Of a DNA stretch of 64,000 nucleotides, positions 1 through 64,000 are shown one piece after another. Under the pieces are notes generated by a model that was not told where the DNA came from, did not search any database, and worked only from the letters and a program-made list of their open reading frames with translations. Made by a program: the position numbers and the translations under genes. Source of the stretch: Candidatus Omnitrophota bacterium. Lineage in GTDB: Bacteria; Omnitrophota; Gorgyraeia; Tantalellales; Tantalellaceae. Every line of letters starts with the position of its first letter. The first letter of the stretch is position 1. The stretch covers positions 1,259-65,258 of the forward strand of contig JAQUQS010000001.1 in assembly GCA_028715965.1 (NCBI GenBank), given 5' to 3'.

Positions 1-1194
1 GCAAATATCCTTAACTTTGGGATGTGATCCCTTCCTCACTTTCGCCGGAAGGTCCTTATCGATCGCCAGTTTGAACTGGGTATCCCAGTCCCTTTTCGCC
101 CGGGCCATAGAGATATCCCGGTCCCTCTTTATCGCCGATGGCAATCCTTTGACTATGTCGGCGGCATGCGCAGCTATACGCGAAGCGATAACACCCTGCC
201 TTACGTCCTCAATGCCGGGAAGCCTCAGATGTTCCGCCGGGGTCACGTAACAGAGGAAGTCAGCTCCATGCCATGCCGCTAATGCCCCTCCTATAGCTCC
301 GACTATATGGTCGTATCCCGGCGCCGCGTCCGTAACAAGCGGACCTAACACATAAAAAGGCGCGCCGTGGCAGATGGTCTTTTGTAGTTTGACGTTCGCT
401 TCTATCTGGTCCATGGCCACATGTCCCGGCCCTTCTATCATGACCTGGACACCCCGCTCGAAAGCCTGTTTCTGCTGGTCCCCCAGGACCAACAATTCGT
501 GTATCTGCAATCTATCCGTAGCGTCAGCGATCGCCCCCGGCCTAAGGCTATCACCCAGGCTCAATGTCACGTTATGCTTCCGGGCGATCTTGATAACATC
601 GTCGAATCTCGACCGAAAAGGATTCTCGCGCCTATTGGTCTTCATCCAGGACGCTATCATAGCGCCACCGCGACTCACTATGTTCAATATACGTGACTTA
701 GGGGAAATATGTCCGATGGCCTCGTACGTTATCCCGGAATGTATCGTGAAGAAATCCACACCTTCAGAAGCCTGTTTTTCCAGTATCTCGATAAAATCGT
801 CCTCTTTAAGGGAGAGGAATTTTTTATTACCATCACAGGCCAACTCATATACCGGGACGGTCCCCAGAGGCAGCGGGCACTCAGCCAATATCTTTTTCCT
901 GAGCTTTCCCAGTAAGGGGCCAAGGGACAGGTCCATAAGGGCATCCGCGCCTGCCTGGACGGCGGCCTCCATCTTCTTCATCTCTTCGTTTATGCCGGAA
1001 TACCCAGGCGACATGCCTATGTTAGCGTTGACCTTGGTCCGCAGGCCCTTACCAATAGCGCATGGCCTGGACATATCCCTGTTATTGTTGGCCGGCGCTA
1101 CGATAATACCGGAACTTATCCCCTGTTCTATATGGCTGGACGGGACATCCTCCGAACCAGAACATTTTCTGACAATATCGCGTTTTATTTTCAT
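1..1194 (-). CDS. thiC: phosphomethylpyrimidine synthase ThiC; N-terminal ~398 aa, C-terminus lies beyond the window start
   Basis: Hand translation of the minus strand starting at ATG 1194 gives MKIKRDIV...GPGHVAMDQIEANVKLQKTICHGAPFYVLGPLVTDAAPGYDHI...GIEDVRQG, which are typical ThiC core motifs. The frame stays open to position 1. It is absent from the ORF track because the stop codon is outside the window. Confidence 0.85.
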   Translation of the reverse strand, partial: MKIKRDIVRKCSGSEDVPSSHIEQGISSGIIVAPANNNRDMSRPCAIGKGLRTKVNANIGMSPGYSGINEEMKKMEAAVQAGADALMDLSLGPLLGKLRKKILAECPLPLGTVPVYELACDGNKKFLSLKEDDFIEILEKQASEGVDFFTIHSGITYEAIGHISPKSRILNIVSRGGAMIASWMKTNRRENPFRSRFDDVIKIARKHNVTLSLGDSLRPGAIADATDRLQIHELLVLGDQQKQAFERGVQVMIEGPGHVAMDQIEANVKLQKTICHGAPFYVLGPLVTDAAPGYDHIVGAIGGALAAWHGADFLCYVTPAEHLRLPGIEDVRQGVIASRIAAHAADIVKGLPSAIKRDRDISMARAKRDWDTQFKLAIDKDLPAKVRKGSHPKVKDIC

Positions 1195-1235
1195 TCTGCT
1201 GTGTCCATTCCCGGCCGTAAGGCCGGCGCGCGCTG

Positions 1236-1682
1236 TTATTTACCTTTTATCATCTCTATGCCCTTAACCGCGGCTTTTTCGATCTCGTAAAGTTTGAAAC
1301 GGAACTTCTTGAATTTCTGCGACAATTCCTGGTCAAAGAGCTTAAGCACTTCTTCCAGCACCCTGAGTGACTCTTTTCCCCTCTGGGTATTGGCCAGGAA
1401 TAAGTCGACCAGATTCTCCCTTATTTTCTCCGACTCGCTGGACCTTATCCCGACATCATTCAAGTTCCTGGAGGACACCAGCTCTTCCAGGTGCTCTTTC
1501 CTCAGGTCCTTTATGGCATTGAAGACATCATGCCTGAGATCCTTCAATTTACGCGTAAGTGTTTCATTATCCGAAGAGAACCTCAGTATATCCTCGCACA
1601 CCCTGATCCCTTCGGTCACCCGATTAAGGTTCGCGTCGATTATACGATAGACCCCTTTATCTATTTTCTTGTCCCCGGCCAT
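1236..1682 (-). CDS. hypothetical protein, 148 aa, charged and helical; function unknown
   Basis: Complete ORF packed between the rfaE-like gene (3-nt gap) and thiC (41-nt gap). I recognise no family motif (N-terminal YRIIDANLNRVTEGIRV). Confidence 0.45.
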   Translation of the reverse strand: MAGDKKIDKGVYRIIDANLNRVTEGIRVCEDILRFSSDNETLTRKLKDLRHDVFNAIKDLRKEHLEELVSSRNLNDVGIRSSESEKIRENLVDLFLANTQRGKESLRVLEEVLKLFDQELSQKFKKFRFKLYEIEKAAVKGIEMIKGK

Positions 1683-1685
1683 TAC

Positions 1686-2168
1686 TTACCTTTCTCCTTT
1701 GATATCCTTGATCATACGCGTAGTGGAAAATCCTTCCAAGTATGGTATGACCCTTACCATGCCGCCATTCTTTTTCACGAACTCGCCTCCAACGATATCA
1801 TTTTCTTTCCAGTCCCCGCCCTTAAAAATGATATCCGGAACAATGTACTTTATAATATCTTCCGGCGTATCTTCCCCGAATGATGTTACCAGGTCAACAG
1901 CTTCAAGCGCCGCCAGCATTTCCATGCGCGCGTCACAGGGGTTCACGGGCCTGTCGGGCCCCTTTATCCTTTTCACGGAATTGTCGGTATTTACGGCCAC
2001 AATAAGCCTGTCACAATACCCTTTAGCTTCGGCAAGATACCTCGCGTGCCCCCGGTGCAAGATGTCAAAACACCCGTTCGTGAACCCGACCTTACTACCG
2101 GAAGCCTTTAAAGATATGACCTCCCGCTTCAGTTCTTCTTTTTCTCTGATCTTATCGGTGTACATCAC
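1686..2168 (-). CDS. D-glycero-beta-D-manno-heptose 1-phosphate adenylyltransferase (RfaE/HldE domain II-like cytidylyltransferase)
   Basis: Motif GCFDILHRGHARYL...LIVAVNTDNSVKRIKGPDRPV...KGGDW matches the HldE C-terminal domain. It is adjacent to gmhA. Confidence 0.8.
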   Translation of the reverse strand: MMYTDKIREKEELKREVISLKASGSKVGFTNGCFDILHRGHARYLAEAKGYCDRLIVAVNTDNSVKRIKGPDRPVNPCDARMEMLAALEAVDLVTSFGEDTPEDIIKYIVPDIIFKGGDWKENDIVGGEFVKKNGGMVRVIPYLEGFSTTRMIKDIKGER

Positions 2169-2742
2169 CAGCCATCTCTTCCACTATCTTGCATATTATA
2201 TGGATAACGGCGGAGTGCACTTCCTGTATCCGGCCGGTAACCCTGGACGGCACTACTATAGGCATATCACACATCCCGGCAAGCTCTCCACCCGTACCGC
2301 CCGTAAGAGCTATGGTCACCATTTTCCTGTTCTTTGCGGAACGGACTGCTTCGATAATATTAGGCGACTTACCACTTGTTGATATCGCCACAGCCACATC
2401 CCCTTCTTCCCCGAACGCCTCTATCTGCCTGCTGAATATCCTTGAAAAGTCGTAATCATTGCCTGTAGCAGTTATGGCCGAACAATCCGATGCCAGGCAG
2501 ATACAGGGCAATGCCCTTCTTTCCTTTTCGAACCGCACCACAAGTTCCGCGGCCATATGCTGGCTGTCCGCTGCGCTGCCGCCATTGCCGAACACGACCA
2601 CTTTCCTGCCATGATCATACGCTTCTGCTATGGCTTCGGCCGCCCGCGCCACTATGGAGACATTCTTGTCGGAGGACAGGAATTTTTCCTTGGCGTCAAT
2701 ACTTTCCCTGAGGATATCCCTCACAAGGCTTTTAGCGTCCAT
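2152..2742 (-). CDS. gmhA: D-sedoheptulose 7-phosphate isomerase (SIS domain)
   Basis: VVVFGNGGSAADSQHMAAELV...AISTSGKSPNIIEAV is the canonical GmhA/SIS signature. Confidence 0.85.
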   Translation of the reverse strand: MDAKSLVRDILRESIDAKEKFLSSDKNVSIVARAAEAIAEAYDHGRKVVVFGNGGSAADSQHMAAELVVRFEKERRALPCICLASDCSAITATGNDYDFSRIFSRQIEAFGEEGDVAVAISTSGKSPNIIEAVRSAKNRKMVTIALTGGTGGELAGMCDMPIVVPSRVTGRIQEVHSAVIHIICKIVEEMAGDVHR

Positions 2743-2757
2743 TACGGCCTCTTCTTT

Positions 2758-3351
2758 CTACCTGGATTCCCTGTACGGTATCTCTGGCTCACCACTTTCC
2801 AGCGGTTCGGCCGCGCGTTCAGCCTTCATGATCTTTTTCACATGCATTTTAATGTTGATCTTTTCTTCGATCCCAAGCATGTTCTTGACGCTGCTTTTCA
2901 CGGCCATCTGCACACGTTCTGTAATATCCGGTATATTTGCCGCCGAGGCCATGGATACGGACATAATTATATCGATGCCTTTCCTGTTTATGTCCACCCT
3001 TGCCCCGACCTCTTTAATGTCCGGCACATTCCTCGTCACCTTAAGGATATAATCCTCGATGGCCGCCAATGAGACTGTCACCTCGCCGTCCGCGTTCTGG
3101 AAGGACACTATCCTGTTCTTCCTTATCTTCTTTGACAACCTGTACGGCGCCATTATCCCTATTACCACAAAGATCGCGCCGACCGATGCCGCGCCAACCT
3201 GATAATTGATGTCGCCCTTTATGAGAGATGCCACATCTGTTACCATTTCGGGGGTCAAAAGACCCAAAGAAAGCGCTATTATCGACGCTCCAACGGTCAC
3301 CATCGCTATCAGATACAACAATACGAGTATTTTCCTGATAAATACCATCAC
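2758..3351 (-). CDS. Asp23/Gls24-family membrane-anchored protein (AmaP-like, alkaline shock membrane anchor)
   Basis: Two N-terminal transmembrane helices followed by an Asp23-like domain (DGEVTVSLAAIEDYI...VGARVDINRKGIDIIMSV...). Confidence 0.5.
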   Translation of the reverse strand: MMVFIRKILVLLYLIAMVTVGASIIALSLGLLTPEMVTDVASLIKGDINYQVGAASVGAIFVVIGIMAPYRLSKKIRKNRIVSFQNADGEVTVSLAAIEDYILKVTRNVPDIKEVGARVDINRKGIDIIMSVSMASAANIPDITERVQMAVKSSVKNMLGIEEKINIKMHVKKIMKAERAAEPLESGEPEIPYRESR

Positions 3352-3409
3352 GCCCTCCTTATTAGACCATAAAATTGGCTATACCGGCCGCGCGGAACTT
3401 ATCTTCCGG

Positions 3410-4756
3410 CTAATCTTTCTTCGGAAAGAATTTTTCCACAAAATGTGTCGAAAACTTACCTTTTTGAAAGTCAGGGTTGAGTAGAACTTTCTTATGGAAC
3501 TCTACAGTGGTCTTGATAGGCGCCACAAGGAACTCGTCCAAGGCCCGTTGCATCGTCTTTATGGCCTGCTCCCTGTCCTTACCATAAGTAATGAGCTTGG
3601 CCATCATAGAATCGTAAAATGGGGGTATCTCATACCCGGAATACACATGGGTATCTACCCTGACACCCGGTCCGCCGGGTATACTGAGAGCCTCTATCTT
3701 TCCCGGGGACGGCCGGAAATCCGCGTCCGGATCCTCGGCATTTATCCGGCACTCCAGCGCCCATCCTTTTATTTTTATATCTTCCTGCTTACAGCTTAAC
3801 TTATGCCCCATCGCCACCCGGATCTGTTCCTTGATAAGGTCCAGCCCGGTGACCATTTCCGTGACCGGATGCTCCACCTGTATACGGGTGTTCATCTCCA
3901 TGAAGTAGAAATCGTCCCCGTCAACAAGGAACTCGACCGTACCGGCACCACGGTATCCGACCGCCTGTGCGGCCTTAACGGCTATCCCCCCCATCTTTTT
4001 GCGCATAGCCGCGCTAAGATAGGGAGAAGGCGCCTCTTCTATAAGTTTCTGGTGCCTTCTTTGTATAGTACAATCCCTTTCTCCGAGATGCACCACATTG
4101 CCTCTCTCATCAGCCATTATCTGGAACTCTATATGCCGCGGAGCCCCTATGTATTTTTCCATATACACGGCCGGATTCCCGAAAGCCGCTTCAGCTTCCG
4201 CTTTCGCCGTCAGGAAAGCGCTCACAAGGCTCACATCGTTATGGCAGATCCTCATTCCCTTACCGCCGCCGCCTGCCGAGGCCTTTATTATCACCGGGTA
4301 CCCTATTTTCTTCGCCTCTCGTAACGCGTCTTCTTTTGTGTTGATAAGTCCTTCGCTGCCCGGAGTTACCGGTACCCCAGCATTTTTCATCGTGGTCTTT
4401 GCCGTCATTTTATCCCCCATGAGCCGCATGTTCTCGGGGGACGGACCAATGAACTTGATCTTACAGGATTCGCATATTTCCGCGAAGTGAGCGTTCTCCG
4501 CCAGGAACCCATATCCCGGGTGTATCGCCTCAACATCCGTTATTTCGGCGGCGCTTATTATAGCCGGTATGTTAAGATAACTGTTCGAAGGCTGTGCCTT
4601 GCCAATGCAGACCGCCTCGTCGGCAAAACGCACGTGTAAAGAATTACTGTCGGCCTGGGAATAGACAGCAACTGTCCTTATGCCCATTTCCTTGCAGGCC
4701 CTTATTATGCGCAGGGCTATTTCCCCGCGATTTGCTATGAGTATTTTTGAAAACAT
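3410..4756 (-). CDS. accC: acetyl-CoA carboxylase biotin carboxylase subunit
   Basis: [26 protein letters not shown]...[14 protein letters not shown] gives a full-length ATP-grasp biotin carboxylase. Confidence 0.95.
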
Positions 4757-4762
4757 GATCCT

Positions 4763-5212
4763 TTAAATGGGTTCGGCCAGGAACATGACCTGTCCAAATT
4801 CAAGCGGTTCCGCGTTCTCGGCCTTTATATCGACGATCCTGCAGGCAAACTCTGCCTTCACTTCGTTCATTAACTTCATGGCTTCCACTATACAAAGGAC
4901 ATCGCCTTTCTGCACAACATCCCCGACCTGCACATAAGGATCGGCATCGGGCGACGAAGCACGATAAAATGTCCCCACCATGGGCGCTTTGATCTCCTTA
5001 TAGTTCTTGCCCAGACCCGCGGCCTCGGCGGCAGGCGCTTGCTGTCCTGCCATCCCATGTGACGCGACAACGGGGGCGGCAATGACCTGTTCGACAACAC
5101 CCTGCGCCTTTTTGGACAACTTTATCCTTACCCCCTCCTCCTCTATCTCCACATCGGTAAGGCCGTTCTCATTCATCAAGCCGATAAGTTCTTTGATCCT
5201 TTTAATGTTCAT
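4763..5212 (-). CDS. accB: acetyl-CoA carboxylase biotin carboxyl carrier protein
   Basis: C-terminal biotinyl motif [15 protein letters not shown]. The ORF track extends to 5293; [11 protein letters not shown] at 5212 is the likelier start. Confidence 0.9.
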
Positions 5213-5289
5213 CGAACTCCCCTTTTTTATTAGACAGCACCTTTTACCGCGGAGGGTATGCCCGGGATCCCCCACATCCCAACCGGACC

Positions 5290-5847
5290 TCAAGCTCTTT
5301 CTATATATTCCCCCGTACGGGTATCAACCTTTACTCGCTCATGTGGCCCCACAAAAAGAGGCACTTTCACCACTCGTCCCGTTTCTAGGGTCGCGGGCTT
5401 TGTCGCCCCTGAGACCGTGTTACCCTTGAAACCCGGTTCTGTCTCGATTATTTCCAGCACAACATGTATCGGCGGATCCACGGACATTATCTGCCCATCG
5501 AATATCTTCGCCGTAACCGTCATATTCTCTTTAAGAAAATCCTTTTTATCCCCGATCTTATCCTCGGATAGATGTACCTGCTCAAAAGTCTCATCATCCA
5601 TGAAACAATACCCCAGGTCATCCCTGTAAAGATACTGCATACTTTTCTGTTCAATGAACGCCTGCTCAAAAGTATCATCCGGCCTCAGGGTCTCGGAGAC
5701 GATGGCCCCCGTCGTAAGGTTACGTAACTTCGACCTTACGAACGCACCCCCCTTACCGGGTTTGTAATGCTGTGCTTCTACTACCTCATGGAGGGAATTG
5801 TTATACTCTATCACAGTTCCCGGCCTTAACTGTACCGCTCTTATCAT
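5290..5847 (-). CDS. efp: elongation factor P
   Basis: [44 protein letters not shown], 185 aa, with a KPGKG loop. Confidence 0.95.
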
Positions 5848-6926
5848 ACCGTTAACACCTCACACCCTTTCGAAGTGACCAGGACCATGTCCTCCTCGCG
5901 GACACCCGCAAGACCAGGACAATATAACCCCGGCTCTACCGTAACGACCATGCCTTCCATAAAAACGTCATTGCTTTGGCTTCCAAGATATGGTCTTTCA
6001 TGGACTTCAATACCTATTCCATGTCCCAGCCCATGGAGAGCATACTTTTTATATTTATAACCGGAAAATATTCCGGAAACGCCTTCAACTACAGAACTTA
6101 TCTTTACTCCCGGCCTTATCGAACTTATCGCCATATCATGCGCTTCATGTACGGCCCTCAAAAGGCCTTTAATTTTTCCGTTTATTCTACCTTTGTAAAA
6201 TGTTCTTGTCAAGTCAGAACAATATCCGTTATATAATATACCGAAATCTGCCAGAAGAAGCTTTCCTTCAGCAAAAGTAGCCGTCCCGGGGATAGCATGC
6301 GGATGGGCCGAATTGGGCCCTATAGCCACTATCGTCCGGAAAGAACTCTCGTATCCCAGGTCCCTCGTCCTCTTATCGATAAGAAAGGCTATATCGCTTT
6401 CCTTCATACCTTTTCTTACCTTTGCGCGCGCATACTCCCATATCCTGACGGTCTCCCTGGCGGCTTTTCGTATTATTCGCACCTCATCACGGCTCTTTAT
6501 CATCCGGATATCCATAAGGACCGATGCCGCGCTTCTACCCGAGATCGAACCGGAAAGGAACACGCCCCTGAGCTGTTTCTCTATATACTTGAACCGCGCT
6601 ACAGAAAGACTTTCCTCGTCGAACGCTATACGCTTTAAACCATTGTCCCCTGAATATGCAGCCAGATTCTCCGCTACCGGCCCCTTACACACGGATATGC
6701 CCTTTCCCTTGAGCTTGCTACTGGCAAGGGAAAAATTCATGCTATCCACAAAAAAGACTGGTCTTCCCCTTCGCGGGCACAAGAGCATGGAGCCGGACAC
6801 ATATAAACCGGCAATATATTCAATATCGTATCTGGCGGACAAAAGCAACGCGTCCATATTTCCGGCGCCACACGCGGCTTTTATCCCCTTCAGCGCGTAC
6901 CCCACGCGCAGGACATCATTTGCCAT
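5844..6926 (-). CDS. M24-family Xaa-Pro aminopeptidase / peptidase
   Basis: C-terminal pita-bread domain [17 protein letters not shown]. The conserved aroQ-pepP-efp-accBC gene order is retained. Confidence 0.8.
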
Positions 6927-7347
6927 CGATCAGCTCCCAGAGGCCCGCGAACCCCAGAAGATAACTGTTCTTCCCGAACCCGCTTATCTGCCCCTTCACC
7001 ACAGGCGCTACGAGAGACTTATGCCGGAACTCTTCCCGCGCGTATATGTTGGACATATGTACCTCGACCGATGGTATGTTCTTGGAACGCAACGCGTCAT
7101 GTATGGCCACACTGGTATGGGTATATGCGGCCGGGTTTATTAGTATGCCGTCCGCGTCGGTACTGTTTATCTTGTCGACTATATCCCCTTCGTGGTTGGA
7201 CTGGAAGAACTCCGCCACGCATCCCCTGGAATCCGCGAAATCCTTTATTGAGCTGTCTATCGTCTCGATCGTGTCACATCCATAGATATCGGTCTCCCGT
7301 TTCCCCAGCAGGTTGAGATTAGGACCGTGTATAACAAGTATCTTCAT
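6916..7347 (-). CDS. aroQ: type II 3-dehydroquinate dehydratase
   Basis: [23 protein letters not shown]...[15 protein letters not shown]. Confidence 0.9.
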
Positions 7348-7348
7348 G

Positions 7349-8383
7349 TCATTCCTCCTTAAGCGAACTTGAGCACTCGATCGTTAAACCTTTCTCCAGT
7401 CCCGGATCCACTCGGTCGCCGGCTGTTTTCTTTATCCCGGACACGCCCCACAACAGGCATACAACCCCTCCAAGAACACTAATGGCCATAAGCCCTAAAA
7501 GCAGGAGCAAACTTACCGCGAAAGCCGTCTCCTTGCCCGTTATGGGAGAGAACAGCGCTACGATCGCGCCTTCCCTTACTCCAAGTCCTCCTACTGACGG
7601 TATCATGCTTATGAAAGTGACAACGGGCATTATAAGGAACAAATTCATGATATCCACTTTTGCCCCCAAAGCCGAGAAAAGGACATATACCACAAGAAAG
7701 TAAATGCTCTGGGATACGATCGATACCCCGAGGGCCTTGAGGACCACATCTACGCGATTGCGATAATCATGCACTATACAATAGACCGCGTTCAGTTTCT
7801 CTCCCAAACGCAGCATTTTTACCCCGGAAAAGAACCTCTGAAGCGCGAGCGCGATACGCCTGTTGGTCACGACAACAAAGCCCACGATCCCCAGAAATAT
7901 AAGGGTGAACACCAGGGGACGTATAAGGGAAAGCTCGATGTTCTTCTGGTTGAACGCGAGTGCCACTCCGGCAACGATGAAGAACGCGTAAAACCCGATT
8001 ATGCGGTCCATGAAAACGCTGGCATAGGTCCGGATCCTGTTCCTGTGAGCGTATGTGGCGTAATGCGCCTTGATTATATCCCCGCCTACCGCGGTCGGCA
8101 TGAAATTGTTGAAAAAATATCCTATAAGAGTAAGCTGCAAGGCCTCGGTCATGTTCAGCTTGAGGTCCTCCCCGAAAAAGATAAGCTTCAACCTGTAAGC
8201 CAGCATTACGATATTCATCGAAAAAAGGATCGCGGCCACTACAAGATATCCCACGGGACAGGATAATATTATCTTGTATATGCCCCTGATCTCGTCCCGC
8301 ATAAGCCAGAACAAAAGCCCCAACAGGCCGAAGCTCACGATAGTACGCAACAACGCGGAGATCTTCCCGGAAATTCCACTCAT
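7349..8383 (-). CDS. flippase-like / lysylphosphatidylglycerol-synthase-TM-domain family integral membrane protein
   Basis: Polytopic, about 8 transmembrane helices, with [12 protein letters not shown] and [11 protein letters not shown] motifs reminiscent of the UPF0104/TIGR00374 family. Confidence 0.6.
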
Positions 8384-8420
8384 ATGGTCCAGCCAGGCCT
8401 TTTTATGATCGTTATGGCGT

Positions 8421-9239
8421 TCATAGCATGAAACTCAGTTTTAATTTCAGGCTCCTTATCACTTTTTCAGCGGCTATCTCGCCTTGTTTTATTATCTCGT
8501 CCGCTTTATCAAAATCGAACTGGTCCACTCCGTGGAGTTCCGGCTTAATAGCTATATCGGCTCCACGCGATTGATAGGCATTTAGTTCTTCTCCCATTAT
8601 CTGCACGGATTGTATCAAGGCCGTAATGACATTGTTCACCTTCTGGTTCTTGACCGCGAATCCCGGATTGACAGCCAGTACGAACTTCGCGCCGAACCCA
8701 TAAGCGGCTTTTGTAGGAATACTGTTCCTGACACCGCCGTCCACCAGAAGCCGCCCATCTATCTCCACCGCTGAAAATATACCCGGCCAGGAACAGCTGG
8801 CACGTATGAGCTTCACCAGGTCTCCCGACGTATGAACAAGCTCTTCTCCCGTCTCTATATCGGTGGTGGTAAGAGCGAAGGGTATCTTCATTTCGTTGAA
8901 ACTCTTGTTCTTCACCATGTCCACTATTATGCCCTCGAACTTGCTTCCCCGGATAAGACCCGTGGAAAAAACACCTATATCCACTATGTTCGGCCAGCTG
9001 AACTTAACGGCCTCTTTTTCCATTTCTTCCGGGGACATACCAAGACTGTACGCGGCACCTATCAGGCTCCCTATACTGGTACCGACTATCATATCGAAAG
9101 GCAGGCGGTCTTTTCCGAAGTTACGCTCAAGGGTCTTAAGCACCCCGATATTGGACAGACCTCGGGCGCCACCCCCACCGAGCGCTAATACTTTTTTTAC
9201 TTTTTTACCAAATCTACCAAAAATATCCATGGTCAACAT
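8421..9239 (-). CDS. patatin-like phospholipase
   Basis: Oxyanion hole GGGGARG and nucleophile elbow GTSIGS (GxSxG), plus a C-terminal DGG. Confidence 0.85.
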   Translation of the reverse strand: MLTMDIFGRFGKKVKKVLALGGGGARGLSNIGVLKTLERNFGKDRLPFDMIVGTSIGSLIGAAYSLGMSPEEMEKEAVKFSWPNIVDIGVFSTGLIRGSKFEGIIVDMVKNKSFNEMKIPFALTTTDIETGEELVHTSGDLVKLIRASCSWPGIFSAVEIDGRLLVDGGVRNSIPTKAAYGFGAKFVLAVNPGFAVKNQKVNNVITALIQSVQIMGEELNAYQSRGADIAIKPELHGVDQFDFDKADEIIKQGEIAAEKVIRSLKLKLSFML

Positions 9240-10033
9240 ACTACCAATCCGGCATAACCCACAACATGCGACGTATCGCCATTAACACTGCCGCTGTCAT
9301 CGTACTCGATAAGTTCAGCAGCACGGGCCCCAAGTTCTTTCGCTGATACCAACATCACGGCCACCGGCACAACACCACACATGCTGATATTATGTTCCTC
9401 CACCACCTCAAGTAGGCCTTCCGCGTCCAGCTCAAGTATCCGTCCTATAGCTTCTTTGTCCTTTTTCGACGCGGACGCCCTGCTCTCATAATGCGTCATA
9501 TCGCTACTTGCCACGATAAGCGCTTTGCCCCCGGAGGCCTTTATGGCCGAAGCTATGGCCTCCCCGGCCATCCTCACCTCACGAATACCCACGGACATGA
9601 ACGTTATCGGCACTATCTTCGCCTCAGGCGATATACTTTTAATGAACGGTAAGTGCACCTCAACAGCATGTTCTTGAGCATGCGCTTTCCTGTCTATCTT
9701 TATCCCGGAACGGCCTTTTGTTAGAGCGCGTATGAGATCCTTGTCGACCTCTACCGTTCCCAGCGGGGTCTCCCAATCTTCGTCCGAACAGGCGACCGCC
9801 TCGCCTCGCCCCGTATGATTGGGACCCAGGACCACATACGTTCTTGCGGGCCTGATCGCGCCATATACCTTTCCGGCTATGCCCCCGGAATATACGTATC
9901 CGGCATGTGGGGCTACAATACCTATCGCATTACGCGCCTCTTTTTTCACGGAGATAAGAGCTTTTATTTCACGTGAAAGATCTTCAGTATCGGAAGGATA
10001 AAAACATCCCTCTACCACAGGTCTCCTGGCCAT
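9233..10033 (-). CDS. MEMO1-family protein (AmmeMemoRadiSam system protein B-like)
   Basis: CFYPSD...VAPHAGYVYSG...GPNHTG...MTHYES motifs of the MEMO1/extradiol-dioxygenase-class-III-like fold. Confidence 0.8.
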   Translation of the reverse strand: MARRPVVEGCFYPSDTEDLSREIKALISVKKEARNAIGIVAPHAGYVYSGGIAGKVYGAIRPARTYVVLGPNHTGRGEAVACSDEDWETPLGTVEVDKDLIRALTKGRSGIKIDRKAHAQEHAVEVHLPFIKSISPEAKIVPITFMSVGIREVRMAGEAIASAIKASGGKALIVASSDMTHYESRASASKKDKEAIGRILELDAEGLLEVVEEHNISMCGVVPVAVMLVSAKELGARAAELIEYDDSGSVNGDTSHVVGYAGLVVC

Positions 10034-10125
10034 ATTCCCCCTTACTGCCGGATATCCCGACTGACCGGTATATTATTATAAAATAAAGGGAAGGTAAGGT
10101 AAAGAAAAACCGAAAAAGGACTTTC

Positions 10126-12717
10126 TTACTCCACTGAATGGATCAGGACCTCGGCAGGATCCTGTCCTGAAAAGATATCTGCGGCGGTCTTAAGGACATC
10201 GTCCCGGGTCACGTCCCTTATCCCCTCCGGATACCGCTTGTAATCGTCATATCCAAGACCATATAACTCGTTAAGCGCCATGGATATGGCAATATCGGAA
10301 TTCCTCTGAAGCGACATGGCCTGTTCCGATATCAGGCGGTCCTTACATGCCTGGATATCCTCATCGCTCATCTCCCCCCGGAGCACTTTATCCTTCACCA
10401 GCGCCAGTATCTCACTGGCCTTATCCAGGAATTTCTCGGAGGTGGCCACATATAACAGGAAATACCCTTTATCAAGGCCAGGAACGGACCTTGCCCCGGA
10501 CGCGTAGGTTATCCCTTCTCCTTCCCGGGCCGCGTTGAAAAGCAGGCCGTTCGAACCGGAAAGCAGGGAACTTATTATGGCCAGGGCGTATCTTCTCTCA
10601 TCATTCATTTTCACTCCCTGGTATCCCATGACCACAAGAGCCTGTTCCTTCTTCATATTGATCTCTTGTTCTTTTGCCCCATCGAGCGACCGTACGTCCC
10701 TGTCCGGGTTCACGGTCCGGCGAGGCTGCCAGGCACCAAAACGCTCCGATAGACCTTTTACGACATCATCGACATTGACGTCACCTACCACACTGATCAC
10801 GGTGTTGTCCGGGACGAACGTATCGTGATAATATCCCGTCAACCGCCCCCTGTCCAACGCCATTACCGTGTCTTCCGTCCCCAGCATGTTCATCCCGTAC
10901 GGGTGTTCCCCATATAGAAGCTCCAGCAACGTGTTCATAGCTCTCTGGTAAACATCTTTTTTCTCTTCCAATAGCTCCGCGAGTATCTTTTTTCTGGATC
11001 TTTCTATCTCGTCCTCGGGGAAAGACGCGTTCCTTATCACATCCTCAACAATATCCATGCCGAAGGCCAGATCATCCTTCATCAGGTTCATGGTGACCCC
11101 AAGGCTGTTCATCCCGCTGAACGCGCCTATGCTGCCTCCTCTACGCTCCAGGGCAGGAGCTATTTCACTCGCGTCCCTGGAGGACGTACCCTTCAAAAGC
11201 ACCGAAGCGACAAAGTTGCATATGCCGTTATCTTCCCGCGTCTCGCTCCTGACGCCTCCCTCGAACGCTACGGCCACGGACACTATGGGAAGCCTTCCCC
11301 GTCTTTTGACCACAATACGCATGCCATTATCCAGCTTGACCATTTTTTCTTCCAACTCGGACGGAGTAACGTTCCTTGCCTGGTCCCCTAGTATCTTTCC
11401 CTCCGGCATCAGTAATATACTTGTGGAGTTATCCTTTTTCAGGTATTTCCAGATCATCCTTTTTACGTCAGAAGCGGTCACCTTCGACACATTCTCCACA
11501 TAACGGTAAAAGAACATCGGGTCCCCGGTAAGCATTTCGGAACTGGTAAGAGAGGAGACCTCTGTCCCGATATCCTCATAAGATCCTATGTAACTCGCTA
11601 TGACCATTTCTTTCGCCTTCGATATCTCTTCTTCTCCCGGGCCATCCTTGGCCAAGTCCCTTATTATGTCAAATATCTCACGTCTGGCTTCCCGAAGACC
11701 ATCAGCGTCACCCGTTGCGCTTATCACGAAAAGCCCGGGATACCGTGGCGTGGAGTTAGAACATGTAGCGCCATACAAAAGTTCTTTCTCATCCACAAGT
11801 TTTTTGTATATGCGGGAATCCTTGCCTTGACCTAATATTATGCTCAAGACATCAGTAGCGTACATATCGGGAGAATATAGGCTCGTGGTATGGAACCCCA
11901 TTACAAGATACCCCATGGTCACCTCGGCGGGGAACTCTCTAATGTTCTCCGACACCTGGGCTGGCTCCTCGGGCATATAGCTTTGCCATCTGGCCGACCT
12001 GGGATAGGCTCCCAGGTAATGTTTAGCCGTATTGAGCGCCTCGTCGTGCCCTACCCCTCCTACTATGCCTACGATCATCCTGTCAGGGCCGTATGCCCCG
12101 GCATGGTACTCACGAACGTCCTCACCGGTCAAAGCCGAAAAAACCTCTTCATATCCGATAACGGGGTATTTGTAAAGACTAGCTCGATAAGCGTTCTCAT
12201 AAAGGAGGTTAGTGCTCCGGCTGAACGGATCGTCCCGGTACATGCGCATCTCTTTGAGAATGACCTCTTTTTCCTTCTTAAGCTCTTCCTCGGAAAATCC
12301 CGGGCTCATCACCATACTGGTCAACAGCTGGAACGCTTTATCGAAATTCTCCCTAGGAACAATGATATGGTACTCGGCCGAATCAAGACCGGTAGACCCG
12401 TTGATCACACCGCCCAGCATCTTGATCTTCTTGTGCAATTCTCCCGGGGTCTCATACCGGCTGCCTTTGAATATAAGATGCTCTAAAAGATGCGATATGC
12501 CGGAACCGGCATATTTCCCCTCATTGGAAAGCCCCGACAACACTCTTATCTGTATGGTCACAAGACCCGAGTCCGGTATGTATGAAGAGATCACTGTCGT
12601 GCCATTATCGAGTACCGACCTTTTATGGTCAGGCCTCACATCCGGGCCGGATGCGGACGAACTTGACGCGAGTGAAAAAACAACGAACAATGTCGCCAGA
12701 GCTCTTATTATGCGCAT
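10126..12717 (-). CDS. secreted tandem M16 (pitrilysin/insulinase) family zinc peptidase
   Basis: Signal peptide MRIIRALATLFVVFSLASSSSASG and an inverted zinc motif HLLEHLIF (HxxEH). At 863 aa it is two M16 units. Confidence 0.85.
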   Translation of the reverse strand: MRIIRALATLFVVFSLASSSSASGPDVRPDHKRSVLDNGTTVISSYIPDSGLVTIQIRVLSGLSNEGKYAGSGISHLLEHLIFKGSRYETPGELHKKIKMLGGVINGSTGLDSAEYHIIVPRENFDKAFQLLTSMVMSPGFSEEELKKEKEVILKEMRMYRDDPFSRSTNLLYENAYRASLYKYPVIGYEEVFSALTGEDVREYHAGAYGPDRMIVGIVGGVGHDEALNTAKHYLGAYPRSARWQSYMPEEPAQVSENIREFPAEVTMGYLVMGFHTTSLYSPDMYATDVLSIILGQGKDSRIYKKLVDEKELLYGATCSNSTPRYPGLFVISATGDADGLREARREIFDIIRDLAKDGPGEEEISKAKEMVIASYIGSYEDIGTEVSSLTSSEMLTGDPMFFYRYVENVSKVTASDVKRMIWKYLKKDNSTSILLMPEGKILGDQARNVTPSELEEKMVKLDNGMRIVVKRRGRLPIVSVAVAFEGGVRSETREDNGICNFVASVLLKGTSSRDASEIAPALERRGGSIGAFSGMNSLGVTMNLMKDDLAFGMDIVEDVIRNASFPEDEIERSRKKILAELLEEKKDVYQRAMNTLLELLYGEHPYGMNMLGTEDTVMALDRGRLTGYYHDTFVPDNTVISVVGDVNVDDVVKGLSERFGAWQPRRTVNPDRDVRSLDGAKEQEINMKKEQALVVMGYQGVKMNDERRYALAIISSLLSGSNGLLFNAAREGEGITYASGARSVPGLDKGYFLLYVATSEKFLDKASEILALVKDKVLRGEMSDEDIQACKDRLISEQAMSLQRNSDIAISMALNELYGLGYDDYKRYPEGIRDVTRDDVLKTAADIFSGQDPAEVLIHSVE

Positions 12718-12767
12718 ATCCCTCCCGATCCAGTAAAGATCACCCGGCGCGCATCGGCCAATACCGG

Positions 12768-15700
12768 TTATGCGCCATTGCCGTTCACCCTCTCCCTTTG
12801 GATCATACTGCTATGATGTGTAAGTTTTATAGCGATATCATCAATTATTGAATAGATACATGGTATCACAATCAGCGTCAATACTGTTGCAAAAACTATA
12901 CCCCAGCATATCGAAAGCGCCATAGGGACCAGGAACGGGTCTTTTCCTCCTATCCCATATGCCACCGTAGAGAGCCCGCCCGCGGTGGTAACGGTCGTCA
13001 ATATTACCGGCCTTATCCTCATTTGCCCGGCTTTTACGATCGAATCATACCTGGACAGCCCGGATTGCCTTAGCTTGTTGATGAAATCCACCAGTACGAT
13101 GGAGTCATTCACCACTATACCGCTCAAGCCCACTACGCCGAGTATGGCCATGAAAGAGAACGGCACACCGTGGACAAGAAAAGCGGCGACCACACCTATC
13201 AGGCCGAACGGTATAGCAAGCATGACTATGGCCGGTTGTACAAGTGATTTAAAGAACGAGGCCAGGATAAGATAGATGATAAGGAACGCGAAAAGGAACG
13301 ACCTCAAGAGAGCCACAAGCGATTCCATGGTCTCTTCCTGCTCCCCGCCGTACTTAACTGAATAACCAAGATACCTGTCCGCAAGCTCCTTGAACTTCTC
13401 CATCAGCATGGCATTTACCTTCATGGACGTAGCCTTGTCGTTATCCACGTTACACGACGCCGTTACGACCCTTTTACCGTCAAGATGATGTACGGTGGTG
13501 GTCCCCGGGACCTCCTCTATGGCCGCTACTTTCTTAAGTGGTATCAGGTTCCCGTATTGGTTCCGTATAAGCACGTTGTCAAACACGTCAAAATCCGCCG
13601 ATTCATCCTCGTCGAACATCACGGTAACATCGGTTTCATTCTCGGCCTTGACCGGCTTTATTTTCGTGGCTATATTCCCACGGAAAACACCCCGGACCGT
13701 GCTGGCGATCTGCCCTACCGAAAGGCCCGCAAGCGCGGCCTTTTCCCTGTCAACCATCACGCGGACCTCCTTCTTCCCGGGTTTATGGTCCCAGGTAACG
13801 TCCGTCGTCCCCTCGATGGCCTTAAGATAGTCCATATACTCGAACGCTATCTTGTCAAGCGTACCGAAATCCTCCCCACGAACCCTGGCTTCGACCGCTT
13901 TACCTACGGGCGGCCCTGTCTGGGGCTTATCGAACCTGAGGGAATCGAACCCTTTTATATCCCTGGTCTTTTCCCGTAATTCCGCTATTATCTCGTCCGC
14001 GGTACGTTTCCTGTCCTGTTCCTGCGTAAGATACACGGTTATCTGTACAAGATTGCTCTCCTGCCCTGAGAACGGGTCATGCCTGTCTTCCTGTATGTTA
14101 CCTACGGTCGTCACGAAGGTGTCCAGCTCTTCCTTGGATATCTCGGATACTATGTCCTCTATGGGCGCGATAAGCTCGTTGGTCCGGTTGACCGGGGTCC
14201 CTATGGGCGCTTCAGCGCGTATAAAGAAGAAATTTATGCCCGCGCTCGGGAAAAGGACGAATTTAAGCACGTTCGTCGCAAGGAACACACTTACCAGGAA
14301 TACCATGCACATACCACCGAAGACCATATACTTCCTTTTTATAGCCCCCTTTACCACCTTGGTGTACCCATTTATAAGGGCCTTGAACCATGGCATATCC
14401 TTGGAAAGATGCATTGGTTTGCCATCTTTGTCATATTTGATCTTGACGAAATCCGCAAGATGACATGGCAGGATTATAAGCGCCTCCCCCAGCGAAGCCA
14501 GGAGCGCTATTATAAGTACCGTGGGTATATTTCGTATGAACTTCCCTATTATGCCTGTCATGAAAAGAAGCGGCGCGAACGAGGCTATTGTCGTGAAAAC
14601 AGCCGCGCACACGGCCCCCTGCACCTCTTCGGCACCCTTTACGGCGGCCTGACGCGACGGCACTCCGTCTTCCATATACCGGTAAACGTTCTCCGCTACG
14701 ATAATACCGTCATCCACCAGCATACCAAGGACTATTATGAGACCGAACATACTTATAAGGTTTATGGTTATCCCCATCATCCCCATTACCATGAAAGTCG
14801 CGAAAAAGGCTATAGGTATACCCAGGACCGCCATGATCGCCACTCTTTTCTCAAGAAAAAGCATCATTATACCGATAACGATGATAAGCGATCCCCATCC
14901 GTTGTTCTTAAGGACGTTAAGCCGCCTCCGGGCGTAAAAAGAGTAATCGTTGACATACGATATCTGCAGGCTGCCGGTATCGGACGCTGCCGCCATTTTA
15001 AGGAACTTATCACATTGCTTTTTTACCTCATCCACCACCTTTATGGCGTCCCCCGACTCTTTCTTCATCACCACAAGGTTTATGGAACGTGTGCCCAGGG
15101 TCTTATTTATGACGTCCTCTTTCTTGAAGCTGTCTTCCACCCTGGCCACATCCCGTATCTTCAGCCAGTTGCCGGAGTCATTAGCCCTTATCACCACATC
15201 TTCCACTTCCCCGGCGGTATTGAATTCGCCGGTAGTCCTGACGCTGTATTCGATGGTCCGGGTATCTATCTCCCCGGCGGGTATACTTATGTTCCTGTCG
15301 GCAAGGGCTTTCTCGATCTCGTCAAGGGACACATAATATTCCCTGAGCTTATCAGGATATACCAGCACTCTCATTTCCCTGTCCCGGTACCCGGCCTTGT
15401 CGACCTTAGCCACACCCTTTATGTCCTCAAGGATATCCTCAAGGGCGTCGGCATACTTCCTTAGTTTGTGTTCGTCCATCTTGCCGGAAAGGGAGACCTC
15501 GATAACGGCATATTGTTTGGTGCTTATTTCCGTGACCACGGGATTCTCCGTAATGTCCCGGGGCAGGTCTTTAGCCCTGTCCACCGCGTTCCGTATGTCC
15601 TGGACCACCTTGTCCTTGTCATCCTCATCAGGTTCTATTTTTATCTGGATAAGGGATATCCCCGCGGCCGAAGAGGAATTCATTTCCTTTATACCATCCA

Positions 15701-15920
15701 CTTCTCTCAGCTCTTTTTCTATCGGGACCGTAACAAGCTTCTCCATGTCCAGGGGGGTCGCACCCGGATAATATGTGACCACGGAGACCATATCAAAATT
15801 AACATTAGGGAATACTTCTTTATTCATGCCCAGAAGCACGATAAGGCCCATTATTATTATGATCACGGACACCAGATTTACGAACAGGGATTGGTTCACG
15901 CTGAACCTGGGAAGACTCAT
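12768..15920 (-). CDS. RND superfamily efflux transporter permease (AcrB-like)
   Basis: 1050 aa with 12-TM architecture and NLISMFGLIIVLGMLVDDGIIVAENVYRY, which corresponds to the AcrB TM4 region. Confidence 0.9.
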   Translation of the reverse strand: MSLPRFSVNQSLFVNLVSVIIIIMGLIVLLGMNKEVFPNVNFDMVSVVTYYPGATPLDMEKLVTVPIEKELREVDGIKEMNSSSAAGISLIQIKIEPDEDDKDKVVQDIRNAVDRAKDLPRDITENPVVTEISTKQYAVIEVSLSGKMDEHKLRKYADALEDILEDIKGVAKVDKAGYRDREMRVLVYPDKLREYYVSLDEIEKALADRNISIPAGEIDTRTIEYSVRTTGEFNTAGEVEDVVIRANDSGNWLKIRDVARVEDSFKKEDVINKTLGTRSINLVVMKKESGDAIKVVDEVKKQCDKFLKMAAASDTGSLQISYVNDYSFYARRRLNVLKNNGWGSLIIVIGIMMLFLEKRVAIMAVLGIPIAFFATFMVMGMMGITINLISMFGLIIVLGMLVDDGIIVAENVYRYMEDGVPSRQAAVKGAEEVQGAVCAAVFTTIASFAPLLFMTGIIGKFIRNIPTVLIIALLASLGEALIILPCHLADFVKIKYDKDGKPMHLSKDMPWFKALINGYTKVVKGAIKRKYMVFGGMCMVFLVSVFLATNVLKFVLFPSAGINFFFIRAEAPIGTPVNRTNELIAPIEDIVSEISKEELDTFVTTVGNIQEDRHDPFSGQESNLVQITVYLTQEQDRKRTADEIIAELREKTRDIKGFDSLRFDKPQTGPPVGKAVEARVRGEDFGTLDKIAFEYMDYLKAIEGTTDVTWDHKPGKKEVRVMVDREKAALAGLSVGQIASTVRGVFRGNIATKIKPVKAENETDVTVMFDEDESADFDVFDNVLIRNQYGNLIPLKKVAAIEEVPGTTTVHHLDGKRVVTASCNVDNDKATSMKVNAMLMEKFKELADRYLGYSVKYGGEQEETMESLVALLRSFLFAFLIIYLILASFFKSLVQPAIVMLAIPFGLIGVVAAFLVHGVPFSFMAILGVVGLSGIVVNDSIVLVDFINKLRQSGLSRYDSIVKAGQMRIRPVILTTVTTAGGLSTVAYGIGGKDPFLVPMALSICWGIVFATVLTLIVIPCIYSIIDDIAIKLTHHSSMIQRERVNGNGA

Positions 15921-17404
15921 ATTAACTCCTTGTATTTATCCAGGATAACGTTCATGGACCTTTCCAGCTCTATTTCCGCCAGGCGTTCACGATAGATCGA
16001 ATCCGCGGCCCTGAGTTCGGCCCCTAAAAGGTCCTGCTGATAATCTATCATCTTCTTCGTGTCGGAACGACCGGACCTGAACCGTTTTTCCTCCTCCATA
16101 AGCTTGTCCGCCTGCAACACCACGGCCCTGGTCAGGAAATCCGTGCCCTCCCGGAACGTTATCATGGTATTAAAAGCGTTAACAACTTCGGTGATTATAC
16201 TTCTCTCCTTGAACTTGAGATCGGTTATCGCCTTCATCTTTTCCTGTTTCGCCTTTTCCGTAAGACTACGTGCCTGGCTGTTCTCCAAAGGCACCCTGAA
16301 TTCGACTCCGGCGACATAATATGTGTTATCAATGACAACTGTCTTACCAAAAGCCTTCTTGAACTTATCACTAACACCGTTCATGGCGAAGCTCATGCTC
16401 AGATCTATCTCCGGCCACGCCCGGTTCCTCTCAATAGCGAGTTCTATGCCTTTCGCGTCCACGTCTTTTCTTTTTTCCTCGTAATCCCGTCTCTTCTCGA
16501 AAGCGGTCTTAAGGCACTCTTCCAATGTCATGCCCATAACACTTTCCCTGAGCTCATCCGAGGGGACTATCCTGGCGTCATCAGCGAAGTTCATCTTGAG
16601 CTTCAACCTCTCCTCGGCGTTCTTATAGCTATTTTCAGCGACCAGCACATCGGCCTGGAAAGCCGTAAGGTTGGCTTCAGAGGCAAGAAGATCGACCTTT
16701 TCCTTAAGCCCTATCTCATGGTTCTTCTTGTCCGACTCGTATAACTGCCTGGCCTTGGCGAGCATGCCGTAATATATGTCCAGAGAACGCTTGGCGAAGA
16801 CAAGTTCAAGATAAGCGTCCTTTATATCCGCTATCGCGGCTTCTACACGGTCCTGCTCCTCCAGAGCGGCCATATCCACGGCTATCCTGGCAAGCGTTAT
16901 GTTGTTCCTGTCTATCATGCCGAACATATTCCTTCCGACAGGCTGCCTGATATCCACTTCCAGCTGGGAGGAATGCGATGGGTTCACATCAACAAAGGCC
17001 GTATTGTTCCACAGCCTGTCGTCCCCAAGCTCTATGCTCACATCCGTACCGGTAGGAAGTCTTTTTCCAAGTCCCAGGTTGTAGGAGTTCCCCTGGGTGT
17101 TATCCGAGGCGAACACCGACAGTTGCTGGCGTTTGTCCTCGGAATATGCCGCGCCTCCATAGAGGAACGTATCAAAGACAGCTTCCGAGTACATAACGCC
17201 GGTCTCGGCGATATAAAGGTCCAGCTTAGCCATACGTATCTCGAAACTGTTCCTTATACCGGACAGGACACAATCTTCCATGGAAAGCGTGACCACTTCC
17301 CTGTCCCCAGCGGGTGAGAACTCTTCCGCAGATACGCGAACAGGTACAAACGCTAGCGCTAGCGCCGTGACAACCATTCTTCCGATGCTGATCCTATAAC
17401 TCAT
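15917..17404 (-). CDS. outer membrane efflux protein (TolC/OMF family)
   Basis: Signal peptide, 495 aa, and a coiled-coil-rich two-repeat OMF pattern. It overlaps the RND start by 4 nt. Confidence 0.85.
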   Translation of the reverse strand: MSYRISIGRMVVTALALAFVPVRVSAEEFSPAGDREVVTLSMEDCVLSGIRNSFEIRMAKLDLYIAETGVMYSEAVFDTFLYGGAAYSEDKRQQLSVFASDNTQGNSYNLGLGKRLPTGTDVSIELGDDRLWNNTAFVDVNPSHSSQLEVDIRQPVGRNMFGMIDRNNITLARIAVDMAALEEQDRVEAAIADIKDAYLELVFAKRSLDIYYGMLAKARQLYESDKKNHEIGLKEKVDLLASEANLTAFQADVLVAENSYKNAEERLKLKMNFADDARIVPSDELRESVMGMTLEECLKTAFEKRRDYEEKRKDVDAKGIELAIERNRAWPEIDLSMSFAMNGVSDKFKKAFGKTVVIDNTYYVAGVEFRVPLENSQARSLTEKAKQEKMKAITDLKFKERSIITEVVNAFNTMITFREGTDFLTRAVVLQADKLMEEEKRFRSGRSDTKKMIDYQQDLLGAELRAADSIYRERLAEIELERSMNVILDKYKELI

Positions 17405-17846
17405 TCTTTATCCTGATCCCTTCATATATCTTCTTTAATATCCTCAGGTACTCTTTTTTTTCGGCGTTGTCCAATATCTCGAACATGCCGGATACGGCGT
17501 TCACACGCGTATTTCCGATAACATCAAGCGCTTTCCTCCCCTTTTCAAGACAGACCACATGCACTATCCTTCTGTCCTCGACGGAACGTTCCCGCTTGAC
17601 GAACCCTTGTTCTATCATCTTATCCACTATGCCGGTCACCGATCCCATGCTCAATTCGAGCACAGTGGCAAGCTCTCCCATATTACACGAGCCTTTTTCC
17701 GCGATCGCCTCAAGTATTATCACCTGGGGGAGCGTGATATTAAGCTTGGAAAGCGCGTGTATCTGGGTCTTAAAAGCCCTCCTTAATATCAAAGGCATAA
17801 GCGTAGTGACCTCTTTAGCGAAACTCAAAGAACCTTCGCTATTCAT
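17394..17846 (-). CDS. MarR-family transcriptional regulator
   Basis: Winged helix-turn-helix LNITLPQVIILEAIAEKGSCNMGELATVLELSMGSVTGIVDKMIEQGFVKRERSVEDRR. It overlaps the OMF gene start. Confidence 0.85.
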   Translation of the reverse strand: MNSEGSLSFAKEVTTLMPLILRRAFKTQIHALSKLNITLPQVIILEAIAEKGSCNMGELATVLELSMGSVTGIVDKMIEQGFVKRERSVEDRRIVHVVCLEKGRKALDVIGNTRVNAVSGMFEILDNAEKKEYLRILKKIYEGIRIKNEL

Positions 17847-17875
17847 GCCGCCTCCTTAAAAACACATCGCCCATT

Positions 17876-17924
17876 GCTTTAGTATCTAAACATTTTACTT
17901 ATTAAAATGTTTAGATACTAAAGC
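17876..17924. promoter_or_regulatory. perfect 22-bp inverted repeat (gctttagtatctaaacatttta / cttat / taaaatgtttagatactaaagc); candidate MarR operator or stem-loop
   Basis: Read directly from the sequence. The arms are perfectly complementary around a 5-nt spacer, 30 nt upstream of the marR ATG and 39 nt downstream of the btuB-like stop. Confidence 0.6.
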
Positions 17925-17962
17925 ATACTCCACGAGCTCGTTCATGTCAACGGGTTTTTCTA

Positions 17963-19987
17963 TCAGAATTCCAATGAAACGCCGAATTCGAAATTACTTT
18001 CGGGAGCCGGATATACCGCGATACTGCCAAGTAAGCCCTTGGTCCCGCTGGAATTATATCTTTCGTTCAGGATGTTCTTCGCGGAGAAGAATATCCTGAT
18101 GGCTTTCCATTCATACGAAACGTTCGCGTCAAGCGTTAGATACTGTTTAAGCTCAGGAGCGCTATTACTCTGATCGTTAGCGGCATACCTGGCCCCGACA
18201 AAATTCATAATAAGATCGGCCGCCAGACCTTTCCAGCGTTTTAGCCCTATCCTGGCGCTCAGCTTATTCTCCGGGACAAGCGGTATGTTCTTATTGTCGA
18301 ACTTACCTCCGTCAAAATACGACCTTTGCAGGGTATACCCCAAGCCTATCTCCACCCTGTCACTGATAACGGTCCCGGCCGAAAGTTCCAGCCCATGGTG
18401 AACGGTGTGGTGATAATTCCGGTTCAAATAATCATCCGGGTCATAATAGATCTCATTCTTATTATCTATGATGTAGTAATCGGCGCTCAACTCGAACGGT
18501 TCGAACGTCCTGTCGGAAATACCGATCTCGTAATTGTTGCCCACCTGCTGTTTTAGGCTGGTGTTCAATGAGGCGGGGACCTTGACGGCATCGAACTCAT
18601 ATGCGGACTGGAAGAACTCGTCCGTGGCCGGGTTCCTGTATGACCTCGCGTAATTGAAATACACACGGGAAGAGTCATTGTACTTATACCCCAGTCCACC
18701 GTCAAAAGCCAGGCCGATAGGGCTTTTCATGTCCTTGGAAGGAACGGGCTGGCCCTGGTCGAATATGTATTTTGTCCATTCGGTCCTTACTCCCCCACTT
18801 ACTATGAAACGCTCCTCCAGTATCAGGTTATCCGACAGGTACACACCGAACATATCCTTGGTAATATCCGCCTTGGACTCCGTGAGGGTCACGTCCCCGC
18901 TGCCAAAACTGTCCAACGCATGGAAATAATCCACGCCTACGATCAACTTGTTCTTCCCCAGCCCCCCCATGAGGATCGTCTCCCACTCGACCTTCGGGGA
19001 CCAGTCAAAAGAATCTATAAAGTGCCTGTTGGTACTCACGCTTCTTGAACGCGCTTTTCGCGACCTATAGGTCAGCGGGCTCGATATGGACACCTCCCCC
19101 CCATCGATCTCATAACGTTTACGAGGATCGAACGTGATAAAATAATCTTCCGTGTCAGCCTTACTATCCGGAAAGTGCGATATCCTCCGGCCATTATTCT
19201 CGATATTCGTGTTATAGAGCGCGCCGGGCTGGCCATACCAGTCACGGTGGTAACTGAACGCGAAATAGGCCTCAATGTCATCGCCAGGGGTAAAGGTAAA
19301 ATTTCCCATAGCGTCGTCAGCCTCGTATCGGTTATTGCTCCTGTACCCTTCCGTGAAGTCGTCCGAGTAACTGACAAAATAGTCCAGTATATCTTCCCCT
19401 CCATAAGCGGAAACATATTCTTTCCTGGCCTGGTAGCTTCCTATTTGCTGGGAAAACGACACGTGATGCCCCTTTCCGCCCTTTTTTGTGATAATGTTAA
19501 TAACGCCCCCCGTGGCGTTGTCGCCATAGAGCACATTCCTGGCTCCCCTTACGATCTCGATCCTATCGATGGAATTCACGTCTATCTGGGACATATCCGC
19601 CCCCGACAGGTCTATCTGGTTTATCCTGCGTCCGTCTATCAGCACAAGATAGTTCACCATGCCGGAATCCCCATATCCACGTATATCTATGGCGCTATTC
19701 TTGGGGTTATCCGCGAACCCTCCTATTATTATGCCCGGCTCACACTTGATGGCCTCCTGAACACTTCTCGCGCCCGAATCCTCTATCTCTTGCGCGGTTA
19801 TCACGCTTACGTTACTGTTCAGGTTGTACGGATATTCCGCGTACCTGGCCGGGGTCACAACAATGGCATCCAGCTCCATTACCTCGCTATCTTGTCCCCC
19901 AGAGCCCTCGGCACTAACTGAGGCGCAAAAAGCCCCAAAAAAAACAACGACCAGCAGCGCTACCACATGGACATTCCATTCCTTCAT
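17963..19987 (-). CDS. btuB: TonB-dependent outer-membrane receptor, probable vitamin B12 transporter (BtuB-like)
   Basis: Signal peptide MKEWNVHVVALLVVVFFGAFCASVSA, TonB box DAIVVTPA, a plug domain and a C-terminal aromatic residue (…LEF). The start is taken at ATG 19987 because a cobalamin riboswitch and terminator occupy 20016-20283. The ORF track's 20113 start would run through the terminator. Confidence 0.8.
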   Translation of the reverse strand: MKEWNVHVVALLVVVFFGAFCASVSAEGSGGQDSEVMELDAIVVTPARYAEYPYNLNSNVSVITAQEIEDSGARSVQEAIKCEPGIIIGGFADNPKNSAIDIRGYGDSGMVNYLVLIDGRRINQIDLSGADMSQIDVNSIDRIEIVRGARNVLYGDNATGGVINIITKKGGKGHHVSFSQQIGSYQARKEYVSAYGGEDILDYFVSYSDDFTEGYRSNNRYEADDAMGNFTFTPGDDIEAYFAFSYHRDWYGQPGALYNTNIENNGRRISHFPDSKADTEDYFITFDPRKRYEIDGGEVSISSPLTYRSRKARSRSVSTNRHFIDSFDWSPKVEWETILMGGLGKNKLIVGVDYFHALDSFGSGDVTLTESKADITKDMFGVYLSDNLILEERFIVSGGVRTEWTKYIFDQGQPVPSKDMKSPIGLAFDGGLGYKYNDSSRVYFNYARSYRNPATDEFFQSAYEFDAVKVPASLNTSLKQQVGNNYEIGISDRTFEPFELSADYYIIDNKNEIYYDPDDYLNRNYHHTVHHGLELSAGTVISDRVEIGLGYTLQRSYFDGGKFDNKNIPLVPENKLSARIGLKRWKGLAADLIMNFVGARYAANDQSNSAPELKQYLTLDANVSYEWKAIRIFFSAKNILNERYNSSGTKGLLGSIAVYPAPESNFEFGVSLEF

Positions 19988-20015
19988 TCTCTTTCCTTTC
20001 TGTGCAAAAAAAAAC

Positions 20016-20057
20016 CTCTTCTTCCGCATAGATAGGAAGAAGAGGTCAACCGTTTTT
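20016..20057 (-). terminator. intrinsic terminator (stem CCTCTTCTTCC / loop / GGAAGAAGAGG followed by a U9 tract); expression platform of the cobalamin riboswitch
   Basis: On the minus strand: cctcttcttcctatctatgcggaagaagagg + ttttttttt. It is followed by the RBS aaaggaaagaga and ATG 19987. Confidence 0.8.
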
Positions 20058-20099
20058 ACCTCATATGTATATGTTCTCTCAAGGCCTGATCCGGACCCG

Positions 20100-20275
20100 G
20101 ACAACTTTAACATACAGGCAGGTCTTCTGGCTTCCGGATCATCCTTCCTGCCCCGCCTTCCCGCTTATGATAAGCAGTGGCTTTCAGTGGGCTGAAGTCC
20201 CCGGTCACAGCGGCGGCACCGCGCCCGATCTTCACGGGCTTCCCTTTCAAGTCGCGATATCACCTGTATGGAATA
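20100..20275 (-). ncRNA. cobalamin (B12) riboswitch aptamer
   Basis: The minus-strand RNA reads …AGGTGATATCGCGACTTGAAAGGGAAGCCCGTGAAGATCGGGCGCGGTGCCGCCGCTGTGACCGGGG…GCCACTGcttatcataagcGGGAAGGC…. This matches the conserved cobalamin core (GGTG, AAGGGAA, GTGAAnATC, GCGGTnCCGCCnCTGTGA) and the B12 box GCCACTG…GGGAAGGC. Confidence 0.8.
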
Positions 20276-20283
20276 TATGTCGA

Positions 20284-20793
20284 TCAATACTTCGTGGATA
20301 AAAGTATATCTTTAAACCTCGTCTTTACGGCAACCCTCGCCGCCAGCTCATAGGCGCCGAACAGGGCCATAGTATAGGCGAGGCCCGAAACGACCGTATT
20401 ACGTAAAAATGGGACGGCTTTCAGATAACAATCCGCCAACCCCTGAACGGTATGGGGATACCACGCTACCCATACCCCGAAATTGGTCACGATGAAAAAG
20501 AAAAGGGACGCGGCCAGCGAGACCCCCGTTACGGACCATATGTTCTTCCTGCCCTTGAGCCACATACCCATGTACCCCGTTATCGCGAAAGCGCCCCATG
20601 TATAGAGAAAAACATCGTGTAACCCCAGGACAAGATCGCTAAGTATCATTATGGCAAGGGGCACCCAGGGAACATATTTCTTACTCAGATATGCGCCGGA
20701 AAAAATAGCTATGGCCGCGACCGGTGAAAAATTAGCCGCGTGCGGCAACAGTCTGAAAAGGAACCCCGCCAATATCAGTAAATACGCTATCAT
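20284..20793 (-). CDS. small polytopic membrane protein (DUF6580-like putative transporter component)
   Basis: 169 aa with about 5 transmembrane helices. The motifs RLLPHAANFSPVAAIAIFSGAY and FFFIVTNFGVWV recall the DUF6580 'putative transport protein' family. Confidence 0.45.
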   Translation of the reverse strand: MIAYLLILAGFLFRLLPHAANFSPVAAIAIFSGAYLSKKYVPWVPLAIMILSDLVLGLHDVFLYTWGAFAITGYMGMWLKGRKNIWSVTGVSLAASLFFFIVTNFGVWVAWYPHTVQGLADCYLKAVPFLRNTVVSGLAYTMALFGAYELAARVAVKTRFKDILLSTKY

Positions 20794-20831
20794 ATGTTAT
20801 TCCTTTCTTGCCGTCGTGAATACCGGTCCGA

Positions 20832-22394
20832 TCACACCCTGACCCTTGAGAGCATGTACGAAAAAAAACCTCCCGCCATCGCGGTCAGGAGATATTTTAT
20901 ATTAACGGCCATCTGACTGTCAAGCCCCGGATATATCTTATATATCGATGCCGCGATAAGCCCCAGAATGAAATAATATGTACCCGCGGGTATTTTTTTT
21001 ATGCATATATCCATTATCTTGGAGAAGACCAGGATCCCTACCGCCGCGCCCATGCCTACGAAAAACAGTATCCCCACGGCCATTTCCCTTACAGCGTTGA
21101 GAACCGCGGAATATTGTCCCATAAGCACTAGCATGAAAGATCCGCTTATCCCGGGGACGATCATCGCGCCCCCGGCAAAAAATCCGGATATGACCAGCAT
21201 AGACCTGTAAATAAGGCCCGATCCGGCCTCCACGCTACCAGAAACGTTCCCTTCCATACGCACCATAGCCAGGCCTATCATAAGTATCATCCCCATAACA
21301 AAGGCCAGTATCCTGGTCGTACTCACGCCCATATCATCATGTGCCCGGAACATCGCGGGAACACCACCGGCTATCAGCCCCACAAAAAGGAACATCGTTA
21401 TCCTGTAATGTTCACTGAGCAGGTATTGCATCACACCGGCAAACGCGCCTATAGCCACCACAGCCCCCGACCCCAGTATCCCCAGAAAAAGTATATATGT
21501 CCCTTTTTTGGCTTTCGGGCTGAAAAAACAGGATATTGCCTCTATCAGCCTGGCATACACCCCAAGTACTACCGCTATGGTCCCACCGGAAACACCGGGG
21601 ATGATGTTAGCTACACCTATTACCATACCCTTGACGAAAAGAGAGACCGCGCCGGTAAGTGATGTGATCGGGACCATATCGTAGTCCCTTTTTGGGGTGT
21701 TGGCGGGGCATCTCCCTCCGGATGACAACATATACCTGGAAATAAGCCTGAAGAACCTCAAGGTGTCCACAATAGGGTTTATCTGTGATTTTTCCTCTCC
21801 ATATATCGTCCTTATGGGCACGGACTTTATCCTGGCACCGCGACGGGCGGCAATTATGAGCATTTCTGTCTCAATGTCGAAATTCTTTGAACATAGCCGG
21901 GTATCCCTGAAACATGCCGCCCGGAGCAGCCTGTATCCGCACTGCGTGTCGGATATCTTCTGTCCACACATATTAGATATGAACCACGACATAAAACGAT
22001 TGGTCCAATACCTTACGGCTGGCATATCTCGCGTATCAGCCATCCTATCCCCAGAAACTATGTCCGCGTCGACGGCGGCAGCCATCATCGCGCCGATATT
22101 GGCCGTGTCATGCTGCCCATCCCCATCCATGAGCAATATCCACTCGAACCTTGTTTTGTTGATCACATGTTCAAGGCCTTCCCTCACGGAAAACCCCTTA
22201 CCCTTGTTCTTTTTGTGCTGGATGATCTCCGCGCCGGCTTCGACCGCTATTCGCGCGGTATCATCGGTCGAGCCGTCATCAATAACCAGGACCTTCAACC
22301 CTTTGCCCGCTATTTCACGAACGATACGGTCTATGGTCCTCGCCTCGTTAAAGGAAGGTATTACGACTATCGTGTTTTCTTTTACACATCCCAT
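20832..22394 (-). CDS. fusion protein: N-terminal GT2 polyprenyl-phosphate glycosyltransferase (DPM1/GtrB-like) plus C-terminal DUF368 (PopT-type undecaprenyl-phosphate translocase family) membrane domain
   Basis: Residues 1-230: IVVIPSFNEARTI…VLVIDDGSTDDT…LLMDGDGQHD (GT2). Residues ~245-520: GVANIIPGVSGGTIAVVLGVY … IVPGISGSFMLVLMGQY, a duplicated DUF368-type motif in a polytopic domain. It is one continuous 520-aa ORF. Confidence 0.75.
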   Translation of the reverse strand: MGCVKENTIVVIPSFNEARTIDRIVREIAGKGLKVLVIDDGSTDDTARIAVEAGAEIIQHKKNKGKGFSVREGLEHVINKTRFEWILLMDGDGQHDTANIGAMMAAAVDADIVSGDRMADTRDMPAVRYWTNRFMSWFISNMCGQKISDTQCGYRLLRAACFRDTRLCSKNFDIETEMLIIAARRGARIKSVPIRTIYGEEKSQINPIVDTLRFFRLISRYMLSSGGRCPANTPKRDYDMVPITSLTGAVSLFVKGMVIGVANIIPGVSGGTIAVVLGVYARLIEAISCFFSPKAKKGTYILFLGILGSGAVVAIGAFAGVMQYLLSEHYRITMFLFVGLIAGGVPAMFRAHDDMGVSTTRILAFVMGMILMIGLAMVRMEGNVSGSVEAGSGLIYRSMLVISGFFAGGAMIVPGISGSFMLVLMGQYSAVLNAVREMAVGILFFVGMGAAVGILVFSKIMDICIKKIPAGTYYFILGLIAASIYKIYPGLDSQMAVNIKYLLTAMAGGFFSYMLSRVRV

Positions 22395-23239
22395 ATTTTC
22401 CTAAAAACATACCATTGGTCAGGATAGCTTCTTATGTAAGATTCGAACTTGCTTATATATCTGGTCATCAGGGCCTTTACATCATCTTCATCCCGGCCCG
22501 TACTTTCCGGATAGATCGGTTCTTCAAAGAACATGCAGAACTTGTCTCCTTCCATGCGCGTAACCACCGTGAAAACTATGGGCGCGCCCGTTCTCAGCGC
22601 GAAGGCCGCCGCGCCTTTTGGCATTATCGCCTTACGGCCGAAGAACTCCACGGGTATCCCGGTATTCGTGTAATCCTTGTCCCCCACGATCGCCAGTATT
22701 TCATTCCTCTTCAGGACTTTGTAACATTCCTTTATGGATATTCCAAGAGGTATGGACCTTAGCCCGTTTATAGCGCGTTGCTTAACGAAAAAGTCATTCA
22801 CTTTTCTATCCGGCTGCTCGAGTATTATAGCGCTTATGGGATAATTCAGCCCTCCGATTATAGCGCCCCCAAGTTCCCAGTTCCCTAAATGCAGCGATAA
22901 AAGTATCAGCCCCTTCCCGCTTTCCAAGGCTTTATCCAGGTTCTCCCTGCCGCGCAACGTTATGTGGCGTGCTATATGATCCTCGGTAAACCTTGTGAAC
23001 CTGAAAAAATCGACCAGATATCTGGCGAAGTTCCTGAAAACGGCATGCACATGCCTGTCAAGGACCTTATCGTCCACATCATCGCCTAATACCACTCTCA
23101 GGTTAGACCTTAACGCGGCTTTATCTTCCCGGCCGAACGCACAAAAAAGCCGGGCCACCCTATCCGCGATAAAATAAGACACTTTTATCGGTATGGCGTT
23201 AGCGAGAAAATAACCCGTCCTGTAAAGTAAATACAACAT
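22382..23239 (-). CDS. lysophospholipid/lipid A-type acyltransferase (LpxL/HtrB family, LPLAT)
   Basis: 285 aa with an N-terminal membrane anchor and the HLGNWELGG acyltransferase motif (HX4D-like region). Confidence 0.75.
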   Translation of the reverse strand: MLYLLYRTGYFLANAIPIKVSYFIADRVARLFCAFGREDKAALRSNLRVVLGDDVDDKVLDRHVHAVFRNFARYLVDFFRFTRFTEDHIARHITLRGRENLDKALESGKGLILLSLHLGNWELGGAIIGGLNYPISAIILEQPDRKVNDFFVKQRAINGLRSIPLGISIKECYKVLKRNEILAIVGDKDYTNTGIPVEFFGRKAIMPKGAAAFALRTGAPIVFTVVTRMEGDKFCMFFEEPIYPESTGRDEDDVKALMTRYISKFESYIRSYPDQWYVFRKIWDV

Positions 23240-23240
23240 A

Positions 23241-24359
23241 CTATAAGATATCTTTGACCAGTTTCGCTATGTTCAACGCGCTGTCGGGCCTGGCTATTTT
23301 ACCCGCCGCGATCTTCATCCCGTCAATAACACCTTTAGCATCAAAAAGTTCGTTCATGCTCTGATGTATCGCGTCTATGTTCTTGATCTCTACCGCTACA
23401 CCCTTCCTGACAAGATAATCCGTATTCAGTCTCTCATGTCCAGGTATAGGATCGACTATTATGAGCGGCAGGCGCTTGACCATCGATTCGGCTATGGTCA
23501 TTCCTCCTGGTTTAGATATTATAACATCAGAGACCTCCATAAGCTCCTCTATGTTCTTGACATATGTCATGGTCATGAGCCTGCCGCCGGTCTTTTTCTT
23601 TTCAAGCTTTTTCAGCTTCGAGTACAACTTCTTGTTCGTACCGGTGACCACTACCAGGCGGTAATTATGTTCTTCGTCCGAGAGAAGCGAACGTACTACG
23701 ACCTCCATCGCGCCTATCCCCTGGCTTCCTCCCATTATAAGGATCACGGGCGCGTCGCCCTCAAGCTTTAACCTCTCTTTTACATCTTCCCGGTCCAATC
23801 CCACGCTGAACTTCGGGTCGACCGGTATCCCGTAAGCTTTCACTTTCTTGCTGGGGACCCCTTTCTTTATGAGCGTTTCCCCGGTCTCCTCGGATGGAAC
23901 TATGTAATAATCCACTTCATCATAAAGCCAGTAAGAATGTGGAGCGTGATCCGTAAGTACACCTATAAGCGGGGTATCCTTACCTATGGACCTCTTATAA
24001 TCGGCCACCATGCCACAGGGAAAAGCCTGAGTACATAACACCACGTCGGGATCATGGGCGTCTATAAGCTTCCTGACCTTGGACATGTTGAACTTGTGGA
24101 TCGCCTCCCTGGCCTTGCTGGTCTTTTTCATGAATTCCGGGTTGTCGTATATGTTGCCCCATATTTCCGGTCTTTTCTTTATGACCTGCATATACGCCTT
24201 ATTTATCACCTTTTCCAGGATCGGATTGGTATAGCTAAAGGCATTGATCTTGTCGACCTCTATATTACCCAGGACAGAGACCAGCCCCTGCTCTATGGCG
24301 CTAGCGGCGTGGAAATGCCCTGAATGCCTTGATATGTAGAAAATAAGCGCTTTTTTCAT
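23241..24359 (-). CDS. GT28-family glycosyltransferase (monogalactosyl/glucosyl-diacylglycerol synthase-like)
   Basis: MKKALIFYISRHSGHFHAASAIEQGL N-terminus and a C-terminal GT-B nucleotide-sugar-binding half (GGSQG…PGGMTIAE), typical of MGDG synthase/UgtP-like enzymes. The ORF track starts 12 codons upstream at 24395. Confidence 0.75.
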   Translation of the reverse strand: MKKALIFYISRHSGHFHAASAIEQGLVSVLGNIEVDKINAFSYTNPILEKVINKAYMQVIKKRPEIWGNIYDNPEFMKKTSKAREAIHKFNMSKVRKLIDAHDPDVVLCTQAFPCGMVADYKRSIGKDTPLIGVLTDHAPHSYWLYDEVDYYIVPSEETGETLIKKGVPSKKVKAYGIPVDPKFSVGLDREDVKERLKLEGDAPVILIMGGSQGIGAMEVVVRSLLSDEEHNYRLVVVTGTNKKLYSKLKKLEKKKTGGRLMTMTYVKNIEELMEVSDVIISKPGGMTIAESMVKRLPLIIVDPIPGHERLNTDYLVRKGVAVEIKNIDAIHQSMNELFDAKGVIDGMKIAAGKIARPDSALNIAKLVKDIL

Positions 24360-24363
24360 GATC

Positions 24364-24636
24364 TTATCCGCGCAGGATATCGTTCCCGCCGGCACCGTCC
24401 TCTCTCTCCATAAGCGCTATAATATCGCCCGGGACCGCTTCCGCTCCCACTTCCTTCATTTTTTTTATCAAAACTCCTCCGAAGGGTGCCGGCACATCAA
24501 AGGTCGCCTTATCCGTGGATATTTCCAGAAGGTCCTGTCCTTCCACCACTTTTTCGTTCTCCTGCACATGCCATGACACTATAACGGAGATCTCTTCCTG
24601 TTCCGCCACATCCGGAAGCTTTAACTCCAAGATCAT
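24364..24636 (-). CDS. stand-alone lipoyl (biotin/lipoyl attachment) domain protein
   Basis: 90 aa with LPDVAEQEEISVIVSWHV…EGQDLLEISTDKATFDVPAPFGGVL. The lipoyl-lysine motif is ETDK-like (STDKAT). Confidence 0.7.
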   Translation of the reverse strand: MILELKLPDVAEQEEISVIVSWHVQENEKVVEGQDLLEISTDKATFDVPAPFGGVLIKKMKEVGAEAVPGDIIALMEREDGAGGNDILRG

Positions 24637-24660
24637 TTTATCCGCCTTTCTTGCGTGTTC

Positions 24661-25293
24661 CTATTCGTTCGAAAAAACGTGAGCGAACTCCCGGGTGAAT
24701 ATCTCCTTTGCGCGGGACATATCGCATTTCCCGCCAAGCGCCTCTTTCGCGGAGACCACTCTTATCCGCTCCTCACCGCACGGGTTCATGTGGGAGAACG
24801 GCTCCACATCATTGTTCAGGTTTATCGAGACACCGTGATAAGTCACCCATCTCCGCACGGCCACTCCTATAAAAGCTATCTTCCTGTCCGCCACCCATAC
24901 CCCACGTTCCCCGGAACGTCTTTCAGCCGCAACACCCATAACGTTCAATCCACGCGTTACGGCCTTTTCTATGTTATCGATATAAGTGGAGACCTTCCAC
25001 CCTTTAAGCTTAAGATCTATGACCGGATATATCAGAAGCTGTCCCGGCCCGTGATATGTGACCTTGCCGCCCCTTGCGGTACTGATCACCGGTATCCCGT
25101 TCTTCTCGAAATACCGGAGGTCCAGACCGCTTTCGGACCCGGACGTCCTCCCCAAGGTGACCACATCAAAGTGTTCCAGGACAAGAAGTGTATCGGCTAT
25201 CGACCGCTCGCATCTTTTGGCCACATATTCCCTTTGAAGCTCAAGGGCTTCTAAATACTCCATCATCCCGAGATCAATGACCTCCGGGACCAT
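24661..25293 (-). CDS. lipB: lipoyl(octanoyl) transferase
   Basis: TYHGPGQLLIYPVIDL… and the catalytic region of LipB. The start is placed at MVPEVIDLG (25293), because the longer ORF to 25356 would overlap leuD. Confidence 0.85.
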   Translation of the reverse strand: MVPEVIDLGMMEYLEALELQREYVAKRCERSIADTLLVLEHFDVVTLGRTSGSESGLDLRYFEKNGIPVISTARGGKVTYHGPGQLLIYPVIDLKLKGWKVSTYIDNIEKAVTRGLNVMGVAAERRSGERGVWVADRKIAFIGVAVRRWVTYHGVSINLNNDVEPFSHMNPCGEERIRVVSAKEALGGKCDMSRAKEIFTREFAHVFSNE

Positions 25294-25312
25294 CGAGTGA
25301 AAGATACCGCTT

Positions 25313-25816
25313 TTATGCAAGACGGTCGAATCCGCCATTTGACCTGAAATATTCAATGACCCCGCCGTTCTTAAGGAAACCCCTCATTATAGCAGGCAAG
25401 GGCTTGAAATCTATTCTCAGCCCTTTCGTTATATTCTGGATGACATTACCGTCAAGGTCCAGCACCAGTTCGTCCATGTCATCAATGAACTTCGTATCGC
25501 TCTCAATAAGACAAAGACCTACATTGAACGCGTTGCGATAAAATATCCTGGCGAAACTCTTGGCGATGACAGCCTGGATACCACTGGCCTTTATCGCGGC
25601 AGGCGCCTGTTCCCGGGATGACCCGCATCCGAAATTATTTCCGGCCACCAGAAGATCCCCCGTGTTGACCTTTTTTATGAAATTCTCTTCAAGGTCCTCA
25701 AAAATATGCTGGGCGAGCTCTTTATCGTCCTGTATCTTGAACTTGTATCTACCGGATATTATATAATCCGTATTTACATCATCCTGTATCTTAAGCCTGT
25801 GCGCGATATTAGCCAC
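25313..25816 (-). CDS. leuD: 3-isopropylmalate/(homo)aconitase-type dehydratase small subunit
   Basis: GDLLVAGNNFGCGSSREQAPAAIKASGIQAVIAKSFARIFYRNAFNVGL. Confidence 0.85.
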   Translation of the reverse strand: MANIAHRLKIQDDVNTDYIISGRYKFKIQDDKELAQHIFEDLEENFIKKVNTGDLLVAGNNFGCGSSREQAPAAIKASGIQAVIAKSFARIFYRNAFNVGLCLIESDTKFIDDMDELVLDLDGNVIQNITKGLRIDFKPLPAIMRGFLKNGGVIEYFRSNGGFDRLA

Positions 25817-25855
25817 TTCTTCTCCTTTTCAGGTTGATCGTCCAGACGATAAGGT

Positions 25856-27118
25856 TCACAACCGCCTTTTATGCTCCCTGGGATCGGCAATACTGCCCTC
25901 CAGTGCCGTCGCCGCGGCCGCGGCCGGACTTCCCAGATAGATCTTTGAATTCGGATTCCCCATGCGTCCCTTGAAATTCCTGTTGGCGGTAGAAAAAGCG
26001 TTTTCTCCATCCGCCAATACTCCCTGGTGCGTACCAACACACGGACCACATCCGGGATTGTTCACCGCGGCACCGGCCTCGACAAAAATATCTATATATC
26101 CGCGTTTGATACATTCCAGGAATATTTTCTTAGACGCCGGAGTGATAACAAGTTTCATCCCCGGAGCTATTTGCCTCCCCTTCAATATGCTGGCGACCAC
26201 CTCCAGGTCCTCTATCCTGCCGTTGGTGCAAGTCCCTATGACGACCTGGTCTATCGGCGTTCCCAGCACCTCATCTATATCACACACGTTGTCCACACTG
26301 TGTGGCATAGCGACCTGCGGGGTAAGCTCCGAAAGATCATATTCCCTTATTTCGGCATATCTGGCATCCTCGTCTGCCTCAACCGGCCTGGCTTCTTTGA
26401 CAGAATGTTTTTTCACCCAATCCAGGGTCTTCCGGTCGGCTTTCATGAGGCCACATTTCGCGCCGATCTCCACGGCCATGTTCGCCACTGTGAACCGGCC
26501 TTCCACGCTCATTCCGTTTATCACGTCACCGTAGAACTCTACCGACTTGTAAGTCGCCCCATCAGCGCCAAAGTCCTTTATCACCTTGAGTATGGCATCT
26601 TTCGGGTATACCCCCTTCGGGAGCTCCCCGTTCATCACTACCTTTATGGTCTCCGGGACCTTGAACCAGCTCTTACCGCTGGAAAGGGCGATCGCGAGAT
26701 CGCTCGACCCGACCCCTGTGGACAACACATTGATAGCGCCATAAGTACATGTGTGCGAATCCGCGCCTATCACCAGGTCCCCACAAGTTATATACCCGGC
26801 TTCCGGTATGATCTGGTGACTGATACCACACCCTATGTCCACCAGATGAACGCCATGTTCCGCGGCGAACCTTCTCATTTTCGAATGAACAGTGGACACC
26901 CCGATGTTCGGGCTGGGAGAAGAATGGTCTATCACCATCAGGAATTTATCTTTATCAAAAACATGTTCCGCCCCTATTTTCGAGAAGCTATCCATGATAA
27001 TAGAGCTTGTGCCATCCTGGCCGAAACAGAGATCTATGTTCGCGATCACTATATCCCCCGCTTTAGCCCTTTTCCCCGAATGTTCCGACAATATCTTCTC
27101 AGCTATCGTCTGCCTCAT
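25856..27118 (-). CDS. leuC: 3-isopropylmalate/(homo)aconitase-type dehydratase large subunit
   Basis: 420-aa short-form aconitase-family protein with an Fe-S Cys triad region …NPGCGPCVGTHQGVL…. Confidence 0.9.
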   Translation of the reverse strand: MRQTIAEKILSEHSGKRAKAGDIVIANIDLCFGQDGTSSIIMDSFSKIGAEHVFDKDKFLMVIDHSSPSPNIGVSTVHSKMRRFAAEHGVHLVDIGCGISHQIIPEAGYITCGDLVIGADSHTCTYGAINVLSTGVGSSDLAIALSSGKSWFKVPETIKVVMNGELPKGVYPKDAILKVIKDFGADGATYKSVEFYGDVINGMSVEGRFTVANMAVEIGAKCGLMKADRKTLDWVKKHSVKEARPVEADEDARYAEIREYDLSELTPQVAMPHSVDNVCDIDEVLGTPIDQVVIGTCTNGRIEDLEVVASILKGRQIAPGMKLVITPASKKIFLECIKRGYIDIFVEAGAAVNNPGCGPCVGTHQGVLADGENAFSTANRNFKGRMGNPNSKIYLGSPAAAAATALEGSIADPREHKRRL

Positions 27119-27164
27119 CTCTTCCTCTTTCTTTTTAGGCTCTATGGGTCTTTAAAAGACACCG

Positions 27165-28331
27165 TTAAAAAGACCTGATAAAATCGATCACGCGTTCCGC
27201 GCCCCTACATATCGTTGCCTCGTCCGTAGCAAAACTTATACGTATGCTCTTATCGTCCCCGAACGGTCCTCCGGGTATCACGGCAACCTTTCTGTCCTCG
27301 AGAACCTTCTCCGCGAACACCATAGAGTCAAGCCCTGTACCCGAAATATCGCAGAACATATAAAAAGCCCCCAACGGCACGATCGGTCTTATCCGCGGTT
27401 CAGCATTTAGGAACCCCAGAAGTATATCCCTTCTTTTCTGGAACATCCTGCTATTATCCTTTATTGTCTGTCCCAGATCACTTTTCAACGCGAATTCCGC
27501 CGCTACCTGGCTTATTGAACAAGGATTCGATGTCGAATGGTCCTGCAATATGCCCACACGTTTCACGATATCCTCGTCGGCAGCGATATACCCGATCCGC
27601 CATCCTGTCATTGAATAGCTCTTCGACATGCCGTTCACAACCACCGTGGCCCTTTTCATGTCCTCAGACACCTGGGCTATTGAGAAATGTTCCCTGCCAT
27701 CGAATATTATCTTTTCGTATATCTCATCGCTTACAACGGTTAACCCGGCCTCAAGACACACCCCGGCTATAGCCCTGATCTCATTTTCTTCATACACGAC
27801 ACCTGCCGGATTTGACGGGCTGTTGAGGATTATCACTTTCGTCCTCGGCCCGACAGATCTCCTTATGTCTTCAGGGGACACCTTGAACGTTGTTTTATCT
27901 TCAGGGGATATTATTTTTGGAACGGCACCCGCAAGCACTACCATCTCCGGATAACTTAGCCAATACGGAGAGATTATCAGCACTTCATCTCCTGGGTTGC
28001 ATATCACCTGCAGAACGTTATATATCGAGTGTTTGGCTCCGCAGGATACCACTATGTTCTTGGCCGCATACTCTAAACTATTATCTTTCTTTAACTTGTG
28101 CGCTATGGCTTCTTTGAGCGTATTCGTCCCGCTGGAAGGAGTATATTTCGTAAATCCATCATTTATCGCTTTTATCGCGGCTTCTTTTATAACATTCGGC
28201 GTATCGAAATCCGGTTCCCCGGCGGCAAGAATAACAACATCTTCCCCCTTAGCCTTCATCGCTTTTGCTTTTGACGTAATACCCAATGTAGCCGAAGGTT
28301 TTACCCGGGATATTTTCTCAGAAAAAAGCAT
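27165..28331 (-). CDS. aspartate/aromatic aminotransferase (class I PLP fold)
   Basis: …NSPSNPAGVVY… and the PLP-lysine region VVVNGMSKSYSMTGWRIGY, 388 aa. Confidence 0.9.
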   Translation of the reverse strand: MLFSEKISRVKPSATLGITSKAKAMKAKGEDVVILAAGEPDFDTPNVIKEAAIKAINDGFTKYTPSSGTNTLKEAIAHKLKKDNSLEYAAKNIVVSCGAKHSIYNVLQVICNPGDEVLIISPYWLSYPEMVVLAGAVPKIISPEDKTTFKVSPEDIRRSVGPRTKVIILNSPSNPAGVVYEENEIRAIAGVCLEAGLTVVSDEIYEKIIFDGREHFSIAQVSEDMKRATVVVNGMSKSYSMTGWRIGYIAADEDIVKRVGILQDHSTSNPCSISQVAAEFALKSDLGQTIKDNSRMFQKRRDILLGFLNAEPRIRPIVPLGAFYMFCDISGTGLDSMVFAEKVLEDRKVAVIPGGPFGDDKSIRISFATDEATICRGAERVIDFIRSF

Positions 28332-28431
28332 GATCTCTCTCCTTAACGTGAATTTTTGTCAGATGACATAAAATATCATATTAAACATAATATTACAAGA
28401 GGGAAAAATTTGTGGAATAATCAAAATACAT

Positions 28432-29310
28432 TTAAGAGCAACAATGGCATGACGTTGTATGTAAAATGTTATAAACCATAAGCTTATGTCGCAGTTCATC
28501 TCTTATCTGGTATGGATGGTAGAGTACCATTCCGGGGATACCTTTTTCTTCAGTCACCTTCCCGGTTACGCATATTTTTTTACCGAGATACTCGCTCAAA
28601 CGGCCTTTTTTCTCTGCTTCAAAAAAGCGTAAATTACCCTTGAATATAGTAACGTTGAACACATCAACACCGTTACCTTTTATCTCCATTACGACCTCAC
28701 TCCGGGTCTCCTTGATACCTTTGACCTCGCCGGTCACCGAACACACTTCTCCTACATGACCATGCGCCTCGCGAACATCTATATTCGCGCATACGCCCCA
28801 TATGCCCCGTCTTTCCTCGCGAGCTACTTCCTGAGCCCGGAGCAACACATCCAGATACTCGATATTGGGTGGAAAAACCGTTACCCTGGCAAGACCCCTA
28901 AGTACGATCTCTTCGTTCACGAAAACGTCACCAACAAAAACATACAAAAGAACCCGACCATATTTATCCGTTACCTTCTCATCGGGAACAACGAATACCG
29001 TCTTCCCCCCGACAAGCTCCTCGTTGAGTTCCGTAGCCGCTTCGGCAAAAGGTTCCGGGGCATATTCCCAGCCATTGCGTCCTTTTCTCCGGACTTCCGG
29101 CGTGTCTATACCAAGATATCTAGCGGTACGACCGTCGGACAATCGCGCGGTGTCCCCATCTATCACATGGTCTATCTGTAACTCGAAGCCTTTATCCTTC
29201 AGGTCTTCGGCCGGAAGCGGTACCCGGGAATCCACTACAAGGATCACCAGAAAAGATACTGTGAAGCGGAAAATCGCGTTCTTTATAAAGGTGATGTGTC
29301 CCATCATCAT
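28432..29310 (-). CDS. membrane-anchored thermonuclease (SNase/micrococcal nuclease family) with a C-terminal OB-like domain
   Basis: N-terminal TM segment, then VIDGDTARLSDGRTARYLGIDTPE…GRVLLYVFVGDVFVNEEIVLRGLARV…RRGIWG (SNc catalytic motifs), plus a ~120-aa C-terminal beta-rich domain. Start taken at the Met cluster 29304-29310, abutting the nth stop. Confidence 0.75.
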   Translation of the reverse strand: MMMGHITFIKNAIFRFTVSFLVILVVDSRVPLPAEDLKDKGFELQIDHVIDGDTARLSDGRTARYLGIDTPEVRRKGRNGWEYAPEPFAEAATELNEELVGGKTVFVVPDEKVTDKYGRVLLYVFVGDVFVNEEIVLRGLARVTVFPPNIEYLDVLLRAQEVAREERRGIWGVCANIDVREAHGHVGEVCSVTGEVKGIKETRSEVVMEIKGNGVDVFNVTIFKGNLRFFEAEKKGRLSEYLGKKICVTGKVTEEKGIPGMVLYHPYQIRDELRHKLMVYNILHTTSCHCCS

Positions 29311-29951
29311 TAGAACTTGCCGGCTGAAGGGCATAACCCGGCGACAGGACATCCTGGACAATCGGGTTTACGAGCCTTGCATGTCCTTCTCCCGTGCTGT
29401 ATCAATATATTCGAAAGATATCCCCATTTATCCCGGTCAAAAAGCTCCATGAGGTCCCGTTCTATCCGGACAGGATCCCCATATTTGGTAAGTCCCAGTC
29501 TTCCGCTTACGCGTTTTACATGCGTATCCACGGCTATGCCTTCGTTCTTGTCGAAAATATTGTAAAGTATGATATTTGCGGTCTTTCTTGCCACCCCGGG
29601 TAACGTGACAAGCTGTTCCATGTTCCCAGGCACTTTTCCCCCAAAACTTTCGAGGATCATTTTCGCGGAAGATATTATGTTCTTCGCCTTATTGCGGTAG
29701 AATCCCGTGGACCTGATCTCGGGCTCCAACTCCCGGGCCTTAAGTCCCGCGAAATCCTTCACTGTACCGTATTTCCTGAAAAGTGTCGCGGTTACCTTGT
29801 TCACTCTTTCATCGGTGCATTGGGCCGACAATATCGTGGCGGCCAAAAGCTGGAAAGCGTTCCCATACTCAAGCGATGTGACCGCGCCTTTGTACCTTTT
29901 CTCAAGTACGCGGAACATTTTTATGGCCATTTTTCTGTCCATGGTCATCAT
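29310..29951 (-). CDS. nth: endonuclease III (DNA-(apurinic/apyrimidinic site) lyase)
   Basis: HhH-GPD motif LVTLPGVARKTANIIL and a C-terminal 4Fe-4S cluster CX6CX2CX5C (CKARKPDCPGCPVAGLC). The start is moved to 29951 to abut the mutL stop. Confidence 0.9.
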   Translation of the reverse strand: MMTMDRKMAIKMFRVLEKRYKGAVTSLEYGNAFQLLAATILSAQCTDERVNKVTATLFRKYGTVKDFAGLKARELEPEIRSTGFYRNKAKNIISSAKMILESFGGKVPGNMEQLVTLPGVARKTANIILYNIFDKNEGIAVDTHVKRVSGRLGLTKYGDPVRIERDLMELFDRDKWGYLSNILIQHGRRTCKARKPDCPGCPVAGLCPSAGKF

Positions 29952-31720
29952 TTCCTGTGGAACATCTTTTCCATATCCGGGACCTTCAACTCTATCATGG
30001 TCGGCCGGCCATGCGGGCACGTAAATGGCAGCGAGCACTTTCCAAGCTGGGCAAGCAAAGACCTCATCTCCTCCATCGTAAGCTCATCCCCGGATTTTAT
30101 CGCGGCCCTGCATGATGCTATTTTGATCACGTTCTCCGTAGCGTCGTTCGACGTTTCCTTACCATCCGCCATATCATGCAACATATCGTTAACAAGCCTT
30201 TTTATATCTCCGTCCCTTACTACGGAAGGGACAGAATGTACTATAAAGGAATTCCCGCCGAAATGCTCGATCAAAAAACCTATACGCTTGAACCCCTCTA
30301 TCACCTTTGATAGGATAACAGCCTCATCCGAGGAAAGCTCCATATGTACGGGAAACAGCAGTTTCTGGGACTCAGCCAGTGAACTTTCGGCAGCCCGGGC
30401 AAAGAACTCGTACAATATACGCTCATGCGCCGCGTGCTGGTCCACTATATCTATCTTGTCCTCCTTTATCCCGACAATATAACACTTTCCTACCTGAAAG
30501 AACTCCTGCCCACCCACTTCTATTGTTCCAGCCGCAGTCCTTTCACCGGATTGAAAAAGGTTTTTTTTGCCCATGGCCCTGTCGGCTACCGGACCGGCCG
30601 ATACCTCATAAGGGAACTCGTTCTGAAGTTCCTCCTCTTTTCTCACAACGACACGCGCGCTTTCCGTCGATGGCACCTCAAGACTTTCATGGCATTCACC
30701 CGGAACGGTCTCTTGCCGGGATCTCCTGATACTAAGGAATTCCTCAGCGATACTCGCCGTGACGAGGTCCCTTATCCCCTTATCATACCGGAACTTAACC
30801 TCCATTTTTGACGGATGCACGTTCACATCTATCTCTTCCGGCGTTATATCAAGAAAAAGTATCGACGCGGGGAACCGGCCCCGTTCAAGCAGGCTCCTGT
30901 AAGCCCCGAACACCGAGTCCGAGAGAAGTTTGCTTCTAACAGATCTCCCGTTAACAAAGAAAAGCTGGGCTTTCCTATCCTTACGCGAATATGCCGGACG
31001 GCTTACAAAACCCTTAATTTCGCAAACTTCACTACGTCCTGATATCGGCACTATATGATCCGACACATCCGCGCCCAGTACCGTTCTTATCCGGTCCTCA
31101 CGGGAAGCCTTTGCGGGTACATGCAGGATGGTCCGGCCGCCGTGTATCAACTTGAATTCCACATCCATATGTGCGAGGCCGAGCCTGCCCACTATCTCGA
31201 TCACTTCGGATAGTTCCGTGGCTTCTTTCTTGAGGAATTTTTTGCGCGCGGGAACATTGAAGAACAGGTTCCGGACCTCTATAGTAGTCCCCCTGGCCCT
31301 TCCAGCAGGCCTGTTCTTCAGTATCTCTCCGCTTTCGATGTAAAGATAGATACCCGTATCCTCTTCCTGGGAACGCGTGGTAATATCCATCTGGGAGACC
31401 GCGGCGATACTGGCAAGCGCTTCTCCCCGGAACCCCAGAGTGTTTATCTTCTCGAGATCATCGGCTGTCCGTATCTTGCTGGTGGCGTGTCTTTTGGCCG
31501 CGATCACGGCGTCTTCCGCGGTCATACCGTACCCGTCATCCGAAACACGGATAAGGGAACTACCTCCGGCCTCGATCTCAACAACCACGCTACCGGCGCC
31601 CGCGTCCAACGAATTTTCCACGAGTTCCTTGACCACTGAAGCCGGTCTTTCGACCACTTCTCCCGCGGCGATCTTACATATGACGTCCTCTTCAAGTATG
31701 TTTATCTTCTTTCCCGTCAT
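29948..31720 (-). CDS. mutL: DNA mismatch repair protein MutL (endonuclease-type)
   Basis: GHKL ATPase N-terminus (…EVVERPASVVKELVENSLDAGA…) and a C-terminal DQHAAHERILYE endonuclease motif. Confidence 0.95.
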   Translation of the reverse strand: MTGKKINILEEDVICKIAAGEVVERPASVVKELVENSLDAGAGSVVVEIEAGGSSLIRVSDDGYGMTAEDAVIAAKRHATSKIRTADDLEKINTLGFRGEALASIAAVSQMDITTRSQEEDTGIYLYIESGEILKNRPAGRARGTTIEVRNLFFNVPARKKFLKKEATELSEVIEIVGRLGLAHMDVEFKLIHGGRTILHVPAKASREDRIRTVLGADVSDHIVPISGRSEVCEIKGFVSRPAYSRKDRKAQLFFVNGRSVRSKLLSDSVFGAYRSLLERGRFPASILFLDITPEEIDVNVHPSKMEVKFRYDKGIRDLVTASIAEEFLSIRRSRQETVPGECHESLEVPSTESARVVVRKEEELQNEFPYEVSAGPVADRAMGKKNLFQSGERTAAGTIEVGGQEFFQVGKCYIVGIKEDKIDIVDQHAAHERILYEFFARAAESSLAESQKLLFPVHMELSSDEAVILSKVIEGFKRIGFLIEHFGGNSFIVHSVPSVVRDGDIKRLVNDMLHDMADGKETSNDATENVIKIASCRAAIKSGDELTMEEMRSLLAQLGKCSLPFTCPHGRPTMIELKVPDMEKMFHRK

Positions 31721-34341
31721 CGCCCCTCCGCCTTGTTCTTGAGTTCGGATAATTTGGATAACGCGTCGATAGGCGTCATTCTGTCAAGGTCTAGCCCTTT
31801 GATCTCATCCAGTAGCGGGAATTTCCCGGCGTTATAGGTGAAAAAATCCAGCTGTTTTTCCTGTTCTGCCGTTTTCCCCGCGAACTTGGATCTTATGCTC
31901 CCCAAAAGAGAATCCTTCTGCAGGTTCGCCAGTATCGACCTTGCCCTCGCGACCACTTCCTGAGGCATCCCAGCCAGCCTGGCCACGTGTATACCAAAAC
32001 TCTCGTCACAAACACCTTCGGCTACCTTATAAAGAAAAACAATGTCCTCTCCCCACTCCTGGACCTCCAGATGGTAATTCTTAACACCTTCCATGATACC
32101 CGCCAGTTCCGTCAATTCATGGTAATGTGTAGCGAACATGGCCTTAGCGCCCATCAAATAATGATGTATGAACTCTACCACGGACCACGCTATTGATACA
32201 CCGTCGAACGTGCTTGTGCCGCGCCCTATCTCATCCAGGATTATCAGACTCATCGCGGTGGCGTTGTTCAATATGTTGGCCGTCTCGATCATCTCGACCA
32301 TAAAAGTGCTCATCCCATGATACAGCCTGTCCGAAGCGCCTACACGCGTAAAGACCCTGTCAACCAAGCCTATACGCGCCTCATCTGCCGGAACAAAACT
32401 CCCCATCTGGGCCATTATGGTTATAAGCGCGACCTGCCGTATAAAAGTGGATTTGCCGGCCATATTAGAACCGGTTATTATGAATATCCTGTTATCGTCG
32501 TCCATGCGAACGTCGTTCGGGACGAACTCCTTGTCCTTGAGTATCTTCTCAAGCACAGGATGGCGCCCCTGGCGTATCTCCAGCCCTGACGAGGGGCTTA
32601 CAACAGGACGATTATATCCGTTCACGACCGCAACTTCCGCGAGGTCCGATATCACGTCTATTCCGGCCACGATCTCGGAAAGTTCTTTCAACTTATCTAT
32701 TTTCCTGCCTATCTCGTCCCTGATCCCGCAGAATATGGAATACTCCATGTTCTTGCTCCTATCCGCGGCGCCTACTATCCTGCTTTCATGCTCCTTCAGT
32801 TCTTCGGTAATGAACCTTTCGGCGTTCACAAGTGTCTGCTTACGCATATAATCGTCGGGCACGTCCTTCAGGTTAGCCTTGGTGACCTCTATATAATAGC
32901 CGAACACCCTGTTATATCCCACTTTAAGCGAGCTTATCCCGGTCCTTTCTATCTCCTTTTTCTGAAGCCCTGTTATCCAGTCTTTCCCGCCGGATACTAT
33001 GTCAAGAAGCTCATCAAGCTCGGCGTCATGGCCCTTTTTTATTATGCCGCCCTCTTTAATGGTAACGGGAGGGTTGTCGACTATACTTTCACGGATCATA
33101 CGAGTAACTCCAGAAAAATCATCCATGCCGGAGACCGCTTTATCCATTAGACTTGGCAATTCCCCATTAAGCACATGTTTTAATTTCTCCACACTTTCCA
33201 GGGACGAAGCAAGTGCCAACAGGTCTCGGGCGTTGGCGCTGGCCATACTAACCTTATTGGAAAGCCTTTCGATATCATACACCTCGGAAAGAAGCGTCCT
33301 TACCTTCTTCCTGATATCCGCGTTGCTAAAGAAAAAACCCACCGCGTCCAGGCGTTCGTTTATCTTATTATAGTCCAGCATCGGGTTAAGCACCCATTTC
33401 TTGAGCTTGCGCTTACCCATCGGGGTCGTGGTCATATCCAGAACGTCATACAATGTGCCTTTCGTGGAAAGGTCGTCCTGGTTCTGGATAAGCTCAAGGT
33501 GCCGCTGGGAGTTACGGTCCAAGACCATATATTCACTCACGTTATAGACCGTTATCCTGTCTATGTTATTGAGCTCTATCTTCTGCGTGTTCTTTAGATA
33601 CTTCAGGAGGGCCCCCGCGGCGTTCACCGCGGGTGTTTGGCCGGTAAGTCCGAACCCTTCGAGATTATTAACGGAGAACTGGCGTTTAAGTTCTTTAGCG
33701 GAAAGTTCATGGTCGAACATCCAGTCATCCACGATCGAAACGGATCCCGTATTGACACTTGTGATATCCTTGAAATCCCTCGTAGATATAAAGCTTTCCT
33801 GCATTAAGAGTTCCGAAGGGGATATCTTGTACATCTCGGGAAAAACGGATTCCTTATCGGGTATTTCCGTTGCCTTGAACTCACCCGTGGAAAGATCCGC
33901 GTACGCCAGCCCGAACCGACCATCTCTGGCGCATATCGCGAGTATATAGTTGTTCACCGCTCCGTCCAGTATCTCGTCGGCGATAAATGTCCCGGGAGTG
34001 ATTATGCGGGTAATAGCCCTTTCAACCAATTTTTTGCCAGGCCCCGGTTCCTCAACCTGTTCGCAAATGGCGACTTTCCTGCCGTTATGTATAAGCCGGG
34101 CGATATAATTACTGGCTGCGTGGTGCGGTATCCCGCACATCGGGATCTTGCCCGTTTTGCCGGTACCACGTGACGTAAGGGTTATATGCAGGATACGTGA
34201 GGCTTCGACGGCGTCATCGAAGAACATTTCGTAAAAATCACCGAGACGAAAAAAAAGTATGGCATCCCTGTTCTTCTCTTTTATGTCAAGATACTGACGC
34301 ATCATAGGAGTGAGGTCGGACTCCATGCTTCTCTCCTCCAC
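31717..34341 (-). CDS. mutS: DNA mismatch repair protein MutS
   Basis: 874 aa with a Walker A GSNMAGKST, a mismatch-binding N-terminus (FYEMFFDDA) and …DEIGRGTSTFDG…. Confidence 0.95.
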   Translation of the reverse strand: MEERSMESDLTPMMRQYLDIKEKNRDAILFFRLGDFYEMFFDDAVEASRILHITLTSRGTGKTGKIPMCGIPHHAASNYIARLIHNGRKVAICEQVEEPGPGKKLVERAITRIITPGTFIADEILDGAVNNYILAICARDGRFGLAYADLSTGEFKATEIPDKESVFPEMYKISPSELLMQESFISTRDFKDITSVNTGSVSIVDDWMFDHELSAKELKRQFSVNNLEGFGLTGQTPAVNAAGALLKYLKNTQKIELNNIDRITVYNVSEYMVLDRNSQRHLELIQNQDDLSTKGTLYDVLDMTTTPMGKRKLKKWVLNPMLDYNKINERLDAVGFFFSNADIRKKVRTLLSEVYDIERLSNKVSMASANARDLLALASSLESVEKLKHVLNGELPSLMDKAVSGMDDFSGVTRMIRESIVDNPPVTIKEGGIIKKGHDAELDELLDIVSGGKDWITGLQKKEIERTGISSLKVGYNRVFGYYIEVTKANLKDVPDDYMRKQTLVNAERFITEELKEHESRIVGAADRSKNMEYSIFCGIRDEIGRKIDKLKELSEIVAGIDVISDLAEVAVVNGYNRPVVSPSSGLEIRQGRHPVLEKILKDKEFVPNDVRMDDDNRIFIITGSNMAGKSTFIRQVALITIMAQMGSFVPADEARIGLVDRVFTRVGASDRLYHGMSTFMVEMIETANILNNATAMSLIILDEIGRGTSTFDGVSIAWSVVEFIHHYLMGAKAMFATHYHELTELAGIMEGVKNYHLEVQEWGEDIVFLYKVAEGVCDESFGIHVARLAGMPQEVVARARSILANLQKDSLLGSIRSKFAGKTAEQEKQLDFFTYNAGKFPLLDEIKGLDLDRMTPIDALSKLSELKNKAEGR

Positions 34342-34359
34342 AGGGTGGATATAACCGAT

Positions 34360-34423
34360 AAAAAAGCGGGTTGCGGACCCTTAGTCGTTGTCATACGGCA
34401 CGACTTCGAAGCACGCAACCCGC
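34360..34423 (-). terminator. intrinsic terminator closing the r-protein/alpha operon (stem GCGGGTTGCG … CGCAACCCGC plus U6)
   Basis: The minus strand reads gcgggttgcg-[38-nt structured loop]-cgcaacccgc-tttttt, 30 nt after the rplQ stop and before mutS. Confidence 0.65.
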
Positions 34424-34454
34424 AAATACCATTGCGAGACCATCAAAGATGGCG

Positions 34455-35087
34455 CTATACGGATTTTCTCCTGAACCTTTTGAAGAGCCCTTTTTCGGAA
34501 AGTTTTTTCTGTTCCGACCTGGCCTTTTCTTTCCTTACGTCCTCTACGGCCCGTTTTTCCTTTTCCTCTACCGGGACCTCAGGTGCTACATGGGCTTTCT
34601 TCTCGGGTTTTGCGCTGTCTTTTGTGCCTTTTTCCCCGGACTTGTCCTCTGTCGCCTTGGACTTGGCTTTTGTCTTGGACTTAGTCTCGGTTTTTGTCTT
34701 TCCCAGCAGGTCTTCATCCGGGATACTTCTCTTAGTGAACTCTATTATAGCCATGGACGCCCCATCGCCTCTTCTTGTCCCAAGGGCCATGACACGGGTA
34801 TACCCGCCGTTCACTTCTTTATATAGGGGAGCTATCGTATCGAACAGGGTCTTCACCGTACTCTTATCACAGAGTTTACTGAATGCCCTTCTCCTGGCCG
34901 TGACGGAATCCGGGGATTTTTTAGCCATGGTTATCAGGGGCTCCACGAACACCCTCAAGGTCTTGGCTTTCGTCAGGGTGGTCTCTATCCTCTGATATCT
35001 GATCAGATCGTTAGCAAGGCATTTAAGGGTCGCCTTACGCCAACTGGTCCTTCTTCCTAATCTTCCTCTTTTCTTGCAGTGCCTCAT
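34455..35087 (-). CDS. rplQ: 50S ribosomal protein L17 with a ~90-aa lysine/glutamate-rich C-terminal extension
   Basis: The N-terminal 120 aa are canonical L17 (GRLGRRTSWRKA…TTLTKAK…GGYTRV). The tail KTKTETKSKTKAKSKATEDKSGEKGTKD… is low-complexity. Confidence 0.9.
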   Translation of the reverse strand: MRHCKKRGRLGRRTSWRKATLKCLANDLIRYQRIETTLTKAKTLRVFVEPLITMAKKSPDSVTARRRAFSKLCDKSTVKTLFDTIAPLYKEVNGGYTRVMALGTRRGDGASMAIIEFTKRSIPDEDLLGKTKTETKSKTKAKSKATEDKSGEKGTKDSAKPEKKAHVAPEVPVEEKEKRAVEDVRKEKARSEQKKLSEKGLFKRFRRKSV

Positions 35088-35102
35088 CTATATTCCCTTT
35101 CT

Positions 35103-36101
35103 TTACTTCTCTTCCTTTTCTTCTTCATCTACTTCATAACCGAGATGCAACCCCATCGAGGAAAGAACACTGTTTATCTCGTTCAGGGACTTTTTACCGA
35201 AATTCTTATATTTAAGCATCTCTGTTTCTTTCCTTTTAACAAGGTCGCCTATGGTCCGGATATTCGCTTCCGCGAGACAGTTCGAACTTCTGACTGAAAG
35301 CTCCAATTCGGAAATAGGCTTGGAAAGCTTCTTTACCGTTTCTTTCCTTTCCTTCGTTTCTTCCTCTTCTTCCTCGATCTCTTCGGGAAGCTTACCTATG
35401 GTCATGAACACGTCAAGATGTCTCTGCATGATATTGGCCGCGTAAAGTATGGCATCCTTGGGCTCCATACTTCCGTTGGTGTGTATCTCCATTATAAGCT
35501 TATCATAATCGGTTATATGCCCGACCCTGGTATTCTCCACATCAAGGTTCACGCATGTAACGGGAGAGAACATCGAATCAACGGCCAAAAGCCCTATAGG
35601 CTCATCGCCCGTCTTATTAAGTTCCGCCGGTACATACCCCCTGCCCCTCTCGACCACAAGCTCCATCTCAAAACTCACGTCCTCGGTGAGTGTAGCAATA
35701 TGATGTTCCAAGTTGACCACTTCAACTGTTTCATCGACCTTTATATCCCCGCCTTTAACCTCGCCCTTCTTGTTGACGCTGATGAAAAGGGATTTGGGGT
35801 TGCGAAAATGTGACCTGAGGACCAGTCCTTTTATGTTCATTATTATCTGGCTCATATCCTCAAGAACACCGGGGATAGTCGAGAACTCATGCAGAACACC
35901 CTGTAGTTTCACCTGCGTTACAGCGGTCCCCTCTATGGAAGACAAGAGCACCCGTCTCAAGGAATTGCCCACCGTTATACCATACCCTTTTTCGAACGGT
36001 TCAGCCGCGAACCTGCCGTAAGTCTTACTATACGTATCATCCTCGAAGACTATTCTTTTGGGCAATTCGAATTGTTTAAGTTTCATCCCCATCTCTATCA
36101 A
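35103..36101 (-). CDS. rpoA: DNA-directed RNA polymerase subunit alpha
   Basis: 332 aa with N-terminal domain motifs and a C-terminal domain (…SIEELELSVRSSNCLA…). Confidence 0.95.
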   Translation of the reverse strand: MIEMGMKLKQFELPKRIVFEDDTYSKTYGRFAAEPFEKGYGITVGNSLRRVLLSSIEGTAVTQVKLQGVLHEFSTIPGVLEDMSQIIMNIKGLVLRSHFRNPKSLFISVNKKGEVKGGDIKVDETVEVVNLEHHIATLTEDVSFEMELVVERGRGYVPAELNKTGDEPIGLLAVDSMFSPVTCVNLDVENTRVGHITDYDKLIMEIHTNGSMEPKDAILYAANIMQRHLDVFMTIGKLPEEIEEEEEETKERKETVKKLSKPISELELSVRSSNCLAEANIRTIGDLVKRKETEMLKYKNFGKKSLNEINSVLSSMGLHLGYEVDEEEKEEK

Positions 36102-36176
36102 TCCTCCTTTAACAGATAACCGGGCCCAGGCACGTAAAACGTATATACTACCAGCCTGGCACGGGAAACCGAAACG

Positions 36177-36806
36177 CTATTTTGAATAAAGTTCTACTAT
36201 CAAGCTCTCTTCTATCGTCATGCCTGTATCGCTCTTTAACGGCATCCTCTTTATCTTTATAGCAAGGTGCTCGGCCGAAACCTCGATCCAATCCGGCACA
36301 CCCCTGCCCTCAAGCAGCTTAACGTTCTCCTTGATCTGCTTTATCTGCTCTTTAGTCCCTGCCATCTCTATCTCGTCTCCCGGACTGACAAGAAATGACG
36401 GTATGTTGACCTTGCGTCCATTGACCTTGGTGAACCTGTGACCGACCATCTGCCGGGCAGCCGCCCTTGAATGAGCGAAACATGCCCTATATATGACATT
36501 GTCCAGCCTTCTTTCAAGTAACTGAAGAAGCACCTCACCCGTGGTACCCCTGGACTTTTCAGCTTTTTTAAAATAGTTGCGGAACTGTGTCTCAAGCAGC
36601 CCGTATATCCTCTTGGCTTTCTGTTTTTCCCTTAGCTGTATGGAATAGTTCGAGGGTTTCCTTCCCCTTGCCTGGCCATGCTGACCCGGCGCGTATTCCC
36701 GTTTTACGAAAGAACAGTTCGCCGAAGAACATTTAGTCCCCTTGAGGAATAATTTTTCTCCTTCCCTGCGACAAAGCCTACAGGACGCTGAAGTATTTCT
36801 GGCCAT
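36177..36806 (-). CDS. rpsD: 30S ribosomal protein S4
   Basis: MARNTSASCRLCRREGEKLFLKGTKC, an N-terminal zinc-ribbon-like region and an S4 domain. Confidence 0.95.
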   Translation of the reverse strand: MARNTSASCRLCRREGEKLFLKGTKCSSANCSFVKREYAPGQHGQARGRKPSNYSIQLREKQKAKRIYGLLETQFRNYFKKAEKSRGTTGEVLLQLLERRLDNVIYRACFAHSRAAARQMVGHRFTKVNGRKVNIPSFLVSPGDEIEMAGTKEQIKQIKENVKLLEGRGVPDWIEVSAEHLAIKIKRMPLKSDTGMTIEESLIVELYSK

Positions 36807-36879
36807 TTATCTTACTCCTTATTTGTTTCTTACGATCTGTCCTCAGGCACTGAACACGGGTGCCCGAACAACATATCGA

Positions 36880-37272
36880 TCATATTCTTCTTCTTTTCTT
36901 CGGCCTGCAACCGTTATGCGGTGTAGGCGTGGTATCAATTATCGAACTTATATTCATACCTTCGGACCTTATGCTTCTTACCGCGCTTTCTTTCCCGCCG
37001 CCTGGGCCCTTAAGATGCACTTCCACGTCCTTAAGGCCGAATATTTTGGCCTTCTTTACGGCGTCTTTCGCCGCGACACTCGCGGCAAAAGGCGTGGACT
37101 TCCTGGATCCCTTGAACCCCACTCCACCGGGAGAGCTCCAGCACAGCACCTTACCGTTAACATCGGTGACGGTAACTATGGTATTGTTGAATGTCGCGTG
37201 CACGAATACCTTGCCGGTAGACACTCTGTGTATTGTCTTCTTTTTCTTTCTGACCTTAGCTTTTTTCTGCAC
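36880..37272 (-). CDS. rpsK: 30S ribosomal protein S11
   Basis: …GKVFVHATFNNTIVTVTDVNGKVLCWSSPGGVGFKGSRKSTPFAA…. Confidence 0.95.
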   Translation of the reverse strand: MQKKAKVRKKKKTIHRVSTGKVFVHATFNNTIVTVTDVNGKVLCWSSPGGVGFKGSRKSTPFAASVAAKDAVKKAKIFGLKDVEVHLKGPGGGKESAVRSIRSEGMNISSIIDTTPTPHNGCRPKKRRRI

Positions 37273-37301
37273 TTTTTACCTCTCTAATCTTATCTTTTTT
37301 G

Positions 37302-37709
37302 TTACTTTGGCGTCGCGGGCTTAACAGCCGAGCGGGTGGCCTTATCCTTGAACGCGCCTATGGTCCTCTTCGGTCCTTTCCTGGTCCTCGAATTGGTCCT
37401 GGTCCTCTGTCCACGCACAGGAAGATTCCTCTTATGCCTCAATCCTCTGTATGAATTGATCGCCATAAGCCTCTTTATGTTACCGGTCTCCATCCTGCGA
37501 AGGTCACCTTCCACCTGGAAGCTTTCCTGTATTATCTTAGTTATATTGGTAACTTCCTGGTCATCCAGGTCCTTGGCCCGTTTCTCCGGCGGAATACCCG
37601 CCTGCTCAAGTATGTTCCTGGCACGCGCCGGACCTATCCCATAAATATAGGTCAGGGCGACCTCGACTCTTTTCTCCTTCGGAATATCCACACCTATTAT
37701 TCTCGGCAT
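37302..37709 (-). CDS. rpsM: 30S ribosomal protein S13
   Basis: [26 protein letters not shown]…. Confidence 0.95.
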
Positions 37710-37772
37710 CTTATCTCCTTGTTACTTTTCAAAAAATATGATCCAGCAGGACATATTCCCCGGGGGCGGGGA

Positions 37773-37886
37773 TCACCCCTGCCTTTGCTTATGCTTGGGC
37801 TCCTTGCATATGACCCTGACAACACCTTTTCTCTTGATTATCTTGCACTTACCGCATATTTTCTTTACGCTTGGTCTGACTTTCAT
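37773..37886 (-). CDS. rpmJ: 50S ribosomal protein L36
   Basis: Not in the ORF track because it is under 60 aa. Hand translation of the minus strand gives [37 protein letters not shown], a canonical zinc-ribbon L36. Confidence 0.9.
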
Positions 37887-37888
37887 GA

Positions 37889-38110
37889 TCACTTCTCTCT
37901 TTTTATTATGCGTCCCCTGCTCAGGTCATAAGGTGAAAGCTCCACTGTCACCTTGTCCCCGGGGACTATCCTTATAAAATACATCCTCATCTTACCGGAA
38001 ACATGAGCCAGCACCATGTGTCCGTTCTCAAGCTTAACACGGAACATCGCGTTGGGCAGACACTCCGCTATCTCGCCAATGGCGACTATAGGTTCTTCTT
38101 TTGCGCTCAT
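37889..38110 (-). CDS. infA: translation initiation factor IF-1
   Basis: 73 aa with an S1-like OB fold, …[39 protein letters not shown]…. Confidence 0.95.
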
Positions 38111-38850
38111 GTCAGTCTCTCCGCCCTTTCTTTACCAACTATCACGGTATCCTCAAAATGAGCTGAGAGCATACCGTCCTTGGTCACTGCCGTCCAGCCG
38201 TCCGAGAGGACTTTGATATCTCTTGTCCCAAGGTTTATCATGGGCTCTATAGCCAGCAGCATGCCTTCCTTAAGGACCGGACCCCTGCCTTTTTCCCCCC
38301 AATTCGGTACTTCGGGAGCCTCATGCAGTTGTTTTCCGATCCCGTGTCCCACGAACATCCTGACTTCCTTCATCCCGGCTTTCTCGGCGCGGCGCTGTAT
38401 AGCGTTCGATATATCCGACACCCTGTTACCTAAAACCGCTTTTTCTATCCCCGCTGAAAGACATTCCGATGTTACCCGTATAAGCTCTTCCGCTTCGGGA
38501 GATATCTTGCCTACAGCGTAAGTCCTTGCCGCGTCAGTATAATACCCGTTCTTCCTGACCCCGGCATCGACACCTATTATATCGCCTTCTTCCAGGATGG
38601 TACTCTTGTCCGGTATCCCGTGCACGACCACTTCATTCACCGAAGCGCATATCGTAGCCGGGAACCCCCTGTATCCCTTGAATGCCGGTTCTCCACCAAG
38701 CTCCAGGATCAGCCTCTCCGCCTCGGCATCTATATCAGATGTCGATATCCCGGGACGGATCAGATGCTCTATACCAGCGAACACCTTTTTGAGGATACTG
38801 CCGGAAAAACGGATCTTCTCGACATCCTCGGCTGTTCTCAAGATCGCCAT
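38107..38850 (-). CDS. map: type I methionine aminopeptidase
   Basis: 247 aa with …VVHGIPD… and metal-ligand motifs …FVGHGIG… EPM. Confidence 0.95.
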
Positions 38851-38851
38851 T

Positions 38852-39526
38852 TCAGATAAGACCTTCTCTTTTAAAAAGAGCGTCTATTTGCTCAAAGAGC
38901 TCACCCGCAGGCAGGCCTCCGTCAACTTCCATAAGCTTTCCCTTTTTCCGGTAATAGCTTATAAGGTCCGCCGTATTGTCCTTGTATACGTTCAACCTGT
39001 TCTTTATCGTATCAATGTTATCGTCTTTCCTCTGTATAAGTTCGCCGCCGCAGATATCACATACGCCCTCTTTCGCGGATGGCATATTGGTCACGTGGTA
39101 GTTCTTTCCACATTGCTTGCATACACGCCGTCCCGAGAGCCGTTGTATGACCACTTCTTCCGGTGTATTAAAATACAATACGGTCGCCAGCTCCCGGCCT
39201 TCTTCGCTTAAAGACTCATCCAGCGTCCCGGCCTGCGCGCTGTTGCGCGGATACCCGTCAAGCATGACCCCGCTGGAAGCATCGGGTTTCCCCATACGCT
39301 CCACCACGCTTTTCGTGACTATGTCGTCGGGGACAAGCTCTCCAGCTTCCATATATCTTTTTACCTCAAGCCCCGTCACGCCGCCATCCTTTACAGCCTG
39401 CCTGAGCATATCACCTGTGGATATGTGCAATAGCCCGTAAGCTTTAGCCAGATACGCGGCCTGAGTGCCTTTACCCGCACCCGGAGGGCCCAGAAGCACC
39501 AGGTCGAAAGGTCCCTTTTTCATCAT
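38852..39526 (-). CDS. adk: adenylate kinase (zinc-binding LID)
   Basis: P-loop GPPGAGKGTQA and a LID CKQCG…CDICGG. Confidence 0.95.
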   Translation of the reverse strand: MMKKGPFDLVLLGPPGAGKGTQAAYLAKAYGLLHISTGDMLRQAVKDGGVTGLEVKRYMEAGELVPDDIVTKSVVERMGKPDASSGVMLDGYPRNSAQAGTLDESLSEEGRELATVLYFNTPEEVVIQRLSGRRVCKQCGKNYHVTNMPSAKEGVCDICGGELIQRKDDNIDTIKNRLNVYKDNTADLISYYRKKGKLMEVDGGLPAGELFEQIDALFKREGLI

Positions 39527-40875
39527 GTCAGCCGACCCTTGACCCTTCCTTTTTTCATGAACCCCTCATAATGCCTCATCAACATATGGGACTCTATCTG
39601 GCGCATAGTGTCCAGCATAACACCCACGATGATGAGAAGCCCTGTCCCGCCGAAGAAACTCGCCACGAGATACGGTATGCCAATACGGCTGTTTATTATT
39701 CCCGGCAATATAGCAATGATCGTCAGGAATGCCGCGCCCGGAAGGGTGATCCTCGTCATGATGAAATCCAGGTATTCCGCGGTCGGTTTTCCCGGACGTA
39801 TACCCGGCACGAACCCGCCGAACCTTTTCATGTTGTTGGCCATATCTATGGGGTTAAAGGTTATAGCCGCGTAAAAATAACAGAAGAACAGGATGAGCAG
39901 TGAATACACCACATAATACATGGGCCTGCCCATCATAAGCGCGCTGGCCACTCCATGTACCGCTTTGTTCTGTACAAAACCGGCTATGGTCGCCGGGAAA
40001 AGTATTATGGACTGCGCGAAGATGATGGGGATAACCCCTCCCTGGTTCACCCTGAGCGGTATATACGTGGTCTGGCCGCCGTATATCTTCCTGCCTACGA
40101 CCCGTTTGGCGTATTGTATAGGTATCTTCCTCTGTCCTTGCGTGATCATTACCACAGCGATAACAACGACCACGAACATGACTGCCAAAAGGACCAGCTT
40201 GAAAGGATCTATCTGCGCTTCCCCACCTTCATTCCCCGGTGTCGCCAGCGATATTAGCTGCAGAATGGCAGCTGGCAGCCTGGATACTATACCTGCGGTT
40301 ATTATCAGGGATATCCCGTTCCCGATCCCTTTTTCCTGTATCTGTTCGCCAAGCCACATTATGAAAGCTGTTCCCGTAGTAAGTGTCAGCACCGTTAATA
40401 TCCTGAAACCCCACCCGGGATATTGCACTATCTGCATACCCTGGAAATGCGCGGGATTCTCCAGCCATAGCGCGATAAAGAACGCCTGTATGACCGACAA
40501 CACTACCGTACCATATCGTGTATACTGTGTTATGGTCTTCCGTCCTTCTTCACCCTGTCTTGCCAGCCTTTCGAGCGCCGGGATAACGGTCGTCAAAAGC
40601 TGCAGGATAATGGACGCCGATATGTATGGCATGATACCCAAAGCAAAGATCGTCAGGCGCTCTATGGCTCCTCCGGAGAACATGTTCATTATGCCAAAAA
40701 GTGTACCACCCTGGGTCCTTGCCATGTTATCAAAGAACTGCGCGAGCTTGACCCCGTCTATACCGGGTGTAGGCACGAAAGCGCCTATGCGATACACGGC
40801 TATAATAGCAAGCGTGAAAAGCACCTTTTTCTTAAGGTCCGGTATCCTGAATATGTTACCAAAAGATTCAAACAC
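39523..40875 (-). CDS. secY: preprotein translocase subunit SecY
   Basis: 450 aa, 10 transmembrane helices, …GIMPYISASII… motif. Confidence 0.95.
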   Translation of the reverse strand: MFESFGNIFRIPDLKKKVLFTLAIIAVYRIGAFVPTPGIDGVKLAQFFDNMARTQGGTLFGIMNMFSGGAIERLTIFALGIMPYISASIILQLLTTVIPALERLARQGEEGRKTITQYTRYGTVVLSVIQAFFIALWLENPAHFQGMQIVQYPGWGFRILTVLTLTTGTAFIMWLGEQIQEKGIGNGISLIITAGIVSRLPAAILQLISLATPGNEGGEAQIDPFKLVLLAVMFVVVVIAVVMITQGQRKIPIQYAKRVVGRKIYGGQTTYIPLRVNQGGVIPIIFAQSIILFPATIAGFVQNKAVHGVASALMMGRPMYYVVYSLLILFFCYFYAAITFNPIDMANNMKRFGGFVPGIRPGKPTAEYLDFIMTRITLPGAAFLTIIAILPGIINSRIGIPYLVASFFGGTGLLIIVGVMLDTMRQIESHMLMRHYEGFMKKGRVKGRLT

Positions 40876-40898
40876 CAGTATCTCCCGTAAGGTTGACT

Positions 40899-41402
40899 TT
40901 ATTTCTCTTTCCCAGGCTTACCGGAAACCGTTCCGGGAAAAGCCGTTACTTCTGTCTTACCACCCGCGTTCTCTATGGCGGACTTGGCGGTTTCGCTGAA
41001 AGCGTTCGCCTTGACCGTCAGGGCCTTACTGAGCTTACCCTTGCCCAGCACCTTATAGGGAACTCGTTTCTTACGTATGAGCTTGTTCTTATAAAGAAAA
41101 TCTCCGTCTATCACCATACCGTCCTCTATAGAAGAGGATCTCTCAAGAGTACAGACATTGAGCACGGCATAGGTCATTTTGAACCTCTTATTGCTGAACC
41201 CGCGTTTAGGCAATTTCCTCACCAGAGGCATCTGCCCGCCTTCGAATCCGGGTATATAGTCACCGCCGCCACTTCTGGCCTTGGCCCCTTTATGACCCTT
41301 TCCGCTCGTTTTGCCGCGTCCTGAACCTATACCACGTCCTTTACGCTTTCCTTTGGATTTCAGACCCCTGGGCCGCCTGATATCTTCTATTTTAAGTCCC
41401 AT
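40899..41402 (-). CDS. rplO: 50S ribosomal protein L15
   Basis: A Gly/Lys/Arg-rich N-terminus (…GRGIGSGRGKTSGKGHKG…) and the L15 C-domain. It directly follows rpsE, so there is no rpmD. Confidence 0.9.
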   Translation of the reverse strand: MGLKIEDIRRPRGLKSKGKRKGRGIGSGRGKTSGKGHKGAKARSGGGDYIPGFEGGQMPLVRKLPKRGFSNKRFKMTYAVLNVCTLERSSSIEDGMVIDGDFLYKNKLIRKKRVPYKVLGKGKLSKALTVKANAFSETAKSAIENAGGKTEVTAFPGTVSGKPGKEK

Positions 41403-41403
41403 C

Positions 41404-41979
41404 TCACCCTCTTCTGGTTGTTTTTAAGTTCTTAAACCCGTTCAACGTAGCCCTGACTATATTTATGGAATTCCTGGAACCAAGGCTCTTCGTCAGTATG
41501 TTCTTTATCCCCGCGGCATCACAAAGGGCTCTTACCGCGCCACCAGCTATAACACCCGTACCGGGACCCGCTGGTTTCATTACCACCTCGGACGCCTTGA
41601 ACCTGCCGATGACCTCATGAGGTATAGTGCCGTTCACCACGAATACGCTACAAAGGCTTTTTTTCGCCTGCGCGGAGCCTTTCCTTATCGCCTCCACTAC
41701 CTCGTTGGATTTACCGAATCCCATTCCTACACGGCCTCTACCATCACCAGTAACGACCAAGGCGCTGAAAGAGAAATTCTTACCTCCCTTTACGACCTTA
41801 GAGACCCTGTTGATCTTTATTACGCGCTCTATAAGTTCGACCTCGGGACCGCCTCCGTCTTCATCCCGAAGCTCAGCCTCGACAGCCTTCTTGGTATTGT
41901 CGCTTCCTGGCGTTTTCTTTACGCCCTTCGCTTCATCCTCGTTCTTCTTCGTAAATTCTTTTCTTTCTTCCTTAGACAT
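41404..41979 (-). CDS. rpsE: 30S ribosomal protein S5 (Lys-rich N-terminal extension)
   Basis: …[23 protein letters not shown]…GIKN… S5 dsRBD/C-domain. Start taken at MSKEERKEF (41979); the ORF track start at 42030 would overlap rplR. Confidence 0.9.
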
Positions 41980-41992
41980 TTGTCCTCCAATA

Positions 41993-42352
41993 TTAGAATT
42001 CCAGACCACCTTTTCGTGCCGCATCCGCAAGCGCCTTAATTACACCGTGGTAACGGTTGCCCGCCCTGTCAAAGACCACTTTTTTTACGCCTTTCTCCCC
42101 GGCTATTTTCGCTATCGCCTCGCCGAGCACCGTAGCAAAATTAGTGTTCTTCATGGACACGGTCTTTTTCTCCCCACCGGACGCGCTTTGTGACGAAGCC
42201 CCGCATATTGTCACGCCCTGCACATCATCTATTATCTGCACGTAAAGGGATTTGTTGCTCTTCTGGACGGCCATACGTGGCCTTTCCGGCGTACCGAATA
42301 CTTTTTTTCTTATCGACTTTTTTCTTCTGTTCTTTCTTTCTATCTTGTCCAT
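41993..42352 (-). CDS. rplR: 50S ribosomal protein L18
   Basis: 119 aa, …[20 protein letters not shown]…. Confidence 0.9.
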
Positions 42353-42371
42353 GTCTATACCTTCTCTACTA

Positions 42372-42908
42372 TTAGGCTATGCTCTTACCCTGTTTCTGTC
42401 TGACATATTCACCCTCGTACCTTATCCCTTTGCCTTTATACGGCTCCGGGGGATAGTACGCCCTTATCTCGGCGGCTACTGCGCCGACCTTTTGTTTATC
42501 CACACCCTTGACCAATATCTCGGTAGGAGTAGGGGTCTCTATCGAAACATCCTGGTCCGGGGTATAGTTGACCGTGTGTGAGAACCCTATATCAAGCACA
42601 AGGGTCTTCCCTTTCATCTGCGCCTTATACCCAACACCTTGTATCTGCAGCTTCTTCTGGAACCCTTTGCTGAGCCCGGTGACCATGTTCTGTACCAGAC
42701 TTCTCGTAGTACCGTGAAGTGTCTTATGCTGCCTGGAATCGGACGGCCTGGTTATACTGATCTTATTGTCGGCTATCTCCACAACAAAACCTTCCGGGAT
42801 CACATGCTCGAGAGACTTACCTTTTCCCTCGACCTTTATCTTGTTCCCGGCCATTTCGGCCTTTATCCCCGAAGGGAGGTCTATCGCTCGCTTACCTACT
42901 CTTGACAT
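42372..42908 (-). CDS. rplF: 50S ribosomal protein L6
   Basis: MSRVGKRAIDLPSGIKAEMAGNKIKVEGKGKSLEHV…. Confidence 0.95.
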   Translation of the reverse strand: MSRVGKRAIDLPSGIKAEMAGNKIKVEGKGKSLEHVIPEGFVVEIADNKISITRPSDSRQHKTLHGTTRSLVQNMVTGLSKGFQKKLQIQGVGYKAQMKGKTLVLDIGFSHTVNYTPDQDVSIETPTPTEILVKGVDKQKVGAVAAEIRAYYPPEPYKGKGIRYEGEYVRQKQGKSIA

Positions 42909-42941
42909 TTATATTCTCCTCATATTACCCGTTATTATTGC

Positions 42942-43340
42942 CTACCAGACCTGGCAGATCAGTTCCCCGCCGATCCCCTGCTCTTTGGCTTCCTTATCTG
43001 TAAGAAGCCCCTTACTCGTTGAATATATGGCCAATCCCACACCGCCCCTTATGTTCTTCACGTCTTTGGCGGATATATAGGTCTTCAACCCCGGTTTGGA
43101 TATTTTCTTCAGGTTCTCCATCACCGGAAGTTCGCCCTCGGTATACTTGAGGTATACCTTTATCTTTCCCTGTTTATTGTCCTCGATCACCTGGTAATTA
43201 TCGATAAATCCCTCTTTTTTAAGGATCCCCATTATCCCCTCAATGATCCCGGACCTTTTTATTATCACGGTCTTTTTCTTGACCATTATAGCGTTCCTTA
43301 TAACGGTAAGCTGATCAGCTATCAAATCCGTAACACTCAT
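42942..43340 (-). CDS. rpsH: 30S ribosomal protein S8
   Basis: MSVTDLIADQLTVIRNAIMVKKKTV…. Confidence 0.95.
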   Translation of the reverse strand: MSVTDLIADQLTVIRNAIMVKKKTVIIKRSGIIEGIMGILKKEGFIDNYQVIEDNKQGKIKVYLKYTEGELPVMENLKKISKPGLKTYISAKDVKNIRGGVGLAIYSTSKGLLTDKEAKEQGIGGELICQVW

Positions 43341-43391
43341 GTCTTCTTCTCCCTCTTACTGATATCGTGTGTTTTTAAAATCAGAAAAAGA

Positions 43392-43577
43392 TCACCAGCT
43401 CGCCTTTTTCACTCCAGGAATAAGACCTTTCGACGCAAATTCCCTGAAGCAGATACGGCAAAGTTTGAATTTCTTCAAGTATCCCTTTTTCCTGCCACAA
43501 TTCTGGCACCGGGTTATCACCCTTGTGCTGAATTTAGGTTCTCTCTTCGATTTCTCTATAAGCCCTTTTTTTGCCAT
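43392..43577 (-). CDS. rpsZ: 30S ribosomal protein S14 type Z (zinc-binding)
   Basis: 61 aa with CQNCGR…CRIC, a C4 zinc ribbon. Confidence 0.9.
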
Positions 43578-43601
43578 ACTTGATCCCTTTGTGTCCTTTT
43601 C

Positions 43602-44144
43602 TTATTTTTTCGCGAACGGCATGCCGAAACCCTTGAGCAGGCTCATGGTCTCTTCCTTGGTCTTTGCCGAAGTTACGAAACATATGTCCATACCATGCGT
43701 CACCGGGACTTTGTCCAGTTCAAGTTCCGGGAATATCGTCTGTTCCTTGAGCCCCAGGGTGTAGTTACCGGCATGGTCAAACGCGGTCGCGGAAACTCCC
43801 CTGAAATCGCGTATACGCGGGATAACGAAGTTGATGAGCCGGTCAAGGAACTCATACATCAGGTCCTTCCTGAGCGTTACCTTATATCCGACAGGCACGC
43901 CTTCCCTTATCTTAAAGTTCGAGATAGCCTTTTTCGACCTTGTGAGAAGAGGTCTCTGGCCCGTTATCGTCGCGAGCTCATCCCTGATGGGCTCTATAAG
44001 GTCTTTCTGGTGCGCCATCTCCCCCATGCCGACGTTCACTACTATCTTCTCGAGCTTCGGGACCTGCATCTTGTTCTTGTAGCCGAACTCCTCTATCAAA
44101 CTCGGCACTATTTCTTTCTCATACATCTCTTTAAGCCTTGCCAT
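43602..44144 (-). CDS. rplE: 50S ribosomal protein L5
   Basis: MARLKEMYEKEIVPSLIEEFGYKNKMQVPKLEKIVVN…. Confidence 0.95.
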   Translation of the reverse strand: MARLKEMYEKEIVPSLIEEFGYKNKMQVPKLEKIVVNVGMGEMAHQKDLIEPIRDELATITGQRPLLTRSKKAISNFKIREGVPVGYKVTLRKDLMYEFLDRLINFVIPRIRDFRGVSATAFDHAGNYTLGLKEQTIFPELELDKVPVTHGMDICFVTSAKTKEETMSLLKGFGMPFAKK

Positions 44145-44190
44145 GAGCGCTTTCTCCTGTTTATATTGTGGATACCCTTATTGCCCCGAT

Positions 44191-44502
44191 CTACAGCACT
44201 TCCTTACAGTTCTTGCAGTACCTGACCTTGCTGCCATCCTTAAGCATGTCGGCACCCACTCTTGTCACACTGTTACATCCCTTACATATGACCATCAGGT
44301 TGGACATGTTCACAGGGGCTTCCTTATGGATTATCCCGCCCTTGTCGTCCTGCCTGGTGCGTTTCGCGTGTTTCTTAACGAAATTAACCCCCTGTACTAT
44401 GACCTTGGAATCCGCGGGGATCACCCTCAGGACCTTACCTGACTTGCCTTTGTCCTTACCGGCTATTACTTTCACCATATCGTTCTTCTTTATCCTCGAC
44501 AT
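44191..44502 (-). CDS. rplX: 50S ribosomal protein L24
   Basis: KOW motif [19 protein letters not shown]. Confidence 0.95.
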
Positions 44503-44513
44503 CTATTTCCCTC

Positions 44514-44882
44514 CTACAGCACTTCGGGTGCCAGTGATACGATCTTCATGAAATTCTTCCTGCGAAGCTCTCTGGCAACCGGGCCGAAAACACGCGTCCC
44601 ACGCGGGTTCCCGTCCTTATCAATTATGACGACCGCATTATGATCGAATTTCAGGACCGTACCGTCCTTACGCTTGATCGGATAAGCGGTCCTTACTATG
44701 ACGCCGCGTACTACTTCCCCCTTTTTAACGTCAGCAGTAGGGGTCGACTCCTTTATATTACACGTTATAATATCCCCGATCGTGGCAGAACTTTTGCCCG
44801 ACCGACCAAGAACCCCTATCATGGAAGCTTTTTTTGCTCCGGTATTGTCCGCGACTTCGAGTTTTGTCCCCATTACTATCAT
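44514..44882 (-). CDS. rplN: 50S ribosomal protein L14
   Basis: …[20 protein letters not shown]… 122 aa. Confidence 0.95.
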
Positions 44883-44887
44883 GGCCG

Positions 44888-45154
44888 TTAACCCCTTTGC
44901 CCTTTTTCGATTATTTCTATGATCCTGTATCTTTTATCTTTTGAGATCGGACGTGTTTCGATTATTTTCACCACATCACCCTGCGAAGCCTCGTTCTTTT
45001 CATCGTGCGCTTTTACCTTCACATGGCGCTTAAATGACTTCTTATAAAGGGGATGCTGCTTCTGTATCTCCCACTCGACCGTAACGCTCTTATCCATTTT
45101 GTCGCTTACTACGCGACCCACTATCGTTTTCTGGTTAGGTTTAGCTTTTTTCAC
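44888..45154 (-). CDS. rpsQ: 30S ribosomal protein S17
   Basis: …[17 protein letters not shown]… The ATG at 45184 would overlap rpmC by 34 nt and add 10 residues. A GTG at 45154 overlaps the rpmC TGA as GTGA and gives a typical 88-aa S17. Confidence 0.85.
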
Positions 45155-45339
45155 GACCTTTTCTCCTTCAATATAGTGTTGCATCTGGCTATATCACGCC
45201 TTATAATGCCAAACCTGCTGGGTCTTTCTACCCTGCCGTTCACCATTTCTTCCCTCAACTTGAAAAGTTGTTCTTTAAGGGCGATAAGCTTCTGTTCTAT
45301 TTCAGCTTCCGTCATATTCCTGATCTCGCTCGGCTTCAA
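45151..45339 (-). CDS. rpmC: 50S ribosomal protein L29
   Basis: 62 aa, [29 protein letters not shown]. Confidence 0.9.
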
Positions 45340-45755
45340 GACTTCCCTCCCCTTGATATATATTTCGTTTTCATCGGCAGTTTATGCGCGGCCAGCCTGA
45401 ACGCTTCCCTGGCCATATCGGAAGGTACGCCTTCCATCTCGAATATGATCCGGCCTTTCTTGACCACGGCCACCCATCCTACCGGTGAACCTTTACCTTT
45501 TCCCATACGGGTCTCAGCCGCTATCTTGGTTATGGACTTATCAGGGAACACCCTGATCCAAAGTTTGCCGGCCCTTCCTGTCTTCCTCATAAGCGCTACC
45601 CTGGCGGCTTCTATCTGTTTGTCGGTCATCCACGCCGTTTCTATCGCCTTAAGTCCGAATTCCCCGAAACTCAAGGTCGAGCAAGCGTAACTGGCGCCTT
45701 TACGACGACCCCTCTGCTGTTTTCTATATTTGACTCGTTTGGGCATCAAAGCCAT
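45336..45755 (-). CDS. rplP: 50S ribosomal protein L16
   Basis: [20 protein letters not shown]…. Confidence 0.95.
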
Positions 45756-45761
45756 GATAAT

Positions 45762-46457
45762 CTACTCCTCTATATCCTTCTTATCTTTTTTCTTCACTTC
45801 GACCTTTTCCGTACCGACACCCTTGTCGTACTTGTCGCCCCTGTATATCCAGACCTTAACGCCTATGATCCCATAGGTGGTCCTTGCTTCCGCGAAACCG
45901 TAATCAATATCCGCCCTTATCGTCTGAAGCGGTACTTTTCCCCACTTGTAGCTCTCACTTCTCGCTATTTCAGCCCCGCCCAGCCTTCCGGAACATCTGA
46001 TCTTTATACCTTTTCCACCGGAATCCTTGTGTGCCTGTACCGTTTTCTTCATGGCCCGGCGGAACGCGATCCTCTTTTCCAGCTGGTATGATATGTTCTC
46101 GGCCACTATCTGCGCGTCCAACCCCGGGTTCTGGACCTCTTTTATATCGATGAAAAGCTTTGTCTGGTCACCAACAATGCTCTGCACGGTCTCTTTGAGC
46201 TTTTCTATCTGGGCACCCTTACGGCCTATCACCATACCGGGTTTCCCGGAATAAACAGAAACACGCACACGATTACTGGCCCTCTCTATGTCAACGTGGG
46301 ATATCGCCCCGGATGACAATTCCTTGTTTATGAGATTCCGTATCCTGATATCCTGGTGCAACTTCTCGGCAAAATCCGCCTTTGTAGCGTACCAGCGGCT
46401 GCCCCATTCCTTTGTGACACCTATACGGAAACTTGTAGGATGAACTTTTTGCCCCAT
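45762..46457 (-). CDS. rpsC: 30S ribosomal protein S3
   Basis: MGQKVHPTSFRIGVTKEWGSRWYA… plus a KH domain. Confidence 0.95.
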   Translation of the reverse strand: MGQKVHPTSFRIGVTKEWGSRWYATKADFAEKLHQDIRIRNLINKELSSGAISHVDIERASNRVRVSVYSGKPGMVIGRKGAQIEKLKETVQSIVGDQTKLFIDIKEVQNPGLDAQIVAENISYQLEKRIAFRRAMKKTVQAHKDSGGKGIKIRCSGRLGGAEIARSESYKWGKVPLQTIRADIDYGFAEARTTYGIIGVKVWIYRGDKYDKGVGTEKVEVKKKDKKDIEE

Positions 46458-46840
46458 TACTTATTCTCCTTGGTCTTCCTTTTTTTTGTTTTCTCGGTCG
46501 AACCGGCCATATCCAGTTCAACACATATGTGCGTGGTCCTATGCCTTATCACGGCGGCCCTTCCCATGGTCGCCGCGCGGTACCTCTTGAACATCGGTCC
46601 GCCGTCCGCCTTTATACCGGATATAACGACTTCTTTGGCCAGAAGCTTTTCCTGCCTGTTGTTGTTGGCGTTGGCAAAAGCTGAATCCAGGACCTTCTTT
46701 ATCGAAGCACACGCGCCCTTGGCCGTGTTATCCAGGATGAAACCTGCTTCCTCAACCGTTTTACCCTTGATCAGGTCCAGCACCAGCCTGACCTTACGGG
46801 CCGACATCCTTACATATCTTACCTCTGCTTTAGCGAGCAT
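46457..46840 (-). CDS. rplV: 50S ribosomal protein L22
   Basis: MLAKAEVRYVRMSARKVRLVLDLIKGK…. Confidence 0.95.
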   Translation of the reverse strand: MLAKAEVRYVRMSARKVRLVLDLIKGKTVEEAGFILDNTAKGACASIKKVLDSAFANANNNRQEKLLAKEVVISGIKADGGPMFKRYRAATMGRAAVIRHRTTHICVELDMAGSTEKTKKRKTKENK

Positions 46841-46881
46841 CTCTTACTCCTCTATATGTTCAAATTTGTCTTATACGCCAA

Positions 46882-47166
46882 TTACGTCTTATCGGTCGAT
46901 ACCTTGGTCGCGGCGCCGTGACTCCTGAACGTACGCGTTGGCGCGAACTCCCCTAGTTTATGCCCGACCATGTTCTCCGTTATGAACAACGGATGGAATA
47001 TCTTGCCGTTATGTACGGATATCGTCATACCTACGAACTCAGGCAGGATGACCGAGCTTCTCGACCAGGTTTTTATGGGCTTCTTGCTGCCCGTTTCCTG
47101 TATCTGCCTGACCTTTTTCATCAGCTTATCGTTGACGAAAGGCCCTTTTTTGATCGACCTTGACAT
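46882..47166 (-). CDS. rpsS: 30S ribosomal protein S19
   Basis: [19 protein letters not shown]…[13 protein letters not shown]. Confidence 0.95.
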
Positions 47167-47168
47167 TT

Positions 47169-47993
47169 TTACTTCCTCCGTTTGATTATTTTGCTGCTTG
47201 AGGCCTTGCCTTTTCTACGGGTCTTCAAGCCCTTCGTTATCTTTCCCCAAGGGGTAACAGGATGTCTTCCACCGGATGATTTACCTTCGCCTCCACCCAT
47301 GGGATGGTCGACCGGGTTCTTTGCTACCGCTCTCGACAGTGGACGCCTCCCCATATATCTGGACCTTCCGGCTTTACCGATCGCTACGTTCTCGTGTTCC
47401 AGGTTGCCTACCCTGCCTATGGTCGCGTAACAATTCTCTTTTACAAGGCGTACCTCTCCGCTGGGCATGTTTATGTGGGCGTTACCGCCGTCCTTGGCCA
47501 TAAGTATGGCGTTGTTCCCGGCTGAACGCGCTATTTTGGCACCGTGTCCCGGGTCCATTTCTATGCAATATATTTCCGTACCGACCGGGATATCTTTGAG
47601 TGGCATGGAATTACCTACTTCTATCTTCGAACCCGGCCCGCACTGTATGGTACCTCCGACCTTTATGCCGAACGGAGCTATGATATACCCTATCGTGTTA
47701 TCCGCGTATTTTATGAGCGCTATGTTAGCGGAACGGTTAGGGTCATATTCTATCGCCTCCACGGTCCCCGTTATGCCTTTCTTGCTGTACTTGAAGTCGA
47801 CCAGGCGATACCTTCTTTTATGCCCGCCGCCCTTGCCTCTCGATGTTATCCGCCCGAGATTATTACGACCACCTTTTTTCCGAAGAGCTTCCGTAAGCGA
47901 CTTCTCTGGGGTCTTTTTCGTTATCTCGTCGGAGAGAACTATGTTTCCGTGCCGCCTTCCCGGCGTTACCGGCCTATACTTTTTGATCGCCAT
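47169..47993 (-). CDS. rplB: 50S ribosomal protein L2
   Basis: 274 aa, …[22 protein letters not shown]…. Confidence 0.95.
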
Positions 47994-47994
47994 A

Positions 47995-48273
47995 TTACGT
48001 TACCTCTATTCTGTTATCCGGTTTAAGGGTCACGATAACCTTTTTCCAGGACGGTGTGTTCCCGATATGATATCTTACCCTTTTTTTCTTCCCGTTCACG
48101 TTCATCACGTTGACCGACTTGACCTTTACCTTATATATTTCCTCAACGGCCTTCCTTATTTCGACCTTGTTGGCGCGTTTATCCACCCTGAACACATATT
48201 TGTTCTGCGGCAGCATGTTCGTGCCTTTTTCCGTACGTATCATGTTCTTTAATACATCGTGCGACGTTTTCAT
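47995..48273 (-). CDS. rplW: 50S ribosomal protein L23
   Basis: 92 aa, …KYVFRVDKRANKVEIRKAVEEIYKVKV…. Confidence 0.9.
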   Translation of the reverse strand: MKTSHDVLKNMIRTEKGTNMLPQNKYVFRVDKRANKVEIRKAVEEIYKVKVKSVNVMNVNGKKKRVRYHIGNTPSWKKVIVTLKPDNRIEVT

Positions 48274-48905
48274 TTCAACCTCTCAGAAAGTTTTTCCAAT
48301 GCAACTTTTTCTATCACAATACATTCGTTCAACAGGACGTCGCGGACGTTAAGATTCCTTTCCTCGATAAGGCTGACCTTGGTTATGTTGCGCGAGGACA
48401 TCCTGACGCCGTCCTCCATTGCTTCCACTACTACCAGTATCTTTCCGCTGACCTTAAGGTTCTCCAGTATGGTCTTGAACCCCTTTGTCTTGTTGTCCTT
48501 TACCTCCAGCTTAACGACCGGCTTTATCATCTGTTCCACTAAACGCGCGTTAAGTCCGGAAAGCAGGGCTTTCCTGAGCGCCTTTTTGGGCATTGAATAT
48601 TTGAGGTCACGCGGCTTGGGGCCGAAAGTCACTCCACCATGCCGCCAAACAGGGTTCCTGGAAGATCCTACCCTGGCGCGACCGGTCCCCTTTTGTCTCC
48701 AGGGTTTTTTCCCGCCGCCTTCCACATCAGCGCGTGTCTTTGTGGACGCGTTGCCCTGCCTGGTATTGTTCTCATACATCTTCTTGGCTTCATAGAGAAG
48801 GTCCGTATTGACCTGACCGTCGAATATCTTCTCATCAAGCTGGATGTTATCTACGACCTTGCCGTTAAGATCATAGATCGGTAATCGTGTGTTAACCTGT
48901 TCCAT
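48270..48905 (-). CDS. rplD: 50S ribosomal protein L4
   Basis: 211 aa, …GGGKKPWRQKGTGRARVGSSRNPVWRHGG…. Confidence 0.95.
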   Translation of the reverse strand: MEQVNTRLPIYDLNGKVVDNIQLDEKIFDGQVNTDLLYEAKKMYENNTRQGNASTKTRADVEGGGKKPWRQKGTGRARVGSSRNPVWRHGGVTFGPKPRDLKYSMPKKALRKALLSGLNARLVEQMIKPVVKLEVKDNKTKGFKTILENLKVSGKILVVVEAMEDGVRMSSRNITKVSLIEERNLNVRDVLLNECIVIEKVALEKLSERLK

Positions 48906-48907
48906 TT

Positions 48908-49600
48908 CTATTCTTTACCTTCTTTGTTTTCTTCTTTATCCTCAGCCTTTTCCTCGACACGAGGCGCTATCGGCTTTTTCTTGGCATACTTTATGACCAG
49001 ATATGTCCCGTTGGCGCCGGGTACCGCGCCTTTTACCGCGACTATGTTCTTCCCCGGGTCTACATCCACTACCTCGAGATTCTGGGTCGTGGTCTGGTCA
49101 CTGCCCATATGACCCGCCATGCGAAGGCCTTTGAACACCCTTGACGGATAAGAACTTGATCCGATCGAACCGGGCGCCCTGTGGGACATCGACCCGTGGG
49201 CCGCTCCACCGCCGTTCCAGTTATGGCGTTTCATGCCCCCCTGGAACCCCTTACCTTTGGACGTCCCGATTATGTCAAGATAATCGCCCTTCTGTATAAT
49301 GACACTCGTTATCTCGTCCCCCACCTTGACCTCAGGCGCGTCCTGGGTGCGTATCTCACGCACGAACTTTTTAGGCTTTATGTTCTGCGCCTTAACATAT
49401 TCCCTCTGGGGCTTGTTAAGTCTGGCCTCTTTTGTATCCTCATAACCCATCTGTACGGCGTTATACCCGTCCTTTTCCTTGACCTTAACGGCTTGCACCT
49501 GACAGGGGCCGACTTCCAGCACCGTTACCGGCACTTTCTCGCCGTCTTCCCTGAATATCTGGGTCATCCCTATTTTCTTCCCTAAAATTCCCGGAACCAT
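48908..49600 (-). CDS. rplC: 50S ribosomal protein L3 (short acidic/Lys C-terminal tail)
   Basis: …ILGKKIGMTQIF…GKGFQGGMKRHNWNGG…. Confidence 0.95.
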   Translation of the reverse strand: MVPGILGKKIGMTQIFREDGEKVPVTVLEVGPCQVQAVKVKEKDGYNAVQMGYEDTKEARLNKPQREYVKAQNIKPKKFVREIRTQDAPEVKVGDEITSVIIQKGDYLDIIGTSKGKGFQGGMKRHNWNGGGAAHGSMSHRAPGSIGSSSYPSRVFKGLRMAGHMGSDQTTTQNLEVVDVDPGKNIVAVKGAVPGANGTYLVIKYAKKKPIAPRVEEKAEDKEENKEGKE

Positions 49601-49718
49601 CTTTGCCTCTCTCGATATTATAGTTCTTGTTATTACTTACCAGGCATCGGCCACTCCATGACCACCCGAACACGGATCCACTATGGCCTAACTGATCTCT
49701 GTGCCTGTCAAATAGCTT

Positions 49719-50036
49719 TTACTTTATCTCTACGTCCACACCCGCCGGAAGATCAAGCTTGCGAAGAGCGTCTATGGTCTTCGTCGTCGGGTCCAGTATG
49801 TCCAGAAGGCGCTTATGCGTCTTCATCTCGAACTGCTCACGCGACTTCTTGTCCACATGAGGAGACCTGAGGACCGTATAAAGCTCCCGCCTTGTCGGCA
49901 GCGGTACCGGTCCTACTACGGCCCCGCCGGTCTTTTTCACGGTCTCCACTATTTCCTGCATTGATACATCAAGAAGTTTGTGGTCAAAAGATCTAAGACG
50001 TATCCTTATTTTAGCTGCCTTGGTTTTATTCGCCAT
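49719..50036 (-). CDS. rpsJ: 30S ribosomal protein S10
   Basis: [23 protein letters not shown]…[29 protein letters not shown]. Confidence 0.95.
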
Positions 50037-50054
50037 CTTACCCTCTTATCCCCT

Positions 50055-51254
50055 TTATGCCAGTATCTCTGATATTACACCCGCTCCTACCGTACGTCCG
50101 CCTTCCCTTATGGCGAACCTGAGCTCTTTCTCCAGCGCTACCGGCGTTATAAGCTCTACTTCTATCGATACGTTGTCGCCCGGCATTACCATCTCCACTC
50201 CCTCTGCCAGCTTCACCACTCCGGTAACATCCGTCGTCCTTATGTAGAACTGCGGCCTGTACCCGTTGAAGAACGGTGTATGTCTCCCGCCTTCTTCTTT
50301 GCTCAGTACATATACTTCCGCCTTGAACTTCGTGTGCGGGGTTATCGATCCCGGCTGCGCCAGTACCTGTCCCCTCATAAGGTCCTTCTTATCTATACCC
50401 CTGAGCAGTATACCCACGTTGTCCCCGGCCTGGCCCGAATCAAGAAGCTTTCGGAACATCTCTACCCCGGTCACCGTGCTCTTCTTCGTGTCGCCAAATC
50501 CTACTATCTCTATTTCTTCCCCTACCTTTACCTGCCCTCTCTCTATCCTGCCCGTACCAACTGTGCCTCTTCCCGTGATGCTGAACACGTCCTCTATCGG
50601 GCAAAGGAACGGCTTATCTATGTCCCTCTTCGGCTCGGGCATGAACTCGTCCACCGCGTTCATCAACTCGTCTATGAACGCGCAATCCGGATTGTCCAGC
50701 GCGCCCTTCGCCTCAAGCGCCTTTAACGCGCTTCCCTTGATTATCGGTGTGTCGTCCCCGGGGAAATTGTACTTGCTCAAAAGCTCCCTTATCTCGAGTT
50801 CCACAAGGTCCAACAGTTCCGGGTCGTCCACCATATCCACCTTGTTCATGCATACGACTATAGCCGGTACGTTGACCTGCCTGGCCAGAAGTATATGTTC
50901 CCTCGTCTGCGGCATCGGACCGTCAGCGGCCGATACTACCAGTATGGCCCCGTCCATCTGCGCGGCCCCGGTGATCATGTTCTTGATATAGTCAGCGTGA
51001 CCAGGGCAGTCTATGTGCGCGTAATGCCTCTTCGGTGTCGTGTATTCAACGTGCGCTACCGCTATGGTGATACCTCTTTCCTTTTCCTCAGGTGCCTTGT
51101 CGATCGTATCGAACGCCCTCGCCTCTGCCTGACCTTTGTTCGCCAGGTACGTCGTTATCGCTGCCGTTAACGTCGTCTTGCCATGGTCAACGTGACCTAT
51201 CGTTCCAATGTTCAGATGCGGCTTGTTACGTTCAAATTTTTCCTTGGCCATCAC
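50055..51254 (-). CDS. tuf: elongation factor Tu
   Basis: [34 protein letters not shown]… 399 aa. It lies immediately upstream of rpsJ, with an 18-nt gap. Confidence 0.97.
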
Positions 51255-51307
51255 TTACCTCCTTGAATAGAACCGCCTAATCTTATATTAATAATATTAG
51301 GCGGCCT

Positions 51308-53377
51308 TTATTTTACCTTACCTGTAATTATCTTATCCATTATATCCCTAGGCACTTCTTTGTAAAAAGAAGGCTCCATTGTATACGTAGCACGCCCCTG
51401 TGTCAAGCTTCTTAATGCCGTGGCATATCCGAACATCTGCGCAAGAGGCGCTTCGCCGTTTATTATCTTCGTGCTGCCGTGCTGTTCGATATTCGTGACC
51501 TTTATCCTGCGCATGTTCATATCTCCAATAACATCTCCCAGATACTCGTCCGGTGTCGTGACCTCCAGGTCCATAATAGGCTCAAGCAGCACAGCGCCCG
51601 CTTTACGCAGACCTTCCCGGAGCCCTATGCCGGCGGCGTTACTGAACGCCATTTCCGAGGAATCCACATCGTGGTACGATCCATCATAGAGTGTTACCTT
51701 TACATCCGTTACCGGATATCCCGCCAGGACACCGGTCTTTGCGGCTGCCGTTACACCCTGTGAGATCGCCTTGAAATATTCCCTGGGGATGCTGCCACCT
51801 TTTATTTTCTCCTCAAAGACTATCCCCTCGCCGGGTTCTGACGGCTCGACTATGAGCTCAACATGCCCGTACTGACCACGCCCACCACTCTGTTGTATGA
51901 ACTTCCCGGTGGCCTCAACCTTGTTTTTTATGGTCTCTCTGTACGCGACCTGCGGGCTGCCGACCGTAGCGCCGACCTTGAACTCTCTTAATAGCCTGTC
52001 GATTATTATCTCGAGGTGGAGCTCACCCATACCGCTTATCAATGTCTGTCCGGTCTCTTCGTTGTATCTTACCTGGAATGACGGATCTTCGCTTTCAAGT
52101 TTTCTCAGGGCTTCACCCATCTTGTCCTGGTCGATGCGGGTCTTGGGCTCGATCGACATGGATATTACCGGATCAGGATATTTGATACGTTCCAGCGACA
52201 CAGGATGGTCCTGGGAGCAAAGTGTATGCGCCGTGGCGGTGTTCTTAAGCCCCACGATACCTATGATATCCCCGGGACCGCCGTTCTGCACCATTTCGCG
52301 CTGCGCGGCGTGCATCTTCAAGAGCTGCCCTATTCTCTCTTTTTTCTCCGTCGTGGAGTTATAAACATACGTGCCGGATTCCATTTTTCCCTGGTATATC
52401 CTGGCGAATGTTATCGTCCCAACGAACGGGTCCGTCATTATCTTATACGCGTACGCGCACAAAGGTCTTTTCTCTTCCGGGATTATCTCGACCGGCTGGT
52501 CGTTCTTGGGATTTATGGCCTTCGGCATCTTTACGTCCTCGGGCGACGGCAGATATTCGTTCACCGCGTCCAACACTAACTTGATACCTTTGTTCTTCAG
52601 GGCTGATCCGCAAAGCACGGGAACAAAAACGTTCTTTATTGTAGCCCGGCGTATTATCTCCCGCAGTTTGTCGGGATATATTCCCTGGTCCATAAGGTAC
52701 ATGTCCTCGGCTTCAGGATCAACATCCGCCAGCTTCTCGATGAGATTGTGCCTCCAGTGGCTTGTTATGTCCTTCATGTCGTCCGGGATCTCTGTTTCCA
52801 CCATCTCGCCCAGATCGCCTTTTTCCCCGAACATATACGCCTTACATGTTATAAGATCTATGACTCCCCTGAAGTCATCCTCTTTGCCTATGGGTATCTG
52901 CAAGGGGTTAGCGTTCGCCGCCAGTTTTTTATGCATGTCGATTATGACCTTGTAGAAATCCGCTCCCACACGGTCTATCTTGTTGATCAGCGCGATCTTC
53001 GGCACTTCATAGTGGTCTGCCTGACGCCACACCGTCTCGGTCTGAGGCTGTACTCCACCTACCGCGCAGAACACCACGAGTGTACCATCGAGCACCTTCA
53101 GGGACCTTTCGACCTCTATCGTGAAATCAACGTGCCCGGGGGTATCGATTATGTTTATTTTCTTATCTTTCCAGGAACATGTGGTTACAGCGCTGTTTAT
53201 GGTAATACCTCTTTCCTGTTCCTGTTCCATCCAGTCCATGACCGCGGTACCTTCATGCACCTCGCCTATCTTATAGGTCTTCCCGGTATGAAAAAGTATA
53301 CGTTCTGTTACGGTCGTTTTCCCCGCGTCTATATGCGCGATAATGCCGATATTTCGTAATTTACTGATCTCGTCCAT
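51308..53377 (-). CDS. fusA: elongation factor G
   Basis: …[21 protein letters not shown]…DTPGHVDF… The ORF track starts at a GTG at 53428 that overlaps rpsG. An ATG at 53377 ([12 protein letters not shown]) with a purine-rich upstream stretch is the likelier start. Confidence 0.95.
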
Positions 53378-53421
53378 TTCTCTTTCAACTCTTTTCTCTT
53401 GGTTTTTCACAAGTTGCGATA

Positions 53422-53892
53422 TTACCACTTGAAATGGGCGAAGGCCTTGTTGGCCTCGGCCATCTTGTGGGTATCTTCTCTTTTCTTGATCGTGGAACCC
53501 TCGTTCTTATAAGCACTTATGATCTCATCCGCAAGCCTGTCCTTCATGGGACGGCCTTTCTGCGCGCGCGCGAAATCCCTCATCCACCTCATGGCTATGA
53601 ACTGACCGCGATCCATAGGTACTTCCAGCGGGACCTGGTATGTAGCCCCTCCTATCCTCCTGGATTTGACTTCCAGGAGCGGACGCGAGTTCTCCAACGC
53701 CTGAAGGAAAACATCCAGCGGTTCTTTCCCGGTGACCTTCTCGCGTATCATATCCAGCGCACCGTACACTATCTGTTCCGCCGTGGACTTCTTCCCTCTT
53801 TCCATTACCATATTAATGAACTTCCCAAGTACCTTGCTGCCATATTTGGGATCGGGTGATGGTTTTCTTCTTTCAGCTCGACGCCTTCTCAT
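53422..53892 (-). CDS. rpsG: 30S ribosomal protein S7
   Basis: …[32 protein letters not shown]… 156 aa. Confidence 0.95.
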
Positions 53893-53910
53893 GTTACTCC
53901 CTGTTCTTCT

Positions 53911-54285
53911 TTACTGTTTTGGTTTCTTTGCTCCGTATTTCGACCTGCTGCGCCTGCGGGCTTCGACTCCTGAAGCGTCAAGCGTTCCCCTAACAATGTG
54001 ATACCTAACGCCCGGAAGGTCCTTTACCCTGCCTCCGCGTATAGTGACTATGGAGTGTTCCTGCAGGTTATGCCCTTCGCCGGGGATATAGGCCGTGACC
54101 TCTATGTTGTTCGTCAAACGAACACGGGCTACTTTTCTTAGAGCCGAGTTCGGCTTTTTGGGTGTACGCGTCTTTACCTGCAAACACACACCCCGTCTCT
54201 GTGGGCAGCTCTGCAGCGCCGGCGACTTGCTCTTGCTCTTCACTACCCGTCTTCCTTTTCGCACTAACTGATTGATCGTAGGCAT
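53911..54285 (-). CDS. rpsL: 30S ribosomal protein S12
   Basis: [34 protein letters not shown]… 124 aa. Confidence 0.97.
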
Positions 54286-54302
54286 ATCTTCCCTTTTCCT
54301 TT

Positions 54303-57300
54303 TTATTCTTCGGTACTTTCCACTGTTTCTTTTTCAGGTTCCTTCACTTCGATCTTCAGGATCTCCCTGTCCAGGTCTATTTTACGATGGATATCATATC
54401 CTGTACCCGCGGGTATCAGGTGACCCATTATTATGTTCTCTTTAAGCCCCTCAAGGTTATCTATCTTACCCGCGGAAGCCGCTTCCGTAAGGACTCTTGT
54501 GGTCTCCTGGAAGCTGGCGGCCGAGATGAAACTTTCCGTGGTCAGCGACGCCTTGGTTATGCCCTGGAGTATCGGTTCGGCTTTGGCCGGTTTCTTCTTT
54601 TTCTTCAGCGCGGCCTCATTGGCTCTCTTGAATATCTGCCTTTCAACCTTGTCTCCCATAAGGAACTCAGTATCCCCCGACTCGGTGATCACGACCGTAC
54701 GGAGCATCTGTTTTATTATTACCTCTATGTGTTTATCATTTATCTGCACACCCTGGAGGCGGTATACTTCCTGGACCTCGTTCAGGAGATACTGCTGAAG
54801 TGCTTTTTCTCCAGACACCCTGAGAATATCCTGCGGGACGATAGGACCGTCCACGAGCTGCTCACCCGCCGTTACCCTGTCCCCACGATACACATTGAGA
54901 TGTTTTCCGTGCGGTATAACGTATTCTTTACGCATACCGGACTCGCTCTCAACGACTATCCTCTTCTGGCCCTTCTTGGACTCGCCGAACTCCACGACAC
55001 CGTCTATTTCACTTATTATCGACGGGTCCTTGGGTTTACGGGCCTCAAAAAGCTCCGCTACCCTGGGTAGACCACCCGTGATATCCTTCGTTTTGGTCAT
55101 AACACGGTGAGTCTTGGCTAGCACGTCGCCGGCCCTTACTTCCTGTTTATCCTTCACGGCTATATGAGCGCCTACCGGAAGCGGGTATATGGCCTCAACC
55201 TCGTTCTTGCTGTTTATGATAAGTATCTGAGGATGATAGTCCTCTTTCTGGTCTATCACAACTACGTTCTGCACGCCCGTAGCCTCGTCTATTTCTATCT
55301 TCATGGTAACGTCTTTTTTGATATCCTCGAACTGTACCGTACCCTCTATTTCCGTCAATATCGGAACGGTGTACGGGTCCCATTCGGCGTATTTGGCCTT
55401 TTTCTTGATGGGGTCGCCGTCCTTGTAGGAAAGGTACGAACCTTGCAGGACGATCTGTTTCTCGATCTCCCTGCCGTCGGACTGGTCTATGCTTATCTGT
55501 CCGTTCCTGTTAAGCACGACGAACACACCTGGTGTCCTGCTCTCTACCACCTTGAGGTTGTGGTACCTGATAAAACCATCCTCTTTGGCCTGATAGAACG
55601 ATTGCTCAATGGTCCTGGACGCGGTACCACCTATGTGGAACGTTCTCATTGTGAGCTGTGTACCCGGCTCACCAATGGACTGGGCGGCGATTATACCTAC
55701 CGCCTCACCTATCTCGGCCAGTTTCCCGGTCGCCAGGTTCTTGCCGTAACACTTAGCGCATATGCCGCTGTCCGACTCACAGGTAAGCACACTGCGTATA
55801 CGCATGGTCTCAAGCATGGGTATTTTCTCTATCTTCTGTGCCTGTTCCTGCTCTATCATCTCGCCGGCCTTTATGATCACTTCTCCCGTAAGCGGATCCG
55901 CTATGTTGTCCAACGCGACACGTCCGGATATCCTCTCGGCCAGCGGAACGACCACTTCGTCGCCCTCTATGATAGCACTTACCGTTATGCCGTTCAAAGT
56001 ACCGCAATCTATCTCACGGATTATCATGTCCTGGGCCACGTCTACCAGCCTCCTGGTCAGGTATCCGGAATCCGCCGTCTTTAAGGCGGTATCCGCCAAC
56101 CCTTTACGCGCGCCGTGAGTGGATATGAAGTATTCAAGCACAGTAAGACCTTCACGGAAGTTAGCCGTGATAGGCGTTTCTATGATCTCCCCGGAAGGTT
56201 TGGCCATAAGGCCCCTCATCCCCGCCAGCTGCCTGATCTGTTGCCTGGAACCTCTAGCACCGGAATCCGCCATCATGAACACGGGATTGAAACTGTCGAG
56301 ATTCCTGAACACCATGTTGGATACGTCTTCCGTAACGTGGGTCCATATATCTATGATCTTATTGTATCTTTCACCGTCGGTAATGAACCCTCTCTGGTAC
56401 TGGCTCACTATCTTGTCAACTTCCGCCTGCGCGCTCTCTATCTTTTTAGCCTTTTCTGCCGGTACGCTGAGGTCAGACACCGACATCGACGCTCCGGAAA
56501 GGGTCGATTCCTCAAAACCCAGCTTTTTCAGCCTGTCCAGGAGATTAACGGTCTCAAGATGCCCTTTGACCGAGTAGCATTCGGAAATAACATCGCTGAC
56601 CTTCTTCTTGTTCATGGGCTCGTTATAGTAAGGTAGATCGTCGGGGAGGATCTTGTTGAAAAGTACCCGTCCAACCGTGGTCTCGATGGTCTCACCCTTT
56701 ATACGCACCTTGATCTTGGCGTGCTTATCCACCTGCTCGTTCTGGTACGCCATGATACACTCGTCCTCGCTACCGAACATCATCCCCTCGCCCTTCGCCC
56801 CGACACTTTGCTTGGTCAGGTAATAAGCGCCCAGGACTATATCCTGCGAAGGCGTGGAGATCGGTCTTCCATTAGCGGGTGAGAATATGTTATTAGAAGC
56901 GTTCATTATGAGCCTTGCTTCCATCTGGGCTTCCATGGAAAGCGGAAGATGTACGGCCATCTGGTCCCCGTCAAAGTCCGCGTTGAACGCGGCACAGACC
57001 AACGGATGTATCCTTATGGCCTTACCCTCGATAAGCCTCGGCTGGAAAGCCTGTATCCCGAGCCTGTGGAGTGTTGGGGCCCTGTTGAGAAGCACCGGAT
57101 GATCCTTGATGACCTCGTCAAGGATGTCCCATACTTCGGGGTTCTCCTGCTGGACCATCTTCTTGGCGCTCTTTATCGTGTGTACGAACCCTTTATCTCT
57201 CAGTTTCCTTATTATGAACGGCTGGTAAAGCTCGAGCGCCATCACCTTAGGCAGACCGCACTCATGCAGCTTGAGTTCAGGCCCTATAACTATAACGCTC

Positions 57301-58355
57301 CTGCCTGAATAGTCCACCCTCTTACCAAGAAGGTTCTGGCGAAAACGACCCTGTTTACCCTTGAGCATGTCTGCCAGGGACTTGAGCGGACGTCCACCGG
57401 AGCCTACCACCTCACGCCCGTGCCTTCCGTTATCAAAAAGCGCGTCAACAGCCTCCTGGAGCATTCTTTTCTCGTTGCGCACGATGACCTCAGGAGCCTT
57501 AAGCTCCAGAAGTTTTTTCAGACGGTTGTTCCTGTTTATCACGCGCCTGTAAAGATCGTTAAGGTCACTGGTAGCGAAACGCCCTCCCTCAAGAGGCACA
57601 AGCGGCCGAAGGTCCGGCGGTATAACGGGTATCATGTCCAATATCATCCATTCAGCGTCGTTCCCGCTGCGTCTGAAGGTTTCCACGACCTTCAGCCTCT
57701 TCATTAGCCGGTTCCTGGTATTAAGGTCCTTCTTCTCGGCCATTTTGGCCATAAGGTCCGCGGCTATGGTATCAAGGTCAAGCTGCCGGAGAAGTTCCCT
57801 TACCGCTTCCGCGCCCATCATAGCCTTGAATTTGCTGCCATACTTCTCCCGGGCCTCCACATACTGGTCCTCGGTCAACATCTCCTGTACCTTGAGAGGC
57901 GTGTCACCCTGGTCGATCACAACATATTGCTCGTAATAAAGCACCCTTTCGAGATCCCTCATCTTCATATCAAGCAGATTTGCCATCCTTGAAGGTATAG
58001 CCTTGAAGAACCATACATGTGATACCGGCGCGGCCAGTTTTATGCATCCCATTCTTTCCCGACGCACGCTGGACTTGGTCACCTCGACGCCACAACGGTC
58101 ACATATTATACCCTTATGCTTTATCCGCTTATATTTGCCACAGTTACATTCATAATCCCGGGTAGGCCCGAATATCCTCTCACAAAAAAGGCCATCCCTC
58201 TCAGGCTTAAGCGTACGGTAATTTATCGTTTCGGGTTTTTTTACCTCGAACATGATAGTACGATTACCTACCTTACGCGTAGCCCATTCCTTTATCTTAT
58301 CCGGAGAAGCTATCTGTATGCGAACTGTATCGAACTTATTCACTTTGCGCAACAT
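54303..58355 (-). CDS. rpoC: DNA-directed RNA polymerase subunit beta'
   Basis: Zinc-binding [23 protein letters not shown] and the catalytic [12 protein letters not shown]. Start taken at MLRKVNKF (58355); the longer ORF to 58472 would overlap rpoB. Confidence 0.95.
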
Positions 58356-58368
58356 ATTATTTACTCCC

Positions 58369-61300
58369 CTATGCCTGTTCCGGTTTCTCGTTCTGTTCCA
58401 ACTGAACGTCAAGAGCCAGACTCTGAAGCTCTTTAATGAGAACGTTGAACGACTCCGGTGTACTTGGTTCAAGCATATTCTCGCCCTTGACTATCGTCTC
58501 GTATATCTTGGTTCGTCCCACGACATCGTCACTTTTTACCGTCAATAGTTCCTGTAGCGTATATGCCGCGCCATAAGCCTCTAGGGCCCAGACTTCCATT
58601 TCCCCGAATCTCTGGCCTCCGAACTGTGCCTTACCACCGAGTGGCTGCTGGGTCACCAGAGAATACGGGCCTATGGACCTGGCGTGCATTTTATCGTCGG
58701 CCAGATGCGCGAGCTTCATCATATATATGTATCCAACGGTCACAGGCTGATCGAACTCCTTACCCGTATATCCGTCCCGGAGCGTTATCTTACCCGAGAC
58801 AGGCAGTTTGGCCCTCTCCATGGCCTTACTGATATCCGTTTCCCTGGCGCCGTCGAACACAGGCGTCGTGAATTTGCATCCCAGCACCTTTGCCGCCCAT
58901 CCAAGCTGTGTCTCCAGAAGCTGACCGATATTCATACGGCTGGGTACACCAAGCGGGTTCAGCACGATATCAAGCGGCGTTCCATCCGGCAGATACGGCA
59001 TGTCCTCCACGGGCAATATCTTCGCGATAACACCCTTGTTCCCGTGGCGCCCGGCCATCTTGTCCCCGGCCTGCAGCTTTTTCTTGCTGGCGACATATAC
59101 CGTTATCCTCCTGAGCACCCCAGGAGGAAGCTCGTCACCGTGTTTTATCCTGTCCAGGTCCCGGTCCATCTCGGACATGGTCTGCTCTATCTGGCCATTT
59201 ATGGTCATTACGATGTTGTTTATCTTGGCCTGGAGCTTTTCATCGTTCTCCACGTATATACTTTCAAGGTCCGCTTTCTTGAACTTGTCGAGGTCGCTCT
59301 CGGCAACGATCTTCCCTGCCTTGATCAGCGGCTTACCCGTATCGACATCTTCCAGGTCGTTCATCAGCTTCTTGCCCACCAGTTTCTGGTGCACCCTCTC
59401 GGCTTTTCTTTCCTCAAGGCTGGCAAGTATGTTGTTATACCCCTCTTTGACTATCTTCAGCTCCTTATTGTCCTGCTTACGCTGCTCTTTCGTCAGGGTC
59501 TTCCTGTTCTTCCTGGAAAGCTCTTTGACATCGACTATTATACCGTTCACTCCGGAAGGTACTCTTAAAGAGACATCCTTGACGTCACCCGCTTTTTCGC
59601 CGAATATGGCGCGCAAAAGCTTCTCTTCCGGGGAAAGTTCGGTCTCCGATTTAGGCGCCACTTTACCGACCAGTATGCTGCCCGGGCCCACTTCCGCCCC
59701 CATCCGTATTATGCCGCTCTCGTCCAGGTTCTTGAGCGCGTCATCGCCTACGTTAGGTATGTCACGGGTTATCTCCTCGTTACCAAGCCGGGTATCCCTG
59801 GCCTCGCATTCAAAACGATGTATATGTATGGATGTATACGCGTCTTCCTTAAGCAATTTCTCGCTGATGAGTATGGCATCCTCAAAATTGTAACCTCTCC
59901 ACGACATGAATCCCGCCAGCACGTTCCTGCCCAGCGCGAGTTCTCCATCTTCCGTGGCTATACCATCGGCTAATATATCGCCTTCGTTCACGGAGTCACC
60001 CAGCTTAACGATAGGTCTCTGGTTAACACATGTCCGTGCGTTGGTCCTCTGGAATTTCTTTAACTTATACCTGTCCGTACCTATTACAACCTCCAAAGCG
60101 TCCACCTTGGATATTTTCCCACCCCTTTTGGCTATTACCACGGCGCCGGAATCCCTGGCCGAACGATACTCAAGTCCCGTGCCTACGAGCGGCGCTTCGG
60201 GGAAGAGAAGAGGTACTGCCTGGCGTTGCATGTTCGATCCCATGAGCGCCCTGTTGGCGTCATCATGTTCCAGGAACGGTATAAGTCCCGCGCATACGCT
60301 TACGAGCTGCAAAGGAGATACATCCATGTACTGGACATCCTTTACGTCAGCGACGATAAAATCATCCTTGAACCTGGAGAACACTTTATCGCTCTTGAAA
60401 TGTCCTTTGCCGTCAAGTTCACTGTTGGCCTGCGCTATGATGTAATTATCCTCAATATCGGCTGAAAGGTACTCTACATCATCCAGGACGCGACCGTTCT
60501 GGACCTTTCTGTAAGGAGTGACCAGGAATCCGAACCTGTCCACACCGGAATACGTGCTCAAAGAGTTGATAAGACCTATGTTCGGACCTTCCGGGGTTTC
60601 AATGGGACAAAGCCTGCCGTAGTGGGAATAATGCACGTCCCTGACCTCGAACCCGGCTCTTTCCCTGTTCAGGCCTCCCGGCCCGAGGGCACTGAGCCTC
60701 CTTAGATGAGTAAGTTCCGCCAACGGGTTTGTCTGGTCCATGAACTGGGAAAGCCTGCCGCGCGCGAAAAAATCATGGATAACACTTGTAATAAGCTTCG
60801 TGTTCACGAGATTATGGGGCATTACATCCTCCATCTCGTACACGCTCATTCTTTCCTTGGCCACCCTTTCGACCCTTGCCATGGATATACGTATCTGGTT
60901 CATCAGCTGTTCGCCCACACATCTTACGCGTCTGTTACCCAGATGGTCGATATCGTCTATGCTCTTAGTCCCGGCTTTTATTTCCAGAAGCGTGTTTATG
61001 GCCCTTACAAGCACCCCGGAGTCCAAAAGCCGCGCGCTAAGAGGACGGTCCAGATTAAGCTTGCGGTTGATCATCCGCACACCGACCTCGGTAAGATCAT
61101 ACCGCTTTTCATCGAAGAACATCTCGTTTATGAGGTCCTGCGCCGATTCAAGCGTCGGAGGATCGCCCGGTCTTAATTTCCTGTACACCTCAAGATACGC
61201 TTCTTCCCTGGTCTTCGTCCCGTCATGCTCGAGGGTCTTGATTATCTCCTTGGGTATGTCCTGTAGCAGTTTTATCTCGCGCACCTTGCTTCTCCAGATG

Positions 61301-62082
61301 CGCTCTGCTACGGATGACGTTATCTTTTCCGTATGCTGGGCTATTATGGATGATGATTCCTCGTCGACTATATCCTCGGCAAGCACTCTTCCTACGAGGT
61401 CTTCACACTGTTTTTGCCGGGTCAAGGTAACGGGTTCCACTCCGCCGAACGCCTTCAGGATCTCTTCATCCCGGGACAATCCAAAAATGCGAAGGAACGT
61501 GGTCGCGAGGAACTTCCTTTTCCTGTCGATGTACACATACAGAAGATCGCTCTTGTCAAAAAGGAACTCTATCCATGCCCCTCTGTCGGGGATCAGCCTA
61601 GCGGAGAAGATGGACTTGCCGCCCGTCGAGGAACTTTCCTCGAAAGATATGCCCGGAGAACGATGCAGCTGGCTTACCACTACCCTCTCATCCCCGTTGA
61701 TTATGTAGGTCCCGATATCGGTCATTAGCGGGACCTCTCCCACATAGACCTCCTGCTCCTTCATCTCGGTCTCGAGCTTAAGGCGCAATTTGATCCTCAG
61801 CGGTGCCGCGAAGGTCAAAGACCTTCTCTTGCATTCTTCGATGTCATACTTGGGTTCCTTTATCTCGTAATAAAGGTACTCCAGACGGTATTTCCCGTCC
61901 TGACTGACTATCGGGAACACTTCCCTGAAAAGGGCTTCCATCCCCTTGTTCTCTCTCTTGGTCTTCGGGGCGTCCTTCTGCAGGAATTCCGCGTAAGAAT
62001 CTATCTGGATCTTTATGAGGTTCGGGATATCAAATATATCCTTCAACCTGGCATAACTTTGGCGCTGGACTGCAACAGCCAT
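58369..62082 (-). CDS. rpoB: DNA-directed RNA polymerase subunit beta
   Basis: 1237 aa, [35 protein letters not shown]… conserved throughout. Confidence 0.97.
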
Positions 62083-62192
62083 TGTTTATCACTTCTCCTA
62101 TTTTTTTCGGTATCAACGTCATTCATACCGCACATCCACGGGCCAAGCTACCCTTGGATCGGAGCATGACCCCCAAGGAAATAACTTTACGG

Positions 62193-62642
62193 TTATTTCA
62201 GCTCGATCTTGGCGCCAGCTGCTTCCAGCTGCTTCTTCATCTTTTCGGCTTCTTCCTTGGTGACGTTCTCCGCTATTTCTTTCGGAGCCGATTCTACAAG
62301 GTCTTTCGCTTCCTTAAGGCCAAGATTGGTCAAAGCTCTTACTTCCTTGATAACGTTGATCTTCTTGTCGCCAGCTGAGGCCAGAACGACCGTGAATATG
62401 GTCTTTTCTTCTTCAGCCGCAGCAGCCGCGGGAGCAGCGCCACCGGCTATCGCTACCGCGGGAGCCGCGGCGGATACGCCGAACTTGTCTTCAAGGGCTT
62501 TAACCAGATCGGAGAGCTCAAGCACGGTCATACCCTCTATCGTGCCGATCATCTCTTCCATCTTGGCGGAAAGCTTCACCTTAGGCTTGGTCTCTTCAGC
62601 GACCGCGGTAGCCTCTTCTTGTTTTTTCTGTTCCTCTGTCAT
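62193..62642 (-). CDS. rplL: 50S ribosomal protein L7/L12
   Basis: An Ala/Pro-rich hinge ([22 protein letters not shown]) and a C-terminal domain …[25 protein letters not shown]…. Confidence 0.95.
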
Positions 62643-62654
62643 CTCATGTCCTCC

Positions 62655-63200
62655 TTATTTATCGCTTTCTTCCTTTTTATCTTTTACAGCGTTTATCGCG
62701 TATAAAAGACTCCTTAAAACACCGGATAGAACGCTGACAAATCCGGTTATAGGCGCGTTCATCGTGCCGAGCACCATAGCTATGAGCTGTTCGCGTCCCG
62801 GCAATTCAGAAAGCTCCTTTATCCTTGCACCCTCCAGCACCTGTCCGTCCAGGTACCCTCTGGATACAACAAAACCTTTATTCTGCTTCGAGAACTCCAC
62901 CATTATCTTGGCGATCTTCACGGGTTCTTCCGATATAACCCCTAACCCAAGCATCTTTTTGTCGTTCAAAGTCCCGTCAAGCCCATCAATGCCCATTTCC
63001 TTGAGCGCTAAGCGCGTTATGCGGTTCTTGATGACCACATACTTGGACCCGGAGCGTTTCATTTGCTTTCTGAGAACATCTATCTCGGACGCCTTAATGT
63101 TTTCCAGGCTGGCCACAAAGAAGCCCTTGTTATCGGTCAAGATGGTCTTGACCTCATTAAGCATCTTTTCCCTTACTTTTTTCCCGTATTTATCGACCAT
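62655..63200 (-). CDS. rplJ: 50S ribosomal protein L10
   Basis: …KTILTDNKGFFVASLENIKASEIDVLRKQMK… The start is probably MVDKYGKK (63200), which avoids overlap with rplA. The ORF track goes to 63233. Confidence 0.9.
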   Translation of the reverse strand: MVDKYGKKVREKMLNEVKTILTDNKGFFVASLENIKASEIDVLRKQMKRSGSKYVVIKNRITRLALKEMGIDGLDGTLNDKKMLGLGVISEEPVKIAKIMVEFSKQNKGFVVSRGYLDGQVLEGARIKELSELPGREQLIAMVLGTMNAPITGFVSVLSGVLRSLLYAINAVKDKKEESDK

Positions 63201-63204
63201 GATC

Positions 63205-63897
63205 CTATCCTTCCCTGAACTGGTTCTTTTCAAGCTTTATCCCCGGCCCCATAGTGGAACTTATCGAGATGGACTTCACGTTCTGACCCTTCTGCAGTTT
63301 CGGACTGCTCATGATCACGGATCGGACGAATGCCGTTACATTGTCCATGAGAGCTTCCTCGCTGAAAGAAAGCTTGCCTACCGGACCTGTTACTCCGGAT
63401 TGTTTATCCATCCTGTATTCTATCTTACCCGCTTTAAGCTCTTTTACCGCTTTGGCTATCTCGGTCGTGACCGTACCCGACTTAGGGTTGGGCATGAGGC
63501 CCCTGGGACCCAGCACCTTGCCCAGTTTAGCGAGATCCTTCATCATATCGGGAGTGGTAACAGCTACATCGAAATCCAGCCATCCTTCGGATACCTTTTT
63601 CAGAAGGTCGTCCCCGCCCACGAAATCCGCTCCGGCACTTTGCGCTTTTTCCACGAAATCTCCCTTGCAGAATACCGCTACACGGGTCTTCTTGCCCGTA
63701 CCATGTGGCAGCGTAACAGTACCTCTTATGGGCACCGTCGCCTGGTCCACATTAAGGTGCAGCGCTACTTCCACTGTCTGGTCGAACTTCGTAGCAGGCG
63801 CTTTCTTCAAAATAGCGATGGCTTCCTTGATCCCGAGCTCTTTCACTTCCTTGACTAGCTCGTTCATCGCTTTAGCTCTCTTAGTTAACCTGGCCAT
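63205..63897 (-). CDS. rplA: 50S ribosomal protein L1
   Basis: …GPRGLMPNPKSGTVTTEIAKAVKELKAGKIEYR… 230 aa. Confidence 0.95.
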   Translation of the reverse strand: MARLTKRAKAMNELVKEVKELGIKEAIAILKKAPATKFDQTVEVALHLNVDQATVPIRGTVTLPHGTGKKTRVAVFCKGDFVEKAQSAGADFVGGDDLLKKVSEGWLDFDVAVTTPDMMKDLAKLGKVLGPRGLMPNPKSGTVTTEIAKAVKELKAGKIEYRMDKQSGVTGPVGKLSFSEEALMDNVTAFVRSVIMSSPKLQKGQNVKSISISSTMGPGIKLEKNQFREG

Positions 63898-63928
63898 GTA
63901 TCATCTCCTGATTGATGTTATTTAGGTA

Positions 63929-64000
63929 TCATTCCTCAACAACTTCTATGCCCATGCTGCGGGCGGACCCTTTTATGATCTTTACGGCGTTATCTATATC
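63929..64000 (-). CDS. rplK: 50S ribosomal protein L11, C-terminal fragment only (start beyond window end)
   Basis: Hand translation of the minus strand gives …DIDNAVKIIKGSARSMGIEVVEE* (the L11 C-terminus), with a TGA at 63929-63931. Confidence 0.7.
   Translation of the reverse strand, partial: DIDNAVKIIKGSARSMGIEVVEE

Follow-up and report, generated by a model that had tools for sequence, protein, structure and literature searches.

Why would a glycosyltransferase predicted to act on the cell-wall carrier lipid undecaprenyl phosphate (C55-P) be covalently tied to a predicted translocase of that same lipid, and is such a protein genuine in the first place? These questions are raised by a locus of an uncultured Omnitrophota bacterium lying in the stretch of DNA that we analyzed as a whole (64,000 nucleotides; hereinafter the window). 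The ORF at 20832..22394 (minus strand) is a single frame with an ATG start encoding 520 amino acids followed by a stop codon, the two other frames of the same stretch being interrupted by 43 and 20 stops, and it is 100% identical to P0001, a protein with the NCBI name 'MAG: DUF368 domain-containing protein [Candidatus Omnitrophica bacterium]'. In addition to NCBIfam matches, Pfam searches placed PF00535 (Glycos_transf_2) over aa 10-159, with 69.3 bits where the cut-off is 23.3, and PF04018 (VCA0040-like/DUF368) over aa 259-491, with 153.6 bits where it is 26 and with profile positions 1-232 of 246 covered. The preliminary description of this DNA had proposed a GT2-DUF368 fusion running through one ORF without any stop or frameshift; this architecture holds, as do the PF00535 and PF04018 assignments of the two halves, both above their Pfam cut-offs, and every motif that it quoted (the GT2 signature, PGVSGGT, PGISGSF and the linker SSGGRCPANTPKRDYD) is present in the ORF.

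The N-terminal GT2 catalytic domain (aa 1-223; 21726..22394, minus strand), delimited using PF00535, fold and PDB sequence matches, and standalone orthologues, is DPM1/ArnC/GtrB-like and displays the motifs IVVIPSFNE (aa 9-17), VIDDGSTDDT (aa 37-46) and MDGDGQHD (aa 89-96). The DxD catalytic residues, on which the glycosyltransferase claim of the preliminary description depended, are retained as D90-G-D92 within MDGDGQH (22119..22127, minus strand); these align with the DAD of ArnC and are invariant in all fusions and in a 15-sequence GT2 alignment. Likewise, D149-T-Q-C-G-Y-R, a D-x-x-[CS]-G-[FY]-R segment, aligns with GDYGCMLR of ArnC and is invariant in our alignments A1 and A3. Foldseek searches of the PDB placed ArnC, DPMS and GtrB at ranks 1-13 (best matches with E-values of 1e-9 to 1e-6), with GpgS and MpgS next, and sequence matches in the PDB were to ArnC and PfDPMS. 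The GT2 half shares the GT-A fold and the DxD motif with ArnC, GtrB and DPMS, at a sequence identity of only 14-21%; by analogy, it would be expected to share their chemistry, namely transfer from an NDP-sugar to polyprenyl-P to yield polyprenyl-P-sugar. We considered the NCBIfam equivalogs as a guide to the identity of the sugar and rejected them, as every match, the first three over aa 9-221, fell far under its cut-off (AglJ, 122.4 vs 325 bits; PpgS, 86.4 vs 370; Dol-P hexose transferase, 71.2 vs 375; ArnC, 33 vs 529).

ArnC and GtrB are each anchored by two C-terminal TM helices within the same protein, and PfDPMS by four. We found no such anchor in the GT2 half or in its standalone orthologues, of which there are more than 120 (~221-262 aa); these lack any TM helix and end ~10-20 residues past the last helix of the catalytic domain. 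In the fusion, the next helices are those of DUF368, such that a ten-helix transporter takes the place of the ArnC, GtrB and PfDPMS helices. Human DPM1 and mycobacterial Ppm1 also lack an anchor of their own and rely on a partner. Two close relatives of the GT2 half (45-46% identity) carry a fused partner, which is a PMT_2 GT-C transferase named 'dolichyl-phosphate-mannose-protein mannosyltransferase' in P0306 and a MOP flippase in P0250; these two fusions support a polyprenyl-P-sugar product, and the GT-C family uses polyprenyl-P-sugar donors. WaaA is a further fusion partner of close GT2 relatives. On these sequence and fold relationships, the GT2 half is predicted to be a cytoplasmic polyprenyl-phosphate glycosyltransferase of the DPM1/ArnC/GtrB type, whose lipid acceptor we infer to be C55-P.

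The C-terminal half (aa 240-520; 20835..21677, minus strand) was recognized as a complete DUF368/PopT-type domain from PF04018, the NCBIfam PopT model, the N-termini of standalone homologues, conserved columns and the DNA sequence. The PopT model aligns nearly end to end (aa 253-517, E-value 3.7e-46, model positions 8-276 of 277) and, together with the Pfam score, bears out the DUF368 assignment made in the preliminary description; the scores lie below the NCBIfam equivalog cut-offs of 400 (PopT, 157.9 bits; Vibrio transporter, 119.3 bits), and C55-P translocation is here a prediction from sequence. Among the columns at least 85% conserved in 34 standalone DUF368 homologues, 59 of 62 are retained, and the three differences are conservative. 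The AlphaFold2 model displays an internal two-fold repeat with five helical elements per repeat and a PG[VI]SG hairpin in each half: the first motif, PGVSGGT (aa 266-272; 21579..21599, minus strand), starts hairpin 1 (helices 270-277/280-288) and the second, PGISGSF (aa 414-420; 21135..21155, minus strand), starts hairpin 2 (helices 418-424/428-436), with both motifs also supported by alignment and standalone homologues. PopT of S. aureus (SAOUHSC_00846) and VCA0040 of V. cholerae belong to the same PF04018 family and have the same two motifs in the internal repeat; these are standalone proteins, whereas the Omnitrophota protein adds a 239-residue GT2 plus linker at the N-terminus. Identity to standalone Omnitrophota DUF368 proteins is ~47-51%, and one of these adjoins a PBP transpeptidase gene. 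A family-wide positive-inside analysis of loop charges on the AlphaFold2 helices points to an N-in topology, which would place the GT2 in the cytoplasm. No solved DUF368 structure was found among the sequence or fold matches listed, and Sit et al. report no DUF368 point mutants with tested function. By its family membership, this half is thus a candidate canonical DUF368/PopT-type C55-P translocase.

The two domains are joined by the linker (aa 224-239; 21678..21725, minus strand; delimited by pLDDT, alignment and the tails of standalone GT2s). It is the counterpart of the native C-terminal tail of the standalone GT2s and, in the alignment, includes an insertion of ~15 aa that P0002 and P0003 lack. 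M240 lines up with the N-termini of standalone DUF368 proteins, and an RBS-like AAGGGA precedes it; judged by where standalone homologues end and begin, the protein simply reads through from the GT2 tail into the DUF368 start, and these coinciding termini show both halves to be complete at the sequence level. AlphaFold2 models two folded domains (mean pLDDT 91, pTM 0.67) with a disordered Ser/Gly/Pro linker between them, as had been anticipated, the disorder (pLDDT <50) being confined to residues 231-237; at this pTM the relative orientation of the domains, and hence the geometry of any channelling, is not predicted with confidence.

The linker is also where an error of sequencing or assembly could lie: a 1-base indel within the C4/A5 run (codons 233-235) could have merged a GT2 gene of ~257-262 aa with a DUF368 gene starting at M240. 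The insertion is unique to this sequence and holds homopolymers followed by the RBS-like element and an in-frame ATG, and a simulated +/-1 indel yields a plausible overlapping gene pair. However, the identical 520-aa product occurs on four contigs, including the independent Logan assemblies of two runs (SRR22315508 and SRR22315506); collinear fused relatives lacking the insertion are found in the syntenic loci L001 and L002 (48-51% identity), with further collinear fusions in a distant clade (35-38% identity); and the GC pattern by codon position is unbroken across the junction (GC3 of 0.60 and 0.57 on its two sides). Given the independent assemblies and the divergent fused homologues, an artefactual frameshift is very unlikely, and the concern raised in the preliminary description is settled in favor of a genuine fusion. 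The survey of its spread found it to be real yet rare, with two clusters among 1.84 billion protein representatives. The tree of the GT2 agrees with that of DUF368, and each of the two distant clades mixes fused and adjacent-unfused forms, implying at least two fusion events from neighboring genes.

We then used the gene neighborhoods to place the fusion in its pathway context. Directly upstream lie a gene for an LpxL/PatA-like acyltransferase (PF03279; 22382..23239, minus strand; Pfam, NCBIfam and locus contexts), which overlaps the start of the fusion gene by 13 nt and is a conserved neighbor in both fusion clades, and one for a UgtP/MGDG-synthase-like GT28 glycolipid synthase (23241..24395, minus strand; Pfam, NCBIfam, ORF list, DNA sequence and locus contexts), the real start of which is probably the ATG at 24359. 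The glycolipid-cluster setting suggested earlier is thereby borne out. The parent operon has the order GT28 glycolipid synthase, LpxL/PatA-like acyltransferase, GT2 and then a membrane-transporter slot, and its first three genes form a tightly conserved triad (14 of the 80 loci). The slot is occupied by DUF368 (fused or separate), by PF06695 of the DedA superfamily (9 loci), or by a MOP flippase (L034). In L013 the GT28 and acyltransferase are themselves fused and the GT2 is followed directly by DUF368; L007 shows the same synteny with a PCMT gene between GT2 and DUF368; and in L010 a WaaA::GT2 gene is followed by DUF368 with a 4-nt overlap, a third configuration linking GT2 and DUF368. Most orthologous GT2 genes have no nearby translocase gene, indicating that the coupling is not obligatory.

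The gene downstream of the fusion codes for DUF6580, an ECF-S/BtuM-like vitamin transporter, on which we found no literature and which is outside the pathway. One strong promoter-like site lies upstream of it; across the operon, the counts from a promoter and terminator scan were not above the shuffled expectation. Among the genes scanned in the window, none codes for a GT-C, GtrA, MOP or DedA protein. The sole flippase-like gene among them codes for an LPG_synthase_TM protein at 7349-8383, which lies in an unrelated context.

Bringing these threads together, we favor, with a probability of roughly 55% for the reading as a whole, including the assignments of the two halves, a protein whose DUF368 domain carries C55-P back to the cytoplasmic leaflet, where the tethered GT2, devoid of its own anchor, reloads it with a sugar; the direction of transport, the channelling, the sugar and the final acceptor are what we infer here. 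Under this reading, a periplasmic transferase would remove the sugar from C55-P-sugar and free C55-P in the outer leaflet, the DUF368 domain would bring the phosphate head group back to the cytoplasmic leaflet, and the fusion would keep the GT2 at the membrane surface, where it would recharge C55-P from a nucleotide sugar. The fusion would then join the last and the first step of the C55-P-monosaccharide cycle and also provide the GT2 with its missing anchor. The product may feed the extracytoplasmic glycosylation of a lipid-anchored glycan, be it the acylated glycolipid of the GT28 and acyltransferase or LPS/lipid A. This recycling reading is supported by the occurrence of PF06695 in the same slot as DUF368: Okawa et al. 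assign PF06695 to the DedA superfamily, as a branch of unknown function, and the two families linked to C55-P recycling are DedA and DUF368. In Pseudomonas, DedA and DUF368 are mutually exclusive and interchangeable, and C55-P flipping limits the ArnC-dependent L-Ara4N pathway. Against it, the GT-C and the GtrA/MOP exporter of such a cycle are unseen among the genes scanned in the window, and both the MOP flippase in the slot of L034 and the GT2::MOP fusion P0250 suit export as well as recycling. The preliminary description had envisaged a self-contained module that makes, presents or recycles a lipid-linked sugar; the comparative context now lends this proposed module stronger support, although recycling and presenting (export) are not separable on it.

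Export, or two-way transport, would have the DUF368 domain flip the C55-P-sugar made by the GT2 to the periplasmic leaflet, much like GtrA or ArnE/F, and perhaps exchange it for C55-P, in which case the fusion would unite synthesis with presentation rather than recycling with synthesis. The two MOP linkages just mentioned favor this, as MurJ, a MOP flippase, moves lipid II outward; so does the want of another exporter candidate, given that DUF6580 is a vitamin transporter and that neither GtrA nor MOP occurs among the genes scanned in the window, and neither the direction nor the energy source of DUF368 transport is settled in the literature. We nonetheless consider export unlikely, at around one chance in five by our judgment: 59 of the 62 conserved columns and both PG[VI]SG motifs are retained and the identity to standalone DUF368s, including the one beside the PBP transpeptidase gene, is ~47-51%, giving no sign of a change of substrate, and the experiments on DUF368 and DedA proteins concern retrograde transport of C55-P. 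Somewhat more doubtful is an equilibrative or exchanging 'turnstile', with C55-P in and C55-P-sugar out, whose direction is set by the GT2 trapping C55-P; if true, one protein would perform three of the four steps of the C55-P-monosaccharide cycle and, by extension, the PF06695 proteins of the slot would be a third, so far unrecognized group of polyprenyl-phosphate(-sugar) translocases. Quite improbable, in our estimation, is direct action of the GT2 on the glycolipid of the GT28 and acyltransferase, or on Kdo-lipid A, with DUF368, PF06695 or MOP exporting the finished glycolipid as LtaA does Glc2-DAG. The recurrence of the triad, the GT28::acyltransferase fusion of L013, the WaaA::GT2 fusions and the alternation of three unrelated transporter families in the slot are all in keeping with it; however, the top-ranking relatives of the GT2 in sequence and in fold are all polyprenyl-phosphate glycosyltransferases, one close relative carries a fused GT-C domain (PMT_2), and we know of no DUF368 protein that moves glycolipids.

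A further alternative, also unlikely, is that the DUF368 domain is a general C55-P translocase serving peptidoglycan and other pathways and acts as a mere tether for the GT2, the fusion being a near-neutral read-through without kinetic coupling. This would account for the GT2 orthologues that lack a TM helix and for the simple tail-to-start join, and related anchorless synthases do need a membrane partner. In M. tuberculosis Ppm1 (Rv2051c), an Lnt domain is fused to the PPM synthase; M. smegmatis and C. glutamicum encode the two in separate genes side by side, and the stand-alone Ppm1 of M. smegmatis makes direct contact with Ppm2/Lnt, its proposed membrane anchor. The membrane partner is proposed to anchor or activate the synthase; unlike in our fusion, this partner is the N-acyltransferase Lnt rather than a carrier-lipid translocase, and the membrane domain is N-terminal. 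The rarity of the fusion and the mixing of fused and split forms within one clade also suggest weak selection for the fused state. On the other hand, GT2 and DUF368 are linked in four configurations, in two distant clades and with congruent trees, and another transporter family fills the slot where DUF368 is absent; this recurrent linkage and replacement argue for a functional rather than an accidental partnership.

The published translocase fusions (DedA-PAP2, PAP2-DUF368, DUF368-PAP2 and DUF368-BacA), presented as 'Rosetta stone' evidence in both founding papers, resemble the Omnitrophota fusion in covalently tying a C55-P translocase to an adjacent carrier-lipid step. In them, that step is the preceding one, the dephosphorylation of C55-PP on the outer face, whereas in the Omnitrophota fusion it would be the following one, in which C55-P is glycosylated again at the cytoplasmic face. 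Instead of a C55-PP phosphatase, the partner here is a GT2, and the published lists hold only PAP2, BacA and DUF368 duplications: neither the 'Notable domain architectures' table of Sit et al. nor the text of Roney and Rudner mentions the GT2-DUF368 architecture, and we found no description of it in the DUF368 literature. The YclJ regulon of B. subtilis (yngABC, ykcBC), with the GT2 YkcC, the GtrA-like YngA, the GT-C YkcB and UptA, offers a functional parallel, being a C55-P-monosaccharide cycle with a C55-P translocase that 'completes the cycle'. There each component has a gene of its own, a DedA-type protein serves as the translocase, and the exporter and GT-C are encoded with the set; in the Omnitrophota locus only the synthase and the translocase are seen, fused to each other.

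Genetics, antibiotic probes, binding studies and gene context underpin the view that DUF368 and DedA proteins are C55-P flippases, and a 2026 paper still asks for flipping to be reconstituted directly. On the upstream side of the cycle, a link is provided by the known PAP2 and BacA fusions; a DUF368 domain fused to a consumer of cytoplasm-facing C55-P would be an independent 'Rosetta stone' link on its downstream side, and to this extent the rare natural fusion supports the proposed flippase role. It may also afford a coupled assay with a sealed vesicle, in which the tethered GT2 would signal, by transferring sugar, that C55-P has reached the cis face. The presence of PF06695 in the same slot as DUF368 constitutes a testable prediction for the function of PF06695. 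More generally, the survey defines a widespread and uncharacterized Omnitrophota/PVC envelope-glycolipid operon, comprising a GT28, an acyltransferase and an anchorless GT2.

The minus-strand ORF at 20832–22394 comprises 520 codons from an ATG start; the remaining two frames are interrupted here by 43 and 20 stops, and codon-position GC is equal on either side of the junction between its halves. Pfam models recovered a glycosyltransferase family 2 (GT2) domain (PF00535-type Glycos_transf_2) at residues 10–159 (69.3 bits; cut-off 23.3) and DUF368 (PF04018, currently named 'VCA0040-like, undecaprenyl phosphate translocase-like') at residues 259–491 (153.6 bits; cut-off 26). The preliminary description, which had proposed a single uninterrupted ORF encoding GT2 followed by DUF368, is thus borne out, and all the motifs it quoted are found in their places. 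NCBIfam models matched below their equivalog cut-offs: AglJ, PpgS, Dol-P hexose transferase, and ArnC over residues 9–221, and PopT (model positions 8–276 of 277) over residues 253–517. An AlphaFold2 model built from a 75-sequence alignment (mean pLDDT 91) displays the two folded domains and linker envisaged earlier, with pLDDT below 50 only at residues 231–237; the pTM of 0.67 does not fix the orientation of the domains relative to each other.

We found the identical 520-aa product on four contigs, including Logan assemblies of two different runs, in which the neighboring genes match too. Uninterrupted fusions were also recovered at two homologous loci (L001 and L002) sharing the same long syntenic block at only 48–51% protein identity, and in a second clade at 35–38% identity (P0004, named Verrucomicrobiota, P0005, P0010, and P0241). 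These findings favor a true fusion over a frameshift that joined two genes, an error for which the preliminary description had allowed. Peculiar to the window protein is a linker insertion of ~15 residues, within which lie runs of C4 and A5, the RBS-like sequence AAGGGA, and the in-frame ATG of M240. As a simulated ±1 indel in the C4/A5 region yields two overlapping genes, we retain a very small residual probability that an indel in these runs really splits the copy in the window's genome. The AAGGGA lies 7 nt upstream of the M240 ATG (21675–21700, minus strand); together they look like the leftover start of a once separate DUF368 gene, from which a standalone translocase might still be initiated internally.

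The origin of the fusion is apparent from comparison with unfused homologs. Standalone GT2 orthologs end 10–20 residues past the ...DT(L/I)RFF.L..(R/K)(Y/H) helix, standalone DUF368 proteins begin 10–20 residues ahead of ...(F/L).KG..IGVANIIPGVSGGT, and the GT2 tail of the window protein (RYMLSSGGRCPANTPKRDYD) passes directly into M240-VPITSLTGAVSLFVKG. Since the halves meet at the ends of their standalone counterparts, two complete genes have simply been joined by read-through. The same synteny is seen unfused in an Omnitrophica MAG (L007; GCA_014728045.1), in the order GT28–acyltransferase–GT2 (239 aa)–PCMT-like methyltransferase–DUF368–DUF6580–TonB receptor, and L013 has an unfused GT2–DUF368 pair behind a single ORF fusing GT28 and acyltransferase. 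Neighbor-joining distance trees of the two halves, computed without support values, are congruent: an Omnitrophota clade mixes the fused window, L001, and L002 with the split L007 and L013, and a distant clade unites the Verrucomicrobiota-type fusions with L010, where a WaaA::GT2 fusion overlaps a following DUF368 gene by 4 nt (5620–8657). Accordingly, the pair has been co-inherited and has fused at least twice. When 1.84 billion cluster representatives (50% identity) were searched exhaustively with HMMER, two full-length fusion clusters emerged, P0001 (identical to the window protein) and P0241; all other matches among the top 150 comprised one half only, GT2 or DUF368. The GT2 half has >120 standalone orthologs (221–262 aa, 47–62% identity), the named ones nearly all from Omnitrophota, and among species-representative genomes the 80 best GT2 loci all lack the fusion. 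Surveyed among relatives, as had been suggested at the outset, the fusion is thus genuine but rare.

The DUF368 half is a complete, canonical family member; in the AlphaFold2 model its ten helical elements form two repeats, both with a PG[VI]SG hairpin. It retains 59 of the 62 columns that are ≥85% conserved in 34 standalone homologs, the three differences being conservative, and shares 47–51% identity with standalone proteins from Omnitrophota, among them P0016, whose gene adjoins one for a PBP transpeptidase. Across 46 family members the loop charges alternate, with the N-tail, L2, L4, and L8 net positive (+0.8 to +1.8) and L3, L5, L7, and L9 neutral to negative. Counting each hairpin as a crossing, this pattern suggests an N-in, C-in topology, which would place the fused GT2 in the cytoplasm with the nucleotide sugars.

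For the GT2 half, the best PDB sequence matches are ArnC and P. furiosus DPMS, and Foldseek ranks 1–13 are all polyprenyl-phosphate glycosyltransferases (ArnC, DPMS, and GtrB). D39-D40, D90-x-D92-x-Q94-H95, and D149-T-Q-C-G are invariant in the alignments, so the catalytic DxD expected by the preliminary description is present as D90-x-D92. This half lacks a transmembrane helix of its own; likewise, human DPM1 and mycobacterial Ppm1 have none and depend on a membrane partner. M. tuberculosis Rv2051c combines Lnt and the PPM synthase domain in one protein; M. smegmatis and C. glutamicum encode them by separate, neighboring genes, and a Ppm1–Ppm2 interaction is reported. In other organisms, GT2 domains closely related to this one are joined to a PMT_2 GT-C transferase (P0306; 46% identity, 777 aa), a MOP/Wzx-type flippase (P0250; 45%, 645 aa), a PCMT-like methyltransferase (P0259), and the Kdo transferase WaaA (P0024; 683 aa). 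As GT-C enzymes use polyprenyl-P-sugar donors, these fusions support the product assignment of the GT2 half.

A conserved triad of GT28 (UgtP/MGDG-synthase-like), PF03279 acyltransferase, and GT2 genes occurs in 14 of the 80 surveyed loci (L012–L017, L023, L027, L028, L030–L032, L034, and L035), in MAGs labeled Omnitrophota, Planctomycetia, or Verrucomicrobiia, besides the window (22382–24395, minus strand), L001, L002, and L007. Its product may be an acylated glycolipid; the best NCBIfam matches of the acyltransferase, PIM acyltransferase and LpxL, are below cut-off. The operon slot after GT2, sometimes beyond a PCMT-like gene, holds one of three families: DUF368, fused (window, L001, L002, L003, and L005) or separate (L007, L013, L010, and L037), with DUF368 also in L050; PF06695 ('Sm_multidrug_ex') in nine loci (L012, at 8273–8830; L014–L017; L022, weakly; L023; L031; and L032); or a MOP flippase as a separate neighbor of GT2 (L034, 7606–8925). 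In 18 loci (e.g., L007 5433–6080 and L012 7599–8324) GT2 is closely followed by the PCMT-type (protein isoaspartate O-methyltransferase-like) gene, which sits between GT2 and the translocase gene wherever the latter is present and is missing from the window operon. DedA and DUF368 are the two families implicated in recycling of undecaprenyl phosphate (C55-P); in Pseudomonas the two exclude each other yet are interchangeable, and flippase loss blocks ArnC-dependent L-Ara4N modification of lipid A. PF06695 belongs to the DedA superfamily, its function being described as unknown (Okawa et al.). Given this interchangeability, the alternation between DUF368 and a DedA-superfamily protein in this slot is the contextual evidence that most strongly supports a carrier-lipid translocase working together with GT2, and the shared slot suggests polyprenyl-phosphate(-sugar) translocation as the function of PF06695 proteins. 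In the distant clade the acyltransferase is the only triad member kept beside the fusion; this and the WaaA partner of GT2 in L010 suggest that the final target lies in late lipid A/LPS steps or is a related lipid-anchored glycan. The WaaA::GT2–DUF368 arrangement recurs in L011, tying the pair to lipid A core synthesis.

Elsewhere in the window, a cobalamin riboswitch (RF00174, 108.3 bits; 20100–20282, minus strand) begins 2 nt past the DUF6580 stop and lies 5′ of a TonB-dependent receptor ORF (17963–20113); since the listed ORF start overlaps the riboswitch, translation probably begins at the more internal MKEW... methionine. Genes for a patatin-like phospholipase and an LPG_synthase_TM (MprF-type flippase-like) membrane protein lie side by side (7349–9239, minus strand), ~12 kb from the fusion with unrelated genes between. 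GC skew is negative in each 2-kb bin over 1–64000 (−0.11 to −0.27), and almost all identified genes are on the minus strand. A large ribosomal-protein/EF-Tu/RNA polymerase cluster evidently spans ~35–58 kb, of which only the RNA polymerase alpha subunit (35103–36101) is Pfam-confirmed.

We favor, with a probability of roughly 0.55, a recycle-and-reload module for C55-P: a periplasmic transferase would free C55-P, the DUF368 domain would bring it back, and the tethered GT2 would reload it, with the fusion providing the anchor that GT2 otherwise lacks. The main rival, that the DUF368 domain instead exports C55-P-sugar, is distinctly less probable, though the MOP flippase in the same slot and the absence of an exporter gene from the operon speak for it. 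The rarity of the fused state agrees with a fusion that serves anchoring only or is near-neutral, which we consider somewhat less probable still. Direct action of GT2 on the glycolipid would agree with the triad but is at odds with all the affinities of this domain, making it improbable.

Both domain families are already known, as is the principle that a translocase may be fused to a neighboring step. The two founding papers and later literature describe DedA-PAP2, PAP2-DUF368, DUF368-PAP2, DUF368-DUF368, and DUF368-BacA fusions; we found no GT2-DUF368 architecture in the text of the founding papers, in later literature, or in Supplementary Table 3 of Sit et al., and databases name the window protein only 'DUF368 domain-containing protein' or 'undecaprenyl phosphate translocase family protein', in keeping with the initial view of an uncharacterized architecture. 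The published DedA-PAP2 and DUF368-PAP2/BacA fusions parallel that in the window but join the preceding step. The value of the GT2::DUF368 fusion lies in its link on the downstream side, in a possible coupled assay, and in the prediction for PF06695.

Follow-up and report, generated by a model that had tools for sequence, protein, structure and literature searches.

A conserved UgtP-like glycosyltransferase, PatA/LpxL-family acyltransferase and GT2::DUF368 gene trio of Omnitrophota as the possible core of an envelope glycolipid pathway

Three enzyme classes make up the synthesis of phosphatidylinositol mannosides (PIM) and lipomannan in mycobacteria (PimA/PimB', PatA, Ppm1) and are shared with the locus described here: a GT-B lipid glycosyltransferase, a PF03279 enzyme for acylation of the glycolipid's sugar, and a soluble-type GT2 polyprenyl-phosphate-sugar synthase feeding GT-C enzymes in the periplasm. 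patA and pimA are found in one operon, and Ppm1 of M. tuberculosis combines a GT2 and a membrane domain in a single fusion protein. Lipid A decoration of the ArnC/ArnT type depends on DedA proteins in some bacteria. In the lipoteichoic acid (LTA) system of Firmicutes (UgtP/YpfP; the GT2 CsbB/YkcC; GtcA/YngA; the GT-C YfhO/YkcB; the DedA protein UptA), a GT2 that makes undecaprenyl-phosphate (Und-P)-sugar is teamed with a polyprenyl-phosphate translocase, as appears to be the case here, but the system comprises no acyltransferase and its genes form a dispersed regulon, whereas those of the present module are fused or adjacent; YkcC, YkcB, YngA and UptA of B. subtilis belong to one such regulon (Roney and Rudner). 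DUF368 is now recognized as the PopT/VCA0040 family of Und-P translocases and also occurs in archaeal Agl clusters. In its published fusions the partner is an Und-PP phosphatase, PAP2 or BacA (DUF368-PAP2, PAP2-DUF368, DUF368-BacA), and DedA has likewise been described in fusion with PAP2 (DedA-PAP2).

The window analyzed here, a 64,000-nucleotide stretch of a contig (JAQUQS010000001.1) from an Omnitrophota MAG, carries on its minus strand three consecutive genes whose open reading frames were all confirmed at the positions given in an earlier note, and whose assignment there to three families was upheld by Pfam (MGDG_synth, Lip_A_acyltrans, and Glycos_transf_2 plus PF04018). The first encodes a GT28 lipid glycosyltransferase of the UgtP/YpfP/MGDG-synthase type (23241..24359). 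Its longest frame (23241..24395) opens with a GTG at 24395, but the start is likely the ATG at 24359, 4 nt beyond the stop codon of the lipoyl-domain gene upstream, yielding a protein of 372 residues in agreement with the 371-373 residues of its orthologs. It is followed by a membrane-associated acyltransferase of the PatA/LpxL family (PF03279; 22382..23239; 285 residues) and by a 520-residue GT2::DUF368 fusion protein (20832..22394). The earlier note described the genes as slightly overlapping; this holds for the acyltransferase and GT2 frames, which share 13 nt, but not for the GT28 and acyltransferase genes, which lie 1 nt apart, although all junctions are tight. The arrangement far exceeds chance expectation. 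We tentatively propose, at a little under an even chance, that the trio forms the core, on the cytoplasmic face, of a conserved pathway for an envelope glycolipid that operates in four steps.

The GT28 protein matched Pfam MGDG_synth over its full length (E = 1.9e-26) in addition to Glyco_tran_28_C, and matched end to end the NCBIfam model of UgtP-type diglucosyl-diacylglycerol synthases (PRK13609; 236 bits, below the 500-bit cut-off). The NCBIfam MurG model, in contrast, scored 68 bits and aligned with the C-terminal half only. Among PDB entries, UgtP (9wde) yielded 141 bits and MGD1 (4wyi) 96 bits as opposed to an E-value of about 0.2 for MurG, and the N-terminal G-H motif of the protein lined up with that of MGD1. 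A MurG (peptidoglycan) identity, against which the earlier note had wished the protein to be checked, was rejected on the basis of these NCBIfam and PDB scores, which placed it with UgtP and MGD1. UgtP is thus its closest characterized relative and diacylglycerol its expected acceptor, unlike the GT4 enzymes of the PIM pathway, which act on phosphatidylinositol; no phosphatidylinositol synthase is present.

The acyltransferase was readily assigned to Lip_A_acyltrans (PF03279, E = 3.7e-45). Its best NCBIfam match was PatA (150.7 bits against an equivalog cut-off of 209), followed by LpxL (PRK08419; 138 bits, cut-off 248); all matches to curated equivalog models, for all three genes, scored below the model cut-offs. 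The catalytic residues His117, within an HLGNWE motif, and Asp187, which aligns to Glu200 of PatA, are invariant. Compared with the PDB as a single sequence, the protein gave 90 bits with PatA and 40 bits with LpxM, and as a family profile 96 and 78 bits, respectively. Judged by alignment, PatA is therefore the nearest solved structure, in keeping with the analogy drawn in the earlier note. PF03279 is nonetheless the family of the late acyltransferases of lipid A, and the lead of PatA over LpxM and LpxL is slight (96 versus 78 and 151 versus 138 bits). The module might thus serve the assembly of lipid A/LPS instead, with the acyltransferase as a late, LpxL-type enzyme, the GT2 and translocase supplying Und-P-sugar with which lipid A or Kdo would be decorated in the periplasm (compare ArnC/ArnT, LgmA/B and RgtE), and the GT28 protein acting as a core or accessory glycosyltransferase or making an unrelated membrane glycolipid. 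Unlike mycobacteria and the Firmicutes, the host is indeed a diderm of the PVC/Omnitrophota group, and both a TonB-dependent receptor and a TolC-type OEP attest to its outer membrane. We consider this alternative unlikely, since PatA was the best match of the acyltransferase in every comparison, since no lpx, kds or waaA gene adjoined the trio, either in the window or across some 160 related loci (the only WaaA matches being those of L010/L011), and since the most constant neighbor of the acyltransferase is a UgtP-type GT28 with a complete MGDG_synth lipid-acceptor domain. We know of no role in LPS synthesis for an enzyme of this type. Acylation of a glycolipid other than lipid A by a member of the LpxL/PatA family has a precedent in VexE, which acylates the glycolipid anchor of the Vi antigen (PMC9597891); this proteobacterial enzyme acts on the HexNAc terminus of a capsular polymer.

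The N-terminal part of the third protein (21717..22394; residues 1 to about 226) is a GT2 catalytic domain (Glycos_transf_2, residues 10-159) whose DDGS and MDGDGQH motifs are invariant. NCBIfam models of AglJ (122 bits), PpgS (86 bits) and Dol-P-hexose transferase (71 bits) all matched below their cut-offs, and Foldseek searches with the AF2 model returned ArnC, DPMS and GtrB as best matches. Sequence and modeled fold thus predict a polyprenyl-phosphate glycosyltransferase resembling ArnC, DPMS, GtrB, AglJ and PpgS. ArnC was the top PDB match by both sequence and fold, a point in favor of the LPS reading, but the ArnC model scored only 33 bits against a cut-off of 529, GT2 orthologs end without the transmembrane helices found at the C-terminus of ArnC (unfused, they measure about 220-240 residues), and genes for ArnT, ArnA, ArnB and ArnD are not present. 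Elsewhere, members of the GT2 family are joined to a GT-C domain (PMT_2) or a MOP flippase domain (Polysacc_synt), both of which correspond to other steps of the polyprenyl-phosphate-sugar cycle. Another member is fused to the Kdo transferase WaaA; its GT2 part is an ortholog with 43% identity, and the next gene, with an overlapping frame, encodes a DUF368 protein. This fusion again speaks for a connection with LPS.

The C-terminal part (20832..21662; residues about 245-520) is a predicted polyprenyl-phosphate translocase domain of the DUF368/PopT (VCA0040-like) type, separated from the GT2 domain by a linker (21663..21716; residues about 227-244). It matched PF04018 over residues 259-491 well above the gathering score (E = 8.8e-45; 153.6 bits, cut-off 26), displayed two PG(V/I)SG(G/S) repeat motifs, and scored 157.9 bits with the NCBIfam PopT equivalog model, short of the cut-off of 400. 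The fusion is not an assembly artifact, because an identical protein was found on four contigs from separate samples, fused orthologs with 48-52% identity occur in two other Omnitrophota, and Verrucomicrobiota contain a further clade of fused proteins. Among fused orthologs the linker differs in length; in the AF2 model it displayed a pLDDT below 50 at residues 227-237, and the interdomain geometry was uncertain (pTM 0.64). The architecture is rare: a set of 1.84 billion representatives contained two clusters of it (at 50% identity), and it went unmentioned in the main texts of the PopT/DUF368 and DedA translocase literature examined. As in published DUF368 and DedA cases, the translocase is fused to, or encoded beside, an enzyme that acts one step away in the carrier cycle; the partner here, however, is a cytoplasmic GT2 that would consume the recycled carrier rather than a phosphatase that produces it. 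Pairing with a translocase and not a phosphatase is explained by the finding that pathways using Und-P-monosaccharide donors release Und-P and not Und-PP, directly so in the ArnC/ArnT type (review PMC12826051).

The fusion could conceivably act in the opposite direction, as a coupled synthase-flippase in which DUF368 exports the polyprenyl-phosphate-sugar and does not import free polyprenyl phosphate. The module encodes no GtrA- or Wzx-type flippase, the MOP flippase fusion of the GT2 family would suit such a scheme, and in the fusion the product of the GT2 is no farther from the transporter than the substrate of the GT2. Export is all the same improbable, in that experiments on DUF368 proteins have revealed a loss of Und-P internalization and not of Und-P-sugar export, and known fusions with PAP2 and BacA fit the recycling direction. 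In related loci, the position after GT2 is occupied by one of three membrane protein families: DUF368, PF06695 (of the DedA superfamily, present in most Omnitrophota) or DedA. A translocase, putative in the case of PF06695, is thus part of the module outside the window as well. In the Omnitrophota species set, PF06695 occupied this position in 41 loci and DUF368 in 3 plus the clade of the window, never both; in Verrucomicrobiia, DedA was found in 14 of 24 loci. DUF368 is a separate gene in four loci, which form a stepwise series from GT2-PCMT-DUF368 (L005, L019, L025) through overlapping GT2 and DUF368 genes (L031) to the fusion (window, L003, L004).

The synteny of the three genes, called for in the earlier note, was borne out in a set of 80 Omnitrophota species, with acyltransferase identities of 39-61%. 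GT28 was directly upstream of the acyltransferase in 75 of 76 loci and GT2 beside it in 73 of 74. The phylum nevertheless preserves the order of unrelated genes in long runs, here LeuCD-like, LipB, lipoyl protein, PCMT, CobO and BtuB around the trio, and within-phylum synteny alone is therefore weaker evidence. Three independent housekeeping envelope enzymes (a membrane glycolipid synthase, a lysophospholipid acyltransferase and an Und-P-sugar synthase) might simply have been inherited side by side in compact genomes, with no pathway in common; in line with this, the gene next after GT2 encodes the protein-repair enzyme PCMT in 75% of loci, and one cluster even has the two proteins fused. Yet 99% of loci retain the trio, as opposed to 47-75% for its flanking genes (PCMT 52/69, the lipoyl-domain gene 38/66, LipB 28/60). 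Moreover, it recurs with overlapping frames (4-8 nt) in about 30 high-GC Verrucomicrobiia loci, at 37-45% identity to the window, in an unrelated neighborhood that carries none of the Omnitrophota flanking genes. The acyltransferase-GT2 and GT2-translocase pairs also recur independently in other lineages. Co-inheritance without shared function is accordingly an improbable account of the trio. In one Verrucomicrobiota clade, an independent GT2::DUF368 fusion lies beside an acyltransferase ortholog; the lack of an adjacent GT28 there counts against the proposed pathway. A GT9 heptosyltransferase gene located 5-7 kb downstream in six Verrucomicrobiia loci is a further observation on the side of LPS assembly.

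The distribution of the module across Omnitrophota and some Verrucomicrobia points to an uncharacterized acylated envelope glycolipid, for which PIM/lipomannan or LTA synthesis would, by analogy, provide the best model. In the pathway that we favor, homology suggests that the UgtP-like GT28 would transfer at least one hexose from a nucleotide sugar onto diacylglycerol; gene linkage and homology suggest that the PatA/LpxL-family enzyme would then acylate this glycolipid further, as PatA does phosphatidylinositol mannosides. The GT2 domain, judging from its homologs, structure and fusion partners, would charge polyprenyl (undecaprenyl) phosphate with a sugar. Beyond the cytoplasmic membrane, GT-C-type enzymes whose genes lie elsewhere would draw on this lipid-linked donor and so lengthen or decorate the glycolipid or some other polymer of the envelope. 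Transfer of the sugar would free the carrier phosphate on the outer face, from where, as the experimental function of the family and the fusion itself suggest, the DUF368/PopT domain would flip it back and hand it directly to the GT2; in relatives, this would fall to a DUF368, PF06695 or DedA protein with a gene of its own at the same position. The GT2 is paired in the membrane with a carrier translocase and not, as in mycobacteria, with an Lnt-like domain. Unlike the LTA system, the window encodes no LtaS, GtrA-type flippase or GT-C enzyme. It encodes no glycolipid flippase either, and this, like the missing GT-C enzyme, weighs against the proposed pathway. The earlier proposal that the three genes jointly synthesize one glycolipid therefore stands as regards families and synteny but not as regards the third gene: given that DUF368 is an Und-P translocase family, the most likely task of this gene is to provide a polyprenyl-phosphate-sugar donor and return the carrier for reuse, and not to build the same lipid as the first two.

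Immediately downstream, 38 nt from the fusion gene and on the same strand, lies a gene for a DUF6580 membrane protein (20284..20793; Pfam E = 3.4e-46). In relatives this gene is found after CobO and before a BtuB-type receptor, and Verrucomicrobiia have the module without it; it is thus probably part of the adjacent B12 block and not of the module. A cobalamin riboswitch on the minus strand (20100..20282; RF00174, 108 bits, E = 4.9e-27), directly followed by the TonB-dependent receptor gene (17963..20113), marks where the transcription unit ends downstream.

The three open reading frames reported in the earlier note were all confirmed at their coordinates on the minus strand, although the first gene's start and the overlaps needed slight correction. 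They encode, in order of transcription, a GT28 glycosyltransferase (23241..24395), an acyltransferase (22382..23239; 285 aa) and a GT2::DUF368 fusion protein (20832..22394; 520 aa), the last of which shares 100% identity with a protein from a metagenome-assembled genome at NCBI. The probable true start of the GT28 gene is the ATG at 24359, which lies 4 nt past the stop codon of the preceding gene; translation from there yields a 372-aa product, a length that fits the 371-373 aa of its orthologues. Of the earlier description of the genes as slightly overlapping, what holds is the acyltransferase/fusion junction, where 13 nt are shared, but not the GT28/acyltransferase junction, where the genes lie 1 nt apart. 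Directly upstream of the module, a minus-strand block (24364-27118) encodes, in this order, LeuC/LeuD-like proteins of the aconitase family, LipB and a free-standing 90-aa lipoyl-domain protein whose gene is packed against that of the GT28 enzyme; in relatives, this upstream array also holds genes for a dihydrolipoamide dehydrogenase and an aminotransferase. On the other side, a DUF6580 gene (20284-20793, minus strand) starts 38 nt downstream of the fusion gene; next comes a cobalamin riboswitch (RF00174, 108 bits; 20100-20282, minus strand), which immediately precedes the gene for a BtuB-type TonB-dependent receptor (17963-20113, minus strand). A scan of positions 19900-28500 for consensus promoters and terminators returned counts no higher than those of shuffled sequence, and the limits of the operon were therefore not taken from it; instead, the transcription unit was taken to end, on its downstream side, at the riboswitch. 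DUF6580 is an unlikely fourth gene of the module, as it goes with CobO and BtuB in relatives and is missing from the Verrucomicrobiia version of the module. Given the order CobO - DUF6580 - receptor - BtuC/BtuF-like genes found in relatives, this protein may be a B12-related membrane protein. The window has a G+C content of about 50%, and nearly every gene across its 64 kb lies on the minus strand. Its GC skew is uniformly negative throughout; a ribosomal-protein/rpoBC/EF-Tu block occupies positions ~34-62 kb, and a MarR-OEP-RND efflux operon lies at 12768-17846.

The conservation of the trio was examined by aligning the acyltransferase with its relatives and scanning one genome per GTDB species with this alignment (A1), after which six-frame open reading frames from the best 80 loci were searched with the window proteins. 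All 80 loci came from Omnitrophota or from metagenome-assembled genomes (MAGs) labelled otherwise but displaying the same locus organisation, and their acyltransferases were 39-61% identical to that of the window. The GT28 gene was found directly upstream of the acyltransferase gene in 75 of the 76 loci with room for it, and a GT2 gene directly downstream in 73 of 74, the two latter genes overlapping in most cases by 4-11 nt. The exceptions were L074, where an aminotransferase takes the place of the GT28 enzyme, and L076, from which the GT2 has been lost. Flanking genes were kept less often, including that of a protein-L-isoaspartate O-methyltransferase (PCMT; 52/69), the lipoyl-domain gene (38/66) and lipB (28/60). 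Long arrays of unrelated genes are kept in Omnitrophota, yet the trio stands out from this background. PCMT follows the GT2 in 75% of the Omnitrophota loci (e.g. L005:7433-8080) and is fused to it in one protein cluster (P0412, 456 aa). Since it is missing from both the Verrucomicrobiia version of the module and the window, it is unlikely to be a functional member of the module.

A second scan, of metagenomes and led by a Verrucomicrobial acyltransferase (alignment A4), yielded 43 high-GC loci (57-71% G+C), about 30 of which hold the trio in the same order, with gene overlaps of 4-8 nt and 37-45% identity to the window proteins. An NCBI protein of a Verrucomicrobiia MAG falls into the same cluster as one of their GT2 proteins. 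The genes that flank the trio in Omnitrophota were all missing from these high-GC Verrucomicrobiia loci. That the trio recurs in another phylum, amid different neighbours, argues more strongly than any other finding for a joint function of the three genes. Two very high-GC metagenome loci, L098 and L101, displayed relatives of the acyltransferase without the trio, the simple open reading frame calls in these sequences being too noisy to be read. In one Verrucomicrobiia locus, L127, the trio is surrounded by two GT4 genes and a gene for a DUF2079 membrane protein, a member of the GT-C clan, on its upstream side (L127:445-2742) and by an ABC-2 transporter; these neighbours are not widely conserved but fit a larger envelope glycoconjugate locus.

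The GT28 protein matched the N-terminal lipid-acceptor domain MGDG_synth (PF06925) over the entire profile (positions 1-169 of 169; E 1.9e-26) and the C-terminal GT28 domain PF04101 with an E-value of 2.6e-16. It aligned end to end with the NCBIfam model for diglucosyl-diacylglycerol synthase (PRK13609) at 236.5 bits, below the equivalog cut-off of 500 bits, and is, as judged from these profile scores, a relative rather than an equivalog of that enzyme. Among solved structures, its matches were the processive diacylglycerol beta-glucosyltransferase UgtP (9wde; 141 bits) and plant MGD1 (96 bits). The possibility that this protein might be MurG was rejected, the MurG model reaching 68 bits in an alignment restricted to the C-terminal half and the MurG structures in the PDB giving non-significant E-values of 0.18-0.2. 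These matches thus identify the product of the first gene as a relative of UgtP-type lipid glycosyltransferases and not as MurG.

The acyltransferase matched PF03279 with an E-value of 3.7e-45. The best curated model was that of PatA (150.7 bits, under its cut-off of 209), and the best LpxL/LpxM model was PRK08419, representing the Campylobacterota-type LpxL (138 bits against a cut-off of 248); TIGR02207 scored 62 bits against a cut-off of 298. PatA was also the closest solved structure, whether the search was conducted with the single sequence (90 bits, compared to 40 for LpxM) or with the family profile (96 compared to 78 bits). The catalytic His117, within the motif HLGNWE, aligns with the histidine of the PatA motif HSGNWD, and the invariant Asp187 aligns with Glu200 of PatA. 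The enzyme is probably active, and its acceptor may be either PatA-like or LpxL-like. With regard to a PatA-type gene context, neither pgsA nor pimA (GT4) was present in this region of the window, the neighbour of the acyltransferase gene being that of the UgtP-type GT28 enzyme.

The third protein consists of a GT2 domain (residues 1 to ~226) whose nearest relatives are polyprenyl-phosphate glycosyltransferases, followed by a DUF368 domain (residues ~245-520). The GT2 domain, which has a GT-A fold, matched AglJ (122 bits), PpgS (86 bits), Dol-P-hexose transferase (71 bits) and ArnC (33 bits), with equivalog cut-offs of 325 for AglJ, 370 for PpgS and 529 for ArnC lying above the respective scores. 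ArnC and DPMS were its top PDB sequence matches, and the motif MDGDGQH, carrying a DxD motif and the D-x-D-x-Q-H signature, is invariant in the fused GT2 orthologues. An AlphaFold2 model of the fusion protein had a mean pLDDT of 89 and a disordered linker at residues 227-237; since its alignment held only six fused sequences and its pTM was 0.64, the interdomain geometry carries no reading. Foldseek searches with this model returned ArnC, DPMS and GtrB as top matches. Unlike ArnC, GtrB and archaeal DPMS, all of which harbor a C-terminal transmembrane anchor, the unfused GT2 orthologues (214-243 aa) are devoid of one and end after an amphipathic helix. The DUF368 domain of the window protein sits where that anchor would be, and the fusion would thus also fix the catalytic domain at the membrane.

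The DUF368 domain matched PF04018 at 153.6 bits (gathering threshold 26) over profile positions 1-232 of 246, and the NCBIfam model PopT at 157.9 bits, under its cut-off of 400. PF04018 is now named undecaprenyl phosphate translocase-like in Pfam, while NCBIfam uses the name PopT. Two papers have shown DUF368 proteins to be needed for the return of undecaprenyl phosphate to the cytoplasmic face, and the experiments on C55-P transport by this family concerned proteins from S. aureus and V. cholerae and proteins expressed in B. subtilis (see also the review PMC12826051). The same two papers describe fusions of DUF368 to the Und-PP phosphatases PAP2 and BacA as well as DUF368 genes within archaeal N-glycosylation clusters; the GT2-DUF368 fusion is absent from their main texts.

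A comparison of the loci revealed a stepwise series leading from GT2-PCMT-DUF368 (L005, L019 and L025) to overlapping GT2 and DUF368 genes devoid of PCMT (L031) and finally to the fusion (the window, L003 and L004). Independent GT2::DUF368 fusions occur in another Verrucomicrobiota clade, each following an acyltransferase orthologue with 31% identity to the window enzyme. A search of 1.84 billion representative proteins with a profile of the fused proteins found the full-length fusion in just two clusters, one of the window type and one of the Verrucomicrobial type. Close relatives of the GT2 are also fused to PMT_2 (a GT-C enzyme that uses polyprenyl-phosphate sugars), to Polysacc_synt (a MOP flippase) or to PCMT, and tandem GT2 domains were found as well.

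One more fusion bears on the main alternative explanation, less probable but still plausible, namely that the module is linked to lipid A or LPS. In two loci, a GT2 with 43% identity to that of the window is fused to the Kdo transferase WaaA (L010:5620-8657 and L011:109-3146), and an overlapping DUF368 gene follows. A link to LPS would also agree with the membership of the acyltransferase in the lipid A late acyltransferase family, with the presence of a GT9 heptosyltransferase gene 5-7 kb downstream of the trio in six Verrucomicrobiia loci, and with the outer membrane of the organism. In contrast, no lpx, kds or waaA gene was adjacent to the trio in the window or in about 160 related loci, and the enzyme most regularly encoded beside the acyltransferase is of the UgtP type, which has no known role in LPS. 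A search of the literature on lipid A or LPS production by Omnitrophota returned nothing usable. Elsewhere in the window, a 196-aa SIS_2-domain protein (2152-2742, minus strand) is possibly a sedoheptulose-7-phosphate isomerase of the GmhA type; if so, it hints at a heptose-containing LPS core in this organism.

The position following the GT2, or the GT2-PCMT pair, was next compared across loci. In 41 of the 80 Omnitrophota species loci, it is occupied by a small membrane protein of family PF06695 (L013:8494-9006 and 40 others, e.g. L174:6364-6858), often starting 2-10 nt past the GT2. DUF368 takes this position in three of the 80 loci, and the two families were never found together; PF06695 is absent from L003, L004 and L005, where DUF368 fills the slot as it does in the window, and a search of the entire 64-kb window did not find it either. 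Of the 24 Verrucomicrobiia loci with room for it, 14 carry a genuine DedA/VTT protein in this slot; one further locus holds a YqaA-type sequence, so called by eye, and another a displaced copy. PF06695 has been placed in the DedA superfamily by Okawa et al., whereas an hhalign comparison of PF06695 with DedA, conducted on two local alignments too shallow for the purpose, gave no signal (probability 0.2%). DedA, which includes UptA, is the other family with experimental support as an undecaprenyl-phosphate translocase (review PMC12826051). Thus, three membrane protein families share the slot beside the same GT2, two of which, DUF368 and DedA, are known carrier-lipid flippers. The position of PF06695 suggests a role in polyprenyl-phosphate handling, and the translocase is best read as an integral fourth function of the module. 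In six Verrucomicrobiia loci (L120, L125, L127, L128, L136 and L140), the genes that come after the trio and DedA include an ABC-2 transporter pair as well as that of a GT9 heptosyltransferase.

The earlier note had proposed that the three enzymes jointly synthesize and acylate a glycosyl-diacylglycerol or a polyprenyl-linked glycolipid. Its three family assignments (MGDG-synthase/UgtP-like GT28, LpxL-family acyltransferase and GT2::DUF368) are borne out by the matches described here, the lipid glycosyltransferases outscore MurG in both NCBIfam and the PDB, and the gene order holds in Omnitrophota and Verrucomicrobiia. Where the proposal falls short is in its reading of the third gene, whose product most plausibly joins a carrier-lipid sugar synthase to a carrier translocase. 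The GT2 domain would load a sugar onto polyprenyl phosphate at the cytoplasmic face, and an extracytoplasmic GT-C enzyme encoded outside the window would consume this donor. Pathways that use Und-P-monosaccharides free the carrier as a monophosphate and not as a diphosphate (review PMC12826051), and the DUF368 domain would give the freed carrier phosphate back to the GT2. Homology, structure, fusion partners and gene context make this carrier cycle likely, and we hold it with considerable confidence. Less certain is the link between donor synthesis and the first two enzymes, which would make an acylated glycosyl-diacylglycerol for the donor to extend or decorate; this part is proposed by analogy. 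The closest analogy is the mycobacterial phosphatidylinositol mannoside (PIM)/lipomannan route, in which PimA (GT-B), PatA and the GT2 enzyme Ppm1 provide an acylated anchor and the polyprenyl-phosphate-mannose used for its periplasmic elongation. The other is the Firmicute lipoteichoic acid system, with its UgtP-made anchor, a GT2 of the CsbB/YkcC type, a GT-C enzyme and UptA.

Taken together, these parts would describe two diderm groups, Omnitrophota and a lineage of Verrucomicrobiia, building an undescribed acylated glycosyl-diacylglycerol as the anchor of a lipomannan- or lipoteichoic acid-like lipoglycan, in which GT2::PopT acts as a carrier-recapture machine channelling flipped polyprenyl phosphate into re-glycosylation, and PF06695, annotated as a small multidrug export protein, represents a third kind of polyprenyl-phosphate translocase by virtue of its positional equivalence with DUF368 and DedA. 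As a whole, this picture is speculative and we consider it rather improbable in its entirety. The enzyme classes and the general logic are already known; the novelty lies in their combination and its conservation, in its occurrence among diderm bacteria of the PVC type, in the rarity that is the GT2::PopT fusion, and in the way DUF368, PF06695 and DedA stand in for one another at one position. A UgtP-type synthase, a PatA-like acyltransferase and a carrier-lipid sugar synthase are locked together across an uncultured phylum and again in Verrucomicrobiia, and this conservation predicts a major, undescribed envelope lipid in these diderm bacteria. The fusion lends independent genomic support to the proposed role of PopT and offers a ready-made single polypeptide with which to study carrier recycling coupled to reuse, while the exchange of the three families in one position provides the widespread PF06695 family with a testable function. 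About 11 kb from the module, adjoining minus-strand genes encode an LPG_synthase_TM membrane protein resembling the MprF flippase (7349-8383), a patatin-like phospholipase (8421-9239) and a Memo-like protein (9233-10033), a group that could be lipid-related.
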